Assembly (NCBI GenBank): GCA_963827475.1
Contig: CAWHAZ010000004.1
Coordinates: 128,001 to 192,000, forward strand
DNA from: an uncultured Chloroflexia bacterium
GTDB lineage: Bacteria; Chloroflexota; Limnocylindria; QHBO01
Direction: 5' to 3'
Length of the DNA: 64,000 nt
Below are positions 1-64,000 of this stretch, in pieces (position 1 is the first letter of the stretch; each line of letters starts with the position of its first letter). The notes under the pieces are model-generated. The model was not told the DNA's origin. It worked only from the letters and a program-made list of their open reading frames with translations, and made no database searches. Position numbers and translations under genes: made by a program.

Positions 1-210
1 TTCGCGCGGGGCGGCGTCCTCGTCTCGAACATGCTGTGGTGGTTCGACGTCAAGGTCATCGACGGGTTCGTCAACGGCACGGGCTCGGTAGCGGAGTGGA
101 TCGGCGGGATCCTCCGCCGCCTCCAGACCGGGCGGGTCCAGAACTACGGGCTGGGCATCGCGGCCGGCCTGGTGATCGTCCTGCTGGTCTACGCCACGGT
201 GGTCCGCTGA
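1..210 (+). CDS. nuoL: NADH-quinone oxidoreductase subunit L, C-terminal end (partial)
   Basis: Frame 1 reads FDVKVIDGFVNG...LRRLQTGRVQNY...TGA, the typical NuoL C-terminus; stop overlaps nuoM ATG. Confidence 0.9.
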   Translation, partial: FARGGVLVSNMLWWFDVKVIDGFVNGTGSVAEWIGGILRRLQTGRVQNYGLGIAAGLVIVLLVYATVVR

Positions 211-1751
211 TGAGCGGCATCGACACCAGCGGCTTGCCCGTGCTGTCGCTGATCGTGTTCACCCCGCTCATCGGGGTCGCAGCGCTGCTGCTGATCCCCG
301 GGCGGCGCCATCGGCTGATCCGCTGGGTGGCCCTCCTGGCGGCCCTCGCCAGCCTCGGCTTCAGCCTGCTCCTGCTCGGCTACGACCCGGCTGGTCCGGA
401 GTTCCAGTTCCGCGAGGACATCCCGTGGATCGACGCCTTTGGCATCCGCTACACGCTCGGGGTGGACGGGATGAGCGCGGTCCTGATCCTGCTCACCACC
501 GTCCTGAGCGTGGTCGCGATCCTCTACTCCTGGGACCCCATCCAGAACCGGATCAAGGAGTACTACGCCGCGATGCTGCTCCTGATGACCGGCATGCTCG
601 GCGTGTTCGTCGCCCTCGACCTGTTCGTGTTCTACGTCTTCTGGGAGCTGAGCCTGATCCCGATGTACCTGGTCATCGGGATCTGGGGTGGGCCGAACCG
701 GATCTACGCCACGGTCAAGTTCGTCATCTACACCCTGGTCGGCTCGCTGCTCATGCTGGTGGCCATCCTGGCCGTGGTCATCGCCCACGCCAACCTCGCG
801 GGCGGGACGTTCACGTTCAGCTACGAGGCCCTGCGGGGCGTGCCGTACCCCGACCTCCTGCAGGCCGCGGCGTTCATCGCATTCGGCCTGGCGTTCGCCA
901 TCAAGGTCCCCATGTGGCCGTTCCACACCTGGCTGCCCGATGCCCACGTCGAGGCGCCGACCGCCGGCTCGATCATCCTGGCCGGCGTCCTGCTCAAGCT
1001 CGGCGGCTACGGCTTCCTGCGGTTCTCCATCCCCCTGCTGCCCGACGCGGCCGCCAGCTTCGCGCCGATCATGATCGGCCTGGCGCTGATTGCGATCCTG
1101 TATGGGGCGCTGGTGGCCATGGTCCAGCCCGACCTCAAGAAGCTCATCGCCTACTCGAGCGTGTCGCACATGGGCTTCGTCATCCTCGGGGCGTTCGTCT
1201 TCAACCAGCAGGGGATGCAGGGGGCCATCTTCCAGATGGTCAGCCACGGGATCACGACCGGGGCCCTGTTCCTCCTGGTCGGGGTGATCTACGAGCGCAC
1301 CCACGATCGGATGATCGCCCACATGGGCGGGCTGAACGCCCGCCTGCCGGCCTACGCCGCCCTGTTCGGGCTGTTCACCTTCGCGTCCATCGGCTTGCCG
1401 GGGCTGGCCGGGTTCGTGGGCGAGTTCCTCGTCATGCTGGGAGCGTTCCAGTACTCGGGCTGGGTCGCGGCCTGGGCGATGCTGGTGGTCATCGCCAGTG
1501 CGGTCTACATGCTCTGGATGTTCCAGCGGGCGTTCTTCGCCGTCCCGTCGGACTGGATGCGACGGGCATGGAACGGCCTCCACGACCTGACCCGGATCGA
1601 GTGGCTGTCGCTCGCCCCGCTGGTCATCCTGGTCGTCGCCCTCGGCGTCTTCCCGATGCCGGTGCTGGAGGCCACCGCCGCCCCGGTGGAGCGGATACTC
1701 GACGTGGTGCAGTCGGCCGGCGGCCTGGACGCGGTGGCCTGGCCATGGTGA
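210..1751 (+). CDS. nuoM: NADH-quinone oxidoreductase subunit M
   Basis: GVDG, FWE, KVPMWPFHTWLPDAHVEAP, LLKLGGYG, AYSSVSHMG motifs; ATG at 210 (TGATG overlap). Confidence 0.96.
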   Translation: MSGIDTSGLPVLSLIVFTPLIGVAALLLIPGRRHRLIRWVALLAALASLGFSLLLLGYDPAGPEFQFREDIPWIDAFGIRYTLGVDGMSAVLILLTTVLSVVAILYSWDPIQNRIKEYYAAMLLLMTGMLGVFVALDLFVFYVFWELSLIPMYLVIGIWGGPNRIYATVKFVIYTLVGSLLMLVAILAVVIAHANLAGGTFTFSYEALRGVPYPDLLQAAAFIAFGLAFAIKVPMWPFHTWLPDAHVEAPTAGSIILAGVLLKLGGYGFLRFSIPLLPDAAASFAPIMIGLALIAILYGALVAMVQPDLKKLIAYSSVSHMGFVILGAFVFNQQGMQGAIFQMVSHGITTGALFLLVGVIYERTHDRMIAHMGGLNARLPAYAALFGLFTFASIGLPGLAGFVGEFLVMLGAFQYSGWVAAWAMLVVIASAVYMLWMFQRAFFAVPSDWMRRAWNGLHDLTRIEWLSLAPLVILVVALGVFPMPVLEATAAPVERILDVVQSAGGLDAVAWPW

Positions 1752-1779
1752 ACGCGAACCGGACCGATGAGATGAACCG

Positions 1780-3261
1780 ATGAACGACCCGGCGAACCTG
1801 TTCCCGCTGCTCCCCGAGCTGGCGCTCGCCATCTCGATCCTGGTCGTCATCACCGTCGACCTGTTCCTGCCCCGCGAGCGGAAGTGGCTGCTGACCCCCA
1901 TCACCGCCCTCGGCCTGCTCGCCACTGCGGCCGCCATCGGGGTTGTGTGGAGCTCCCCTCCGGGCGCGGCCCTGGCCGGGATCTACACCGTCGACGAGCT
2001 TGCCCTGGTGCTCAAGCTGGCCGCGGTTGGCATCGGTCTGTTGTCCACCCTCTTCTCGCCGGGGTACCTCGTCGTCCGCCGCCTGCCCCTGGGCGAGTTC
2101 AACGCGATCCTCCTGTTCTCGACCCTCGGCATCTTCGTTCTGGCCAGCAGCGCGGACCTCATCACCCTGTTCCTCGGCCTGGAGCTGATGGTCATGCCGG
2201 CGTACCTCCTGGCCGCGTTCCACAAGACCGATCGGTTCAGCAACGAGGGCGGGTTGAAGTACTTCCTCCTCGGCTCGTTCGCCAGCGCCATCCTCCTGTT
2301 CGGGGTGGCGTGGACCTACGGCCTGACCGGGACGACCATCTTCAGCGAGATCGCGGAGGTCTTCGCCGGCGGCCTGATGAACGGGGCTGTGCTGGTGGCC
2401 CTCGCCTTCCTGACCGTGGGCGCGACCTTCAAGGTGGCCGCCGTCCCATTCCACTTCTGGACGCCGGACGCCTACCAGGGCGCCCCGACGCCGATCACCG
2501 GCTTCCTGTCTGTCGGCCCCAAGCTCGGCGCCTTTGCGCTGCTCCTCCGCCTGTTCGGCGAGGCGCTCGGCCCGCTTCGCGCCGACTGGCTCGACGTGTT
2601 CGTGATCCTGGCCGTGGTGACCATGACCTTCGGCAACGTCGTGGCCCTGACCCAGACCAACGTCAAGCGGATGCTCGCCTACTCGTCGATCGCCCACACC
2701 GGGTACATCCTGGCCGGGCTGGCCGCCTACGCGGCCGCGCCCACCGAGGCGATCGCGGTGCAGGCCGTGGAAGCGGTGGTCTTCTACCTGGTCGGCTACT
2801 CGGTCATGAACATCGCCGCCTTCGCTGTGGTCGGCATGCTCCAGCGTGACGTCCGCCGCTATGGTGGGCTGGCCTCGTTCGCCGGCCTCGCCTCCCGGCA
2901 GCCGGCCCTGGCCGCGGCCATGACCATCCTGCTCCTGTCACTGACCGGCATCCCGCCGACCGTCGGGTTCTTCGCCAAGCTCTACATCCTGCTGGCCACG
3001 GTCGATTCGGGGCTGGTGTGGCTGGCGATCGCCATCGCCCTCAACGCAGCCCTCGCCGCGTTCTACTACCTGCGGGTGGTGGTCTACATGTACATGCGCG
3101 ACCCGGAGGCGGAGCCGGCGGAAGTCGAGCGGTCCGGGGTCGGACGGCTGGCCCTCGTCCTGAGCGTGGCCGGCGTGATCCTGCTCGGCATCTTCCCCGG
3201 CTTCCTGCTCGGCTGGCTGCCGACCGAGTGGCTGACCGTGGGCCAGGGCATGCTCCGTTGA
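1780..3261 (+). CDS. nuoN: NADH-quinone oxidoreductase subunit N
   Basis: EGGLKYF, FKVAAVPFHFWTPDAYQGAP, KRMLAYSSIAH, GIPPTVGFFAK motifs. Confidence 0.96.
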   Translation: MNDPANLFPLLPELALAISILVVITVDLFLPRERKWLLTPITALGLLATAAAIGVVWSSPPGAALAGIYTVDELALVLKLAAVGIGLLSTLFSPGYLVVRRLPLGEFNAILLFSTLGIFVLASSADLITLFLGLELMVMPAYLLAAFHKTDRFSNEGGLKYFLLGSFASAILLFGVAWTYGLTGTTIFSEIAEVFAGGLMNGAVLVALAFLTVGATFKVAAVPFHFWTPDAYQGAPTPITGFLSVGPKLGAFALLLRLFGEALGPLRADWLDVFVILAVVTMTFGNVVALTQTNVKRMLAYSSIAHTGYILAGLAAYAAAPTEAIAVQAVEAVVFYLVGYSVMNIAAFAVVGMLQRDVRRYGGLASFAGLASRQPALAAAMTILLLSLTGIPPTVGFFAKLYILLATVDSGLVWLAIAIALNAALAAFYYLRVVVYMYMRDPEAEPAEVERSGVGRLALVLSVAGVILLGIFPGFLLGWLPTEWLTVGQGMLR

Positions 3262-3271
3262 GGCCGCTGCG

Positions 3272-3968
3272 CTGAACGCCCGTCGATCCCGGGGGCTGGC
3301 GCTCCCACTGACCCTTGCCGTGCTGGGCGTCGCGCTCATCCTCGTCGGCCAGCTGCCGCTGGATGAGCCCCCGACGCCCAGCCTGCCGCCGATCCCCACC
3401 CCGGTGGCGGCCACGGCGACACCATCCCCCGAGTCCGTCGGTCGCGTCGTCCGAGACCCCGGCGCCGACCCCCGTGCCGACGCCGATCCCGGCCGACTGG
3501 GTCGCCACCCAGCTCCAGGTCGATTCGGTGGGCATCAACGTCGCCATTCAGCGGATCCCGGCCGGCCAGCCGCTGGGGACATGCTGCGCGTTCCTCCTGC
3601 CGAACACCTCCGACCCGGGGCGCGGGACGAACTCGTACATCGCCGGCCACGCGCTGTTGCCCCTGCTCAAGGGCCTGTGGAACGTCCAGCTGGGCGCGGA
3701 GATCCGGGTCCTGATGTCGGACGGGGCGGTCCTGCGCTACGCGGTGTCCGAGATTCGGCCGAACGTGTCCTGCCCCGACCCCAACGCCCCGCCGATGACC
3801 GTCACCCCGCCCCTCGCGCTCCAGTACGCCCCACCGGGCTGCATCGAGGGGGCCCGCTGGACGGCGCCCACCGACCACGAGCAGCTGACCCTGCAGACCT
3901 CCCAGGGCTTCAACCGCAACTGGGGCGAGCTGATCGTCATCGCCCTGCCGATCCCGGAGCCGAGCTAG
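3272..3968 (+). CDS. Membrane-anchored sortase-like protein with atypical active site; one apparent +1 frameshift near 3428
   Basis: N-terminal basic + hydrophobic anchor (frame of ORF 3320, possible CTG start 3272), Pro/Thr linker, then frame of ORF 3315 with PGRGTNSYIAGH, GAEIRV, LRYAVSEI and LTLQTS sortase-like motifs. Confidence 0.7.
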
Positions 3969-4657
3969 AGGTCGCGGCGGGCAAACCGACGGGCGGCCCA
4001 CAGCCAGGCGAGCGCAGCAAGGGCCAGGCACAGACCGATGGACTGCAGCCCGACCGTGATCGGTCGGTCGCCGGGCACGATGCCGGCCACCAGCCAGTAA
4101 CCGCTGGCCGGGTGGATCACGGCGTCGCCGAGCAGGAAGAGGGGCACGGCCGCGACGGCCGCGGTGCCGATGATCGCGAGCGCCGTCACGCGGCCCGGAG
4201 CGCCGACCCCGATCGCCAGCGCGAGGGCGGTCAGCGGGATGGTCGGGGCGGCCGAGGCGACGACCCCGATGGCCTGGGTCAACGGGTCCGGTGGCTGGGC
4301 CAGCGGTGGCTCGATGGCGAGGCCCGCCAGGATGCCCGCGAGCCCGTACGCCACCAGCACCGCCAGGCTCGGCGCCACCAGCCACGCGCCGATGAGCGCG
4401 GTGCGCGGGATGGCGCGAACCACGAGCCATGCCGCGGCGCCGGAGCGGATCTCCTCGGTGAACCCGGTTCCGACCAGGACGGCGCACACCACGGCGGCCA
4501 CCGCGAACCCGATGGCAAGGCTCACCCGACCCGGCTCCGACCCGCGCTGGCCGTCGACGATCACCGCCGCGATGGCGGCCAGGACCGGGATGCTCAGCAG
4601 GCCGAGGAGCCGGAGCTGGATCCACAGCTGGCGGATGACGTGGACGCCGAGGATCAT
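3965..4657 (-). CDS. ABC transporter permease-like membrane protein
   Basis: About 6 hydrophobic segments, EIRSGAAAWLVVRAIPR loop typical of ABC-2-type permeases; ATG overlaps upstream ATPase stop. Confidence 0.7.
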   Translation of the reverse strand: MILGVHVIRQLWIQLRLLGLLSIPVLAAIAAVIVDGQRGSEPGRVSLAIGFAVAAVVCAVLVGTGFTEEIRSGAAAWLVVRAIPRTALIGAWLVAPSLAVLVAYGLAGILAGLAIEPPLAQPPDPLTQAIGVVASAAPTIPLTALALAIGVGAPGRVTALAIIGTAAVAAVPLFLLGDAVIHPASGYWLVAGIVPGDRPITVGLQSIGLCLALAALAWLWAARRFARRDL

Positions 4658-5439
4658 TCCTGCCCCACCAGGCCCAGGTCGGCGAGGGCGGTCATGCCCC
4701 GCAGGGAGAGCGGCAGCCGCTGGGCGTCGAGCTCCTCGATCGGGGCATGGAGGGCCACGCGCCCCTCGCGGATCAGGATCACGCGGTCGACGATGCCGCC
4801 CTCCTGCGCCGGGAACCGGCTGGCGATGAGCACCGTCCGGCGTTCCCCGGGAATCCGCAGCAGCCGCAGCCGGTCCGGCGGCGGGTGCGCGCGGAGCGGC
4901 TCGTCGAGCAGCAGGACCTCCGGATCGGGCAGGAGGGCGGCGGCCAGGGCCGTCCGCTCGGCGATGTTCCGGCCGGCATGGCGCAGCGGCCGATCGCGGA
5001 TCGCCCCCAGCTGGAAGCTCTGCAGCGACGTGTCGATGAGGCGCTGGCGCTGCGGCCCGTCGATGCCGGCCAGCCGCGCGGCCAGCTCCAGGCTCTCGGC
5101 CGGCGTCATCCACAGCGGGATGCCCGGGTCGGAGCCCACGAAGCCGATGCGCCGTGCCCAGCCCTCCGGCGTCGACGCCTCCCGCATCAGTCCGGCGAGG
5201 ACGACGGTGCCCCGATCGGCGCGGGCAAGGCCGGCCATGATCCGGAGCAGGAGCGACGGGGCGCTCGGGTTCAGCCCCGCCACCAGGACGCGCGCGCCGG
5301 CCGGGATCGCGAGGTCCACGCCGTCGAGCAGCGGCTCCGCTCCGATGGTGCGGGCAAGGCCGGTGATCTCGATCGCCACCGGGCGCAGGCGCCGGGCGGC
5401 CGGCGAGGACCACAGCGCATCGGGGGTCGAGATCGGCAT
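4654..5439 (-). CDS. ABC ATP-binding-like protein with degenerate Walker A, signature and H-loop
   Basis: LLDGVDL, LLLDEP Walker B intact; Walker A reads GLNPSAPS. Confidence 0.8.
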   Translation of the reverse strand: MPISTPDALWSSPAARRLRPVAIEITGLARTIGAEPLLDGVDLAIPAGARVLVAGLNPSAPSLLLRIMAGLARADRGTVVLAGLMREASTPEGWARRIGFVGSDPGIPLWMTPAESLELAARLAGIDGPQRQRLIDTSLQSFQLGAIRDRPLRHAGRNIAERTALAAALLPDPEVLLLDEPLRAHPPPDRLRLLRIPGERRTVLIASRFPAQEGGIVDRVILIREGRVALHAPIEELDAQRLPLSLRGMTALADLGLVGQE

Positions 5440-5481
5440 CGGACGCGACTCTACCGCGTCGGATGCACGACGAACGACCTC

Positions 5482-5510
5482 TTGACATCCCCCACCGTTC
5501 TCAATAGGAT
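5482..5510 (+). promoter_or_regulatory. Housekeeping-sigma promoter for the arsR-pgsA-ino1 operon
   Basis: TTGACA (5482-5487), 17 nt, TAGGAT (5505-5510). Confidence 0.8.
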
Positions 5511-5517
5511 AAACGCT

Positions 5518-5531
5518 CCCTTATATAAGGG
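5518..5531. promoter_or_regulatory. Palindromic operator, probably bound by the adjacent ArsR regulator
   Basis: Perfect 14-bp AT-rich palindrome CCCTTATATAAGGG at the predicted transcription start. Confidence 0.6.
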
Positions 5532-5569
5532 TTCCTTTCAGCGTTCCGATTGGAGATCCGCTCCAGGCC

Positions 5570-5935
5570 ATGACCATCCAGCCGCCCGACTCCGTCGCCG
5601 CCCGCGACCTTCGCCTCCTGCGCGACCTGTACCGCGCGCTGGCTGACCCCACCCGCCTGCGCGTCTGCGCCATCCTCGGCGAGTCGGGACCGCTCCCCGT
5701 GAACGAGCTGTCATCTCGCGTTGGTCTGTCGCAGCCGCTCATGAGCTGGCACCTCCGCATCCTGCGCACCGCCGGCCTGATCGAGACCCGCCCGCACGGC
5801 CGGGCGAAGCTGTGCGCGCTGCGACCGTCGGCCTTCGACGCCCTGGCCGCCGCCCAGCGTCGGCTCGTCGCCGGAGAGCTGCGCGTCGCGGCCGCGGCCG
5901 GCCTCGACTCCGGAGGGCTCCTCGGTGTCCGCTGA
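5570..5935 (+). CDS. ArsR/SmtB-family transcriptional regulator
   Basis: [11 protein letters not shown]...VNEL...[19 protein letters not shown] winged HTH. Confidence 0.9.
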
Positions 5936-6597
5936 CCCCACGCCGCGCGGAGACTCGATCCTCTCCGCCCGCCTGAAGGCCGGCGGGCGTGCCGCCCTGG
6001 CTCCGCTCATCAACGTCCTGGCCGCGGCCGGCGTGACCCCGAACCAGGTCACCGTGTTCGGGCTCGTCCTGGTCATCGTTGCCTCGATCCTGATCTGGCA
6101 GCACGCGCTCCTGCTGGGCGCCGTCATCCTCGCCGTCGGCGCCGCGCTCGACGCGGTGGACGGCGGCCTGGCCCGGGCCCAGGGCGGCGGCACGCCGTTC
6201 GGGGGCTTCCTCGACAGCACGCTGGACCGGACCGGAGAAGCGGTCGTGTACGTCGGCATCGTTGCCTACTGGCTCGACGCCACGCTCGACCCCTTCGCCC
6301 CGGTGATGCTCGCGGTGCTGGCCCTCAGCGGCTCGTTCCTGGTCAGCTACTCGAGCGCGCGAGCCGAGGCGGCCGGTTTCACGGCCTCCAACGGCCTCGC
6401 GCCCCGCACCGAGCGCCTCGTCATCCTCGTCGTCGGCCTGGCCATCGCCGGGCTCTACCACGTCGCACTTCCCATCGCGATGGCGATCATCGCGCATCCT
6501 CGCCTGGGCGACGGTCGCCCAGCGCATCTGGTTCGTTCGCAAGCAGGCGGCCGCAGCCGCCGAGCCCACCCCCATCGGTCAAGACAAGGAGATCTGA
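5925..6597 (+). CDS. pgsA: CDP-alcohol phosphatidyltransferase, phosphatidylinositol-phosphate synthase-like; apparent +1 frameshift near 6494
   Basis: [15 protein letters not shown]...[23 protein letters not shown]; expected C-terminus [10 protein letters not shown]...TGA 6595-6597 lies in the +1 frame. Confidence 0.85.
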
Positions 6598-6602
6598 ACA
6601 TC

Positions 6603-7835
6603 GTGGCCACCACCAAGATTCCCGCCACCAAGGTGACGACCGCCAAGGTCGCCACCAACGGTCGCAACGGCAAGCGGCGCTCGGACGGCAAGGTCCGGGT
6701 CGCGCTGGTCGGCATCGGCAACTGCGCCTCGAGCCTGGTCCAGGGGCGCTACTACTACGAGAACGCCCGACCCGGAGATGACATCCCGGGCCTCATGCAC
6801 GTCGACCTCGGCGGGTATCACGTCCGCGACATCGAGTTCGTGGCCGCCTTCGACGTGGACAAGAACAAGGTCGGCAAGGACCTGTCGGAGGCGATCTACG
6901 CCGCCCCGAACAACACCTTTGTCTTCCACCAGGTGCCCAACATCGGGGTGACCGTCGAGCGCGGCATGACCCTCGACGGGCTGGGCAAGTACCTGTCCGA
7001 GATCATCGAGAAGGCCCCGGGCGAGACCGCCGACGTCGTCGGCATCCTGAAGGAGCGCGACGTCGACGTCATGGTCTCGTACCTGCCGGTGGGCAGCGAG
7101 TACGCGACCAAGTGGTACGCCGAGCAGGCGCTGGAGGCGGGCGTCGCGTTCGTCAACGCGATCCCGGTGTTCATCGGTCGCGAGCCCTACTGGCAGCGGC
7201 GGTTCGCCGAGGCCGGGGTGCCGGTCATCGGTGACGACATCAAGTCCCAGGTGGGAGCGACCATCACCCACCGCGTCCTGACCCGCCTGTTCATGGACCG
7301 CGGCGTCCAGGTCGACCGCACCTACCAGCTGAACTTCGGGGGCAACACCGACTTCCTGAACATGCTCGAGCGCGAGCGACTGGAGTCGAAGAAGATCAGC
7401 AAGACGAACGCGGTGACCTCCATGCTCGACTACGAGCTGGGGCCGGACGACGTGCATGTCGGACCGTCGGACTACGTGCCGTGGCTGAAGGACCGCAAGT
7501 GGTGCCACATCCGGATGGAGGGCACGACGTTCGGTGACGTGCCGCTCAATCTCGAGCTCAAGCTCGAGGTCTGGGACTCGCCGAACAGCGCCGGCGTCAT
7601 CACCGATGCCATCCGCTGCGCCAAGCTCGGCCTCGACCGCGGCCTGGCCGGCACCCTCGTCGCGCCGTCCTCGTACTTCATGAAGTCCCCGCCGCTCCAG
7701 ATCCACGACGACGTGGCTCGGGAGCGGGTGGAGGCGTTCATCCGTGGCGAGGACAACGAGACGCTGGTCGGGACCGAGGCGCCGAAGCCGCGATCCCGGC
7801 GGGCGACCAAGGCAAAGGCGTTCGCCCGCCGCTAG
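6603..7835 (+). CDS. ino1: myo-inositol-1-phosphate synthase
   Basis: [56 protein letters not shown]; AAGGAG RBS upstream of GTG. Confidence 0.96.
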
Positions 7836-7844
7836 GCTGCCCGC

Positions 7845-8846
7845 GTGGCCGTCGATCGGGCCGTGTCCGGCTACTCGCGTCGCGACGCCGCCCGTGGCGG
7901 TGAGCGATGGCGTGAGCGGCTGACCTACTGGGCCTACCGCGGCGCGGAGCGGGTGCTGAGCACCCTGCCCCGCGGGGTGGTGATCCCCGGGGCGGTCGCG
8001 GTCAGCAACGGCGCCTACGACCTGTCCGGGCCCAAGGGGGCCCTGGTCCGGGCCAACATGGCCCAGGCCATGGGCCTGCCGGTGGACGACCCCCGCGTTT
8101 CGCGGGCGGCCCGGCGCGCCTTCCAGAACTTCGGCCGCTACCTGGTCGAGGTCATGCGCCTGCCGGTCCTCGATCCGGAGGAGGCGCGCCAGCGGGTCAC
8201 CTTCGTCGGCTGGGACGACCTGGCCGCGGCCCAGGGCACGGAGGGCCGGGGCGTGCTCCTGTGCGCCGTCCACACCGGCGCCGTGGACCTCCTCGCCCCG
8301 GCGATGAAGCACGAAGGCGAGACGGTGAGCGCGGTCGCGGACGACACGACCTACGGCCGCCTCTACGAGCACCTCGCCGCGGTCCGGGGCGCGCACGGCG
8401 TGGACGTCATCGGCTGGCGGAACCTGCGGCGCCTGTACAGGGTGCTTCGCGACGGGGGCAACCTCGTCCTGCTGGTCGACGGCCCCTATCGTCCCGGCGA
8501 CGTGCCGGTCGAGCTCCTCGGCGCCCCGACCACCCTCCCCGCCGGACCGGCGCTCCTGTCGGCCCGCACCGGGGCCGCCATCCTGCCGGTGGGTGTGAGG
8601 CGGGCCGACGGTGACCGGCTCGAGGCGTGGGGCTATCCCGTCATTCGCGCCGCGAGCACCGAGCCGGCCGAGGTCTACCGCGCCACGCAGGCGCTCGCCG
8701 ACGCGCTGGGCCAGGTCATCGCCGCCGATCCGGGGCAGTGGTACATGTTCCGGGCGGTCTGGCCCCGGACCGATGCCGCCCGAGCGGCGGCGGCAGCGGC
8801 TCTCGAGCGGGCACGGGCGGGCGAGGACTGGACGACAGCTCCCTGA
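7845..8846 (+). CDS. Lysophospholipid acyltransferase family, PatA/LpxL-like acyltransferase 1
   Basis: HTGAVD catalytic-type motif, LLVDG, PAGPALLS, PGQWYMF. Confidence 0.85.
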   Translation: MAVDRAVSGYSRRDAARGGERWRERLTYWAYRGAERVLSTLPRGVVIPGAVAVSNGAYDLSGPKGALVRANMAQAMGLPVDDPRVSRAARRAFQNFGRYLVEVMRLPVLDPEEARQRVTFVGWDDLAAAQGTEGRGVLLCAVHTGAVDLLAPAMKHEGETVSAVADDTTYGRLYEHLAAVRGAHGVDVIGWRNLRRLYRVLRDGGNLVLLVDGPYRPGDVPVELLGAPTTLPAGPALLSARTGAAILPVGVRRADGDRLEAWGYPVIRAASTEPAEVYRATQALADALGQVIAADPGQWYMFRAVWPRTDAARAAAAAALERARAGEDWTTAP

Positions 8847-9763
8847 TGAGCCACCGCCCTGGCGACCTGCTCCTCCGGGCGGGCCTGGAGCTGGTGGACC
8901 TGTTCTTCCGTGCCCTGCCCCAGGGCGCGGCCTATGGTCTCGCCGACCTCCTGGGAGAGGCGTGGTATCGGTTCGCCCCGGCCCGTCGCCGGCTCGTGAC
9001 CGCCCAGCTGGCTCGGGTCGCGGAGGCGGGCGGCTACGCGGTGACCCGGGCGGGCCTGCGTCGCATGGTGCGGGCGGCGTTCGTGGCCCACGCCCGCTAC
9101 TACCTCGAGGTCATCCGGGTTCCCCGCCTCGATCACCGCCGGATCGACGAGGTCCTGACCTGGGACGACGAGGCGGGAGTGGAGGACCTCGCCCGGCAGC
9201 GTGGGATCATCGCCGTGTCCGCCCACTTCGGGAACTTCGAGCCCGCCGCGGTGTGGCTGGCCAGTCGCGGACTGCGCTGGGTCGCGCCCATGGAGCGCAT
9301 CGAGCCCCGCGCCCTGTTCGAGTACCTCCTCTCGCGGCGAGGCGGACGCAGCACCGGCGGCGAGCTGGTCGTGCCGCCGGATGCGGCACGCCGGATCCTC
9401 CGTGGCCTGCGCGAGGGGGTGGTGGTGGCGATCGCCACCGACCGGGACCTCGGCAGCCCAACCGTGACGGTGACGATGTTCGGCCATCCGGCGGCGGTCC
9501 CGTCAGGGCCGGCCACGCTCGCCCTCCTGACCGGTGCGCCAGTCGTCGTCGGGACCGTGCGGCGGACCGCGCCGGGCCGGTTCGCGGCCCACGTCGAGCG
9601 CGTCGAATGGACCGCCACCGACGACCGTGAGGCCGACGTGGCCGCTCTCTGTCAGCGGATCACCGACGTCCTGTGCCGGCACATCGCCGAGGCGCCGGAG
9701 CAGTGGTGGGGCGCGTTTCAGCCGGTGTGGGCCGACCTCGCACGCGCGTCCCGGCCGGGATGA
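8846..9763 (+). CDS. Lysophospholipid acyltransferase family, PatA/LpxL-like acyltransferase 2
   Basis: AHFGNFE, ATDRDL, FGHPAAVPSGPATLA, PEQWWGAFQPVW; TGATG coupling. Confidence 0.88.
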   Translation: MSHRPGDLLLRAGLELVDLFFRALPQGAAYGLADLLGEAWYRFAPARRRLVTAQLARVAEAGGYAVTRAGLRRMVRAAFVAHARYYLEVIRVPRLDHRRIDEVLTWDDEAGVEDLARQRGIIAVSAHFGNFEPAAVWLASRGLRWVAPMERIEPRALFEYLLSRRGGRSTGGELVVPPDAARRILRGLREGVVVAIATDRDLGSPTVTVTMFGHPAAVPSGPATLALLTGAPVVVGTVRRTAPGRFAAHVERVEWTATDDREADVAALCQRITDVLCRHIAEAPEQWWGAFQPVWADLARASRPG

Positions 9764-10527
9764 CCAACCGTCAACCGACTCGGACAGGTGGTCCGCGCAG
9801 CGGAGCGCGCGGGATGGCCGACCTGCACCTCCACACCCTCTACTCCGACGGCACCGCCCGCCTGGCCGACCTGATGGGCTGGATCGAGCAGCGCACCGAG
9901 CTGGACCTGGTGGCCATCACCGACCACGACCGGATCGATGGGGCGCTCCGCGCGGTGGCGATGCACGACGCAGGCGACTACCACTTCGAGCTGGTCGTCG
10001 GGGAGGAGATCACCACCCGGCGCGGTCACGTCGTCGGCCTGTTCCTCAGCGACCCGATCCCGCCCTTCCGGTCGGTGGCCGAGACGGTGGAGCGCATCCA
10101 CGACCAGGGCGGGCTGGCGGTGGCCGCCCACCCGTTGGGGGTGTTCCTCTCCCTGGGCAGCGGCAGCCTGCGCCGGCTCCAGGCCGATCCACGCCCGGAA
10201 CGCCACCTGGACGCGGTCGAGATCATCAACCCCAGCCTCGGCGGCCGCCTGCGGCATCGCGCGCTCGAGGCGCTGAACGCCGACGAGCTCCACCTGCCGG
10301 GCCTTGGCTCATCGGATGCCCACGTCCTCGAGACGGTGGCCAGTGCCTGGACCTGGTTCCCCGGCTCGACCGCGGCCGAGTTTCGCGCCGCGCTCGCCTC
10401 GGGGTCGGTGGAGGCGGCCGGGAGCCACTGGAGCACCGGTCACAACGTGGCGGTCTACGGCCGTCAGTTGGTGGCCAAGGCCCAAAAGCTGCGCCATACT
10501 CTCCGCCCGTCCGGAGAGTGGCGATAA
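9760..10527 (+). CDS. PHP-domain metal-dependent phosphoesterase
   Basis: DLHLHTLYSDG, AITDHD, GEE, AAHP, SSDAH metal-ligand motifs. Confidence 0.9.
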   Translation: MTNRQPTRTGGPRSGARGMADLHLHTLYSDGTARLADLMGWIEQRTELDLVAITDHDRIDGALRAVAMHDAGDYHFELVVGEEITTRRGHVVGLFLSDPIPPFRSVAETVERIHDQGGLAVAAHPLGVFLSLGSGSLRRLQADPRPERHLDAVEIINPSLGGRLRHRALEALNADELHLPGLGSSDAHVLETVASAWTWFPGSTAAEFRAALASGSVEAAGSHWSTGHNVAVYGRQLVAKAQKLRHTLRPSGEWR

Positions 10528-10530
10528 ACC

Positions 10531-11722
10531 GTGATTGACGCCCCAGGGGCCGCGCGCCTCGACGTCCCCCTGGCATCCACCGGCCCGTCCGCGGCGCGTC
10601 CGCCGCTGAAGATCGGGATCGTGAGCCCGTACGGCTTCCCCCATCCGGGTGGCGTGAACGAGCACGTGCGCCACACCTACGAGGAGCTCCGCTCACTGGG
10701 CCACGACGCGTGGATCATCACCCCCAAGTACGGCAACGAGCGCGACAGCGAGGGCCACGTCATCCGGATCGGGACCGGATGGGCGGTGCCCAGCAACGGC
10801 AGCGTGGGTCGGCTGACCGTCGGCTGGCGGCTCCGACCCCGGCTTCGGGACCTGCTCGCCGCGCATCGGTTCGACGTCCTCCACTTCCACGAGCCGTTCG
10901 TCCCGTTCCTGGGACCGGCGGTGCTCAACACCTCGGACACGGTCAATGTCGCCACGTTCCACGCGTTCGGGGGGTTCTCGCCGTCGTACTGGCTCGGTCG
11001 CCGGGCCGCGGCCGGGCTGGCGGAGCGGCTCCACGGGCGGATCGCGGTCAGCGGCGCCGCTCGACACTTCATCTCGCGCTACTTTCCCGCGGATTACCGG
11101 ATCATCCCCAACGGGGTCGAGATCGAGCCCTTCGCCAGCGCCCAGCCGTTCGACGAGCTGCGTGATGGCACCCTGAACATCCTGTTCGTCGGCCGCCTCG
11201 AGGACCGCAAGGGCCTGTCCTACCTGCTCCGCGGCTACCACCGCCTCCGAAAGCGGCATGTCGACGCCCGGCTCATCGTGGTCGGCGCCGGCCCGCCGCC
11301 TGCGCGAGTACCGCCGATACGTAGCCACCCGCCGGATCCGCGACGTCGAGTTCGTGGGTCACGTCCCGCTCGAGGCCAAGCTCCGCTACTTCGCCAGCGC
11401 TGACGTGTTCTGCGCCCCGTCCACCGGCCAGGAGAGCTTCGGCATCGTCCTGCTGGAGGCGATGGCCGCCGGCCTGCCGATCGTGGCTTCGGACATCCAC
11501 GGCTACAAGAACGTCGTCTCCCGCGACGTCGAGGGCTACCTCGTCGAACCAAAGAACCCGCGCGCCATCGCCGCGGCCCTCTACAAGCTGGCCGGCGACC
11601 CCGAGCTCCGCCACCGAATGGGCGAGGCCGGGCGAGCCAAAGCGGCCGACTACTCGTGGGAGCGGGTCACCGAGCAGGTCGTCGCCTATTACCACGAGGT
11701 CCGCGACCGGATCCTCGTCTGA
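10531..11722 (+). CDS. pimA: GT4 glycosyltransferase, phosphatidyl-myo-inositol mannosyltransferase PimA-like; apparent +1 frameshift near 11294
   Basis: KIGIVSPY..PGGVNEHV, PSNGSV, DVLHFHEP, ATFH, GRLEDRKG, GQESFGIVLLEAMAAG across ORFs 10531 and 11258. Confidence 0.85.
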
Positions 11723-11762
11723 CCAGCTCCAGACCGATGCCGCCGCATCCGCGGCGGATGGC

Positions 11763-12782
11763 TCAGCCGTCGAACGGCTTGCGGTACGCCCGCTCCCGCA
11801 GGTGGACGACGAATCCGTTGTCGGTGTACACGCCCAGGGCGCCGGTCGGGTTGTCGGCGTCCACGAAGAGGACCGCATCGGTCATGCCCCGATCGCGGAA
11901 CGCGACCAGGCTCTGCGACACCAGCGCTCGCGCCAGGCCCCGCCCGCGCCAGGGCCGGCGGACGGACACGCCGGCCAGCAGCCCGCGACGGGCGCCCGTC
12001 TGCTCGTTGTACTCCCGCATCACCATGTTGTTGACCTGCCCGGCGACCTGGTCACCGTCCCACGCGACCCGCCACAGCTCCGGCGCGAAGTCCGGGCCGC
12101 TGAAGAACCGCTCGAACGCCTGGTCTGAGGCGTCCATCCCGCCCCAGTGGTCCACGAACGCCTCCGTGTCGGCCGCCCAGATGGCTCGGTGGTGCTCCGG
12201 CCGCACGGGCCGGACCTCCAAGCCCGCGGGCAGCGGGAACTCGGCGACGTCGTCCAGGTTGGGCCGGAGCATTTCGAAGAAGTAGCGGGCGATGCGGAAG
12301 CCCTCCGACTCGAGGAGGGCAATGGCCCCGACCTGCGTATCCGCACACCACGAGTCATACCGCCGCTCGGTTCCGGCCGGGATCTCCTGGCCGGAGGCGA
12401 TCTCGCGCAGCCGCCGCCGGTTGGCATGCAAAATCGCTCGGCCCAGCCCGCGCCGCCGCCACTCCGGATGGATCGCGCCCCACGTGAAGTAGTTGCGGCC
12501 CCCGTCGTTGTCATCGATCCAGTGGACCTTGCCGTAGGCGACCAGGTCGTCGTCCACCTCGGCCAGGAGCACGTCCTCCAGCGGGTTCCACGTGGACGCG
12601 TGGGCGTACCACTCCGCAAGGCCCGCCGCGTCGGACCGGTCGTGGATGTCGTCCGCCTCGTTTACCGCGTTGAACAGGCTGGCGATCGCCTCCAGGTCGT
12701 CGGGCAGGCGCATCCGCCGGAACGCGAGCCCCGGTATCGGGGGCGCCTCCGGCACGTCGACCCGCACCTCGGACATCGTCAT
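11763..12782 (-). CDS. Tandem GNAT acetyltransferase (two GNAT domains)
   Basis: HPEWRRRGLG and VRRPWRGRGLA acetyl-CoA motifs; VDADNPTGALGVY. Confidence 0.88.
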   Translation of the reverse strand: MTMSEVRVDVPEAPPIPGLAFRRMRLPDDLEAIASLFNAVNEADDIHDRSDAAGLAEWYAHASTWNPLEDVLLAEVDDDLVAYGKVHWIDDNDGGRNYFTWGAIHPEWRRRGLGRAILHANRRRLREIASGQEIPAGTERRYDSWCADTQVGAIALLESEGFRIARYFFEMLRPNLDDVAEFPLPAGLEVRPVRPEHHRAIWAADTEAFVDHWGGMDASDQAFERFFSGPDFAPELWRVAWDGDQVAGQVNNMVMREYNEQTGARRGLLAGVSVRRPWRGRGLARALVSQSLVAFRDRGMTDAVLFVDADNPTGALGVYTDNGFVVHLRERAYRKPFDG

Positions 12783-13786
12783 CGGTCCACCTCGAGAGGA
12801 CGGCGATAGGCGGTGAACTTCTGGGTCACGACGAAGCCGTTGTCGGTGTAGACCCCGAGCGCTCCGGTCTCGTTGTCCGCGTCCACGCCGAGGACACCCT
12901 CCTTCATGCCCCGCTCCTTGAGGACGACCAGGCTGCGGGCCACGAGGGCACGTGCCAGGCCACGGCGCCGCCACGGGCGGCGAGTGAACACCGAGTCCAG
13001 CCAGCCGTGCATGACGCCGAGCTTCTCGTTGGCCTCGTGGTAGATGGCGTTGATCGAGGCCCCCGCGATCTCGTCGCCGTCGAAGGCGACGACGTGGAGC
13101 GACGGGTCGAAGTCGGCGTCCTCGATCCACTTCTGGAATGCGGCTTCGGAGCTGTCGATTCCGCCCCAGTGGTCGAGGAACGCCTCGTTGTCGGCGACGA
13201 ACAGCCGACGGGCATCATCCAGGGTCACCGGCCGAACCTCGATCCCCTCGGGCAGCAGCGGCAGCTCGATCGGCTGGCTCAGGTCGCGGTTCATGGTGAA
13301 GAACCACCGCGCCGGGGCGTAGCCGTGCTGGGTGTACAGCGCATCCGCACCGGCATCGGCCGCCGCAGCCCAGCAGCCGGCCATCCTGGGCCGGTCGACG
13401 TCGTGGCTGGCCGTGAGCTCGTCGATCCGCTGCCGGGCGAACGCGAACAGGGTCGACCCCACCCGGCGGCGACGCCAGGTCGGATCCACCTCGCACCACG
13501 ATCGGTACTCCCGCAGGCCGTCGTTGGTGTCGATCCACTCGACCTTGCAGAAGCCGACCATGGTGCCGTCGACCTCCGCCACCCGCATGTCGGTTGCGGG
13601 GTCGGACTTTTCCTCGGGGCGCAACTCGAGGCCCATCTGCTGCTCGGTCATCCGCTCCTGGATCTGGTCCGCGGCGAAGGCCGCGTTCGCGATCCGGGTC
13701 AGCTCCGGAATGTCGGCGTCGCCCGCGAACGGGCGCAGCTGGATGCGCAGCGCCGCCGTGTCGGTCACATCGGTCACATCGGTCAT
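12779..13786 (-). CDS. Tandem GNAT acetyltransferase, paralog of the neighbour
   Basis: VDPTWRRRRVG, TRRPWRRRGLA, VDADNETGALGVY; shared AFxDHWGG. Confidence 0.88.
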   Translation of the reverse strand: MTDVTDVTDTAALRIQLRPFAGDADIPELTRIANAAFAADQIQERMTEQQMGLELRPEEKSDPATDMRVAEVDGTMVGFCKVEWIDTNDGLREYRSWCEVDPTWRRRRVGSTLFAFARQRIDELTASHDVDRPRMAGCWAAAADAGADALYTQHGYAPARWFFTMNRDLSQPIELPLLPEGIEVRPVTLDDARRLFVADNEAFLDHWGGIDSSEAAFQKWIEDADFDPSLHVVAFDGDEIAGASINAIYHEANEKLGVMHGWLDSVFTRRPWRRRGLARALVARSLVVLKERGMKEGVLGVDADNETGALGVYTDNGFVVTQKFTAYRRPLEVDR

Positions 13787-13787
13787 G

Positions 13788-14588
13788 TCAGCCCACCCTC
13801 TTCAACCGGCCGGTCCGCTTGGCGTACCGCTCGGCCCGCCCGAAGGCCCACAGGCCCAGGGGGATGAAGACCACGGCCATCACCAGCAGCGGCCACACGT
13901 CGTGGAGCAACTCGTCAAGGCCAACGCCGTCGATCAGCCCGGCCCGCACGCCGTCGAGGACGTAGGTCGCCGGCGAGAACTGGCTGATGAACTGCATCCA
14001 TTCGGGCAGGACCTCGATGCTGTAGTAGACCCCGCTCACGAGGAGAAGGACCGACTGCAGGACGAAGACCATCTGCGCCCCGCGCTCGACGTACATCAGC
14101 GGCAGGACCGATGCTGCGATCCCGATCCCGATGAAGCTGATCGTGCCCAGCAGGGTGAAGGCGACCACCGTCGCCCAGTTCGCCTGTGTCAGGTCGAGCT
14201 CGAAGAACAGGGCGAGCGCCAACAGGACGAACACGGTATGCACCAGCCCGAAGATCACCGCATAGAACGCCGCGCCGAGCAGCTGGGCATGGCGCCGGAT
14301 GGGCGCCATGAAGGTGTACTCCAGCGTGCCCTCCCAGCGCTCCCACTGGACCGCCTCGGCGATGAACTCGAACACGATCGCCAGGTAGCTCCAGAAGATC
14401 GTCCCGATGACCAGCACCAGGAGCAGGCGCTCGTCGCCCAGGCTCTCGCCGATCAGGGTCACGGCCAGGGCGCCGGCCACGGAGTAGACGAGCCAGGCGA
14501 CTTCCCAGCCCCAGTAGCGCTTGGTCAGGTTGAAGTTGCGCTCGACGAAGGCCATCGAGGCCTTCAGGTCGCGCGTCAGCATGGCCAT
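13788..14588 (-). CDS. ABC-2 type transporter permease
   Basis: WERWEGTLEY, SGVYYSIEVLPEWMQ, SPATYVLDGVR. Confidence 0.9.
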   Translation of the reverse strand: MAMLTRDLKASMAFVERNFNLTKRYWGWEVAWLVYSVAGALAVTLIGESLGDERLLLVLVIGTIFWSYLAIVFEFIAEAVQWERWEGTLEYTFMAPIRRHAQLLGAAFYAVIFGLVHTVFVLLALALFFELDLTQANWATVVAFTLLGTISFIGIGIAASVLPLMYVERGAQMVFVLQSVLLLVSGVYYSIEVLPEWMQFISQFSPATYVLDGVRAGLIDGVGLDELLHDVWPLLVMAVVFIPLGLWAFGRAERYAKRTGRLKRVG

Positions 14589-14592
14589 CGGT

Positions 14593-15519
14593 CTAGTCCT
14601 CCTCGTCCTCGGACTCGTCCTCGACGTCGTCGTCGAGCGAGCGACCGGTGAACGTCATGAACACGTTGTGCATCGTCGGCTCCTGCCCGTGATCGGTCGC
14701 GACGAGGGCCTTCAACCGCTCCGGGGTGTCCTCGGCCACGATCCGCCCTTCGTTCAGGATCCCGATCCGCCGGCAGAGGCGCTCGGCCTCGTCCATGTCG
14801 TGGGTCGTCAGCACGATCGTCGCGTCGTGGGTGTCGCGGAGCTGCTCGACGAAGCTCTGGACCTCGAGCTTGGAGCGGGGGTCCAGCCCGGTCGTTGGCT
14901 CGTCCATGAGCAGCAGGATCGGGCTGGTCAGCAGGGCGCGCGCAATGGCCACCTTCTGCTGCATGCCGCGGCTGAGCTGCTCGACCGGCCGTCCCAGGCG
15001 CTTCTCGGCAATCCCGAGCCGCGAAAGGATGCGAATGGACTCAGCTTTCGCCGCCTTCGCGTCCATGCCGTACAGGCGAGCGGCGTAGGCCAGGTTCTCG
15101 AACGGGCTGAGCTTCTTGAAGAAGGCCGCGTCGACGCTGACCCGGTTGATCATCCGCTTGACGGCCATCTCGTCGCGCTCGATGTCCTTGCCGAAGACCT
15201 CGACCCGGCCGGTGTCCAGCGTCAGCAGCGTCGAGAAGAGCCGAATGAGCGTGGACTTTCCGCTCCCGTTCGCGCCCAGCACGCCGTAGATCTCGCCGCG
15301 CTCGATGCGCAGCGAGACGTCGTTGATCGCCATCACCGGTCGCTTCTTGCGCCCGACCTGGAACCGCTTCGTGACGTGCTCGGCGAGCAGGGCCGGGATG
15401 ACCGGCTGGCGCTCGAGCTCGCGGGTGGGCTCGGGCACGACGACCTGCGGCTCCTCCACCGTGGCGGGGCGCTCGTCGGTCATCGTCTTCGACTGGGGTT
15501 CGAGTCCGGTCTGCATCAC
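14593..15519 (-). CDS. ABC transporter ATP-binding protein (DrrA-like exporter type)
   Basis: GANGSGKST, LSRGMQQK, LMDEPTTGLD, TTHDMDEA. Confidence 0.93.
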   Translation of the reverse strand: MMQTGLEPQSKTMTDERPATVEEPQVVVPEPTRELERQPVIPALLAEHVTKRFQVGRKKRPVMAINDVSLRIERGEIYGVLGANGSGKSTLIRLFSTLLTLDTGRVEVFGKDIERDEMAVKRMINRVSVDAAFFKKLSPFENLAYAARLYGMDAKAAKAESIRILSRLGIAEKRLGRPVEQLSRGMQQKVAIARALLTSPILLLMDEPTTGLDPRSKLEVQSFVEQLRDTHDATIVLTTHDMDEAERLCRRIGILNEGRIVAEDTPERLKALVATDHGQEPTMHNVFMTFTGRSLDDDVEDESEDEED

Positions 15520-15569
15520 AGGTTCCTGTCTGGGTACCGATGGTCTCTGTCGACCGATGCGGACCGGGC

Positions 15570-15605
15570 AACAAAAGAGCCGTGGTCCGGATCGGTCCCA
15601 CGGCT
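15570..15605 (-). terminator. Intrinsic terminator in the 5' leader of the ABC-GNAT operon
   Basis: Minus strand AGCCGTGG-(12 nt)-CCACGGCT followed by CTTTTGTT, about 50 nt before the ATPase start. Confidence 0.7.
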
Positions 15606-15634
15606 TGGGTCTGGTCGGCGGTTGCCCGCCGGAA

Positions 15635-15697
15635 TCAGCTGGTCGTGGGCATAGATCTCCCGTCGTTTCGCGGGTCGTTGAGCACGGTGCGAATCAT
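15635..15697 (-). CDS. Putative 20-aa leader peptide MIRTVLNDPRNDGRSMPTTS
   Basis: GAGGAG RBS upstream of ATG 15697; TGA 15635-15637; followed by hairpin and terminator. Confidence 0.55.
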   Translation of the reverse strand: MIRTVLNDPRNDGRSMPTTS

Positions 15698-15771
15698 GAG
15701 GAAACGGCTCCTCGTTGCGAACGGGAATGATGGCAGGTGGCGGCTACACCCGGCGCTGTGAACGCCCGCGG

Positions 15772-15802
15772 AGTCTACGGGCGCAGCGTCCCCGCGTGTC
15801 AA
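15772..15802 (-). promoter_or_regulatory. Putative promoter of the leader/ABC operon
   Basis: TTGACA (15802-15797) and TAGACT (15777-15772); 19-nt spacer is longer than ideal. Confidence 0.5.
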
Positions 15803-15905
15803 TCAAATCTGCTGATTGGCCCTGCGCGCCCTGCCGGATGGCTCTGGCTCGATGCGTCGGACCGATGCCAGAATGGGACTCAAGTCTCGGAGGGAGCCGG
15901 AATCC

Positions 15906-16875
15906 ATGAGACCCGTATCGCGCGGGGCCGTCTTCTGGGGCACCGCGCTCGTCACCGCCGGTGTCGTCGTGCTCGCCATCCAGCAGGGCTGGATCAGCCA
16001 GGACATCCTCAGCCAGGCGGTTCAATGGTGGCCGCTGTTCCTCATCGGCGCCGGGGTCGCGATCATCTTCGCCGGAGCCCTGGGCGTGGTCGCGACCGCC
16101 CTGGCCGGAGTGCTGCTCGGCCTCCTCGTCGGCGGCTTCATCGGCGGCGGAGCGACGCTCCCCACCTCGTGCGGCACCGGGGAGCCGGCCGCGCTCGAGG
16201 CCTACGAGGACGGGACACTCGCAAGCGGGGCGGAGGTGGACATCGACCTGAACTGCGTGACCCTCGAGGTCTCGGCCGGGGACGGCCAGGTCTTTACCGT
16301 CAGCGCCGACGAGGAGACGGCGAGCCAGCTCGACGTCTCCGCCGATCCCGATCGACTCGAGGTCTCGTCCGATGACACGGTCATCATCGGTTCCGACCAT
16401 CGCCTCCACGTCGGCGTGGTCGTGCCGGGTGACGAGGGCACCAGCCTGTCCAGCAGCCTCAACGCCGGCGACGCGACGTTCGACCTGGCCGATGGGCGGT
16501 GGGGCGAGATCAGCCTGTCGGGCAACGCGGTCGCCATCCGCGTCGACCTGTCGGGTGCCGAGGCGGACGGGGTTTCCGGGTCGATGAACGCGGGAGCGAT
16601 GGAGGTCGTGCTCGACGCGGACAGCGCTCCGGGCTCGATCAGCCTGAGCGGGAACGCGGCCTCGTTCGAGGTCTGCGCGTCGGACGAGATCGGCCTCGCA
16701 GATCACCGTCGGCGAGAACGTGGCCACCGGCCACAACCTCGAGGAGGCCGGGCTGAGCGAGGATGGTGGCGTGTGGCAGACGGCCGGCTACGACTCCGCG
16801 GACACGCAGATCGAGATCACGTTCAGTGGCAATGCCGCGTCCTTCAACCTCAACCCTGACGGAGGCTGCTCGTGA
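15906..16875 (+). CDS. Membrane protein with LiaF/DUF5668-like N-terminal helices and beta-rich extracellular domain; apparent +1 frameshift near 16700
   Basis: FWG..LV, WWPLFLIGAG, then repetitive beta-strand pattern (LNAGDATFDL, GNAVAIRVDL); +1 frame continues to TGA 16875. Confidence 0.65.
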
Positions 16876-17384
16876 ACCGGCCGCTGTACCGGTCCGTCGC
16901 CGACCGGAAGATCGGCGGCGTGGCGGCGGGGACGGCCGCCTACTTCGACATCGACCCGTCCATTTCCCGCGTCCTGTGGCTGCTGCTGGCGATCTTCACC
17001 GGCGGGATTTTCGTGATCGTGTACATCGTGATGTGGGCCATCGTGCCCGAGGAGCCATGGCAGCCAGCAGTGGCTGCACCGGCGGAGGCGGCGAGTGCTC
17101 CGGCAGCCGACAGCGCGGGGGAAGTCGATGGAGCCGACGCTTCGGCGACAGGTGATGAGACGACGGTCGCGCCAGCGGCGGCCAGCTCGACGTGGTCGCC
17201 GTCAGTCGAGGTCTCGAGGGGGCCGGGGCCCCATGTCATCTTCGGGGCCATCCTGATCGTCATCGGCGGCTGGTTCCTCGCCCAGCAGTTCCTCCCCTGG
17301 CTCAACTTCGGGACCCTCTGGCCCATCGGTCTGGTCGTCATCGGCGCGATCATCCTGGTCAGTGCCCTCCGCCGCGGGGGCTGA
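16872..17384 (+). CDS. PspC-domain membrane protein
   Basis: LYRSVADRKIGGVAAG.A.YFDIDP...YIVMWAIVPEE; C-terminal LWP TM pair. Confidence 0.9.
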   Translation: MNRPLYRSVADRKIGGVAAGTAAYFDIDPSISRVLWLLLAIFTGGIFVIVYIVMWAIVPEEPWQPAVAAPAEAASAPAADSAGEVDGADASATGDETTVAPAAASSTWSPSVEVSRGPGPHVIFGAILIVIGGWFLAQQFLPWLNFGTLWPIGLVVIGAIILVSALRRGG

Positions 17385-20300
17385 CCCACCGAAGCGCTCG
17401 GGCCAGCGGCTCTGGAGCAGGTCGCGGCCGAACGACGCGAACGAGGCGGCTCCGAGCGACACGAAGGTGGCCAGCGCCAGGACGAGCGGGTTGGAGCTGA
17501 TGAGCGGCGGCCGCTCCCCCTGGGGCGGGTTCGGGAACTGGAATGCGTAGTTCCACGGCGGGAGGGTCCGCGCCGCGTTGATGTACCAGTCCGGCATCGC
17601 CAGCGCGGAGTTCAGCGGGTAGATGAGCAGCCCGGTGATCGCGACCGCGACCAGGAACGCGATGCCGTAGTCGCGCAGGTACCGGTCGCGCAGGATCTCG
17701 TCGAGCACGTAGGCGATGGCCACGAACCCGAACAGCACCGCGGTCAGGTAGTGGTACTGGAAGGTCGCCCGCTCGACGCGCGCCCACGGCACGAACTGGA
17801 AGGCGAAGGCCGCCGCGACCAGCAGCAGCGCCCACGAGCGGCGGCGCCAGGCGAGGAGCAGGCAGGCGAAGACGGCCGGGACGCTGGCCCAGAACAGGGC
17901 CGGGTTGCCGCCGTTGTACGTCACCGCGACCCGGTTCAGGTCGAAGGAGTGGCTGTAGAACCAGACCGGCTTGAGGTCGAGCGGCCAGCTCCACCACGGC
18001 GAGGACGCGACGTGGCCGGCCTGCAGCCCGAAGTGGTAGCCGAACATCTGGGCGTGGAGCTCGTCGAGCGACCACCCGTAACCCACCCCGCCGTTCGGGA
18101 TGGCGATCGTGTGACCGATGTTCAGCCACGGGATGTAGGTCGCCACGTACACCGCGAGCGGGATGACCACCAGGCACGCGAAGATCCACGGCCAGGCGAA
18201 GCCGCCCATCTCCGAGGGCATGTACCACCGGGAATCTGACGCGGGGCGTCGGAGGCTGCGGACCGCGCGCAGCACGAGCAGGACGGCGGTGATGACCAGG
18301 GCGATGACGGCCGGCCACCACGCCTCGATCCCCCGGAACAGGATGCCGAAACCCAGCTCGACGAGGTTCCGCGGCTCGCGACAGCCGCCCTCCCCGCAGT
18401 CGAGGGTCTGGAAGCCGATGGCAAAGGCCAGCCCGATGGCGCCGACCACCAGCAGCGTCGCCGGCACAGCCCACAGCTCCGCCGGCTCGAGGCGAACCGG
18501 CTTGACCCAGGCCACGGCCACGGCCAGGGCCAGGGCCGCGATCATGATCACGAAGAACGGCCATGGGGCCTCGAAGCCGATGGCGAAGGTCGCGAAGCCG
18601 GTCGCGGCCACGACCAGGAATCGGCCGAGCTGCGAGCGCAGGAGGACGAGGAACCACAGGCCGATGAGCGCGTACCAGCCGACCCACTTCGATCCTGCGG
18701 CGAGGCCGATCATCACCCCGACAAGGGGCAGGATGAACCACGCGCTGCGTCGCCAGCGGCCACCCCAGATCGGCCAGAACAGGGCGTAGCCGGCCACGAT
18801 GAACACCGCGACGAAGATGTCGTTCATCGCGATCCGGCTCATGGCGAAGCTCATCAGGTCGATGGCCACGAACACGCCGGCGAGGATCGCGATCGATCGG
18901 CGATGGAACAGCAGGGCCGTCAGCAGGTAGACGAGCCCGGCCAGTAGGGCCCCGAAGACGGTGGCTGCGAAACGCCAGGCGAAGGCGTTCTGGCTGACGT
19001 CGATCCGGACCAGCTCGGGTGGGTCGGCCTCGGTGGCGACGATGAGCCGCCCATGATCATCGGACTGGGAGTAGTCGCTGATGTCGAAGCCCATGACCGT
19101 GGGCACTCCGCTGATCACGACCTGGTCATAGACCCCGAAGCCGGACCGGCCGTCGCCGTGCGGCTCGATGACCCACACCGCGCCTTCGCCGGCGACGTGG
19201 ACCAGGTTCGCGACCGAGTCCCAGCCGAGGGCGGTGGCCGGGCCGGGGAGCGGAATGGTGTCGTCGGGGGTGATCTCGCCGCCACGGAGGACGGTGATCC
19301 CGCCGGTGGTCGCGGGGTGCTCGTCGGTTTCGGCCAGCGGCCCAACCGGTACCCAGGTCAGCTGGCTGGTTCCGCGTCCGCTGGTCATCATCGGGCCCAG
19401 CGGCGTGGACGGCAGGGACTCGCTGCTCTCGGTGGCCAGGGTCGTGGCGTCCAGGGTCTGGACCGTGGCCGCATCGACGTCGAGGACGAGGACTCGCGCG
19501 GTCACCGGCGTGTCGCCACCCACCGCCACGACGTAGGAGATGGCGTCCGCGACGATCTCGCGGCGGACGAGCTCGACGCCGGTGACGCGCTCGAAGACGG
19601 CCACCTCGTCCGGCCCGCGGACGACCAGCACCGGCTCGTTGAGCGGGGCGACGATCTCTTGGACCCCGTCCATGCCGGTCCCGATCCCCACCCCCTCGGG
19701 AGGCGGGGCCCGCGGACCTTCGCGGGTCAGGAAAGCGGTGAGGTCAAACGTGGCGATCGTGCCGTCCGCGCGGAGCCCCACCAGCAGGCGGCGGGTGTCG
19801 GCATCGAACACGAGGGTCGTCACCCGGTCCGCGGCCTCCCAGTCGGCCAGGAGCACACCGCTGGCCGCGTCACGGGCCTCGATCCGTTCGCTCCCGTCGG
19901 AGGTGAACACGATCGAGGTCGGCCAGCCAAGTGAGGTGCGTTGCGGAGCCACCGCGAGAGACGTAGCCGTCGCGTCCAGCTCAATCGTGCCGTCGGGTCG
20001 GTTGGGGTCAGCCACCGCGATCCCGGCCGCGATCAGGTACTTCGCGAGCATCGGGTGCGTCCACTCGTACGGGTCGCGGTTCCAGCCCCACTGCCAGTCG
20101 GACAGGTAGTCGGCGGCCGTCCGAGCGTGATAGACCTCGTCGAAGATCATCTGCCGCGGCAGGTCCAGCCGCCACAGGCGGACCACCAGCGCCAACAGCA
20201 CGATTCCGACCACCAGCCCGAGGTCCAGCCAGTCGAGCCGTCGCGGCGGCGCACGCTCCGCCTCGCTGATCGGGTCCTGCCGCAGCCAGCGCCACCCGGC

Positions 20301-21800
20301 CCGACCACGGGCGGCGCGCACGGCCCGTGAAGCCGCAGCGGCGGTCGCAGCCGCGGCCACGGCCTCCGGGTCCGGTTCCGCATCGCCGGCCGGGCGCGGC
20401 GCGGGCTTGAGCGCCTGCCAGCTGATCCACCCCAGGAGGAGGAGGGAGCTGAACGAGAGCAGCCACACCCCCCACTGGGTGAAGAACACGGCCGCCATCA
20501 GCGGGTCGCGGTCGAACGGCTCGCCGCCAGTCCCCGGGGCGATGGGCGGCAGCCCGGCGTACGACCAGTCGTGCGAGTAGACCCAGTACACGTTCAGGAA
20601 GAACAGCGCGGACAGGCCGACGTAGGCCACCGCCCAGCGAACCGCGGTCCCGACCATCGGGGCGGCGAGGGCCAGGGCGGGGAAGAGGTAGCGCTCGTGG
20701 ACGCGGGTCGGCAGGGCGAAGAAGGCGACCGCCATGGTCAGGGCGCCGAGCAGCAGGCCGGTCATGTCGTCCCGCCGCGCGACGGCGACCAGGGCCAGGA
20801 CCGCGGCCAGGCCGAACAGGAACACGCCAACCATGGCCGTGGTCACGCCGGCACCGTCGCCGCCGACCGTGAAAACGACGGTCTGGTCGCTCCCCCACTG
20901 CTGGACATCCCAGATGCCGGTGAACGGGTTCCGCCACCAGTTCAGGGCGTTGATCGACAGACCCTTGTACGTCTGGGTGGCGGCCAGGAACTTGTCGATG
21001 ATCCCGGTCGCCGGGTCGCCGGTGGGCAGGATCCGCATCCCGAACGGGAACAGGACGAGGACCATCGTCCCGAAGCTGGCCGCCGCCGAGCTGAGGATGC
21101 GGACCGGGTCCGGCCGGGACGCCAGGGCCGGGTCGGACGACCGGCCGAACAGGTGTCGCTTCAGGCCGACCACCAGCACGATGGGGATGAGCCAGCCGAA
21201 CTGGAACTTGATGAGCAGGGCGAGCACGGCGGCGACCCCGGCCGCCTCGGTCCAGCCGCGGCCGAGGGCGTAGAGCCCCGCCAGGAGCACGAACGCGCCG
21301 ACGGCGTCCATCTGTCCCCAGACCGCGGAGTTGAACACGGTCCCGGGGTTGAACAGGTAGACCGCTGCCCCGATCAGGCCGATCCGGGCCCCGGACCCCA
21401 GCCAGCGGACCGGCGGATGGTCGCCCAGGAACCGGGTGCCGATGAGGTAGATCAGCCACGCCACGCCGATGTCGGCGACCATCCCCGGCACCTTGACCAG
21501 GGGCCGGATGGGCGAGATGCCGGTGATCGGCTCGAAGAACTTCGCGATCTCGCCGAGGCCCCACAGGACGTACATGTAGGCCGGGGGGTAATCGGTGAAC
21601 ACCCCCGTCTCGTAGAATCCGGCCGGCCCGACCGCCGCCATGCGCACGGCCCAGGCGGAGAACGAGGCCATGTCGTTGCGGAAGCCCGACTGCGGGAGCA
21701 GGACGTAGGCCACGAACAGGCGCAGCGCAAAGCCGGCGACGAGGAGGATGAGGAGCGTGCCGAACGGATCGAGAAGTCGTCTGCGGCCGGCGCTCGACAA
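17202..21800 (-). CDS. 1532-aa fusion of two GT-C glycosyltransferases (N-terminal GT87/Gpi18-like; C-terminal protein O-mannosyltransferase-like with large extracellular insertion)
   Basis: DYPPAY, NSAVWGQMDA, PTRVHERYLFP; then FDEVYH, HPMLAK, SRIAMNDIF, SKWVG, SPWWSWPL, GNPALFW, TFQYHYL. Confidence 0.85.
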   Translation of the reverse strand: MSSAGRRRLLDPFGTLLILLVAGFALRLFVAYVLLPQSGFRNDMASFSAWAVRMAAVGPAGFYETGVFTDYPPAYMYVLWGLGEIAKFFEPITGISPIRPLVKVPGMVADIGVAWLIYLIGTRFLGDHPPVRWLGSGARIGLIGAAVYLFNPGTVFNSAVWGQMDAVGAFVLLAGLYALGRGWTEAAGVAAVLALLIKFQFGWLIPIVLVVGLKRHLFGRSSDPALASRPDPVRILSSAAASFGTMVLVLFPFGMRILPTGDPATGIIDKFLAATQTYKGLSINALNWWRNPFTGIWDVQQWGSDQTVVFTVGGDGAGVTTAMVGVFLFGLAAVLALVAVARRDDMTGLLLGALTMAVAFFALPTRVHERYLFPALALAAPMVGTAVRWAVAYVGLSALFFLNVYWVYSHDWSYAGLPPIAPGTGGEPFDRDPLMAAVFFTQWGVWLLSFSSLLLLGWISWQALKPAPRPAGDAEPDPEAVAAAATAAAASRAVRAARGRAGWRWLRQDPISEAERAPPRRLDWLDLGLVVGIVLLALVVRLWRLDLPRQMIFDEVYHARTAADYLSDWQWGWNRDPYEWTHPMLAKYLIAAGIAVADPNRPDGTIELDATATSLAVAPQRTSLGWPTSIVFTSDGSERIEARDAASGVLLADWEAADRVTTLVFDADTRRLLVGLRADGTIATFDLTAFLTREGPRAPPPEGVGIGTGMDGVQEIVAPLNEPVLVVRGPDEVAVFERVTGVELVRREIVADAISYVVAVGGDTPVTARVLVLDVDAATVQTLDATTLATESSESLPSTPLGPMMTSGRGTSQLTWVPVGPLAETDEHPATTGGITVLRGGEITPDDTIPLPGPATALGWDSVANLVHVAGEGAVWVIEPHGDGRSGFGVYDQVVISGVPTVMGFDISDYSQSDDHGRLIVATEADPPELVRIDVSQNAFAWRFAATVFGALLAGLVYLLTALLFHRRSIAILAGVFVAIDLMSFAMSRIAMNDIFVAVFIVAGYALFWPIWGGRWRRSAWFILPLVGVMIGLAAGSKWVGWYALIGLWFLVLLRSQLGRFLVVAATGFATFAIGFEAPWPFFVIMIAALALAVAVAWVKPVRLEPAELWAVPATLLVVGAIGLAFAIGFQTLDCGEGGCREPRNLVELGFGILFRGIEAWWPAVIALVITAVLLVLRAVRSLRRPASDSRWYMPSEMGGFAWPWIFACLVVIPLAVYVATYIPWLNIGHTIAIPNGGVGYGWSLDELHAQMFGYHFGLQAGHVASSPWWSWPLDLKPVWFYSHSFDLNRVAVTYNGGNPALFWASVPAVFACLLLAWRRRSWALLLVAAAFAFQFVPWARVERATFQYHYLTAVLFGFVAIAYVLDEILRDRYLRDYGIAFLVAVAITGLLIYPLNSALAMPDWYINAARTLPPWNYAFQFPNPPQGERPPLISSNPLVLALATFVSLGAASFASFGRDLLQSRWPERFGGSAPAAEGTDQDDRADDDQTDGPEGPEVEPGEELLGEEPAADDDQDGPEDDMGPRPPRDLD

Positions 21801-21827
21801 GGCGGCGGTGAGTATATCGTGGGGTCT

Positions 21828-22583
21828 GTGAACCGACCGACGGCCACCCGGCCGGCCCTCACCTTCTTCTTTCCCGCCTACAACGAAGAAGCGAACATCG
21901 AGCAGACGGTGGCCCGCGCCCTGGCGGACATCGGTCCGTTGGTCGAATCACTCGAGGTGCTGGCCATCGACGACGGCTCGACCGACCGGACGCCGGAGCT
22001 GGCCGACGCACTCGCCGCCGCCGAACCGCGGGTCCGGGTCGTGCACCAGCCCAACCGTGGCTATGGCGGCGCGTTGCAGGCCGGATTCGCGAACGCCGAC
22101 GGCGAGCTCATCTCCTTCTCCGACGGGGACCTCCAGTTCGACCTGGCAGAGCTCAAGCGCCTGCTCGACCGCCTGGCGGACCGATCGCGCCCGGTGGACG
22201 CGGTCATCGGCTACCGGATCAAGCGGCGCGACCCCTTCCATCGGCTGGTCATCGCCAAGACCTACAACGCGATCGTCTCGGTCCTGTTCGGGCTGCGGGT
22301 GCGCGACATCGACTGCGCGATGAAGGTGTTCCGACGCGAGGTGTTCGACGGGCTGCGGCTCGACGCGGAGGGCCCGTTCCTGTCGGCCGAGCTCCTGATC
22401 AAGCTGAACGCGCGGGGGGTGAAGATGGACCAGGTGGGGGTGACCCACTATCCGCGGCTGGCGGGCGAGAACACCGGCGCCAGCTTCCGCAAGATCCTCC
22501 GGACCTTCCGCGACATCTTCAAGCTGCGCTGGAAGCTGTGGACCGACCGGGAGCGCACGTTGGGGACACAGCCCCGGGGCTGA
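21828..22583 (+). CDS. GT2 polyprenyl-phosphate glycosyltransferase (Ppm1/DPM1-like)
   Basis: FFPAYNEE, IDDGSTD, NRGYGGAL, DGDLQFD, DIDCAMK; GTG start 21828. Confidence 0.88.
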   Translation: MNRPTATRPALTFFFPAYNEEANIEQTVARALADIGPLVESLEVLAIDDGSTDRTPELADALAAAEPRVRVVHQPNRGYGGALQAGFANADGELISFSDGDLQFDLAELKRLLDRLADRSRPVDAVIGYRIKRRDPFHRLVIAKTYNAIVSVLFGLRVRDIDCAMKVFRREVFDGLRLDAEGPFLSAELLIKLNARGVKMDQVGVTHYPRLAGENTGASFRKILRTFRDIFKLRWKLWTDRERTLGTQPRG

Positions 22584-22588
22584 CGCCG

Positions 22589-23110
22589 TTACTCGGCGGG
22601 CGGCCGTCCCTCGGTCGGGCCCAGGTCGACATCGAGCGAGTTCACGAAGTCGCGGAAGACCGCCAGCTTCTCGTCGTCCTCGCCGAGCTCCCCGTTCGAC
22701 TCCGGCTCGACCCCGGCCTCGTCGAGGACCCGCTCGTCGACGTAGATCGTCGACCCGGTCCGGATGGCGACCGCGATCGCGTCGGACGTCCGCGAGTCGA
22801 TCTCGGTCTCCCCGCCCTCGGCCGTCTCGAGGTACAGGCGGGCGTGGAACGTCCCGTCGCTGACATGGGTGACGACCACCCGGCTGAGGTTGCCGTGGAC
22901 CGCGCCCAGCACCGACACGAGCAGGTCGTGGGTGAGCGGCCGCTCGGCACTGATCCCCTGGAGGCGCATGGCGATGGCGTTCGCCTCCGACGGACCGATC
23001 CAGATCGGGAGGTATCGGTCCCGCTCGGTCTCCTTGAGGATGACCACGTGCTGGCTGCTGAGGACGTGGACGCGCACGCTCTCAACGACCATCTCGATGA
23101 GCTGGGTCAC
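22589..23110 (-). CDS. Bifunctional nuclease family protein (DUF151)
   Basis: LPIWIGPSEANAI, RPLTHDL, IDSRTSDAIAVA, FRDFVNSL. Confidence 0.9.
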   Translation of the reverse strand: MTQLIEMVVESVRVHVLSSQHVVILKETERDRYLPIWIGPSEANAIAMRLQGISAERPLTHDLLVSVLGAVHGNLSRVVVTHVSDGTFHARLYLETAEGGETEIDSRTSDAIAVAIRTGSTIYVDERVLDEAGVEPESNGELGEDDEKLAVFRDFVNSLDVDLGPTEGRPPAE

Positions 23111-23130
23111 GGGCTCGATTCTAGTGTCTG

Positions 23131-25347
23131 CTACTCGAGGACGACGCGGACGACCCGATCCGGTGTCAGCAGGTAGGCCGCTGGTGGCCCGTCGGCGACG
23201 GAGATGACCTCGAGGCCGAGCACCTCGTCGAGCAGGCCGGCGGCATCTCCCCGCCGTGGGGCCATCCACTGCCGGATGAAGGCACCGTCCGCGCGCTGGA
23301 AGGCGACGATCCGGGCGTTGGCCGCGTCGTAGACGAAGAACAGCTCGCGGTCGATCACCGTTGCCGCGTCGAACAGGGTGTAGTCGAGCCCGTCGCGGAC
23401 CGCGGCGTCGGGCGGGCGGTCCAGCGAGAAGTCCGCCTGCGGCACCGGCGTGCCGAAGTTCACCCGGGTGACGGTCGCGCGATGGAGGAGCCACAGGTTG
23501 GCGTCGGCGCGGAGGTCACGCGCGGCGGCCGGGTCGAGGTCCGGCTCGGCGGTGAGGAACGACTCGGGAGCGTCGGGGAAGACGACCGGGATGACCGGCG
23601 GCGGCGTCCACTTCCAGACCTCCCCGCCTCCCCCGTCGACGGCATACAGGTTGAAGATCTCGAGCGGCGGGAGGTGCTGGAGGGCGGTGAGGAGCGTGCT
23701 TGCGGGATCGAGGGCCTCGATGCTTGCCAGCGGCATCCGGCGCATGACCTGCTCCACCAGGTCGGACCGCCAGGCCTGGCGCTCGCGGTCGACCACCACC
23801 ACGTCGGTGGCCGCGGTGGCGATGAGCCACGGGTCGCCGGCCACCGCGCCGTCGATGGTCTGCCCGGCGCGATAAACCGATACGGCCGCGCCACTCAGCG
23901 GATCGATCCGGAGGATTCGCCCGCGGCCGGTTTCGAGCACCCACAGCGACCCGTCCGAAGCGGCCACCATCCGCTGCGGATCGACGCCGGTGAACGCGGC
24001 CGCCAGGTCGGCGACGGTTGCCAGCTCACGGATGCGCGACACGGAGTACAGCGCGTCGAGGCCGCCATCGAGGCGGATCCGCAGCGGCTCGAGGGCCTCG
24101 GCCGTCACGCCGGCGCCCTCCGCTCGGTCCAGGGCGCCTCCGGCATCGGTGAGCAGGTCGCGAGCCCGCTCGGGATCCCGCTCCACGAGGTCGAGGCCGT
24201 CCACCCGGGCCTCCACCTCCGCCAGGAGGGCCCCGCCCTCCGCGATCGCCTCGCGGGCGATGGCGAGCCGGGGGATGGCCTGGGTGGGATCCGCCGATGG
24301 GTAGTTCGCGACCGTCACCCCAGCCGCGAGGAGGCCGGCCACGGCCAGCATGCCCAGCGCGCCGAGCCGGCGGCGACGGCGAGCCTCGACCGCCTCGGTG
24401 GGGACCACGCGGCGGGGGTAGTCCACCCGGCGGTGAGGCATGAGGGCCGCCAACTGCCCGATCCAAAGCTCGACCGAGCTGCCGACCCGCGACTGGGCGT
24501 GGTCCACCGCCCGATCCGCCCGCCGCAGGGCGCCGCCGACCGCGTCGGCGCCGGGGACCGGGCTGCGGTCGGGCAGGCCGGCGAGGGGGTCGGCAGGGCG
24601 CACCGGCTCCAGCCGATGGGTGGTGGCGGTCAGCGGGATGGCAGTCAGCTCGAGAACGAGCAGGCCGTCGGAGCCCGTCCCGCCCCGCTCGAGGAACAGC
24701 TGGTGCAGGTGCCGCGCGGCCGGCCCGGGTCGCAGTCGGAGGAGCGTCTGGCGCGTGTCCTCCGCCCCGACTGTCTCGGCCAGGTTGCGGCTGACGAGCG
24801 CGACTCGATCCCCATCCGTCAGCTCGCCCGACCACGTTACCGGCTCGATCTCGAGCGCCTCCCCCAGCGACTCGGCCAGTCGCCGGCCGGTCTCGGGCTC
24901 GTCGTCGGCCAGGTGCGGCGGCGGCAGCTCGAAGATCCGCTCGCCGCGGACGATGATCGCCCCCGCCGGGCCGATCCTGGCCACGTGCAGCTCGGCGGCG
25001 CGGATCGCGGCTCCGACCACGCTGATTTCGGCCCCGCGCCCCAGGCCCGCGCGGCCCCGGCCGTGGAACAGGCGACGGTTGGCCTGGGCGAGTGCCCGCG
25101 CAAGGGTGTCCGCCGGGCCGGCGGAGAGGTCGTAGTAGTAGTCGTGCTCGATGGTCTCCAGCGCCTGGCGGGCGGCCCGGACGGTGTTCGGTCCCGCGTT
25201 CGTCAGCTGGGCGAGGAGGTACAGGCTGCCCTTCGTCCGGACCGGGGCGCCGACCGTGGGCTCGTTCAGCCGGACCAGGTCCCGCGCTTCGGTCCCCCGC
25301 TCGGCCTCCGGGACGAGACCGATCTTGGTCGCCAGCCGCTGGCTCAT
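23131..25347 (-). CDS. Single-pass membrane protein: degenerate PP2C-like cytoplasmic domain plus extracellular beta-propeller-like domain
   Basis: PP2C-like strands (ALAQANRRL, LHVARIG, SLG, GDRVALVS) without acidic metal ligands; RRRR + TM; repeated beta blades (LWVLETGRGRILRID, FFVYDAANARIVAF). Confidence 0.65.
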   Translation of the reverse strand: MSQRLATKIGLVPEAERGTEARDLVRLNEPTVGAPVRTKGSLYLLAQLTNAGPNTVRAARQALETIEHDYYYDLSAGPADTLARALAQANRRLFHGRGRAGLGRGAEISVVGAAIRAAELHVARIGPAGAIIVRGERIFELPPPHLADDEPETGRRLAESLGEALEIEPVTWSGELTDGDRVALVSRNLAETVGAEDTRQTLLRLRPGPAARHLHQLFLERGGTGSDGLLVLELTAIPLTATTHRLEPVRPADPLAGLPDRSPVPGADAVGGALRRADRAVDHAQSRVGSSVELWIGQLAALMPHRRVDYPRRVVPTEAVEARRRRRLGALGMLAVAGLLAAGVTVANYPSADPTQAIPRLAIAREAIAEGGALLAEVEARVDGLDLVERDPERARDLLTDAGGALDRAEGAGVTAEALEPLRIRLDGGLDALYSVSRIRELATVADLAAAFTGVDPQRMVAASDGSLWVLETGRGRILRIDPLSGAAVSVYRAGQTIDGAVAGDPWLIATAATDVVVVDRERQAWRSDLVEQVMRRMPLASIEALDPASTLLTALQHLPPLEIFNLYAVDGGGGEVWKWTPPPVIPVVFPDAPESFLTAEPDLDPAAARDLRADANLWLLHRATVTRVNFGTPVPQADFSLDRPPDAAVRDGLDYTLFDAATVIDRELFFVYDAANARIVAFQRADGAFIRQWMAPRRGDAAGLLDEVLGLEVISVADGPPAAYLLTPDRVVRVVLE

Positions 25348-25354
25348 GAATCGC

Positions 25355-25711
25355 TCACTCGGGGGCGGCAGCGCCGGGACGGACGGTCAGGGTCAGGCTC
25401 CGGAGCTCATACAGCGCCCCGGGCCGGCCGCGCTGGCGTTCGTTCACCGCGCGGACCAGCTGGTCGCCGCGCAGCTTCAGCTCGGCGGCGAGGATCGGTT
25501 CGGAGGCCACCACGGTGGCCACCCCGTTGTTCACCGCGGTCAGCCGGCTCCACATACCCTCCGGCGCCAACCCCGCGTCTCCGACCGTCTCCTGCCACGC
25601 CAGGCGCGCCTGGGCCAGGGCCAGCTGCTCCGCGGCTCCGGGGCCCACGCACTGGAGGAGGGCGCGCTGGACCGCGCTGGCGGCTTCCTCGGTGGTCGTG
25701 CGCGTGCCCAT
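25355..25711 (-). CDS. DciA/DUF721 family protein
   Basis: AWQETVG...GVATVVASEPILAAELKL pattern; canonical position after recF. Confidence 0.7.
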   Translation of the reverse strand: MGTRTTTEEAASAVQRALLQCVGPGAAEQLALAQARLAWQETVGDAGLAPEGMWSRLTAVNNGVATVVASEPILAAELKLRGDQLVRAVNERQRGRPGALYELRSLTLTVRPGAAAPE

Positions 25712-25723
25712 CGTGGCCCAGGC

Positions 25724-26909
25724 TCAGGCGACGCGGGAGGCGAGGGCCAGCCGTCCGTCCCCAACGGTCCAGACCGGCACGCGGTGGCGGTGGCGCGCGG
25801 GCAGCAGGCTCGTGTCGGTGATGGTGACCAGGACCTGGCCCCGCTGCCGGAGGAGGTCCAACCCCCGCTCCGAGCGCTCCGGATCCAGCTCGCTGAACAC
25901 GTCGTCGAGGAGGACGATCGGCGCCGGACCGCCACCCTCGGCCAGCAGGTCGGTCTCGGCCAGCTTCAGGGCGATGATGATCGTGCGCTGCTGGCCGCGG
26001 CTGGCGTGGGCGGCGACCGGGAGGCCGCCGAGGGTGATCCCGATGTCGTCGCGCTGCGGGCCGACCAGCGACACCCCGTTCCAGATCTCCTTTTGGCGCA
26101 CGTCCTCCAGCCGGCGTCGGATGGCCGCGGCCAGTCGATCCGGGTCGAGACGGGCCGCGTCGCCGGCGGGCGCCTCGCGCTCCGGCCAGGCGTCCTTCAG
26201 GACGTCGAGGTAGACCAGGCCCACCCGATCGTCCCGCTCGTCGGCGGGGGCGACCGCGTCATGCAGCGGACCGATCAGCCCGGCCAGCTCGTCGACGAGC
26301 GCCAGCCTGGCGGCGGTGACCCGCGCTCCGACCTGGGCCAGCTGCTCGTCCCACACCCCCAGGCTGCCGATGTCGGCCTCCTCGGCACGGATGGCCCGCA
26401 GCAGGGCGTTGCGCTGGGCGAGGACGCGGGCCAGGTCGGCCTGGTCGCGGGCCGCCGCTCGCGACCGCTGGGCGGAGATGGCATCCAGGAAACGCCGCCG
26501 CTCCGACGGCGCGCCGACCAGGAGCAGCATCTCCTCCGGACGGAACAGCACCGCGCGCAGGGTGTCGGCGACCGATGCCTGGCGGCGGGCCACGCCGTTC
26601 ACGGTCAGCCGCCGACGCACGCGCGGGCGGCGCCTCGGCACCGGGCAGGACGAGCTCGATCCGCTGCGGCGCCTCGCTCCCCTCCGCCACGTCCAGCGTG
26701 ACCCGCGCCAGCGGCGCGCCGTGGGAGACGAGGTCCGCGTCACTCCCGGTCCGGTGGGAACGGCCGGAGACGGTGACCCAGATCGACTCCAGCAGGTTGG
26801 TCTTGCCGGCCCCGTTGGGCCCGGCGATGAGGGTCAGCCCGGGGTCCGGCGCGAGCTCGGCGGTGGCGTAGCTCCGAAAGTGGTCGAGCTGGAGTCGGGC
26901 GAGACGCAC
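25724..26909 (-). CDS. recF: DNA replication/repair protein RecF; apparent +1 frameshift near 26625
   Basis: GPNGAGKTNLLES, PSERRRFLD, QRNALL, GPQRDD, ASRGQQR, LLDDVFSELD. Confidence 0.93.
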
Positions 26910-26916
26910 GCCAACA

Positions 26917-28053
26917 TCAGGACGCAGTGCGCACCGGCATGATCACGTGGACGTACTCGTCCTTGCCCACGCCCCGGATGACCCCGGGCGCCAGCGGGCC
27001 GGACAGCTCGAGCACTGCCTCGTCGGCCCCGAGTGCGCCGAGGACATCGGTCAGGTAGCGGGCGTTGAAGGCGATCGTGGTGGGCGACCCCTCCACCGTG
27101 GCGTCCAGCGAGTCGGCGTTGTCGCCGATGTCGACCGCGTGCGCGCTGATCGTCACCCCGGCTGGCTCGCCGTCGGCCCCGCCGACCTCGACCTTGATGA
27201 TGTTCGCCGAGTCGCGGGCGAAGAAGCTCGCCCGCCGGGTGCCCGCCAGGAAGGCCTCGCGGTCCAGGGTGGCGCGGGCCGTCCACGAGTCCTTGGCCGG
27301 GACCACCGGCTCGTAGTTCGGAAACTGGCCCTCGATCAGGCGGCTGACGAGGTCGATGCCCTCCACGTGGAACAGGACCTGGCTGCGATTGGGCGTGATG
27401 GTGATCTCGACCGGCGCCTCGGCGTCGGGCAGGATCCGGACCAGCTCGGCATACGAGCGACCCGGGACCACGATCGTGGTCTCCGCCGCCACCGGCTTGG
27501 CGAGAGTCAGGGTCCGGACCGCGATCCGGTAGTTGTCGGCCGCGGCCAGGGTCATCGTGTCCCCCTCGAGCCGGGTCAGGACCCCGGTCAGGATCGGCCG
27601 CGACTCGTCGGTGGCCGCGGCGAAGACGACCTCTCCGAGTGCTTCGCGCAGGACCCGTGCGTCGACCGAGGTGATCGGCGCCTCGCCGATGGCCCCCACC
27701 ACCGGGAACTCGTCCGCCTCGATGCCCTTGATCGTGGCCCGGCTGCCGCCGCAGGTGACCTTCAGGCTCCGGTCCTTGGGCGACAGCTCGAGCTCGATGG
27801 TCTGGGGTGGGAGTGAGCCGACCAGGTCGGTCAGCAGGCGGGCGGGGACGGTGATCTCGCCACCGGCCTCCACCTTGCCGGGGACCCAGCAGGTGATGCC
27901 GATCTCGAGATTGGTGGCGGTGAGCTTGAGCCCGCCATCCTCGGTCCGAAGGAGGACGTTGGCCAGGACGGGAAGGGTGGCTCGGCTGGCGACCGCCCGG
28001 CTCACGATTCCCAGCCCGCGGGCCAGGTTCTCCTGCATGACGGAGATGTTCAT
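26917..28053 (-). CDS. dnaN: DNA polymerase III beta clamp
   Basis: LPVLANVLL, ATNLE, RPILTGV, SRLIEGQFPNY, IAFNARYL, IMPVR. Confidence 0.97.
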   Translation of the reverse strand: MNISVMQENLARGLGIVSRAVASRATLPVLANVLLRTEDGGLKLTATNLEIGITCWVPGKVEAGGEITVPARLLTDLVGSLPPQTIELELSPKDRSLKVTCGGSRATIKGIEADEFPVVGAIGEAPITSVDARVLREALGEVVFAAATDESRPILTGVLTRLEGDTMTLAAADNYRIAVRTLTLAKPVAAETTIVVPGRSYAELVRILPDAEAPVEITITPNRSQVLFHVEGIDLVSRLIEGQFPNYEPVVPAKDSWTARATLDREAFLAGTRRASFFARDSANIIKVEVGGADGEPAGVTISAHAVDIGDNADSLDATVEGSPTTIAFNARYLTDVLGALGADEAVLELSGPLAPGVIRGVGKDEYVHVIMPVRTAS

Positions 28054-28084
28054 GGACTTCTCAACTACGGTTCCTTGAAGCATA

Positions 28085-28320
28085 GAGATTTCTATCCGTC
28101 GTCTTTCGTCATAGGGGTGTGGAAGGTGTGGACATCAGCCAGAACCGTGCCCGGAACACCGTCTCGGGCCAGTGGGCCGGCTGGGGATGGGCCGTGCGCG
28201 AGCGCGGCCGGACGGTCGAACGGGCGGGGACGAGACCGATGGAAGGGCGTACCCGAGCCTCGTTCAGCCCCGGTCTTGTCCCCCGTCGGTGACCGCCTTG
28301 CGGCCGGTTGTCCACCGTCG
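28085..28320. other. Replication origin oriC (dnaA-dnaN intergenic)
   Basis: Minus strand ATGTCCACA-CCTTCCACA tandem DnaA-box-like sites (28118-28135), CCCC spacer, then TAT GAC GAA..GAC GAC trio-like repeats; TTGTCCACC near 28308. Confidence 0.7.
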
Positions 28321-29661
28321 TCACTCCGAGTAGATCATCTCCCGCACCGCGCTGATCTCGCGCCGCAGCTCGTCGTTGTCCTGCATCTCGCGGTTGATCT
28401 TGTCGCAGGCATGGAGCACGGTGGAGTGGTCGCGCCCGCCGAGCTCGGCGCCGATCCGGAGCAATGAGATATCGGTCTCCTCGCGGATGAGGTACATCGC
28501 GATCTGGCGCGGCACGACGATCGCCTTTTCCCGCTTGCTGCTCCGCAGCTGGTCCAGGTTGACCCCGTAGTAGTCGGCCACCACCCGGACGATCCGCTGC
28601 GGCGTGATCGAGCGCTTGCGCGGGTTGTACATGACGTTTGAGAGGACCGCCGACGCCAGCTCGATGTTGATCGGCGCGCCGCTCATGGAGGCGTAGGCCA
28701 GGACCCGGTTCAGCGCCCCCTCCAGCTCACGGACGTTGCTCACCACCTTGCGAGCGATGAAGTCGATGACCTCCGATGGGATGAGGTGGAGCTGCTCCTC
28801 GGCCTTGGAGCGGAGGATCGCGATCCGGGTCTCGAGGTCCGGCGGGGTCAGGTCGGCGATGAGCCCCATCTCGAACCGCGAGCGAAGCCGCTCCTCGAGG
28901 GTGGTGATCGCCTTCGGTGGGCGGTCCGAGGACAGGACGATCTGCTTGCCGACCTCGTGGATCGCGTTGAACGTATGGAAGAACTCCTCCTGGGTCCGCT
29001 CCCGCTCGGCGATGAACTGGATGTCGTCGATGAGCAGGACGTCGATACGCCGGTATCGGCTCCGGAAGTCCTCCATCTTCTGCTCGCGGATGGAGTTGAT
29101 GAAGTCGTTGGTGAACTTCTCGCTGGTGGCGTACAGGATCCGCTTGCGCGGGAACTTGGCGGCCACCGCATGACCGATGGCGTGCATGAGGTGGGTCTTG
29201 CCCAGCCCCACCCCGCCGTACAGGAACAACGGGTTGTAGGCGTGGCCCGGCCGCTCGGCGACCGACAGGGCGGCGGCATGGGCCAGTCGGTTCGCGCTGC
29301 CGACGATGAAGTTCGAGAACGTGTAGCGGGCGTTGAGGTTGACCGCGTTTCCGCTGGGCGTGGAGGCCGGGACCGGCGTCAGCTCGTCGCTTGACTGCTC
29401 GGGGGCGGGCCCTGGCGCGTCCGCGACCACGAACTCGACGCGGACCGAGCGGCCCACGACCCGGGCCAGGGTCTGGCTGACCAGGGTCCGGTAGCGGTTG
29501 TCGAGCCAGTCACGGGTGAACCCGTTGGGAGCCGAGATGCGGAACAGGTGCTCGTCGATCTCCTCGAGGGAGGTGTCCTTCAGCCACGTCTCGAAGTTGG
29601 CGGCCGAAAGGCTCACCTGCAGCTCGCCGAGGACGGCGCGCCACACCTGCTTCGCATCCAT
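28321..29661 (-). CDS. dnaA: Chromosomal replication initiator DnaA
   Basis: YNPLFLYGGVGLGKTHL, LLIDDIQF, QEEFFHTFN, NVRELEGAL, GGRDHSTVLHA; ATG 29661. Confidence 0.98.
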   Translation of the reverse strand: MDAKQVWRAVLGELQVSLSAANFETWLKDTSLEEIDEHLFRISAPNGFTRDWLDNRYRTLVSQTLARVVGRSVRVEFVVADAPGPAPEQSSDELTPVPASTPSGNAVNLNARYTFSNFIVGSANRLAHAAALSVAERPGHAYNPLFLYGGVGLGKTHLMHAIGHAVAAKFPRKRILYATSEKFTNDFINSIREQKMEDFRSRYRRIDVLLIDDIQFIAERERTQEEFFHTFNAIHEVGKQIVLSSDRPPKAITTLEERLRSRFEMGLIADLTPPDLETRIAILRSKAEEQLHLIPSEVIDFIARKVVSNVRELEGALNRVLAYASMSGAPINIELASAVLSNVMYNPRKRSITPQRIVRVVADYYGVNLDQLRSSKREKAIVVPRQIAMYLIREETDISLLRIGAELGGRDHSTVLHACDKINREMQDNDELRREISAVREMIYSE

Positions 29662-29955
29662 TTCGACAGACGCCTCCAGGCCGGCCAAGCGAGTGCCAGG
29701 ACCGGGCGAAATCCAAGATTCTGGTGCTCCTCCGGGGCGGGCACGGCCCGTGGGCTGGGCGTCTGGCTCCGGGGGTCGGCGTAGTCTACGCCACCCCGAT
29801 GGGCAGGGCAACGATTCTTGGCCGCGTGGGTTAGAATCGCCGCCACGCGACGCCCAACCGCCAACGTTGCACCGAAGAGGCTGGCGAAGAGCCAGCCTCA
29901 CGCATGTTCCGCGGACCGGCGCCGCTCTGGCTGAACAGAGGGTGAGCCCACGACG

Positions 29956-30090
29956 ATGAAACGGACCTATCAGCCCAAGAAGCGCGCCCGGAAGCGGAAT
30001 CACGGCTTTCGCGCCCGCATGGCTTCCAAGGGCGGTCGTCGCGTGCTGGCCCGCCGCCGGGCGAAGGGGCGCAGCCGGCTGAGCGCCTGA
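29956..30090 (+). CDS. rpmH: 50S ribosomal protein L34
   Basis: [22 protein letters not shown]...[12 protein letters not shown] read directly (below ORF-track cutoff). Confidence 0.97.
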
Positions 30091-30107
30091 TCCCGGAGGC
30101 CACGCCC

Positions 30108-30446
30108 ATGCCGGCCTTCCCGACGCTTCGTCGCCGGGCCGACTTCGAGGCGGTGGTGCGCTCCGGGAGCGTCAGCGCCACTCGGCTGCTCGTCCTGCGG
30201 GCCCGACGAACGGAAGGGCCGACGACCCGTATCGGCCTGGCAACACCGGCCTCCCTGGGAGGGGCCGTCGAACGGAATCGAGTACGACGCCGCATGCGTG
30301 AGCTGGTCCGGGCGCGCCACGGCGAGATGGGAGCGGGCTGGGACCTGCTGGTGATCATGAAACCTGCGGCTGCCGCCGCGACGTTTGCCGAGCTGGGCGC
30401 CGCCCTGGACGCGGCGCTGGCCCGTGCCGGGGTCTCCGGGGAGTGA
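30108..30446 (+). CDS. rnpA: Ribonuclease P protein component
   Basis: [28 protein letters not shown] motif. Confidence 0.93.
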
Positions 30447-30450
30447 CCGC

Positions 30451-30657
30451 GTGCGGATGATCGGCCTCGGGCTGATCCGGGCGTACCAGGTGCTCACCTT
30501 CTGGATGCCGCCCACCTGCCGCTACACCCCTTCGTGCTCGGCCTACACCTACCAGGCGATCGAGCGCTACGGCTTCTTCCGGGGCTCGTGGATGGGCGCC
30601 AAGCGGATCGCTCGCTGCCATCCCCTCCACCCCGGCGGCTACGACCCGGTTCGCTAG
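30451..30657 (+). CDS. yidD: Membrane protein insertion efficiency factor YidD
   Basis: [10 protein letters not shown]...[16 protein letters not shown]. Confidence 0.95.
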
Positions 30658-30669
30658 GAACCGCCGCCC

Positions 30670-31767
30670 ATGTTTGGCATCGAGTCGTTCAACCCGCCGT
30701 GGGACGTCATCTTCCTTCCCCTGTTCAACGCGCTGATCGGGCTGTACGAGCTCCTCTTCGACGACCTCGCCCTGGCGATCATCGTCCTCACCATCATCAT
30801 CCGCACGCTGCTGGCGCCGTTGTTCATCCGCCAGATCCGCTCGCAGAAGGAGATGCAGCGGATGTCGCCGCTGGTCAAAGAGATCCAGCGGAAGCACAAG
30901 GGCAACCAACGAAAGATCAGCGAGGAGACGGCCGCCCTCTACCGCGAGCACAACGTGAACATGTTCGGCGGGTGCCTGCCGCTCGTCCTCCAGCTGCCCA
31001 TCCTGTTCGCCCTGTACCAGGCCCTGACCCGGGCCTCCAGCATCATCACCTTCCAGCCGAGCGAGGAGCAGCAGGCCAGCTTCACGACTTTCCTGGACGC
31101 CACCCCCGCGATCGAGCCGCTGGGCAACAACATGTACCAGATCCCGATCGACGGCTCATGCGCCGTCCCATCGGACTTCCAGCAGTTCCTGCCACTGAAC
31201 TGCCAGCTCATCACCCCGTTGAAGCTCGACGCGCCGGTGGACACCGTCGTCGAGTGGCTGACCAACCCGTTCACCGGCGTATCGCTGAACCTGGCGACCG
31301 TGGACCAGGCGTTCTCGATCTTCCTGTTCGGCAGCTTCGCCATCTCGATGCTGGCGGTGATCGCCGGCATCCTCCAGTTCGTCCAGGTTCGGATGACGTC
31401 GCCACGGAACATGGGCGACGATCCGACCGCCGCCACCACCCAGACCATGACCTACCTGTTCCCGATCATGACCGTGGTCTGGGGCGGCATCTTCCCCAGC
31501 GGCCTGGTCCTGTACTGGGGCGTGTACACCGCCTACCTGATCATCCAGCAGTACCTGATCATGGGCTGGGGCAATCTCTTCCCGCTCTTCGGCTGGCAGC
31601 CGAGATGGGCGCCGGCACCCGACGCCGGTGACCTCGCTGCGACTCGGCCGAAGAGCCCCACACCACCTCCGACCAATGGAAGTCCGACGACGCCCGAGCC
31701 CGCCCGGCCCGGTGGTCAGCGACGCTCCGGTCGGCGACGACGCGGCCGGGAGGGCCGAAGACGATGA
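30670..31767 (+). CDS. yidC: Membrane protein insertase YidC
   Basis: AIIVLTIIIR, GCLPLVLQLPILFALY, PSGLVLYW; position in the rpmH operon. Confidence 0.95.
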   Translation: MFGIESFNPPWDVIFLPLFNALIGLYELLFDDLALAIIVLTIIIRTLLAPLFIRQIRSQKEMQRMSPLVKEIQRKHKGNQRKISEETAALYREHNVNMFGGCLPLVLQLPILFALYQALTRASSIITFQPSEEQQASFTTFLDATPAIEPLGNNMYQIPIDGSCAVPSDFQQFLPLNCQLITPLKLDAPVDTVVEWLTNPFTGVSLNLATVDQAFSIFLFGSFAISMLAVIAGILQFVQVRMTSPRNMGDDPTAATTQTMTYLFPIMTVVWGGIFPSGLVLYWGVYTAYLIIQQYLIMGWGNLFPLFGWQPRWAPAPDAGDLAATRPKSPTPPPTNGSPTTPEPARPGGQRRSGRRRRGREGRRR

Positions 31768-32768
31768 CCTTCAAGGAATTTTCCGGTAAGAACGTCGAGG
31801 AAGCGATCCGCGCCGCCATGAAAGAGTTCGGCGCGGACCTGGGCGACCTCGACATCGAGATCCTGTCCCAGGGCAGCCGCGGCATCCTGGGCGTGGGCAC
31901 TGACGAGGCTCGGATCCTCGCTGCCCCCAAATCCGCGGTGGCCGAGGCGACCAGCGTGCGGGCTGACGCTCCGCCCGAGCCCGCAGCCGAGCCCGCAGCC
32001 GAGCCCGCAGCCGAGCTCCGCGAGGAGACACCCGCGGATACCGATGTGGAGCCCACGGCGGCAGGGCTCGAGGAGGCCGATGACGGTGGCCTGACCCCGG
32101 TCATGGCCGATGAGGCGGCCGCCCCGCCCCGAAGCTCGTCCCGTGGCCGTGGCCGTGGCCGCGAGTCGAGCGGCGCGTCGACGCGTTCATCGCGCGAGGG
32201 GCGACCGCCCCGGGAGCGACGGCCGTCAGAAGCCCGCAACGGCGACACGCGCCCGGAGCCGCGCCCGTTCGTCCCGGCCAAGCCGATGGACGAGCTGTCC
32301 GAGTCCGAGCGGGCGACCCTCGACGAGGCCAAGTCCGTCCTCGAGGAGCTGCTTCGCCTCATGGAGCTGCCCGGCACCGTCGAGGTCGCCATGGGCACAG
32401 AGGCGGCGAAGCTCAACGTGGTGGGCGATGACCTCGGGGTCCTCATCGGCCGGCGTGGCGAGAAGCTGGCGAGCCTCCAGCACATCGTCAACCTCATCGT
32501 CGCCCGCCGCGAGGGACAGCTGAACCGGATCATGGTCGACGTCGAGAACTACCGCGGCCGGCGCGAGGACCAGCTCCGGGACGTCGCCGACCGCGCCGCC
32601 CAGCGCGTCGCCCAGAGCGGCAAGATCATCCAGCTCGAGGCCATGCCGGCCATGGAGCGGCGGATCGTCCATCTCGCCCTCTCCGAGCACGACACGGTGC
32701 GGACGCAGAGCGTGGGCGTCGAACCGAACCGCCGCGTGGTCATCCTGCCCGCCAACAAGGTCGGGTAG
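31764..32768 (+). CDS. jag: RNA-binding protein Jag/KhpB (EloR)
   Basis: Jag_N (GKNVEEAI), KH (LIGRRGEKLASLQ), R3H (ERRIVH). Confidence 0.93.
   Translation: MTFKEFSGKNVEEAIRAAMKEFGADLGDLDIEILSQGSRGILGVGTDEARILAAPKSAVAEATSVRADAPPEPAAEPAAEPAAELREETPADTDVEPTAAGLEEADDGGLTPVMADEAAAPPRSSSRGRGRGRESSGASTRSSREGRPPRERRPSEARNGDTRPEPRPFVPAKPMDELSESERATLDEAKSVLEELLRLMELPGTVEVAMGTEAAKLNVVGDDLGVLIGRRGEKLASLQHIVNLIVARREGQLNRIMVDVENYRGRREDQLRDVADRAAQRVAQSGKIIQLEAMPAMERRIVHLALSEHDTVRTQSVGVEPNRRVVILPANKVG
31975..32016 (+). repeat. Coding 12-bp tandem repeat (CCGAGCCCGCAG x3.5) in the Jag linker
   Basis: Encodes EPAAEPAAEPAAE. Confidence 0.8.
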
Positions 32769-32784
32769 GACCGGGCCCGGCTCC

Positions 32785-33234
32785 ATGTCCCGCTCCGCCA
32801 CGCCGGCGGAGGGCGGCGGTCCGGTCCATGCCATCGGCCGCCTCGGCCCGGAGGGGCCGTGGATCGGCTTCGCGCGGAGGGCGGGCGGCCACCACCTGGT
32901 CTTCGGCCGCCCCGATGGCTTGGTGGCGACCGATCCGACCACCGATCCCGGTGAACGTCGCGCCGGGCTGGTGGCGGCCGCCGTCTCGTTCTACCTCGGC
33001 ACGCTCTCGGACCCTCCCGCGGAGCTGGAGACCACCCAGGCTGACATTGCCGCTCTCGTCTCCGAGCTCGCCTCCGGCGACGTCGACGACGCCACGGCGT
33101 GGCGGGAAGCGCTCGACGCCATCGACGACGGGCTCCCGGCGGAGGCGGTCGCGCTCCGCCTCCAGCGGCTGCTGCCGGCGGGGGCGGACGCGCTGACGAT
33201 CCTCCGCGCCCGAGCGCGGTCGGCGACTCGCTGA
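32785..33234 (+). CDS. Hypothetical protein
   Basis: 149-aa ORF, GC3-rich codons, AGGA RBS, co-oriented after jag. Confidence 0.65.
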   Translation: MSRSATPAEGGGPVHAIGRLGPEGPWIGFARRAGGHHLVFGRPDGLVATDPTTDPGERRAGLVAAAVSFYLGTLSDPPAELETTQADIAALVSELASGDVDDATAWREALDAIDDGLPAEAVALRLQRLLPAGADALTILRARARSATR

Positions 33235-33302
33235 GGCGATCAGGCCGAGGGCGGGTCCAAGGGCGGTTCGGCGGGCGGCGTGGGCCCGCATGGGAGGGGG
33301 AA

Positions 33303-33660
33303 TGGTGGAGATGGGGGAGAATCGAACTCCCCGTCCAAGACCGAGTTGCCGGGTCTCACTACGAGCGTGTCCGGCTTACTTGGGTTTCGGGCCACGGGCC
33401 CCCAACCGGCGGGGTGCTCCGCGTCCTATCCGGCCGCCTTTCGGCTCTTTGTCACCGCTCACCGGAGTCGGCGGTGCCGCATCTCCCCTGATGACATCTT
33501 CGCCGCCCGGGGAGAGGGGACGGCGTCGATGCTCACTGACTAGGCAGCGAGAGCAAACTGACGGTTGCCAGTTGCGGCTTGCCCGCGGTTTTACGAGGCC
33601 TGCGGGCGACCTCGGCTCGCGATTCCCGGTTCCTGGGCCCTGTCGAAACCTGACATCCCC
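33303..33660 (-). ncRNA. ssrA: tmRNA, tag peptide probably (A)GNRQFALAA
   Basis: 5' GGGGATG..TTCGAC; 3' TTCGATT T-loop and CATCTCCACCA acceptor with G3-U; internal GGC AAC CGT CAG TTT GCT CTC GCT GCC TAG; directly after smpB. Confidence 0.95.
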
Positions 33661-33744
33661 ACGAACCGCCGGCGTGATTCCGGCCCCTCAAGGATACCAA
33701 ACGGCCCATCGGATCTCGAAACCCGAGCCCGTCCGGGCACCCGG

Positions 33745-34203
33745 TCAGAGCTTGACCCGGACCTTCGACTCCCGTTCCAGCTGACGACGCGCGTCCCGCT
33801 CGGCGATGACCCGCCGCTTGTCGTGTGTCTTTCGCCCACGGGCCAGGCCGAGCTCGATCTTCGCCAGGCCATCGCGCAGGTACAGCCGGAGCGGGACGAG
33901 GGTGTAGCCCTTGGCCTGGGTCTTCCCCACCAGCTCCGAGATCTGGTCGCGGTGGAGGAGGAGCTTGCGGGTGCGGGTCGGCTCGTGGTTGAAGCGGTTC
34001 GCCTGCTCGTACAGCGCGATGTGCGCGCCGATGAGCCAGGCCTCGCCGCGCTCGATCCGCGCATACGCCTCGGCCAGGTTGGCGCGACCCGCGCGGATGC
34101 TCTTGATCTCGGACCCGGTCAGGACGAGCCCGGCCTCAACCGTCTCCTCGACGCTGTACTCGTGGCGGGCGCGGCGGTTGAGCGCGACCGTGTGCTCACC
34201 CAT
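33745..34203 (-). CDS. smpB: SsrA-binding protein
   Basis: [37 protein letters not shown]. Confidence 0.98.
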
Positions 34204-34227
34204 CAGTTTCGTCCCATCATCGGTCTG

Positions 34228-34257
34228 AATGAAAGAGCCGGCCTCGCGGCCGGCTCT
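34228..34257 (-). terminator. Terminator-like hairpin immediately upstream of smpB
   Basis: 10-bp stem AGAGCCGGCC/GGCCGGCTCT with GCGA tetraloop, then TTCATTC on the minus strand. Confidence 0.65.
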
Positions 34258-34282
34258 CGTTCGCTACCACGCGAAGGCTGTG

Positions 34283-34324
34283 TCAGTGCACCGCCTCGGT
34301 GGTGGCGCGCTTGGAACTATCCAT
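34283..34324 (-). CDS. Putative 13-aa micro-ORF MDSSKRATTEAVH inside a structured RNA
   Basis: Near-perfect SD AAAGGAGGTG (34342-34333) 8 nt before ATG; extended -10 TGCTAGCAT at 34362-34354. Confidence 0.5.
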   Translation of the reverse strand: MDSSKRATTEAVH

Positions 34325-34356
34325 CTGCACACCACCTCCTTTCGTGGCCGCGGATG

Positions 34357-35800
34357 CTAGCACGCGTACCGCGAGGCCCACAAGCCGGTTTCCGGTGCCC
34401 AGCCCACCACCGACAGGCCGGCCGGCCAGGCACCGCTGGCGGCGACCGGCTTTGCCGGCGCGCCGGGCGCCCCTGCTGCTTCAGCCACGGTCGCCAGGTA
34501 GGCAAGCGCCTCGTCGAGGACCGGGTCCTCGTCTGGCGGGGTCCCCTCCGGAATGGCCACCGTGATGTCCGGCTGCACGCCGTCGGGGGCGACGCTGTTG
34601 TGATCCGGGGTGAACCAGCGCGAGATCGTGATCCGGACGCCGCCACCGTTCACCAGCTCGTCCCAGATCTGCACCGTGTTCTTGCCGAACGTCGGTTCGC
34701 CGATGAGGGTCGCTCGGTCGTGTCTCGAGGAGCGCCGCGGCGACGATCTCGGACGCCGATGCCGAGCCGCCGTTGATCAGGACGACCACCTCGATCGCCG
34801 AGTCGGTGGCGTGCCCGTCGCCGGTCGCCTCCCAATCGATCACTTCGTCGCCGGATCCCTCCTGGGTGAACAGCAGGCCCTCCTCGACGAACTCCGAGGC
34901 GATGTCGCGAGCGGCGGTGATGTAGCCGCCGGGGTTGTCCCGCAGGTCGAACACGATCTGGTCGGCACCCGCGTCGAGCAGGTCGCCGAGCTGCTCGCCG
35001 AACTGGGCAGGCGAGTCCGTGCTGAAGCCATGCAGCGCGATGTACCCGACGTGCCCGTCCAGCAGCTCGCTCTCGACCTCGACCACGACGATCTCGGCCC
35101 GGGTGATGGTCAGGTCGAACACCTCGCCGTCGCGCTCGATGGTGAGGGTGACGTCGGTTCCTTCCGGGCCGCGGACCTCCGACACCTCGTCCTGGATCGT
35201 GCTCCCCTCCACGCTCTCTCCGTCAACCGCCAGGATGACGTCCCCCGACTGCACCCCGGCCGCCTCTGCCGGTGAGCCCTCGATCGGGGCCACGACCACC
35301 AGCACGCACGTGTCCGACAGGGTCGCGCAGGCCTCGAGGTCGTCGGGGTTCTCGGTGTTCTCCACGGCGAGCTCCGCGCCGATCCCGCTGAAGGTCCCCG
35401 ACAGGTCGCCGAGCGAATTCTGGTACTCCTCGGCATTCATGTAGCCGCTGTATGGGTCGGCCACCCCGTACTGGAACATCCCCTCCAGCGCGCCCTCGAC
35501 CAGCTGGTCGTCGTCGAGCTCGTCGACGTACTCGGCCTGGAGCTTGTCGTAGGCCTCGCAGAAGGCCTCGAACGCCTCGCTGGGCGCTGCGCACGAACTG
35601 CTGCCACCACCACCGCCTCCACCGGCGGCGAGATAGCCGCCAATGAACAGGCTGGTCCCGAGCAGCGCCGCCAGGGCGAAGAGCACCGCGTAGCGTATCG
35701 ACCGGCCGATCGTTGACCGGCCGTTCGTCGCGACGGGAGCCTGGGTCGGGACGGGCGGAGAATCGGTTTCGGGCAGGCCCGAAGGTGTGGTGTCGTCCAT
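34357..35800 (-). CDS. ctpA: C-terminal processing protease (S41, PDZ); apparent +1 frameshift near 34720
   Basis: DPYSGYM, FSGIG, GSPAEAAG, DLRDNPGG, SASASEIVA, then FGKNTVQ...TISRWFTP, GVQPD in the shifted frame. Confidence 0.9.
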
Positions 35801-35874
35801 CTGGGGGGCGGGAGTGTAGCACCGGTCAGATCAAGGCCCGGTTTCGGCCAGATGCCGTTCTCGTAACCGGCGGC

Positions 35875-36768
35875 TCAGGCTCCCGACGCGAGGTGGGCGC
35901 GAACGCTGATCCAGCTGCCGAGCATGCCGACGGTCAGGCCGACCGACACGATGAGCACCGCGACCACGGTGTAGAACTGCGCCCCAACCGCGGTCGGCAT
36001 CTGGAAGATCTCGACCATGAGCGGCTGGATCGGTCCCCAGATCAGTGCCACCAGGAGGATGGTGACCACCGCGCCCAGCAGGCCGCAGAGCATGCCCTCG
36101 ACGATGAACGGCCAGCGGATGAACGCGTCGCTGGCCCCGACCAGTCGCATGATCTCGATCTCGCGGCTCCGCGAGAAGACCGCGATCCGGATCGTGTTCA
36201 CGATCATGAAGACCACCGTCAGGCCCACGAGGACCATGGCCGACAGCCCGGCCAGGCGGACGACGTTGGTCACGCCCAGCAGCTTGTCGTACTGCTCCTG
36301 GCGGGTGGTGATGACCTCCACCTCCTCGCGTTCGCGGAGCGCATCTCCGACCGATGCGGCGGCGGAGGGATCGATCAGGGCGACCTCGATGCTCGAGTAC
36401 AGGCTGATCTCCGCCCCGCCGGTGTCGAGGATCTGCCCGCGATCGGCGTACTCCTCCTCGAGGCGGTCCATCGCCATCTCGGGCGACACGTACTCGACCG
36501 ACTCCACCCCGGGCAGCGCGCTGACGTCGGCGACCAGGGCGAGGATTTCCCACCCCTCGAGCCCGTCGACCAGGCGGGCGGTGACCCCGACCTTGCTCTC
36601 GATGTAGTTCAGCCCCGAGTTCAGGCCGGCCAGCACGATGGCGAGGCCCGACAGCAGAACCAGCATGAGGATGACCGTCGCGGTGGCGGCGAGGCTCATC
36701 ATCCGGTTGCGCCAGAATCCCTGGCCGGCGCGGACCATGGTGAAGCCGAGGAATCTCAGGAAGGCCAT
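35875..36768 (-). CDS. ftsX: Cell division permease FtsX
   Basis: RNRMMS, NTIRIAVFSRSREIEIMRLVGA, FIRWPFIVEG. Confidence 0.95.
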   Translation of the reverse strand: MAFLRFLGFTMVRAGQGFWRNRMMSLAATATVILMLVLLSGLAIVLAGLNSGLNYIESKVGVTARLVDGLEGWEILALVADVSALPGVESVEYVSPEMAMDRLEEEYADRGQILDTGGAEISLYSSIEVALIDPSAAASVGDALREREEVEVITTRQEQYDKLLGVTNVVRLAGLSAMVLVGLTVVFMIVNTIRIAVFSRSREIEIMRLVGASDAFIRWPFIVEGMLCGLLGAVVTILLVALIWGPIQPLMVEIFQMPTAVGAQFYTVVAVLIVSVGLTVGMLGSWISVRAHLASGA

Positions 36769-36806
36769 GTCGCGCGCCATCCTACCCGGGCGACGCAAGG
36801 CCTCGG

Positions 36807-37523
36807 CTACGAGCGGCGGTAGGCGGCCCCCAGCTCGTCGCGGACGATGCGGCCATCCTCCAGGGCCACGACCCGTCGGCGGAGGGCGGTCACGATCTCC
36901 TGGTTGTGGGTGGCCATGACCAGGGTCGTGCCCAGCGCGTTGATCTCGAGCAGGAGCTGGACGATCTCCCAGCCGGTGACCGGGTCGAGGTTTCCGGTCG
37001 GCTCGTCGGCGATGAGGATCGCGGGGTCGTGGACGAGGGCGCGGGCGATCGCCGCCCGCTGCTGCTCGCCGCCGGACAGCTGGGCCGGCAGCTGCTCCGA
37101 CTGGCCCTCGAGGCCGACGAGGGACAGGAGGCGCGGGACGCGGTGGCGGATCTCGCTCAGCGGGGCGCCGGTCACCTCCAGCGCGAACGCCACGTTCTCG
37201 CGCACCGTCTTGTTCGGCAGCAGCCGGAAATCCTGGAACACGACGCCGATCCGTCGACGGATGCGGTGGACCTGGGCCCGGCTGATGCGGGCCACGTCTC
37301 GGCCGGCGAGGTACACCCGGCCGTGGGTCGCGACCTGCTCACGGACGAGCAGCCGGATGAGCGTGGACTTCCCCGCTCCAGACGGGCCGACGAGGAAGAT
37401 GAAGTCGCCGCGGCCGACCTCGAGATCGACGTTGGTCAGCGCCGTCTTGCCGTTGGGGTAGGTGACGGCGACGTCGACCAGTCGGATGATCGGGTCGCTG
37501 GCGGTGGCCACCGATGCGCTCAT
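36807..37523 (-). CDS. ftsE: Cell division ATPase FtsE
   Basis: [41 protein letters not shown]. Confidence 0.96.
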
Positions 37524-38643
37524 GCCGCCCCATTCTCGTCGGTCCCGATCTGCGAGCGCAGGTATCCCTCGATGAACGGGTCGAGCTCGCCATCGAGGAC
37601 AGCGGTCGGGTTCGAGGTCTCGACCCCGGTCCGCAGGTCCTTGACCATGGTGTACGGCTGGAGCACGTAGCTCCGGATCTGGTTCCCCCAGCCGGCCTCG
37701 ACGTGCACCCCGCGCAGTCGCGCGAGCTCGGCCTCCCGCTCCTCCTCCGCCCGCTCGACGAGCTTGGCGCGCAGGACGGCCATCGCCCGTTCCCGGTTCT
37801 GCATCTGGCTCCGCTCGTTCTGGCAGGTGACCACGATCCCGGTCGGCAGGTGGGTGATCCGCACCGCGGAATCGGTCTTGTTCACGTGCTGGCCGCCGGC
37901 GCCGCTGGACCGATAGGTGTCGATCTTCAGGTCGTCATCGCGGATCTCGATCGCGGCGTCGGCCGGGACCTCCGGCATGACCTCGACCAGGGCGAACGAG
38001 GTGTGGCGCCGCTTCTGGGAGTCGAAGGGGCTGATCCGGACCAGGCGATGCACGCCCCGCTCGCTCCGCAGCCGACCGTAGGCCCACCGGCCGTCGATGG
38101 CCGCGGTGACGCTCTTCAGCCCCGCCTCCTCCCCCTCGGACTGGTCGAGGATCTCGGTCTTGTAGCGCTGTCGCTCGGCCCAGCGCAGGTACATCCGGAG
38201 CAGCATCTCGGCCCAGTCCTGGCTCTCGGTCCCGCCGGCGCCGGCGTAGACCGAGACGATCGCCGGCCGCTCGTCGTAGGCGCCGCCGAGCAGCAGTCGT
38301 TGCTCGGCCGAGGCCCAGCTCGGCCTGGAGGGCCGCCAGCGAAGCCTCCAGGTCGCCGCGCATCGTCGCGCCGCCGTCCGGCTCGGCCGCGGCCAGTTCG
38401 GTCAGGTCGTCGAGATCGGTGGCCTGGCGTTCGAGATCGGTCCAGAAGCCGATCTCATCGCGGAGCTCGTCCGCGCGACGCAGGACCGCCTGGGCACGGC
38501 CAGGGTCGTCCCACAGGTTGGGGTCTCCCGACTGGGCGGTCAGCTCCTCGAGCTCGGCCTGCTTTGCCGGCAAGTCAAAGACGCACTGCCGTGTCGGCGA
38601 CGAGGCGCGCCAGGCGCTGGGCCTCGCTCCTAATTTCGTCCAA
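37520..38643 (-). CDS. prfB: Peptide chain release factor 2, programmed +1 frameshift at CTTTGAC (38580-38574), plus a second apparent error frameshift near 38315
   Basis: TTG start, DEIRSE...VRL then CTT TGA C; SPF and GGQ motifs; WGNQIRSYV. Confidence 0.95.
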
Positions 38644-38938
38644 GGTCGGCGACGAGGGGGAGCTCAACATCGGCCAGCCGGCTCGATCGCGAGCGGAGCT
38701 TGGCCGGGTTCACGCAGGGGCAGTAGCTCTGGCGCGGGCAGGCGCCGCAGTTGCCGTCACAGCCGAGCGTCGCGGCGTAGCTGCAGCGCATGCAGTCGCG
38801 CTCGCACTGGATGAGGTCCTCGTAGGGGACCGCGGGGTCCCGGAAGCGGGTGACGAGGGGGAGAGGGTTGGACGGATGGGGAGCCGGAGACGGGAGGTCG
38901 GAGATCTCGATGGGAGCCTCGCCCGTCAGTTGCTTCAC
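38630..38938 (-). CDS. Small Cys-rich protein (102 aa; CxxxCxxC x2 + CxC)
   Basis: GGAGGAG RBS before GTG 38938; CERDCMRC, CDGNCGAC, YCPC; TAG overlaps the prfB start. Confidence 0.7.
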   Translation of the reverse strand: MKQLTGEAPIEISDLPSPAPHPSNPLPLVTRFRDPAVPYEDLIQCERDCMRCSYAATLGCDGNCGACPRQSYCPCVNPAKLRSRSSRLADVELPLVADLGRN

Positions 38939-39052
38939 ACGCTCCTCCGCCCACGGGGGCGCGTCGCTCCGAGGACCGACGTACCGTAGAGGAGCCCATC
39001 CTACCCGGACCGGCTCGGCCTGCCAACCCCCCAATTCGGGACGGGGTCCGAT

Positions 39053-41908
39053 TCAGGCCCCGTGGCAGCGCTTGTACTTCTTTCCGGAGCCGCAGTAGCA
39101 CGGGTCGTTGCGCCCGATCTTGGTCGCCGCCCGCGCCGGTTGCCCTCCGCCGCCGGCGGCCGCCACGGCGCCGGCCGCGGCCCCGACTGCCATCGCCGAG
39201 GGGCCGCCGCCGTTGACGTCCGGTCGGCTCTCGACCATCCGCGGGGCGGCGGCCGCGGCCGGCTGGCGGACGACGGTCACCCGGAAGATGGTCCGCGCCA
39301 CGTCCCGGCGGATCATGGCCTTGAGCTCGTCGAACATGCGGAAGGCCTCGACTTTGAACTCGTTGAGCGGGTCGCGCTGGCTGTAGGCCCGCAGGCCGAT
39401 GCTCCGCCGCATGTCGTCCACGGCGGTGAGGTGCTCGACCCACAGCCCGTCGATCACGCGCAGCAGCACGACGCGGTTGAGGGCGGCCATCGCCTCTTCC
39501 CCGAGGTCGTCCCGTCGGTGCTGGTAGTGCGTCTCCGCCGCCTCCACCAGCGCGTCGGCCACCGCGTCCGCGTCGCGCTCGGCGTCCACCACCTCGAGGT
39601 CGGTGGTGGTGAACGGGACCATCGTCGTGAGCTGCGCCTTCAACCCGTCCCGGTTCCACTCGGACGGGTCGCCGGCGGTGGACTCGGCCACCAGGCTGCG
39701 GATCTCGGCCTCGACCAGGGCCAGGACGGTGCCGGACAGGTCGTCGGCGCGGAGGAGGTGGTCGCGCTCGCCGTAGATCGTCTCGCGCTGGAGGTTGATG
39801 ACGTCGTCGTACTGGACGACGTGCTTGCGCAGGTCGAAGTTGTAGCCCTCGACCCGCGTCTGGGCACCCTCGATCGTGCGGCTCACGATGCCCGACTCGA
39901 GCGCCATGTCATCGGTGAAGCCGACCTTCTGCATGAGTCCCTGGACCCGGTCGCTGGCGAACCGGCGCATGAGGTCGTCCTCGAGGGACAGGTAGAACCG
40001 GCTGCTGCCCGGGTCGCCCTGCCGGCCGGAGCGACCGCGGAGCTGGTTGTCGATGCGCCGCGCCTCGTGACGCTCGGTCCCGACGATGTGCAGCCCGCCA
40101 GCCTCCACCACCTTCACGCGATCCTCCGCGGTGGTCGCCTCAGCCTGGGCCATGGCCTCCGCCATCTGCTCCGGCGTGGCCTCCAGCACGTTCGTCCCGG
40201 CCTGGTGGAGCAGGTCGGCGGCAAGCATCTCCGGGTTGCCGCCGAGCAGGATGTCCGTCCCTCGGCCGGCCATGTTGGTCGCGATCGTCACCGCCCCGCT
40301 CCGGCCGGCCTGGGCCACGATCTCGGCTTCCCTTTCGTGGAACTTCGCGTTCAGCACGTTGTGCTTGATGCCGCGCCGCTTCAGCAGGTCGGACAGCATC
40401 TCGCTGACCTCGACGCTGATCGTGCCGACCAGCACCGGACGGCCCTTCTCGTGCTCCTCCGCGATCTCGTCCGCGACCGCTTCCCACTTCGCCTTCTGGC
40501 CGGCGTACACCAGGTCCGCGAAGTCGTCGCGGATCATCGGCACGTGGGTCGGGACGACGACCACCTCGAGGCCGTAGATCTTCGCGAACTCCTCCGCCTC
40601 GGTCTCGGCGGTACCCGTCATCCCGGCCAGCTTGCGGTACATCCGGAAGTAGTTCTGGAACGTGACGGTGGCGAGAGTCTGGGACTCGCTCTGGATGCGG
40701 GCGCCTTCCTTGGCCTCGACCGCCTGGTGGAGCCCCTCGCTCCAGCGACGCCCCGGCATGAGGCGACCGGTGAACTCGTCGACGATGACGACCTCGCCGT
40801 CCTTGACGACGTAGTCCCGGTCCCGCTTGTAGAGAGCCTCCGCCTTGAGCGCCTGCTCCAGGTGGCGGGCCATGCTGAAGTCGTCGTCGAACAGGTTCGC
40901 CACGCCGAGCATCCGCTCCATCTTGTCGGTCCCGATCTCGGTGATCGCGACCTGGCGGAACTTCTCGTCGATGATGTAGTCCTCTTCGGCCTTCAGGCGT
41001 GGGACGAGCCGCGCGAACTGGACGTATCGGTCGGTCGACTGCTCGGCCTGGCCGCTGATGATCAGCGGGGTGCGGGCCTCGTCGATGAGGATGTTGTCGA
41101 CCTCGTCGACGATGGCGAAGAAGTGGCCGCGCTGGACGCGGAGGTTCAGGTCGGCGACCAGGTTGTCGCGCAGGAAGTCGAACCCGAACTCGTTGTTCGT
41201 GCCGTAGGTCACGTCCGCGGCGTACGCCTCGCGGCGGGTGACCGGCCGGAGGTCCTGCAGCCGCTCGTCGGTGGCGACGAAGTCGGGGTCGTAGACATAG
41301 GCGGCCTCGTGCTGGATCGACCCGACCACCATTCCCAGCCGATGGAACACCGCCCCGATCCACTGCGCGTCGCGCTTGGCGAGGTAGTCGTTGACGGTCA
41401 CGACGTGCACGCCCTGGCCGGCCAGGGCGTTGAGGTAGGCGGCCAGCGGAGCGACGAACGTCTTGCCTTCGCCGGTCTTCATCTCGGCGATCTCGCCGCG
41501 GTGGAGGACCATCCCGCCGACGAGCTGGACGTCGTAGTGCCGCTTGCCGAGGGCGCGGACCATCGCCTCGCGGACGGCGGCGAACGCCTCCGGGATGAGC
41601 TTGTCCAGCGCGGCGTTGACCTGCTCCGTCTCCCGCTTGCGCTGCTCGTGCTGGCGCTCGCGGCGCCGGGCGGGGTCGCCGCCGACCAGCTCCGACTCCT
41701 CGTCCGACGCGGCGGTGGGGGCCGGGTCGAGGATGTCCCCGAGATCCTCGCGCAGTCGCTCGCGGAACAGCGCCGTGCGGCCCCGGAGATCCTCGTCACT
41801 CAGGGCGTGGTACTCGGGCTCGAGCGCATTGGCCCGCTCGACGAGCGGATCCAGGCGGCGGATCTCGCGTTCGTTGGAGTCCACCACCCGGGAGAAGAGC
41901 TTCAGCAT
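39053..41908 (-). CDS. secA: Preprotein translocase ATPase SecA
   Basis: [42 protein letters not shown]-terminal SEC-C ([18 protein letters not shown]). Confidence 0.98.
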
Positions 41909-41957
41909 TGGTCGGCGGCGAGTATATCCGCCTCCCCCGGGAACCCCCGATCGCGGG

Positions 41958-42623
41958 TCAGGCCGAGGCCTTCACCGGCAGCGCCTTGGGCTGCTGCTCC
42001 GCCCGCTGCTTGATGCCCTCGAGCTGCTTGCGCAGCACGAAGAACATCCCGAAGCCCATCATCGGCAGGGTGTGCCGCATCCACGGCTTGTCGGTCTCGC
42101 CGAATCGGAACCGGATTCGCTCGATGAGCCGGGTCTGGTTGCCCGGCAGCTCGTCCAGGATGAAGGCCCACGTCGCCGCGAAATCCATCGGGCTCTTCTG
42201 GCCGGATTGATCGCTGGCCATGTCGGCGTCGATGTACAGCACGAGCGCCTGCTCCGGGTCGATCCGGCGCACGACCAGTCCGCTCGTCGGATTGGCCGGC
42301 ACGGTGTCTCCCTCGGCCAGCGACTGGAACTCGGGCCGGATCTCCGTCGAGCTGGCACCGGTATCCATCGAGTCGAAGCTGTACCAGCCGCCACGGCCGT
42401 ATCCCATCTGGACCAGCCACGGCCAGACCGATGCCGGTGGCGCGTCGATGGTGATCGCCCGGGTCTCGCCGCCCGCGGCGTCGGGCAGGATCTCGTCGCC
42501 GGGAAGGGTTCGAGCCGCCTCTTCGGTGCTCGTCCCCCAGGTCCGGAACGGCTGGACGGCAAACCGATAGGTGAGGGCGGCCACGCCGGCGAGGGCGGCC
42601 AGCCCGATGATGAGCTTTCGCAT
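41958..42623 (-). CDS. Hypothetical protein, SRPBCC-like, N-terminal membrane anchor
   Basis: [37 protein letters not shown]. Confidence 0.75.
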
Positions 42624-42698
42624 GGGGACCTCGTGGATTGGGGAACTGTTTGCGTTCAGACTCGCCTGAATCGCGCGAGCGCGCAAGTCGCGCCCGGC

Positions 42699-43646
42699 TC
42701 AGCCCTCGACCATCGGCTTGACCTCGCCGATCCACCGCTCCAGCGTCTCGGCGTCATACGGCGCGGCGACCTCGGCGATGAACGTGTCGAACCCCAGGCC
42801 CCGCGCCTCGACCATGCGCTCCGCGATCTGGTCGGGGGTGCCGATCCAGAACGTGTCGTCGTCGGCCACCTCGCGCATCGGCGTCCGGTTGTGCGCCATC
42901 TGCGCCTCCCAGGCGCGGCGAGCGTCGGCCTCCGTGTCCCGGATGACCGGCTTGCACCCCACCGTGAGCTCGATCTCGGCGATGTCCCGCCCGACAGCGG
43001 CGCAATGCTCCTGCAGGACGGAAACCTTGTGTCGGAGGAACTCGGTGCTGCCCATCGCGTTCCACATGTCGGCGTACATCGCCACCGTCCGCAGCGTCTT
43101 CTTCTCTCCGGATCCGCCGATCATGATCGGGAGGTGAGGCTGGACGGGTCGCGGCAGCTGCTGGAGGTGGTCGAACCGATAGCGTCCGCCCGGTGGACTG
43201 GTGGCGGCCTCACCGTCGAGGACGGTGCGCATCGCCGCCACCGCCTCGTGCAGCCAGTCCAGCCGCTGCCCGTGCCCGGTGCCGAACTCGAGGCCATGGG
43301 CCCGGTGCTCGTGCCCGAACCACGCCCCGCCCAGGCCGAGGATGGCGCGACCACGGCTGATGTGATCGAGGGTGGTCGCCATCTTGGCCACCACCCCCGG
43401 GTTGCGGAAGGTGTTCGCCCCGACCAGCAGCCCGAGCCGGACCCGCTGCGTGACCTCCGCCCAGGCGGCCAGCGTCATCCAACCCTCGAAGATCGGCTGG
43501 TCCGGATCACCGAAGATGGCGTGCAGGTGGTCCCAGGCCCAGACGTGCTCGTAGCCGAGCGCCTCGACCCGGCGCGCCACGGACTCGAGGGACTCCCAGT
43601 CGGTGGCCTGGCTCCAGGGGAGGATTCCGAGCCGCACCTCAGCCAT
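42699..43646 (-). CDS. LLM-class (probably F420-dependent) oxidoreductase
   Basis: WAWDH, EGWMTLAAWA, FRNPGVVAKMATTLDHISRGR, IGGSGEKKTLR. Confidence 0.88.
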   Translation of the reverse strand: MAEVRLGILPWSQATDWESLESVARRVEALGYEHVWAWDHLHAIFGDPDQPIFEGWMTLAAWAEVTQRVRLGLLVGANTFRNPGVVAKMATTLDHISRGRAILGLGGAWFGHEHRAHGLEFGTGHGQRLDWLHEAVAAMRTVLDGEAATSPPGGRYRFDHLQQLPRPVQPHLPIMIGGSGEKKTLRTVAMYADMWNAMGSTEFLRHKVSVLQEHCAAVGRDIAEIELTVGCKPVIRDTEADARRAWEAQMAHNRTPMREVADDDTFWIGTPDQIAERMVEARGLGFDTFIAEVAAPYDAETLERWIGEVKPMVEG

Positions 43647-43651
43647 CGGGC

Positions 43652-44680
43652 TCAGCGCTCGACCGTGATGGCCTCGGCCTCTTCCTCGTCCTCGCCGTGC
43701 GCCCCCCAGAACGTCATCTCCTCCACCAGCTCGACCTCGGACGAGAAGAGCGCGCCGACGCTCTCGCCGCGATGGATGCGGCGGATCGCCTCGCCGAACA
43801 GCGGCGCGACCGACAGGACGGTGATCCGCTCCGATTCGATGTCGTCGGGAAGCGGAATGGTGTCGGTCACGATCACCTCGCGCAGGGCGGAGGCCTCGAT
43901 GCGCTCGAGGGCTGCCCCGGAGAACACGCCGTGGGTCGCGCAGGAGTACACGTCCCTGGCGCCTTCGCTGATCAGCGCGTTCACCGTTTCGATCAACGAG
44001 CCACCGGTGTTGATCTCGTCGTCGATGATGACCGCCGTCCTGCCATCGACCTCACCGATGACGTTCTTCAGCTCGGCCTGGTCGTCATTGGCCTGCCGCC
44101 GCTTCTCCACGATGGCCAGCGGCGCTCCGAGCTTTTCGGCGAAGCTCCGCGCCTTCTTCGCGAATCCGAGCTCGCTGACCACGACCAGGTCCTCGAGCCC
44201 CAGGCCGGTGACGTACTTGGCCAGCATGTCCACCGCGGTCAGCTCGTCGACCGGGATCGAGAAGAAGCCCTGGATCTGGCCCTGGTGGAGGTCCATGGTG
44301 AGGACGCGGTCCGCCCCGGCCACGGTCAGCATGTCCGCGATGAGGCGGGCGGTGATCGGGACGCGGGGCTGGTCCTTCTTGTCGGAGCGGCCGTAGGCGT
44401 AATACGGGATGACCGCGGTGATCCGCCCCGCGCTGGCCCGCTTGAAGGCGTCGATCATGATCAGCAGCTCCATGATCGAGTGGTTCACCGGGCGGCAGGT
44501 GGGCTGGACCAGGAACACGTCCTGCTCGCGGACGTTCTCGAGAATGCGGACGAAGATGTTCTCGTTCGCGAACTGGAAAACGTCGGCCTCGCCCATCCGG
44601 GTCCCGAGGTAGCGGCAGATATCCTCAGTCAGCGGCCGGTTGGCGTTGCCCGAGTAGATGCTGAACTCGTCGGCGTACAA
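43652..44680 (-). CDS. prs: Ribose-phosphate pyrophosphokinase
   Basis: FANENI, MELLIMIDA, PYYAYGRSDKK, DLHQGQIQGFF, DDEINTGGS, ATHGVFS; likely TTG start with GGAG RBS. Confidence 0.93.
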   Translation of the reverse strand: MYADEFSIYSGNANRPLTEDICRYLGTRMGEADVFQFANENIFVRILENVREQDVFLVQPTCRPVNHSIMELLIMIDAFKRASAGRITAVIPYYAYGRSDKKDQPRVPITARLIADMLTVAGADRVLTMDLHQGQIQGFFSIPVDELTAVDMLAKYVTGLGLEDLVVVSELGFAKKARSFAEKLGAPLAIVEKRRQANDDQAELKNVIGEVDGRTAVIIDDEINTGGSLIETVNALISEGARDVYSCATHGVFSGAALERIEASALREVIVTDTIPLPDDIESERITVLSVAPLFGEAIRRIHRGESVGALFSSEVELVEEMTFWGAHGEDEEEAEAITVER

Positions 44681-44735
44681 CGGCTCGCTCCGTGCTCGAT
44701 GCCGGACGGGAGCCCGGCCGGCCGATTCTAGCGCG

Positions 44736-47243
44736 TCACTCCTCGGTCTCGGATTCCTCGGGCACCCCTTCGTCCACGAAGACGGCAATCGAGATGATCC
44801 GATCCCCGTCCGCGGGACGCATGACGGTGACCCCGCGTGACGCCCGGCGGTACTGATTCACGCTCGCCACCTCGGTCCGCAGCATCGTGCCCTCCTCGGT
44901 GATGAGCATGACCTCTTCGTCCTCGCGGCCCACCAGTCTCACCGCGGCCACCTTGCCCGTGTCCTCGTTCAGCGAGTTGGCGATCACCCCGCCGGTCGCC
45001 CGGTGCTTGATCGGGAAGTCGCCGACATCGGTGCGCTTGCCGTAGCCCTGCTCGGTCACCACCAGCAGCTGCTGCGTCGGGTCCCGGATGACCTCCATCC
45101 CGATGACCTCGTCGTCACCCTTGAGCCGAATGCCGGTCACTCCCCTCGTGTCCCGGCCCATGGCCCGCACCTCCTTCTCCACGAAGCGGGCCGCCTGGCC
45201 GTTGCGGGTGGCGATCACGATGTCGTTCGAGCCGTCCGACAGATCGACCCACCGGAGCTCGTCCTTGTCGACCAGGTTGATCGCGATCAGGCCGTTGGCC
45301 TTGATCCGCGCGTAGTCGGCCAGCGACGTCTTCTTGATGTGGCCGCGCCGGGTGGCCATCACCAGGTAGTGGTCCGGCTCGAAGCGCGGCAGGGCGATGA
45401 TCGCGCTGACGTACTCCCCGCTCTCCACCTGGACGCCGGGCAGGTTGATGATCGGCAACCCCTTCGCGTTCCGGCTGGCTTCGGGCAGGGCGTGGACCTT
45501 GGTGATGAACACCCGGCCTCGGTTGGTGAAGAACAGGATGCTGTCGTGGGTGTTGGCCACCAGCAGGTAGCGGACCGCATCCTCCTCACGGGTGATCATC
45601 GCCAGCTTGCCCTTGCCGCCGCGGCGCTGGGATCGGAAGGTGCGGATCTGCTGGCGCTTGATGTAGCCGCGCTGGGACAGCGTGACCACCACGTCCTCTG
45701 CGGTGATCAGGTCCTCGGCGGAGAGCTCCCGGTTGGCGTCATCCCAGATCCGCGTGCGCCGATCCTCACCGTACTTCCTCCGGAGATCGGCGAGCTCGTC
45801 CTTGATGACCTGCAGGATCTTGCGCGGGTTGGCCAGCAGGTCCTCGAGCTGGCCGATGAGGCGGATGACCTCCTCGTACTCGTCCTCGATCTTTTTGCGC
45901 TCGAGGGCCGCCAGCCGGCGCAGCTGCATCTCCAGGATGGCGTTGGCCTGCGCCTCGCTGAGCTTGAACTGCTTGATCAGGGCCTCGCGTGCGGCATCGG
46001 CGTCGGCCGCCTTGCGGATGGTGGCGATGACCGCGTCGAGGTGGTCGAGCGCGACCTTCAGCCCCTCGAGGATGTGTGCCCGTTCCTGGGCACGGGCCAG
46101 GTCGAACTCGGTTCGGCGTCGGATGACGTCGCGCCGGTAGGTGATGTACTGCTCGAGCATGCGCTTGAGCCCAAGCGTCTGCGGCTGGCCGTCGACCAGG
46201 GCCAACATGTTGGTCGAGAAGCTCGATTCGAGCGCGGTGTGCTTGAAGAGCTGGGACATCACGGTGTGCGGCGAGCCATCGCGCTTCACTTCGACCACGA
46301 TCCGCATGCCGTCGCGGTCGGATTCGTCGCGAATGTCGCTGACATCGGTCATCTTCTTCGCGCCGACCAGGTCCGCCATCTTCTCGATCAGGGTCGTCTT
46401 GTTGACCTGGTACGGCAGCTCGGTGATGACCACAGCCATCCGGCCCGGGCGGACCTCCTCGAGCGCCACCTGCCCGCGCATGACGACCCGGCCGCGGCCG
46501 GTGGCGTACATGTGCCGGATCGCGTCGATCCGCTCCTTCTCGCCGGCGATCGAGCGCTGGTCCGCGTAGCGGAAGACGGTGCCGCCGGTCGGGAAGTCCG
46601 GCCCGGTGACGATCTCGCACAGCTCGTCGACGGTCGACTCGGGCTCGTCGATGAGCTTCTCAACGGCGTGGCAGATCTCGACCAGGTTGTGGGGCGGGAT
46701 GTTGGTCGCCATCCCGACCGCGATCCCGGTGGACCCGTTCACGAGCAGGTTCGGCAGCCTGGCCGGCAGGACGGTGGGCTCCTGCAGGCGGCCGTCGAAG
46801 TTGTCCATGAAGTCGACCGTTCCTCGGTCGAGGTCGGCCAGCATTTCGTCGCTGATCGGCGCCAGCCGGGCCTCGGTGTACCGATAGGCGGCCGCCGGGT
46901 CACCGTCGATCGAGCCGAAGTTCCCCTGGCCGTCGACGAGCGGGTAGCGCAGGCTGAAGTCCTGCGCGAGGCGGACGAGCGCGTCGTACAGGGCGACGTC
47001 GCCGTGAGGGTGGTACTTGGCGAGGGCCTCGCCCACCACGCCGGCGCACTTGCGATAGGCCGATGTCGAACGCAGGCCCATCTCCGACATCGTGTACAGG
47101 ATTCGGCGGTGAACCGGTTTCAGCCCGTCGCGGACGTCCGGCAGCGCGCGGGCGACGATGACCGACATCGCGTAGTCGATGTACGCCGAGCGCATCTCCT
47201 CCTCGATGGAGACGTTGCGCACGGTGCCCAGGTTGTCGTCCAC
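44736..47243 (-). CDS. gyrA: DNA gyrase subunit A
   Basis: [27 protein letters not shown] active-site Tyr, GyrA-box QRRGGKG. Confidence 0.98.
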
Positions 47244-47292
47244 GGTCAGCCGGCCCTGGCTCGCGCGTGTCGCATATGTCGCGTATGTCGCA

Positions 47293-47790
47293 TCAAGGCT
47301 GGACCGGTCCGTTCGTCAGCGCGGAGCCCGGCCCTGTTGGCCGCCAGCCATACCGCTCCTTCAGTGCAGCCTTCTGGGTCGGGGAGGCGCCCAGGTAGGT
47401 CCCGGTGGCCTCCGCCACCAGGCGCTCGCCGGAGCGCACCTCGCCGCGCACCTCGTAGATCCGTCGCCGGCGGGAGTCGACCCAACCCTCGGCTCGCAGC
47501 TCCTCCCCGGGGCTCGCCGGCTGGTGAAAACGGACCGCGAACGAGGCGGTCACCGCCCACGCGTCGTCGCTGGACGGGGCCCAGGCCATGACCTCGTCGA
47601 GCACGGTGGCCAGCAGGCCCCCATGGACGCGATCGCTCCACCCGACATCATCGGGCCGCGGGATCCAGGTCGCGCTGGCGCGCCGCTCGCCGAGCTCGAT
47701 GCGGAGGCCCAACCCGATCGGGTTGGTCGTGCCGCAGGCGAAGCAGTGGTGGTCGGCAAAGCCGTATCGCAGTTCCGCTGGCTCGGTCAC
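47293..47790 (-). CDS. PaaI-family (hotdog) thioesterase
   Basis: [26 protein letters not shown]. Confidence 0.88.
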
Positions 47791-48026
47791 CACGACGCCT
47801 CGTCCTCCCAGAAGTCGTCCCCGTACGAGTCGCGACCGCCGCGCAGGCAGTGATCCGCGATGGCGAGGGCAAACGCGTGCGCGACCGCGTACCCATCCCG
47901 CAGGAAGTTCACCGCGTCGCGCCGGTCTCCGATGCCGTTGGCCTCGAGCAGCGCGCACCAGTCCTCCAGCGTGCGGCCGGTCTTGGCCTCGACCTGGCGG
48001 ATGTCGGCGGAGTGACGGGATGGCAT
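47787..48026 (-). CDS. DUF4287-like small protein
   Basis: VEAKTGRTLEDW...VNFLRDGYAVAHAFALAI pattern. Confidence 0.7.
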   Translation of the reverse strand: MPSRHSADIRQVEAKTGRTLEDWCALLEANGIGDRRDAVNFLRDGYAVAHAFALAIADHCLRGGRDSYGDDFWEDEASW

Positions 48027-48037
48027 CGGTCGTCCTC

Positions 48038-50905
<2,868 letters not shown>

Positions 50906-50913
<8 letters not shown>

Positions 50914-51661
50914 GAGCGGTTACCTCGGCGGCAAGGGCCTCGTAGGCATGGGCCCCGCGGGAGGCGGGGTCGTACAGCGCGATCGGGAGACCGTGGCTGG
51001 GGGCCTCGCTGAGGCGCACGCTGCGCGGTACGACGGTGTCGTACACGGTGCCATCCAGGTGCCGCCGCACCTCGTCCGCGACCTGGGACGACAGGCGCGT
51101 GCGCTTGTCGAACATGGTGATCACCACGCCCTCGATCTCGAGTCGAGGGTTGAGTGAGCTTCGGATGAGGCGGATGGTGTTCACCAGGTTTCCCAATCCC
51201 TCCATGGCGTAGAACTCGGCCTGGATGGGGATCAGCACCCCATCGGCAGCCGTCAGTGCGTTCACCGTGAGCAGCCCGAGTGACGGCGGGCAGTCCACCA
51301 GCACACGGTCGTATCGTCCGTCGACGCCGGCCAGGCTGGCCGCCAGCCGATGCTCTCGGGCGGTCAAGCCCACCAGCTCGATCTCAGCGCCCGCCAGCGT
51401 CGGCGATGCTGGAACCAGGTCCAGCCCTCGAATGGCGGTCGGTTGTGCGATGTCCGATATGGCGACTCGATCGATGAGCGCGTCGTAGATCGTGCCCGTG
51501 GTGCGGTCGGCGCCCAGCCCGGTCGACGCATTGCCCTGCGGATCCAGGTCGATGACGAGGGTGCGGGTGCCTCCAAGGGCCAGATACGCCGCCAGATTGA
51601 TGACGGTGGTCGTCTTTCCGACGCCGCCCTTTTGATTGGTACAGGCTGTAACCCTAGCCAC
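50906..51661 (-). CDS. parA: Chromosome partitioning ATPase ParA/Soj
   Basis: NQKGGVGKTTT, DLDPQGNA, DCPPSLG, LSEAPSHG. Confidence 0.96.
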
Positions 51662-51740
51662 GAACGCTCCGTTGCGAGTTCCCGCGGGGCACGGTCAATT
51701 GTAGCAGTTTGGGGCCTTTTCGGCCGATTACCACGCGATC

Positions 51741-51760
51741 AATGTTTCACGTGAAACATT
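51741..51760. other. parS centromere-like site
   Basis: Perfect consensus TGTTTCACGTGAAACA (51743-51758), extended to a 20-bp palindrome, upstream of parA. Confidence 0.93.
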
Positions 51761-51855
51761 GGGATCGTGCTCCGGAGAGGCCGGTCGGCCAGGTCGAAGC
51801 GCACCTATACTGTCCTGCGACACGGCAAGCTCGCAGCAACCCCTGGGAACCGCCA

Positions 51856-52365
51856 ATCAACCTCCTCAGCGCCATTCTTGCCCTCGCCACTGGCGTCATT
51901 CATGCCAGCCTCGCCCCGCTGCTGGCCATGGGTGATGTGAGACCCAATCTCATTCTGGCGGCTGTCGTTGCCGTGACCGCGCTCTTCGGGCTCGGGGCTG
52001 GAGCGACCTGGGCCTTCATCGGCGGCTTGACCGCCAATCTGCTCACCACCGACCCGCTGGGAGCCATCCCGCTCGGGCTGCTCCTCGTCGTCGGCCTGGT
52101 TGCGCTCCTGGCAGGTCCGCTCGGGCGTCGACGCACCGTGCTGGCCCTGGTTGGGGGTCTGGCCGGCAGCGCGCTGCTGGACCTCGCGGACGTGGCGTTC
52201 CTGCTCCTTGAGGGAGGCTCTGCCCCGGGCCTGGGCATCGGCGGCGTGATCCTGCTCGTCCTGCCGACGGCAATCGCGAATGGGATCCTCGCCGCGGCCC
52301 TCTTCCTCGCCGCGCGCGCCGGCGCCAGTCGGGTCGGCTCCGAATTGCCGGCGAGCTGGGGATGA
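51856..52365 (+). CDS. mreD: Rod shape-determining protein MreD
   Basis: GDVRPNLILAAVV...WAFIGGL...PLG hydrophobic pattern upstream of mrdA; start uncertain (ATC at 51856 fits). Confidence 0.75.
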   Translation: MNLLSAILALATGVIHASLAPLLAMGDVRPNLILAAVVAVTALFGLGAGATWAFIGGLTANLLTTDPLGAIPLGLLLVVGLVALLAGPLGRRRTVLALVGGLAGSALLDLADVAFLLLEGGSAPGLGIGGVILLVLPTAIANGILAAALFLAARAGASRVGSELPASWG

Positions 52366-54275
52366 GCACCGCATTCGAGCAGCCGGACCTGCCGCGTCGC
52401 GGCGCCCGCTTCATCGCCTTCGGCGTGATCGCGGTGATCCTGTTCTCGATCATTGCCGGACGGCTTTTCCAGCTGCAGGTGATCGAAGGCGCGGTCCGCG
52501 CCGAGCAGGCGGAAGCGGCGCATTCGGTGACCATGGCGGTTCCTTCGCAGCGCGGCCTGGTCTTCGACCGGGAGGGCCGGCCGCTGATCGTCAACGTCCC
52601 GACGTGGACGGTGGGGGTGCGGCCGGCGGACCTGCCGGCGCACCGTCGGCAGGCGGTCCTCGATCGAGTGGCGGCCCTGACCGGGCAGACGGCGACGGAC
52701 CTCGAGACCAAGCTGGGCGCCTTCAACGGCTCACCCTTTGATCTCGTGCCGCTCGTCGACGGCATCGACCGGCAGGTGGCGCTGGTCCTGTCCGAGGAGG
52801 CGGCCGCGCTGCCGGGGATCGAGCTGCAGGTCGTCCCGCAGCGGCAGTACCTCAACGAGCGGGGAGAGGCCGATGGGACGCTGCTGTCCCACATCGTCGG
52901 CTACACCGGTCCGATCAACGGCACCGAGTTCGAGGAGCTGGCCGGCGAGGGGTATCTGCACGACGACCCGATCGGGCGGACGGGGATCGAGGCCGCGTTC
53001 GAGGCCGAGCTGCGCGGGGAGTACGGGTCTGCCCTGTGGGAGCGCGACGCCACGGGGCGGCGGGTGAAGCTCCTCGACCAGACTGAGTCCCCGGTCGCGG
53101 GGCGCAACCTGGTCCTGACCATCGATGCGCGGCTCCAGCGCCTGGCCACCGAGTCGCTGCTGTGGGGCATGCGGGAGGCAAACGTCAGCCAGGGGGTCAC
53201 GATCGTGATGAATCCCCAGACCGGCGAGATCCTGGCCATGGTCTCGCTGCCGTCGTACGACAACAACGCGTTCGCCTCGGGGATCCCCGACGAGCTCTAC
53301 CAGTCCTACCTGGCGGATCCGAACCTGCCGCTGCGGAACCACGCCATTGCCGATATCTACCCGCCGGGGTCGACCTTCAAGCTGGTGACCGGATTGGCTG
53401 CGCTCCAGGAGGGCGTGACCACCCCGACGCGGCGATGGCAGACCTACGGCTGCTACCAGATCCCCGGCGCGCCGGCCGGCGACTGCCTGTCCGACTGGAA
53501 CCGGCGCGGGTTCGGTCCGTTGAACATGGACGAAGCGTTCGCGCGCAGCTCCGACACGTTCTTCTACCAGATGGCGGTCCACCTCGGCGTCGACCGCCTC
53601 GCGAAGTGGGCGTACGAGCTCGGCTTCGGGGAGCCGACCGGGATCGAGCTGCCGAGCGAGGCGGCGGGGATCATCGCCTCGACCGAGTGGGCCCACAGCC
53701 AGGGCCGCGCAGGGGTGTTCACCGGGGAGCTGGCCCAGGCCGGCATCGGTCAGAACGTGATCGCGGTCACCCCGCTCCAGCTCCTCAACGCGTACGCCGC
53801 GCTGGCGAACGGCGGCCACCTGATGCGTCCGCAGATCGTCCTCGGCGAGGCGGACGCGGAGGGAAACCTCATCGAGCGCTACGAGCCCGAGGTCCTCCAC
53901 GAGGTGGCCGCGGATCCGGCCAACCTGCAGCTGATGAGCATCGGCGCGCGCCACGTGATCACCACCGGCCACGCCTACAACATCGGCGCGCTGCGCGTCC
54001 CCGGGACGCTGTCGGGGAAGACGGGGACCGCGGAGTTCGGGCTCCCCAACGCCGAGGGCCACCTGCCCTTCCACTCGTGGTTCGTGGCCTACCTGCCGTC
54101 CGCGCCGGGCGCGACCGACGCCGAGCTGGCGGTCATGACCTTCACCTACCGGGCCGTGGTCCGCGGCAATGTCTCGACCGAGGTCGTGAAGTACTTCCTC
54201 CAGCAGTATTTCCAGCTCGACCAGGACCTCCGCCTCGACCCGGTCACCCTCCGGCTGCTGAGCGGCGGGAACTGA
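52362..54275 (+). CDS. mrdA: Penicillin-binding protein 2 (class B transpeptidase)
   Basis: RGLVFDREG, GYTG, PPGSTFK (SxxK), SSDTFFY, GKTGTAE. Confidence 0.93.
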   Translation: MSTAFEQPDLPRRGARFIAFGVIAVILFSIIAGRLFQLQVIEGAVRAEQAEAAHSVTMAVPSQRGLVFDREGRPLIVNVPTWTVGVRPADLPAHRRQAVLDRVAALTGQTATDLETKLGAFNGSPFDLVPLVDGIDRQVALVLSEEAAALPGIELQVVPQRQYLNERGEADGTLLSHIVGYTGPINGTEFEELAGEGYLHDDPIGRTGIEAAFEAELRGEYGSALWERDATGRRVKLLDQTESPVAGRNLVLTIDARLQRLATESLLWGMREANVSQGVTIVMNPQTGEILAMVSLPSYDNNAFASGIPDELYQSYLADPNLPLRNHAIADIYPPGSTFKLVTGLAALQEGVTTPTRRWQTYGCYQIPGAPAGDCLSDWNRRGFGPLNMDEAFARSSDTFFYQMAVHLGVDRLAKWAYELGFGEPTGIELPSEAAGIIASTEWAHSQGRAGVFTGELAQAGIGQNVIAVTPLQLLNAYAALANGGHLMRPQIVLGEADAEGNLIERYEPEVLHEVAADPANLQLMSIGARHVITTGHAYNIGALRVPGTLSGKTGTAEFGLPNAEGHLPFHSWFVAYLPSAPGATDAELAVMTFTYRAVVRGNVSTEVVKYFLQQYFQLDQDLRLDPVTLRLLSGGN

Positions 54276-54278
54276 CCG

Positions 54279-55412
54279 ATGGGCGTCGCGGTCTCCACCA
54301 TCGAGGTCAACGCCACACGGCGCTGGCGCGACTTCGACTGGCAGCTGACCCTGTACCTGGTCCTGCTCCTTGGCTTCGGCATCGTCCTGGGCACGTCCGC
54401 GTCGTGGAACGAGGCCGCGCTTCCCGGCGCGGTGCCACAGCCGGTCAAGACGGTCATCTGGACCGTCCTCGGCTTCAGCCTGATGGTCGTGGCGGCATCG
54501 GTCGACTACCACTGGCTGCGGACCTTCGCCGTCCCGATCTACGTGTTCACCCTCGGCCTGCTCGTCGTCAACCTGCTCATCGGCTCGTCGGCCTCCGGGG
54601 CTCAGCTGTCGGTGACCATCGGCGGCCTGGACTTCCAGTTCTCGGAGATCTCGAAGGTCCTGATGGTCGTAGTGCTTGCCGCGTTCCTGGCGGGGCGAGG
54701 CCAACGGATCGGCCGGCTGTCGACGATCCTCGGTGCCGGTCTGTTGACGGCGCTGCCGACGGCGCTCGTCCTGCGCCAGCCGGACCTGGGGACCGCGCTG
54801 GTGTTCATCGCCATCCTGGGCGGGATGCTGTTCATCAGCGGGGCAAGCATCGGCTGGATGGCGCTGCTGCTCGGTGTGGCGGTGGCCCTCACCCCGGTGG
54901 CCCTCGGTCGCCTGGCGGACTACCAGGTCGCCCGGCTGCTGTGCTTCCTCGATCCCGCTGCCGACCCGCAGGGCGCCTGCTACCAGCTCATCCAGTCCCT
55001 GAACGCGGTCGGCTCCGGTGGCTGGCTGGGCCAGGGCCTCACCGCCGGCCAGGCCAACCAGCTCGGCTTCCTGCCCGTCCAGACCACGGACTTCATCTTC
55101 ACCATCGTGGCCGAGGAGCTCGGCCTGGCGGGCGGGCTCATCCTGCTCGCCCTGTTCGGGTTGCTGCTGTGGCGGATCGCGCTCATCGGCTGGCAGGCCC
55201 GCGACGGCCTCGGCCGGCTGGTGGCGATGGGGCTGGCGACCATGCTCCTGTTCCAGGTCATCGTGAACATCGGGATGGTCATCGGTCTGCTGCCGGTGAC
55301 CGGCATCCCGCTGCCGCTCATCACCTACGGCGGGTCGTCGACGGTCTCGATCCTGTTCGGGATGGGCATCGTCCAGTCCGTGCGGATGCACACCCGGACC
55401 GAGCGCTTCTAG
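54279..55412 (+). CDS. rodA: SEDS peptidoglycan polymerase RodA
   Basis: QFSEISK, QPDLGT, QSLNAVGSGG, TDFIF..EELG, PVTGIPLPLITYGGSS. Confidence 0.93.
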   Translation: MGVAVSTIEVNATRRWRDFDWQLTLYLVLLLGFGIVLGTSASWNEAALPGAVPQPVKTVIWTVLGFSLMVVAASVDYHWLRTFAVPIYVFTLGLLVVNLLIGSSASGAQLSVTIGGLDFQFSEISKVLMVVVLAAFLAGRGQRIGRLSTILGAGLLTALPTALVLRQPDLGTALVFIAILGGMLFISGASIGWMALLLGVAVALTPVALGRLADYQVARLLCFLDPAADPQGACYQLIQSLNAVGSGGWLGQGLTAGQANQLGFLPVQTTDFIFTIVAEELGLAGGLILLALFGLLLWRIALIGWQARDGLGRLVAMGLATMLLFQVIVNIGMVIGLLPVTGIPLPLITYGGSSTVSILFGMGIVQSVRMHTRTERF

Positions 55413-55433
55413 CGCGCCTCCCGGCGCGCGAGG

Positions 55434-56612
55434 TCAGGCGGGAGCTGCCTCGGTGGGCGCCTCGCTCGGCGGCTTGGGCGGCGGCTCCGGCGGCTCGGGT
55501 GGCTGGGTTGGCGGGCCGGTCCGCGCGAAGGCCTTCGCGTCGTCGGGGGTGCCACCTTCCAGCCGGCGGAAGCCATAGCGATACAGGTCGCGCCCGAGGG
55601 CGACGACCGGGGCGGCCAGGATCGCTCCCCACAGCCCGAACAGCGATCCACCGATGATCAGGGCCAGGATGACGACGGCCGGATGGAGGTCGACCGCGTC
55701 GCCCATCACCTTCGGCACGAGCAGGTGGTTCTCGACCTGCTGGATGATCGTGTACAGGGCGATGGCGGCCAGCGCCGCGGCCGGGGAGATCGAGGCGCCG
55801 ATGAGCACAGCCGGGATGGCGGCGATGATCGGACCGATGATCGGGACCAGCTCGAGGATGCCGGCCACCAGCGCGAGGAGCACCGCGAAGTCCGCAAACT
55901 CCCGGAAGCCGATGGCGGCGAGAACCAGCAGGCCGATCAGGGTCGCGGCGAAGATGACGGCGCCGAGGAGCAGCTGACCCCGGATCCAGCGGCCGATGAC
56001 GCTCACCGTCAGGCTCATCCCGTTGGCGGTGTCGGGCCGCCAGCTGGCCGGCAGCATGCGGAGGATGCCGTCCGGCAGCCGCTCGCGGTCCTTGAGCACG
56101 TACAGCAGCCAGACCGGGATGAGCACCAGGCCGACGAGGAAGCCCGCGGCGCGGGCGATGACGCTGAGCACCGGCCCGACGATCGTCTCGAGCAGGCCGA
56201 TGACCGCCTCCTGCCCGCTCGCGATGATCGTGTCCAGCGCCTCCCGGATGGGTTCTGGGAGCGGGAGGTCGGTGATCCACCGCACGATCGCCTCTTCCCA
56301 GTCCACGAACTGCGCGGCGAGAACGGGGAGCTGTTCGAGGAACCGCTGGATCTGCTCGAAGAGCGGCGGCAGCAGCAGCCAGCCCAGGGCAACGACGGTC
56401 ACGACCACGACCACGTAGAGGATCAGGATGCCGGCGACGCGTGGTACGCCCCGTCGTTGGAGGGCGGTGACCGGCGGGTCGAGGAGGAAGGCGAGGGCGA
56501 TGGCGATCCCGAACACCGGCAGCGCGCCGCGGGCGAGCCACAGGGCGAGCACGATGACCACGATCGCGACCGTGACCCACAGGCCCAGCCGATGTCGGGC
56601 AAGGAACCCCAT
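55434..56612 (-). CDS. AI-2E family transporter
   Basis: AFLLDP, WIRGQL, LVPIIGP, QQVENHLLVPKVMGDAVDLHP. Confidence 0.92.
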   Translation of the reverse strand: MGFLARHRLGLWVTVAIVVIVLALWLARGALPVFGIAIALAFLLDPPVTALQRRGVPRVAGILILYVVVVVTVVALGWLLLPPLFEQIQRFLEQLPVLAAQFVDWEEAIVRWITDLPLPEPIREALDTIIASGQEAVIGLLETIVGPVLSVIARAAGFLVGLVLIPVWLLYVLKDRERLPDGILRMLPASWRPDTANGMSLTVSVIGRWIRGQLLLGAVIFAATLIGLLVLAAIGFREFADFAVLLALVAGILELVPIIGPIIAAIPAVLIGASISPAAALAAIALYTIIQQVENHLLVPKVMGDAVDLHPAVVILALIIGGSLFGLWGAILAAPVVALGRDLYRYGFRRLEGGTPDDAKAFARTGPPTQPPEPPEPPPKPPSEAPTEAAPA

Positions 56613-56648
56613 GGCGCGATCGTAACGGAGCGGTACCATCGCCGGACG

Positions 56649-57359
56649 ATGAGCGCCGACGACGACGCCCCGCGCCAGCGGTGGCAGATCCTGTACTCGC
56701 GCGCTCACCCTGCCCTGCGGATGCGGCAGCAGGACATCGCCAACGAGTTCCAGCGGGTGCTGACCGAGGCGGAGCTGCCCCTCTCCCAGACCGCCGCGCG
56801 CCGTCCGCGGCCGCGGATCCGGCTGGCCGCGGTCACCCCCGCCAACCTCGAGCTGCGCGGGGACGTCATCGAGGTCTGGTTCGACGAGCTGGTGGAGCGG
56901 GATCGACTGCTGGTCGCCGGCGAGGCGTTGGCGGAGGGGCTGGCCATCGTCGACGCGCGCGAGGTGTGGCACGGGTTCCCGTCCGCCTCATCGCAGGTCC
57001 GGGGCGGCGAGTACGAGGTCGAGGCTCGGGTGCCGGACGGAACCGGCGTGGACGACCTGAAGGCCGCGGTCGTCCAGCTCCTCGCGGCGCCGTCACTCCC
57101 CGGCATGCGGCGACGGGGCGAGAGCGAGCGCCGCTCGGATGCCACCGAGCGCGACCTGCGCCCCTACGTGGAAGACCTCGAGGTGCTGAGCTTCGACAAG
57201 GCATCGCGCACGGCGCACCTGCGCATGCAGCTTCGCCTGGACCCCAGCGGCGCCGGCCGGCCGCGGGACGTCATCGACGCCCTCGAGCTTGGTCTGGAGA
57301 TGACACGCGCCATCCGCGACCGCCTCCTCTTCGTTGACACCCCCCCGGTCGCCCGATAG
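56649..57359 (+). CDS. DUF2344 / TIGR03936 radical-SAM-associated protein, divergent
   Basis: QRWQILYSR, FQRVL..AELPL, PRPRIRLA, DLRPYV, GRPRDVI; position between rodA and rplU. Confidence 0.65.
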   Translation: MSADDDAPRQRWQILYSRAHPALRMRQQDIANEFQRVLTEAELPLSQTAARRPRPRIRLAAVTPANLELRGDVIEVWFDELVERDRLLVAGEALAEGLAIVDAREVWHGFPSASSQVRGGEYEVEARVPDGTGVDDLKAAVVQLLAAPSLPGMRRRGESERRSDATERDLRPYVEDLEVLSFDKASRTAHLRMQLRLDPSGAGRPRDVIDALELGLEMTRAIRDRLLFVDTPPVAR

Positions 57360-57362
57360 ACT
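57334..57362 (+). promoter_or_regulatory. Promoter of the rplU operon
   Basis: TTGACA (57334-57339), 17 nt, TAGACT (57357-57362). Confidence 0.8.
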
Positions 57363-57422
57363 CCGGGGTCCGCGTGGGATGCCTTCTGGCGTCCCGCCGT
57401 GCGCGCAGGACGGAGACACGCC

Positions 57423-57947
57423 ATGTACGCCGTGGTCGACAACGGCGGAAAACAATATCGGGTCGAGGCCGGCACGACGCTGGTCATCGATCGCCTGGAT
57501 GCCGAGGCCGGCGCCTCGGTGACGTTCGACCGTGTCCTGCTCATCGGTGACGAGGACGGCGTGACGGTTGGCACCCCGACCGTGGCCGGCGCCTCGGTCC
57601 ACGGCACGGTGGTCGCGCATGGCCGCGGTCCCAAGATCATCGTCTTCCGCTTCCGGCCCAAGGCCCACTACCGCCGTCGCACCGGGCACCGCTCGGAGCT
57701 CACCGAGGTCCGGATCGACGAGATCGCGACCGCCGGTGGGCGATCGAAGACCGCAACCGCCGAGAAGGCGCCGGCCGCCGAGAAGAAGGCCGCGCCCCGC
57801 CGAAAGCCCGCCGCCAAGGCGGAGGGCTCGACGGCCGATGCGCCGAAGGCGCCAACCAAGACGGCTGCCAAAGCCCCAGCCAAGCCTGCCACCAAGCCCC
57901 GCAGCGCACCGGCGAAGAAGGCGGCAGCCGCCGCCACGGAGGACTGA
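57423..57947 (+). CDS. rplU: 50S ribosomal protein L21 with Ala/Lys/Pro-rich C-terminal extension
   Basis: MYAVVDNGGKQYRV...GHR; GGAG RBS. Confidence 0.96.
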   Translation: MYAVVDNGGKQYRVEAGTTLVIDRLDAEAGASVTFDRVLLIGDEDGVTVGTPTVAGASVHGTVVAHGRGPKIIVFRFRPKAHYRRRTGHRSELTEVRIDEIATAGGRSKTATAEKAPAAEKKAAPRRKPAAKAEGSTADAPKAPTKTAAKAPAKPATKPRSAPAKKAAAAATED

Positions 57948-57950
57948 CCG

Positions 57951-58211
57951 ATGGCCCACAAGAAAGCCGGCTCGTCCTCGAAGAACGGTCGCGACAGCGC
58001 GGGCAAGCGCCTCGGCGTGAAGCGTGGCGACGGTCAGCTGGTGATGGCCGGCACGATCATCGTCCGCCAGCGGGGGAGCACCTTCCATCCCGGCCCGAAC
58101 GTCGGGATGGGCCGCGACTACACCCTGTTCGCCACGACCGAGGGTCGTGTCCGTTTCACACACGAGACGCGGGACAAGAAGCGCGTCAGCGTGATCGCCG
58201 ACGAAGCCTGA
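57951..58211 (+). CDS. rpmA: 50S ribosomal protein L27
   Basis: [24 protein letters not shown]. Confidence 0.98.
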
Positions 58212-58214
58212 CCG

Positions 58215-58421
58215 ATGAAGACCGAGATTCATCCGCAGTACCATCAGGCCGAGGTGCACTGCGCTTGCGGGACCACCTTCACCGTCGGGTCGACCGCCGA
58301 GTCGATCCGGGTCGAGGTTTGCTCGAATTGCCACCCGTTCTACACCGGCACCCAGAACATCGTCGACACCGCGGGCCAGGTGGAGCGGTTCCAGCGGCGG
58401 ATGGAGCGCGCCTCGCGCTGA
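58215..58421 (+). CDS. rpmE: 50S ribosomal protein L31 (zinc-binding type)
   Basis: [18 protein letters not shown]. Confidence 0.97.
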
Positions 58422-58552
58422 GCCGGTCTGACCGGCGGAGCCCGGGCCGCTTGGCTCGGCTCGTCCCGCACCTCGTGTTCCTCATTCCCGAGCAGCTGAT
58501 CGCGGCTGGCCCGTTCGTCATCCAGGCGGTCGCCGGCACGCGGCAGTACCGC

Positions 58553-59452
58553 ATGCCGGACTTCTTCTACGGCGGCCAGGCACTGATCGAGGGAGTCATG
58601 ATGCGCGGCCGGTCGACGGCCGCGATGAGCGTCCGGATGCCGGACGGCGAGATCCGAACCTCATCCGAGGCGCTGCCTCGCGCGCTGATGGGCGGTCGCT
58701 GGCTGAAGGTGCCGTTCGTTCGCGGCGTCCTGGTCCTCTACGAGACCCTCATCCTCGGGACCCGGATGCTGATGCGCTCCGCCGCCCTCGCCGCGGAGGG
58801 AGAGGACATCGAGATCGGGCGCGGGACGCTGGCCGTGACCATGATCCTGTCGCTTGGCTTCGCCATCGGTCTGTTCTTCGTCCTGCCGTTGCTGCTGTCG
58901 GAGGTCGCGGAGGAGGCGGCGGGCAGCGACCTGGTCGCCAACCTGGCGGAGGGCGGGATCCGGCTCGTGATCTTCGTCGTCTACCTCGCCCTGATCGGCA
59001 TGATGTCGGACGTCCGCCGGGTGTTCGCCTACCACGGCGCCGAGCACAAGGCGATCAGTGCCCACGAGGCCGACGCGCCGCTCGAGCCGGACTCGGTGGA
59101 CCGGTTCAGCACCGCCCACACCCGCTGCGGGACGACGTTCGTGCTGATCGTGGTCGTGATCAGCATCCTGTTCTTCTCGCTCATCCCGCGCGGCGACGTG
59201 CCCCTGCCGCTGCTCATGCTGTCGCGGATCGCGCTCATCCCGGTCGTGGCGTCGGTCGCGTACGAGCTGGTCCGGTTCGGGGCGCGGCACTACGGCAACC
59301 GCGCGGTGCGGGCGATCTACTCCCCTGGGCTCTGGCTTCAGTCGCTGACCACCCGCCCGCCGGACCACGAGATGCTCGAGGTCAGCATCACGGCCCTCGA
59401 GCGGGTGCTGGAGGAGGATCGCGCCCCGCAGGGGGAACGCGCCCCGGCATGA
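58553..59452 (+). CDS. DUF1385 membrane protein (putative metal-dependent enzyme)
   Basis: GGQALIEGVMMR, RVFAYHGAEHK, HTRCGT. Confidence 0.9.
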   Translation: MPDFFYGGQALIEGVMMRGRSTAAMSVRMPDGEIRTSSEALPRALMGGRWLKVPFVRGVLVLYETLILGTRMLMRSAALAAEGEDIEIGRGTLAVTMILSLGFAIGLFFVLPLLLSEVAEEAAGSDLVANLAEGGIRLVIFVVYLALIGMMSDVRRVFAYHGAEHKAISAHEADAPLEPDSVDRFSTAHTRCGTTFVLIVVVISILFFSLIPRGDVPLPLLMLSRIALIPVVASVAYELVRFGARHYGNRAVRAIYSPGLWLQSLTTRPPDHEMLEVSITALERVLEEDRAPQGERAPA

Positions 59453-60528
59453 GCGAACAGCTGGGCGAGCTGACGGCCCGCTACCAGGAGCTGACCGATC
59501 TCATGTCCCTGCCGGAGACCGCCACCGACCCGACCCTGCTCGCCCGCTATGGGCGGGAGCTCGCGCGCCTGGAGCCGGTCGTGGCCGCCTTGCGGGAGCG
59601 TGAGGCCGCCCAGGAGTCTCTGGGCGCCGCCCGTGCCCATCTCGACGACGCCGACCCGGAGGTGCGGGCCATGGCGCGCGAGGAGGTCGACGCCCTGGAG
59701 GCGCGAACCGCTGCCCTCGACGCGGAGCTGCGTCGGCTCCTCGTCCCCCGCGACCCGAACGACGAGCGGGACGTCATCCTCGAGGTCCGGGCCGGGACCG
59801 GCGGGGACGAGGCCTCGCTGTTCGCGGCCGACCTGTACCGCATGTACGGCCGCTACGCGGAGCGCTGTGGGTGGTCGGTGGAGCTGCTGTCCACCAGCGA
59901 GAGCGGGTCCGGCGGGTTCAAGGAGGTCATCGCCGAGGTCACCGGCAACGGGGCCTACTCCCGCCTGAAGTTCGAGAGTGGCGTGCACCGCGTGCAGCGG
60001 GTCCCGGTGACCGAGGCCAGCGGCCGGATCCACACCTCGACCGCCACGGTCGCCGTCCTGCCGGAGGCGGAGGAGGTGGAGGTCGAGATCGACGAGGGAG
60101 ACCTGCGGATCGAGACCTATCGGTCCAGCGGTCCCGGCGGCCAGTCGGTGAACACGACCGACTCCGCGGTGCGCATCACCCACCTGCCGACCGGCCTGGT
60201 GGTCGCGATCCAGGACGAGAAGAGCCAGCACAAGAACCGGGCCAAGGCGCTCTCCGTGCTGCGCGCCCGCCTGCTCGACGCCCAGCGCGCGCGGCAAGCG
60301 GAGGAGCGGGGCGACGTCCGCCGTTCCCAGGTCGGCACCGGGGAACGCTCCGAGAAGATCCGGACCTACAACTTCCCGGACGACCGGGTGACCGACCACC
60401 GCATCGGTCTGACCGTCCACAACCTGCCCGGCCTCCTGTCCGGTGACCTGGACCGGGTCATCGAGCCGCTGGCCGAGGCCGACCAGGCGGCCCGGTTGGC
60501 CGCCGCGGGCGCCGATGTCACCGGCTGA
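59449..60528 (+). CDS. prfA: Peptide chain release factor 1
   Basis: RVPVTE (PxT), GPGGQSVN, IRTYNFP. Confidence 0.97.
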   Translation: MSEQLGELTARYQELTDLMSLPETATDPTLLARYGRELARLEPVVAALREREAAQESLGAARAHLDDADPEVRAMAREEVDALEARTAALDAELRRLLVPRDPNDERDVILEVRAGTGGDEASLFAADLYRMYGRYAERCGWSVELLSTSESGSGGFKEVIAEVTGNGAYSRLKFESGVHRVQRVPVTEASGRIHTSTATVAVLPEAEEVEVEIDEGDLRIETYRSSGPGGQSVNTTDSAVRITHLPTGLVVAIQDEKSQHKNRAKALSVLRARLLDAQRARQAEERGDVRRSQVGTGERSEKIRTYNFPDDRVTDHRIGLTVHNLPGLLSGDLDRVIEPLAEADQAARLAAAGADVTG

Positions 60529-61438
60529 AGCTCTTCCGGTCGCGGGGCCCGGCCTCACCGCCGGCCAGGCACTGACCGATGCGATCGCGGAGCTCCGCGA
60601 TGCGGGATCGCCGTCCGCGCGGCTCGACGCCGAGGTGCTGGTGGCGTGGGCACTGGAGCGGGATCGCGCCTGGCTCCTCGCCCATCTCGATGCGCCGATG
60701 CCCGAGCGGTCCGCTGCCGCCCTGTCCGCATGGGTCGCGCGGCGCTCGCGGGGCGAGCCGGTCGCCTACATCCGGGGTTTCAAGGAGTGGTACGGGCTCC
60801 GGATCGCGACCGACGGCCGGGCGCTGATTCCCCGCCCGGAGACGGAGCAGCTGGTCGATGCGGCGGTGCAGGAGCTGGCGGATCGGCTCGTGCGGGACGA
60901 CCGCCCGATCGTGGCCTGGGAGGTCGGGACCGGCAGCGGGGCGGTGGCGGTGGCCCTCGCCCGACGGTTCCGGGCCGCGCTGGCCCTGGGTCGGCTGCGC
61001 ATGGTCGTGAGCGACGCGTCGCCCGATGCGATGGAGCTGGCCAGCGACAACCTCGCCGCGCACGGGGTGGGGCACCTCGTCACCGAGGTCGTCGCCGACC
61101 TGCTCGACGCGGTCGGGTCGCTCCCCGCGCCCGACGTCGTCGTGGCCAACCTGCCGTACCTGCGCAGCGACGAGGTCGCCGCGGGGGTCGGATCCCTGGC
61201 CTGGGAGCCGGCCTCCGCCCTGGACGGCGGGGCGGATGGCCTCGACGTCCTGCGCGCGCTGATCGCGCGCCTGCCGAAGCGCCTGTCGGCGGACGGCTGC
61301 GCCCTGCTCGAGGTCGGCGAGGGCCAGGTCGAGCCGATCCGCGACCTCGTCGATTCCCTTCCCGACCGGTGGACCGTGACGGCGTCACCCGACCTGGCCG
61401 GGGTGGAGCGGATCGTCCGGATCGAGCGCGCCCCGTGA
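60515..61438 (+). CDS. prmC: Release factor glutamine methyltransferase
   Basis: GEPVAYI, LIPRPETE, GTGSGAV, ANLPY, ALDGGADG. Confidence 0.93.
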   Translation: MSPAEALPVAGPGLTAGQALTDAIAELRDAGSPSARLDAEVLVAWALERDRAWLLAHLDAPMPERSAAALSAWVARRSRGEPVAYIRGFKEWYGLRIATDGRALIPRPETEQLVDAAVQELADRLVRDDRPIVAWEVGTGSGAVAVALARRFRAALALGRLRMVVSDASPDAMELASDNLAAHGVGHLVTEVVADLLDAVGSLPAPDVVVANLPYLRSDEVAAGVGSLAWEPASALDGGADGLDVLRALIARLPKRLSADGCALLEVGEGQVEPIRDLVDSLPDRWTVTASPDLAGVERIVRIERAP

Positions 61439-62046
61439 CGGAGCGCATCGCGGCCACCCCCGACGGGCTCGCGGAGGCGGCGGAGCTGCTGCGCGGCGGT
61501 GCGCTGGTCGCCTTCCCGACCGACACGGTGCACGGGGTCGGCTGTCGGGCCGATGACGCCGACGCCCTGGACCGGCTGTTCGTCCTGAAGGGCCGGCCGG
61601 CGGACCGTCGGATCGCCTGGCTGGTGGCGGACCTGGAGCAGGCGACGGGCCTTGGCCTGGACGTGGACGAGCGTGCCCGCACCCTGTCGGAGGCGCTCTG
61701 GCCCGGCGGGCTGACCCTCATCCTCCCCGCCACCGGCCGGTCCGACGGCGCCTCGACACTTGGGATCCGGGCGCCCGACCACCCGACCACCCGGGCCCTG
61801 CTGGCGGCCACCGGCCCGATGCCCGTCACCAGCGCCAACCCGCACGGCTTCCCGGAGTGCTACACCGCGGATGACGTGCTCATCGCGTTCGCCGGCGCGG
61901 CCGACCTGGCGGCGGTGATCGACGGCGAGTCGCCCGGCGGCGTGGCGTCATCGGTCCTGGACCTGAGCGGCGATACGCCGCGCCTGCTGCGCGAGGGCGC
62001 GATCGGACGGGATCGGCTCGAGGCGCTGGTGGGGCCGATAGACTGA
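61435..62046 (+). CDS. tsaC: Threonylcarbamoyl-AMP synthase (TsaC/Sua5/YrdC)
   Basis: VAFPTDTVHG, LKGRP, WPGGLT, TSANP, LLREG. Confidence 0.9.
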   Translation: MTERIAATPDGLAEAAELLRGGALVAFPTDTVHGVGCRADDADALDRLFVLKGRPADRRIAWLVADLEQATGLGLDVDERARTLSEALWPGGLTLILPATGRSDGASTLGIRAPDHPTTRALLAATGPMPVTSANPHGFPECYTADDVLIAFAGAADLAAVIDGESPGGVASSVLDLSGDTPRLLREGAIGRDRLEALVGPID

Positions 62047-62051
62047 CCGTC

Positions 62052-62504
62052 GTGCGCGTCGCGATCGGATCGGACCACGCCGGATTCGTCCTGAAGAGCC
62101 TCCTCTGCCGGATGCTGGACGAGATGGGCGTCGAGTACCGCGACTTCGGGACGAACAGCGAGGAAGCGGTTGACTACCCCGATGTCATCGCCCCGGTCGC
62201 GCGCGCCGTGGCCCGCGGCGAGTACGAGCGAGGGATCGTGCTCGGCGGCAGCGGAACCGGGGAGGCGATCGTCGCCAACAAGATCCGCGGCATCCGCTGC
62301 GTGCAGGCCGCCAGCCCGGAGGTCGCGCGGCTCGGTCGCGAGCACAACGACGCCAACGTCCTGTCGCTCGGTGCCCGGGTGACGACCGCGGACGTGGCCG
62401 AGGCCTGCGTGCGCGCTTTCCTGGAGGCCGAGTTCGAGGGCGGCCGGCACGTCCGCCGGGTGGCGAAGATCGCGGCCCTGGAGGCGGAGGAGGCAGGCCG
62501 CTGA
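62052..62504 (+). CDS. rpiB: Ribose-5-phosphate isomerase B
   Basis: GSDHAG, DYP, GGSGTGE (Cys-less type), ANK, HNDANVL, GGRHVRR. Confidence 0.95.
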   Translation: MRVAIGSDHAGFVLKSLLCRMLDEMGVEYRDFGTNSEEAVDYPDVIAPVARAVARGEYERGIVLGGSGTGEAIVANKIRGIRCVQAASPEVARLGREHNDANVLSLGARVTTADVAEACVRAFLEAEFEGGRHVRRVAKIAALEAEEAGR

Positions 62505-63775
62505 GTCTGTACCTGGAGCCCGACGAGCGGGCTCTGCTGGCGGGGGAGGCGGGCACGGGGACGGCGCTGGCCATGCGCCTCATCGTCCGCGCGGCGGAGG
62601 TGCTCGAGGCGGATCGGCTCATCCCGATCACCGGCGCCCACGTCGACTCGTGCCTGTACCACGGCCAGGCGACCCTCGACTTCGTCGACCGCCTGGTGGA
62701 CGGCGGGGCGACGGTCCGGGTCCCGACCACCCTGAACGTCGGCGCGGTCGACCTGCTCCATCCCGAGCTGTGGCGCGGTGACCCGGACCTCGGGGCGCAG
62801 GGCCGGCGGCTGATGGACCGCTACCGTGCGCTCGGCTGCCGGCCGACGTTCACCTGCGCCCCGTATCAGCTCGCCGACGCGCGGCCGGGCCTCGGGGAGC
62901 AGGTGGCGTGGGGCGAGTCGAACGCCATCGCGTTCGCCAACTCGGTGCTCGGCGCCCGCACCAACCGCTACGGCGACTTCATGGACGTCGCGGCCGCGAT
63001 CACCGGCCGCGTCCCGGACGCCGGCCTCCACCGGACCGATGAACGTCGGGCCCGCGTCGTCCTCTCGCTCGGTGACGACGTGCCGCCCGCGCTCCTCGAC
63101 GAGGACAGCCTGTACCCGGTGCTGGGCATCGTCATCGGACGGCTTGCCGGGGCGCGGGTGCCGGCGGTGGTCGGCCTGCCGCCCGGTGTTGGCGAGGACC
63201 GCCTGAAGGCCCTCGGTGCCGCGGCGGCGTCATCGGGCTCCGTGGCCCTGTTCCACGTCGTCGGCTCCACCCCGGAGGCGGCGACCCTTGCCGACGCGCT
63301 GCAGGGCACCGCGCCCGAGGAGGAGCTCAGTGGTATCCATGGAGGACCTGCGGCGAGCCCGGGCCGAGCTGGGCGGCGAGGCCGGCGGACCGATCAGCTG
63401 CCGTGAGCCTGGGGACTCCCGCACGCCTCGGCTGCGGAGCTGTCGGAGGTCGCGGAGCTGCTGGCCGGCCGCCACGTGGCCGGGACCGTGGAGCTGGTCA
63501 TCTCCACGGCCCGCGACACGCTGGCCGACGCGGAGGCGAACGGCGTGGCGCAGCGGCTCCGTGACGCCGGCGCCGAGCTGCTGGTCGACACCTGCTCCTA
63601 CATCTCGCCCATCCTCCGCTCGCCGCCCGGCCCGGTCATGACCGATTCAGGGAAGTGGGCGTACTACGCGCCGGCCAACATCGGGGCGCAGGTCGTGCTC
63701 GGCAGCCGGCGCGAGTGCGTGGAGTCGGCGGTGGCCGGGCACGTGGTGCGTGACGGGTCATGGGGGTCCGCGTGA
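62501..63775 (+). CDS. Aconitase X catalytic (large) subunit, DUF521; three apparent +1 insertions near 63329, 63396, 63420
   Basis: AHVDSCLYHG, PTTLN, PTFTCAPY, ESNA, GARTNR, then LGTPH, DTC, MTDSGKWAYY; possible CTG start overlapping the rpiB stop. Confidence 0.85.
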
Positions 63776-64000
63776 GCGGCCGTCTCATCGCCCCCGGGCG
63801 CGCCCAGGCCCCCGCGCTGGTCCTCGACGAGCCGCTGTCGCTGTGGGGCGGCCTCGATCCCGCCACCGGCCACGTCATCGAGCCCCGACACCCGCAGCAC
63901 GGTGGGCTGGTCACGGGCCGGGTGCTGGTCATGCCCGCGGTCCGCGGGTCCTCCTCCTCCGCCAGCGTCCTGGCCGAGGCGGTCCGGGCCGGCACCGCGC
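63772..64000 (+). CDS. Aconitase X swivel (small) subunit, DUF126, truncated by window end
   Basis: GTG start; PLSLWGGLDPATG...HPQ...LVMPAVRGSSSS. Confidence 0.88.
   Translation, partial: MSGRLIAPGRAQAPALVLDEPLSLWGGLDPATGHVIEPRHPQHGGLVTGRVLVMPAVRGSSSSASVLAEAVRAGTA

Follow-up and report, generated by a model that had tools for sequence, protein, structure and literature searches.

In bacteria, protein O-mannosylation has so far been attributed to a compact Pmt acting alone. In the available text of a 2026 preprint, it is argued that this modification requires both a GT87-like partner protein and a propeller located in the periplasm (10.64898/2026.07.15.738315). The locus described here raises the question of what a single polypeptide carrying all three kinds of part would do. 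In the window, which is the whole stretch of 64,000 nucleotides that was analysed, we observed one 1532-aa ORF (P0001, 17202..21800, minus strand) with a TTG start. Its GC3 of 0.92 is typical for a coding sequence in DNA with 70% GC. All parts lie on the minus strand. An N-terminal GT-C module of about 12 TM helices (aa 1-465; 20406..21800), divergent and GT87-like and with a fold modelled by AF2, is followed by an Arg/Ala/Pro-rich linker (aa 466-520; 20241..20405) that is variable and gapped in the alignment and, by the positive-inside rule, probably cytoplasmic. The GT39 PMT module is split into two parts. Part 1 (aa 521-596; 20013..20240) contains TM1 and, in outer loop 1, the DE motif and the HPMLAK helix, and was delimited by alignments to Pmt4 and to P0273, a compact paralog. 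Part 2 (aa 937-1460; 17421..18992) extends from TM2 through the final TM, includes PMT_4TMC and was delimited by Pfam and by alignments to Pmt4, Pmt1, Pmt2 and P0273. Between them, in outer loop 1, lies a 340-aa beta-propeller insert (aa 597-936; 18993..20012) assigned by AF2 and Foldseek. The protein ends in an acidic tail (aa 1461-1532; 17202..17420), and the final 183 nt of the tail overlap the 3' end of pspC in antisense.

All of these parts are kept in 22 full-length relatives, and the ORF is thus far beyond chance. The single uninterrupted ORF described in the sequence-only reading was borne out, and it is lineage-wide. We checked whether the homologs are separate genes, and the fusion held: 115/120 best database relatives are 1390-1647 aa long. 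An assembly or annotation artefact is excluded by this length, by the 642 stretches of species-representative genomes that encode a relative and by the class-wide presence of the protein. Indeed, a search for the architecture across taxa recovered the fusion protein in 32/32 other sampled genomes of the class Candidatus Limnocylindria (Chloroflexota; 15/15 for family f1, 15/15 for class f2 and 2/2 for f3), and both halves together in 0/268 other Chloroflexota genomes. Limnocylindria is an uncultured class of soil and freshwater. One open frame spans both halves in 14/15 genomes of f1 and in 15/17 of f2 and f3. The fusion persists across the class down to 34% identity and is retained in two genomes of 1.1-1.2 Mb (G133 and G269), and a further genome (G058) has the entire fusion twice, the second copy being diverged. 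In G046 and G106, one TAG was flagged inside the match to the fusion protein. Since the relatives at L007 and L009 end 90 nt sooner, we read these flags as an alignment that overruns the natural stop into the pspC-overlapping tail.

The C-terminal half had been described as a PMT-like domain with an FDEVYH acidic motif, and the proposed Pfam domain scan agreed with this. PMT (PF02366) scored 67.1 bits against a cut-off of 22.7, in two stretches of the ORF, and PMT_4TMC (PF16192) scored 59.8 bits against a cut-off of 32.4. FDEVYH occupies aa 553-558, and the DE motif follows TM1 in outer loop 1. The catalytic D554 and E555 (codons at 20136..20141, minus strand) are invariant in 22/22 sequences and aligned to the FDEV of Pmt4. 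PMT part 1 aligned to residues 60-112 of C. thermophilum Pmt4, DE included, and to residues 7-80 of P0273. A phmmer search of aa 521-1532 against the PDB gave 0 matches at E<=0.01, and Pmt4 was reached in the PDB only with the full-length profile A1. To our knowledge, the GT39s characterised so far are all protein O-mannosyltransferases. P0273, a compact 480-aa GT39 of the same genome, likewise has GT39 Pfam domains and a DE motif but lacks both the N module and the insert. Against the actinobacterial Pmt equivalog NF058602 (cut-off 800), the 1532-aa protein scored 14.2 bits and P0273 116.3 bits, also under the cut-off. Because P0273 resembles this model far better, the 1532-aa protein may not be the general Pmt of its genome.

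The presence of a soluble insertion of about 340 aa in the first loop, at roughly 18990-20010, was confirmed, with boundaries at aa 597-936 (18993-20012). The insert starts about 40 residues past the DE motif, in outer loop 1 of the PMT, at a site that is a linker of about 4 residues in P0273 (residues 80-84). AF2 modelled it with a pLDDT of 93.8, a pTM of 0.92 and 27 strands. In a Foldseek search with this model, 7-bladed WD40-type propellers were leading (TLE1, RACK1 and YncE; TMq 0.65-0.71, probability 1.0), and at least 500 PDB matches were observed at E<=0.001. Judged from the model, the insert is a WD40-type beta-propeller, for which "seven-bladed" denotes the blade number of the best matches and not of the model coordinates. 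The strand repeats that had looked propeller-like in the letters alone are consistent with this result, as structure prediction and fold search give a WD40-type propeller, which, as an insert in an outer loop, is extracytoplasmic and next to the DE motif. A Pfam scan at E<=0.1 detected no WD40 family in the ORF. By profile search, the insert was confined to the PMT family of the 1532-aa protein, plus generic WD40 repeats. The profile also reached multi-repeat proteins via its positions ~35-92, and these are probably WD40-like.

The N-terminal domain had been called GT87/Gpi18-like. A GT-C-like domain with GT87-like relatives was recovered; the GT87 assignment itself failed the Pfam cut-off, since the whole 1532-aa protein scored 16.8 bits on PF09594 against a required 25. 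Likewise, the GT87 matches of its own genome at E<=0.01 do not include the 1532-aa ORF, and PF09594 matched at E<=0.1 in 1/43 N modules. The isolated N module passed the PIG-U Pfam model (25.8 bits versus a cut-off of 24.5), which matched in 39/43 N modules. Free-standing PF09594 proteins of about 400 aa are homologous to the N module (E 1.8e-52 to 1e-17, 29-38% identity), and by sequence the module is a divergent relative of such free-standing GT87-like proteins. Some of its free-standing relatives are named "glycosyltransferase 87 family protein". The AF2 model of the N module had a pLDDT of 85.8. Foldseek gave PimE as its best match (E 6.6e-6), and VIA gave ALG6 (Z 24.9 over 394 residues), ALG3 (Z 23.2), GPI-MT-I (Z 22.2) and PimE (Z 17.9). 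As modelled, the N module has a GT-C fold whose nearest neighbours are ALG6, ALG3, GPI-MT-I, PIG-U and PimE. Searches of solved structures with profile A3 and with the single sequence gave 0 matches at E<=10; the widened profile A4 reached GPI-MT-I (2.3e-7) and ALG6 (1.5e-3). PimE was out of reach even for A4, and a sequence alignment of D43 with PimE D58 was not obtained. Bridging through GT87 genes of the same genome gave one ORF (L074) without a PDB match and one (L076) that matched GPI-MT-I alone in the PDB; hhalign of profile A3 with the latter returned a probability of 1.3%.

Several polar residues of the N module are strictly conserved. D43 (codon at 21672..21674, minus strand) directly follows TM1 and, in the AF2 secondary structure, marks the beginning of the first outer-loop helix. 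It is invariant in 43 N modules and in a set of 45 sequences that includes free-standing GT87-like proteins. In all 45, D110, W161-G162-Q163, K198 and R366/H368-E369-R370-Y371 are invariant as well. In the available part of the PimE study, D58 was described as the base at the tip of JM1, with Y62, Q163, K195 and H322 needed; mutation of D58, Q163 or K195 abolished activity and mutation of H322 reduced it (PMC12041525). D43, K198 and H368 follow PimE D58, K195 and H322 in order and in predicted loops, a pattern match only, with no superposition. D43 is thus a candidate catalytic base of the N module and the putative counterpart of D58. The expectation that both GT-C domains carry acidic motifs held, as invariant acidic and basic residues are kept in both modules.

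A GT2 gene (21828..22583, plus strand; 251 aa, no TM segment; PF00535 E 2.2e-30) is divergent from the large ORF, from which it is separated by 27 bp (21801-21827). Its PDB relatives were ArnC (4e-18, residues 12-230), P. furiosus DPMS (3.3e-14, residues 12-240) and GtrB (1.4e-9). Among the NCBIfam matches, which were all far under their cut-offs, the best were a haloarchaeal Dol-P-hexose transferase (1.1e-20) and ArnC (9.4e-20). By sequence, the GT2 belongs to the ArnC/DPMS/GtrB kind of polyprenyl-phosphate sugar synthases, in line with the Ppm1/DPM1-like neighbour on the other strand that had been noted. It lies divergently upstream of the large ORF in 46/46 evaluable loci, with a TMEM260-like GT-C gene between the two in 27 of the 46. 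On the other side, the PspC-domain gene pspC (16872..17384, plus strand; PF04024 E 2.3e-21) overlaps the 3' end of the large ORF and is convergent to it in 42/50 loci. It is a context gene for which no functional link is implied. The gene order near oriC is kept as a block (recF-dciA-ORF738-BFN-GT2-big ORF-pspC), and because this block is conserved as a whole, the synteny of the GT2 argues only weakly for coupling. PIM-like lipid genes had been noted nearby, and a PIP synthase-Ino1 fusion, two PIM acyltransferase homologs and a GT4 are indeed present at 5781-11722, 6 kb from the large ORF with GNAT, ABC and PspC/LiaF genes in between. At least six true GT87 matches occur elsewhere in the same genome.

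We propose, with confidence about evenly balanced, that the product of the ORF is an O-glycosylation holoenzyme in a single chain, active outside the cytoplasm. On the inner side of the membrane, the soluble GT2 would load mannose or another hexose on polyprenyl phosphate; the lipid-linked sugar would flip to the outer face and the PMT module would pass the sugar to Ser/Thr of exported proteins. The propeller would cap the PMT active site and select or hold the acceptor, a role that has also been proposed for the MIR domains in eukaryotic PMTs and, in the mycobacterial Pmt complex, for the propeller, which is a separate subunit there. The N module would pack on the PMT as an intramolecular partner, as Pmt2 does. 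It is plausible that it still adds a second sugar, drawn from the same donor pool, since residues invariant in its free-standing relatives (D43, Q163, K198, H368 and others) are kept. A bolder version, which we regard as tentative and on balance doubtful, is that both GT-C sites are live: the propeller-capped GT39 would start an O-glycan on exported proteins and the GT87-like site would extend it from the same polyprenyl-phosphate sugar pool. The assembly of GT39, GT87-like protein and propeller would then be ancient and common to Terrabacteria, and the dead mycobacterial partner would be derived. The initiate-and-elongate machine of the sequence-only reading keeps its footing insofar as both modules retain invariant residues; it is one of two live readings, because the preprint, in its available text, treats the GT87-like partner as non-catalytic (10.64898/2026.07.15.738315). 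The same holoenzyme could accordingly add one sugar only, with the N module as a scaffold or acceptor-recruiting partner, which we consider rather unlikely. Such a role is proposed in that preprint for mycobacterial ML2687c/Rv0051 and for yeast Pmt2, and the GT87-like partner is described there as devoid of catalytic residues but important for the Pmt phenotype. Moreover, the best Pfam score of the N module was to PIG-U, a non-catalytic GT-C-fold subunit, and the GT87 cut-off was failed. The invariance of the polar residues in 45/45 sequences argues for catalysis instead, as does their correspondence, as a pattern only, to D58, Q163, K195 and H322 of PimE in order and predicted location (PMC12041525).

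Two further readings depart from the holoenzyme. The enzyme might build a glycolipid or lipoglycan, for example PI-mannoside-like lipids extended towards a lipomannan-like polymer, with the propeller binding the growing glycan or a lipoprotein chaperone; we give this a small chance. ALG6, ALG3, GPI-MT-I and PimE, the solved structures closest in fold to the N module, all use lipid-linked acceptors, the PI/PIM-like genes and the additional GT87 matches lie in the same genome, and many GT-Cs of mycobacterial envelope pathways have propeller or lipoprotein partners according to the available text of the preprint (10.64898/2026.07.15.738315). However, the C-terminal module scores above the cut-offs of both Pfam models specific for GT39 and retains the DE motif, and the intervening GNAT, ABC and PspC/LiaF genes separate the PI/PIM genes from the ORF. 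The activity common to the characterised GT39s known to us also speaks for a protein acceptor. It is more improbable still that two independent GT-C enzymes were fused for co-expression only, with the GT2 adjacent through oriC gene order and not through a shared pathway. The whole recF-to-ABC block is syntenic, as this would predict, and when the N module (aa 1-470) and the PMT core (aa 937-1460) were modelled as a complex from a 22-row alignment, the prediction scored 0.00 in two runs without controls, which is uninformative either way. Against mere co-expression stand the persistence of the fusion to 34% identity across the class and in 1.1-Mb genomes, the second, diverged copy of the entire fusion in G058 and the independent evidence for a GT39/GT87-like/propeller assembly in Actinobacteria (10.64898/2026.07.15.738315, available text).

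A fusion fixed class-wide in another phylum is independent "Rosetta stone" evidence that the three parts work as a unit. It also offers one gene for expression and for structure solution as a single particle. Since the fused GT87-like module retains conserved polar residues, whether the GT87-like partner is catalytic, in a two-step glycosylation, or only structural becomes directly testable. The gene, retained even in 1.1-Mb genomes, also suggests that the envelope of the uncultured Limnocylindria contains O-glycosylated proteins.

Among known systems, PimE (PDB 9DM5) and ALG6 (PDB 6SNH/6SNI) share with the N module its fold, an Asp after TM1, a Gln near 163, a Lys near 198 and a His-containing loop. 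Unlike these likenesses, sequence gave no significant match of N modules alone to either, and ALG6 was reached only via profile A4 (E 0.0015). Eukaryotic PMT1-PMT2 and Pmt4 (PDB 6P25 and 9I5K) align with the fusion at the DE motif, at the HPPLGK-like helix and over the 4-TM region of the C-terminus, and both systems combine a lumenal or extracytoplasmic cap domain with a pair of GT-C units. Eukaryotic PMTs have a MIR beta-trefoil in loop 5 as their cap, the Limnocylindria protein has a propeller in loop 1, and the partner is a second GT39 in the former, whereas it is a GT87-like GT-C fused in cis in the latter. In the literature, only the preprint 10.64898/2026.07.15.738315 was found to bear on the architecture. 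Its available text devotes one sentence to a Paenibacillus GT87-GT39 translational fusion (UniProt V9WAU2), which is similar in joining a GT87-family module to a GT39 and which that sentence gives without mention of a propeller; the three-part Limnocylindria fusion with its propeller was not found described. The same text reports that Pmt-FLAG of M. smegmatis pulls down homologs of three proteins, one GT87-like, one a periplasmic propeller with eight blades and one DivIVA-like, and proposes a complex of homologs of Pmt Rv1002c, GT87-like Rv0051, propeller Rv3212 and DivIVA-like Rv1209, with the propeller over the DE site in an AlphaFold3 model. Compared by the description of its parts, this complex likewise combines a GT39 that carries a DE motif with a second, GT87-like GT-C and with an extracytoplasmic propeller at the GT39 active site, and its donor is a polyprenyl-phosphate sugar, as is probably the case for the fusion. 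The mycobacterial parts are separate proteins, whereas in Limnocylindria the three parts form one polypeptide. The mycobacterial propeller is a separate subunit reported as eight-bladed, in contrast to an outer-loop-1 insertion whose best matches are seven-bladed, and the mycobacterial GT87-like protein is called inactive, whereas its Limnocylindria counterpart retains the family-invariant polar residues.

The window (GC content, ~70%) holds a single uninterrupted open reading frame (ORF) of 1532 aa at 17202..21800 on the minus strand, with TTG as start codon. Its third-position GC of 0.92 is consistent with genuine coding in DNA of this composition. A sequence-only reading had already placed this ORF, a GT2 gene starting at 21828 on the plus strand after a gap of 27 bp, the FDEVYH motif (aa 553 to 558) and the limits of an insert (window 18993-20012), all of which were confirmed. 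Pfam assigned PMT (PF02366, 67.1 bits in two stretches) and PMT_4TMC (PF16192, 59.8 bits) to the C-terminal two thirds of this giant protein. Its relatives carry only the database labels "phospholipid carrier-dependent glycosyltransferase" or "Gpi18-like mannosyltransferase / PMT".

The fusion is genuine and not an artefact, since full-length relatives, the alignment and a genome sample all carry one chain. Among the 120 best database relatives (identities, 48 to 86%), 115 are 1390 to 1647 aa long, and of the five shorter sequences three are annotated as partial. All parts of the giant are conserved in a 22-sequence alignment. A scan of species-representative genomes yielded 642 stretches encoding a relative, from which 73 loci were retained, nearly all titled as Candidatus Limnocylindria or Chloroflexota MAGs. 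Three are labelled otherwise (Pleomorphomonadaceae, Methylomirabilota and Zixiibacteriota) and one only "uncultured bacterium"; these four match the big ORF at 50 to 71% identity, and the neighbourhood is common to the three with enough flanking DNA (L009, L015 and L031). Among 301 sampled Chloroflexota genomes, the giant was present in every member of the window's family (15/15) and in all others of the class (17/17), with both halves in one open frame in 14 and 15 of them, respectively. Of the remaining three, G034 carries the two halves in neighbouring frames, and G169 and G178 are ambiguous. Outside the class, 31 of 268 Chloroflexota genomes matched at E<=1e-10, each to one half only, in frames of 282 to 902 aa. 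Class members outside the family have 1440 to 2165 aa and an identical Pfam order. The gene is retained in genomes of 1.1 to 1.2 Mb; the window's own assembly has 1.92 Mb and is 90% complete. A second, diverged copy of the entire fusion (31 to 38% identity, 1565-aa frame) was seen in another genome of the family (G058:C4:876072-880175).

The family profile aligned to Chaetomium thermophilum Pmt4 (E 2.8e-5) and also to yeast Pmt2 and Pmt1, with the DE motif and an HPPLGK-like helix inside the aligned region; D554/E555 are invariant in the 22-sequence alignment. The same genome encodes a compact 480-aa GT39 PMT, P0273, with a DE motif and without the insert (G000:C2:9193-10635; L082:2193-3635). 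Residues 7 to 80 of P0273 align to aa 525 to 598 of the giant and residues 82 to 218 to aa 940 to 1060. Thus, the 340-aa insert, whose site lies ~40 residues from the DE motif, takes the place of a linker of ~4 residues in the first outer loop. AlphaFold2, run on a 41-sequence alignment, predicted 27 strands for the insert (pLDDT 93.8, pTM 0.92), and Foldseek matched it to the seven-bladed WD40-type propellers TLE1, RACK1, YncE and Ytm1 (TMq 0.65 to 0.71, 10 to 16% identity). In PMTs, the loop with the DE motif is known to lie on the side opposite the cytoplasm, so the propeller is extracytoplasmic. Searching 1.84 billion representatives with the insert profile gave 36 matches at E<=1e-30, and the complete insert was found only within the giant's PMT family. 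Weaker matches were repeated many times through one blade-sized profile stretch, and we take them to be generic WD40-like repeat proteins. One relative, P0128 (967 aa, starting with Met), has the PMT and the insert without the N-terminal module.

That N-terminal module (aa 1 to 465) had been read as a GT87-like GT-C domain. The GT-C fold and relatives with PF09594 uphold this, but the Pfam GT87 cut-off was missed (16.8 bits versus 25 for the N-terminal third, searched in the whole protein). The module alone passes Pfam PIG-U (25.8 bits versus 24.5); among 43 family members, the module matched PIG-U in 39, Alg6_Alg8 in 18 and GT87 in 1. Its AlphaFold2 model (pLDDT 85.8) was ranked by Foldseek closest to PimE (E 6.6e-6), followed by ALG6, PIG-U and GPI mannosyltransferase I, and VIA-align Z scores were 24.9 for ALG6, 23.2 for ALG3, 22.2 for GPI-MT-I, 20.5 for PIG-U and 17.9 for PimE. 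Free-standing relatives of ~400 aa (29 to 38% identity) often carry PF09594, some being named "glycosyltransferase 87 family protein", and language-model features of the module led to clusters with GT87 in 15 to 41% of members. Fold, free-standing relatives and the subthreshold match thus indicate a divergent GT87-like GT-C rather than a Pfam GT87 member. A free-standing paralog in the window's genome (G000:C5:706934-708201; L081:3150-4247) goes out of frame after ~230 aa; the rest of it is matched in a different frame that contains a TGA, and it could be a pseudogene or an assembly error.

Hydropathy and the model suggest 12 transmembrane helices for the module, and the linker before the first PMT helix is Arg-rich and, by the inferred topology, cytoplasmic. 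D43, W50, Y63, P73, D110, P152, W161-G162-Q163, K198, N287, R366 and H368-E369-R370-Y371 are invariant in 45 sequences, including free-standing relatives. According to a study of PimE (PMC12041525), its catalytic base is D58, located at the tip of the first juxtamembrane helix; activity further requires Y62, Q163 and K195, and H322 contributes to holding the phosphate. The module has an Asp just after its first helix, an aromatic residue four positions on, Gln163, Lys198 and a His-bearing loop. This fits the PimE catalytic set as a pattern, a residue-level alignment to PimE not having been obtained with sequence and profile searches.

The GT2 (251 aa; PF00535, E 2.2e-30) has ArnC (4e-18), Pyrococcus furiosus Dol-P-Man synthase (3.3e-14) and GtrB (1.4e-9) as nearest solved relatives, all of which load sugar onto polyprenyl phosphate. 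It meets no NCBIfam equivalog cut-off, so its sugar is not fixed by sequence. The gene lies divergently upstream of the big gene in all 46 related loci whose upstream DNA was long enough to show it, directly adjacent (28 to 420 bp) in 19 and separated from it in 27 by a TMEM260-like GT-C gene co-directional with GT2 (in L013, 4258-5880 on the minus strand; PF11028, E 1.2e-28). No TMEM260-like match was found in the window's 90% complete assembly. Human TMEM260 has been reported to be a protein O-mannosyltransferase (PMC10214176). The entire block recF-dciA-ORF738-BFN nuclease-GT2-big ORF-pspC-liaF-ABC is syntenic beside dnaA/dnaN, which weakens GT2 synteny as an argument. The window spans the replication-origin region (25355-32768), with minus-strand dciA, recF, dnaN and dnaA followed by plus-strand yidC and jag, and this may explain the rigid gene order. 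ORF738 (23131-25347, minus strand), flanked by the BFN nuclease gene and dciA, encodes a 738-aa protein with one central hydrophobic segment and no Pfam or NCBIfam match, conserved at 47 to 82% identity in related loci. At the other end, a PspC-domain gene (16872-17384, plus strand) converges on the big ORF with an overlap of 183 nt; the giant's acidic tail (17202-17420, minus strand) is antisense to the LiaI-LiaF-like transmembrane region of PspC. Where pspC is present (42 related loci), the two genes overlap by 93 to 183 nt in 30 loci and are free of overlap in 12 (+4 to -350 nt). The frames of relatives end earlier than that of the giant, yet DNA past their stop still aligns; apparent conservation of the tail may therefore derive from the pspC strand.

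Elsewhere in the window, an actinobacteria-like PI/PIM gene set was observed in this Chloroflexota genome. One 684-aa frame (5781-7835, plus strand) encodes a fusion of PIP synthase, a CDP-alcohol phosphatidyltransferase (E 1.1e-35), with inositol-3-phosphate synthase (Ino1, E 4.5e-166), followed by two PIM acyltransferase homologs (7836-9763) and a PHP hydrolase. At the pimA position, a GT4 glycosyltransferase lies in two overlapping plus-strand frames (10528-11403 and 11177-11722), one with the N-terminal domain plus the beginning of the C-terminal one, the other with the remainder; either a frameshift or a misassembly accounts for this split. Pfam GT87 matched seven stretches of the genome (L074-L080; contigs C3, C4, C5 and C6), six over the cut-off. 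Four are grouped in a 15-kb stretch (C4:236642-251273), ~45 kb beyond the window, and seven are many for a 1.9-Mb genome.

According to a preprint on mycobacteria (10.64898/2026.07.15.738315), Pmt-FLAG of Mycobacterium smegmatis pulls down homologs of GT87-like Rv0051, propeller Rv3212 and DivIVA-like Rv1209. The giant holds putative counterparts of three of these four parts in one chain. With this and a propeller ~40 residues from the DE motif, we give about an even chance to the giant being a holoenzyme for O-glycosylation in a single chain, for which the adjoining GT2 would supply the donor. The N-terminal module would then be a live second site, as in the "initiate and elongate" scheme of the sequence-only reading, and we lean towards this since it retains the family-invariant polar residues. 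The same residues speak against the module being only a scaffold, which we hold to be possible but doubtful; in its favour, the preprint describes the mycobacterial GT87-like partner as devoid of catalytic residues and Pmt2-like in action. A role in glycolipid or lipoglycan synthesis appears improbable, although it is supported by the lipid acceptors used by the nearest folds of the module, by the PI/PIM-like gene set (5781-11722) and by at least six true GT87 matches elsewhere in the genome. That independent functions were merely fused is the least probable reading. Against the holoenzyme reading, P0273 is far closer to the actinobacterial Pmt model NF058602 (116 bits versus 14 bits for the giant), so the giant may serve a special set of acceptors.

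The giant is a GT39 PMT with accessory modules and not a new category. No account of its architecture was found in the searched literature (Limnocylindria glycosyltransferases, PMT/GT39/GT87 fusions, propellers and Rv0051/Rv3212). The July 2026 preprint (10.64898/2026.07.15.738315) mentions a Paenibacillus GT87-GT39 fusion. It further describes Rv3212 as a periplasmic eight-bladed propeller, which an AlphaFold3 model of the complex places directly over the DE site, and proposes for it a substrate-gating role comparable to that of the MIR domains in eukaryotic PMTs. Whereas the mycobacterial propeller is a separate subunit, that of Limnocylindria is spliced into the PMT chain.
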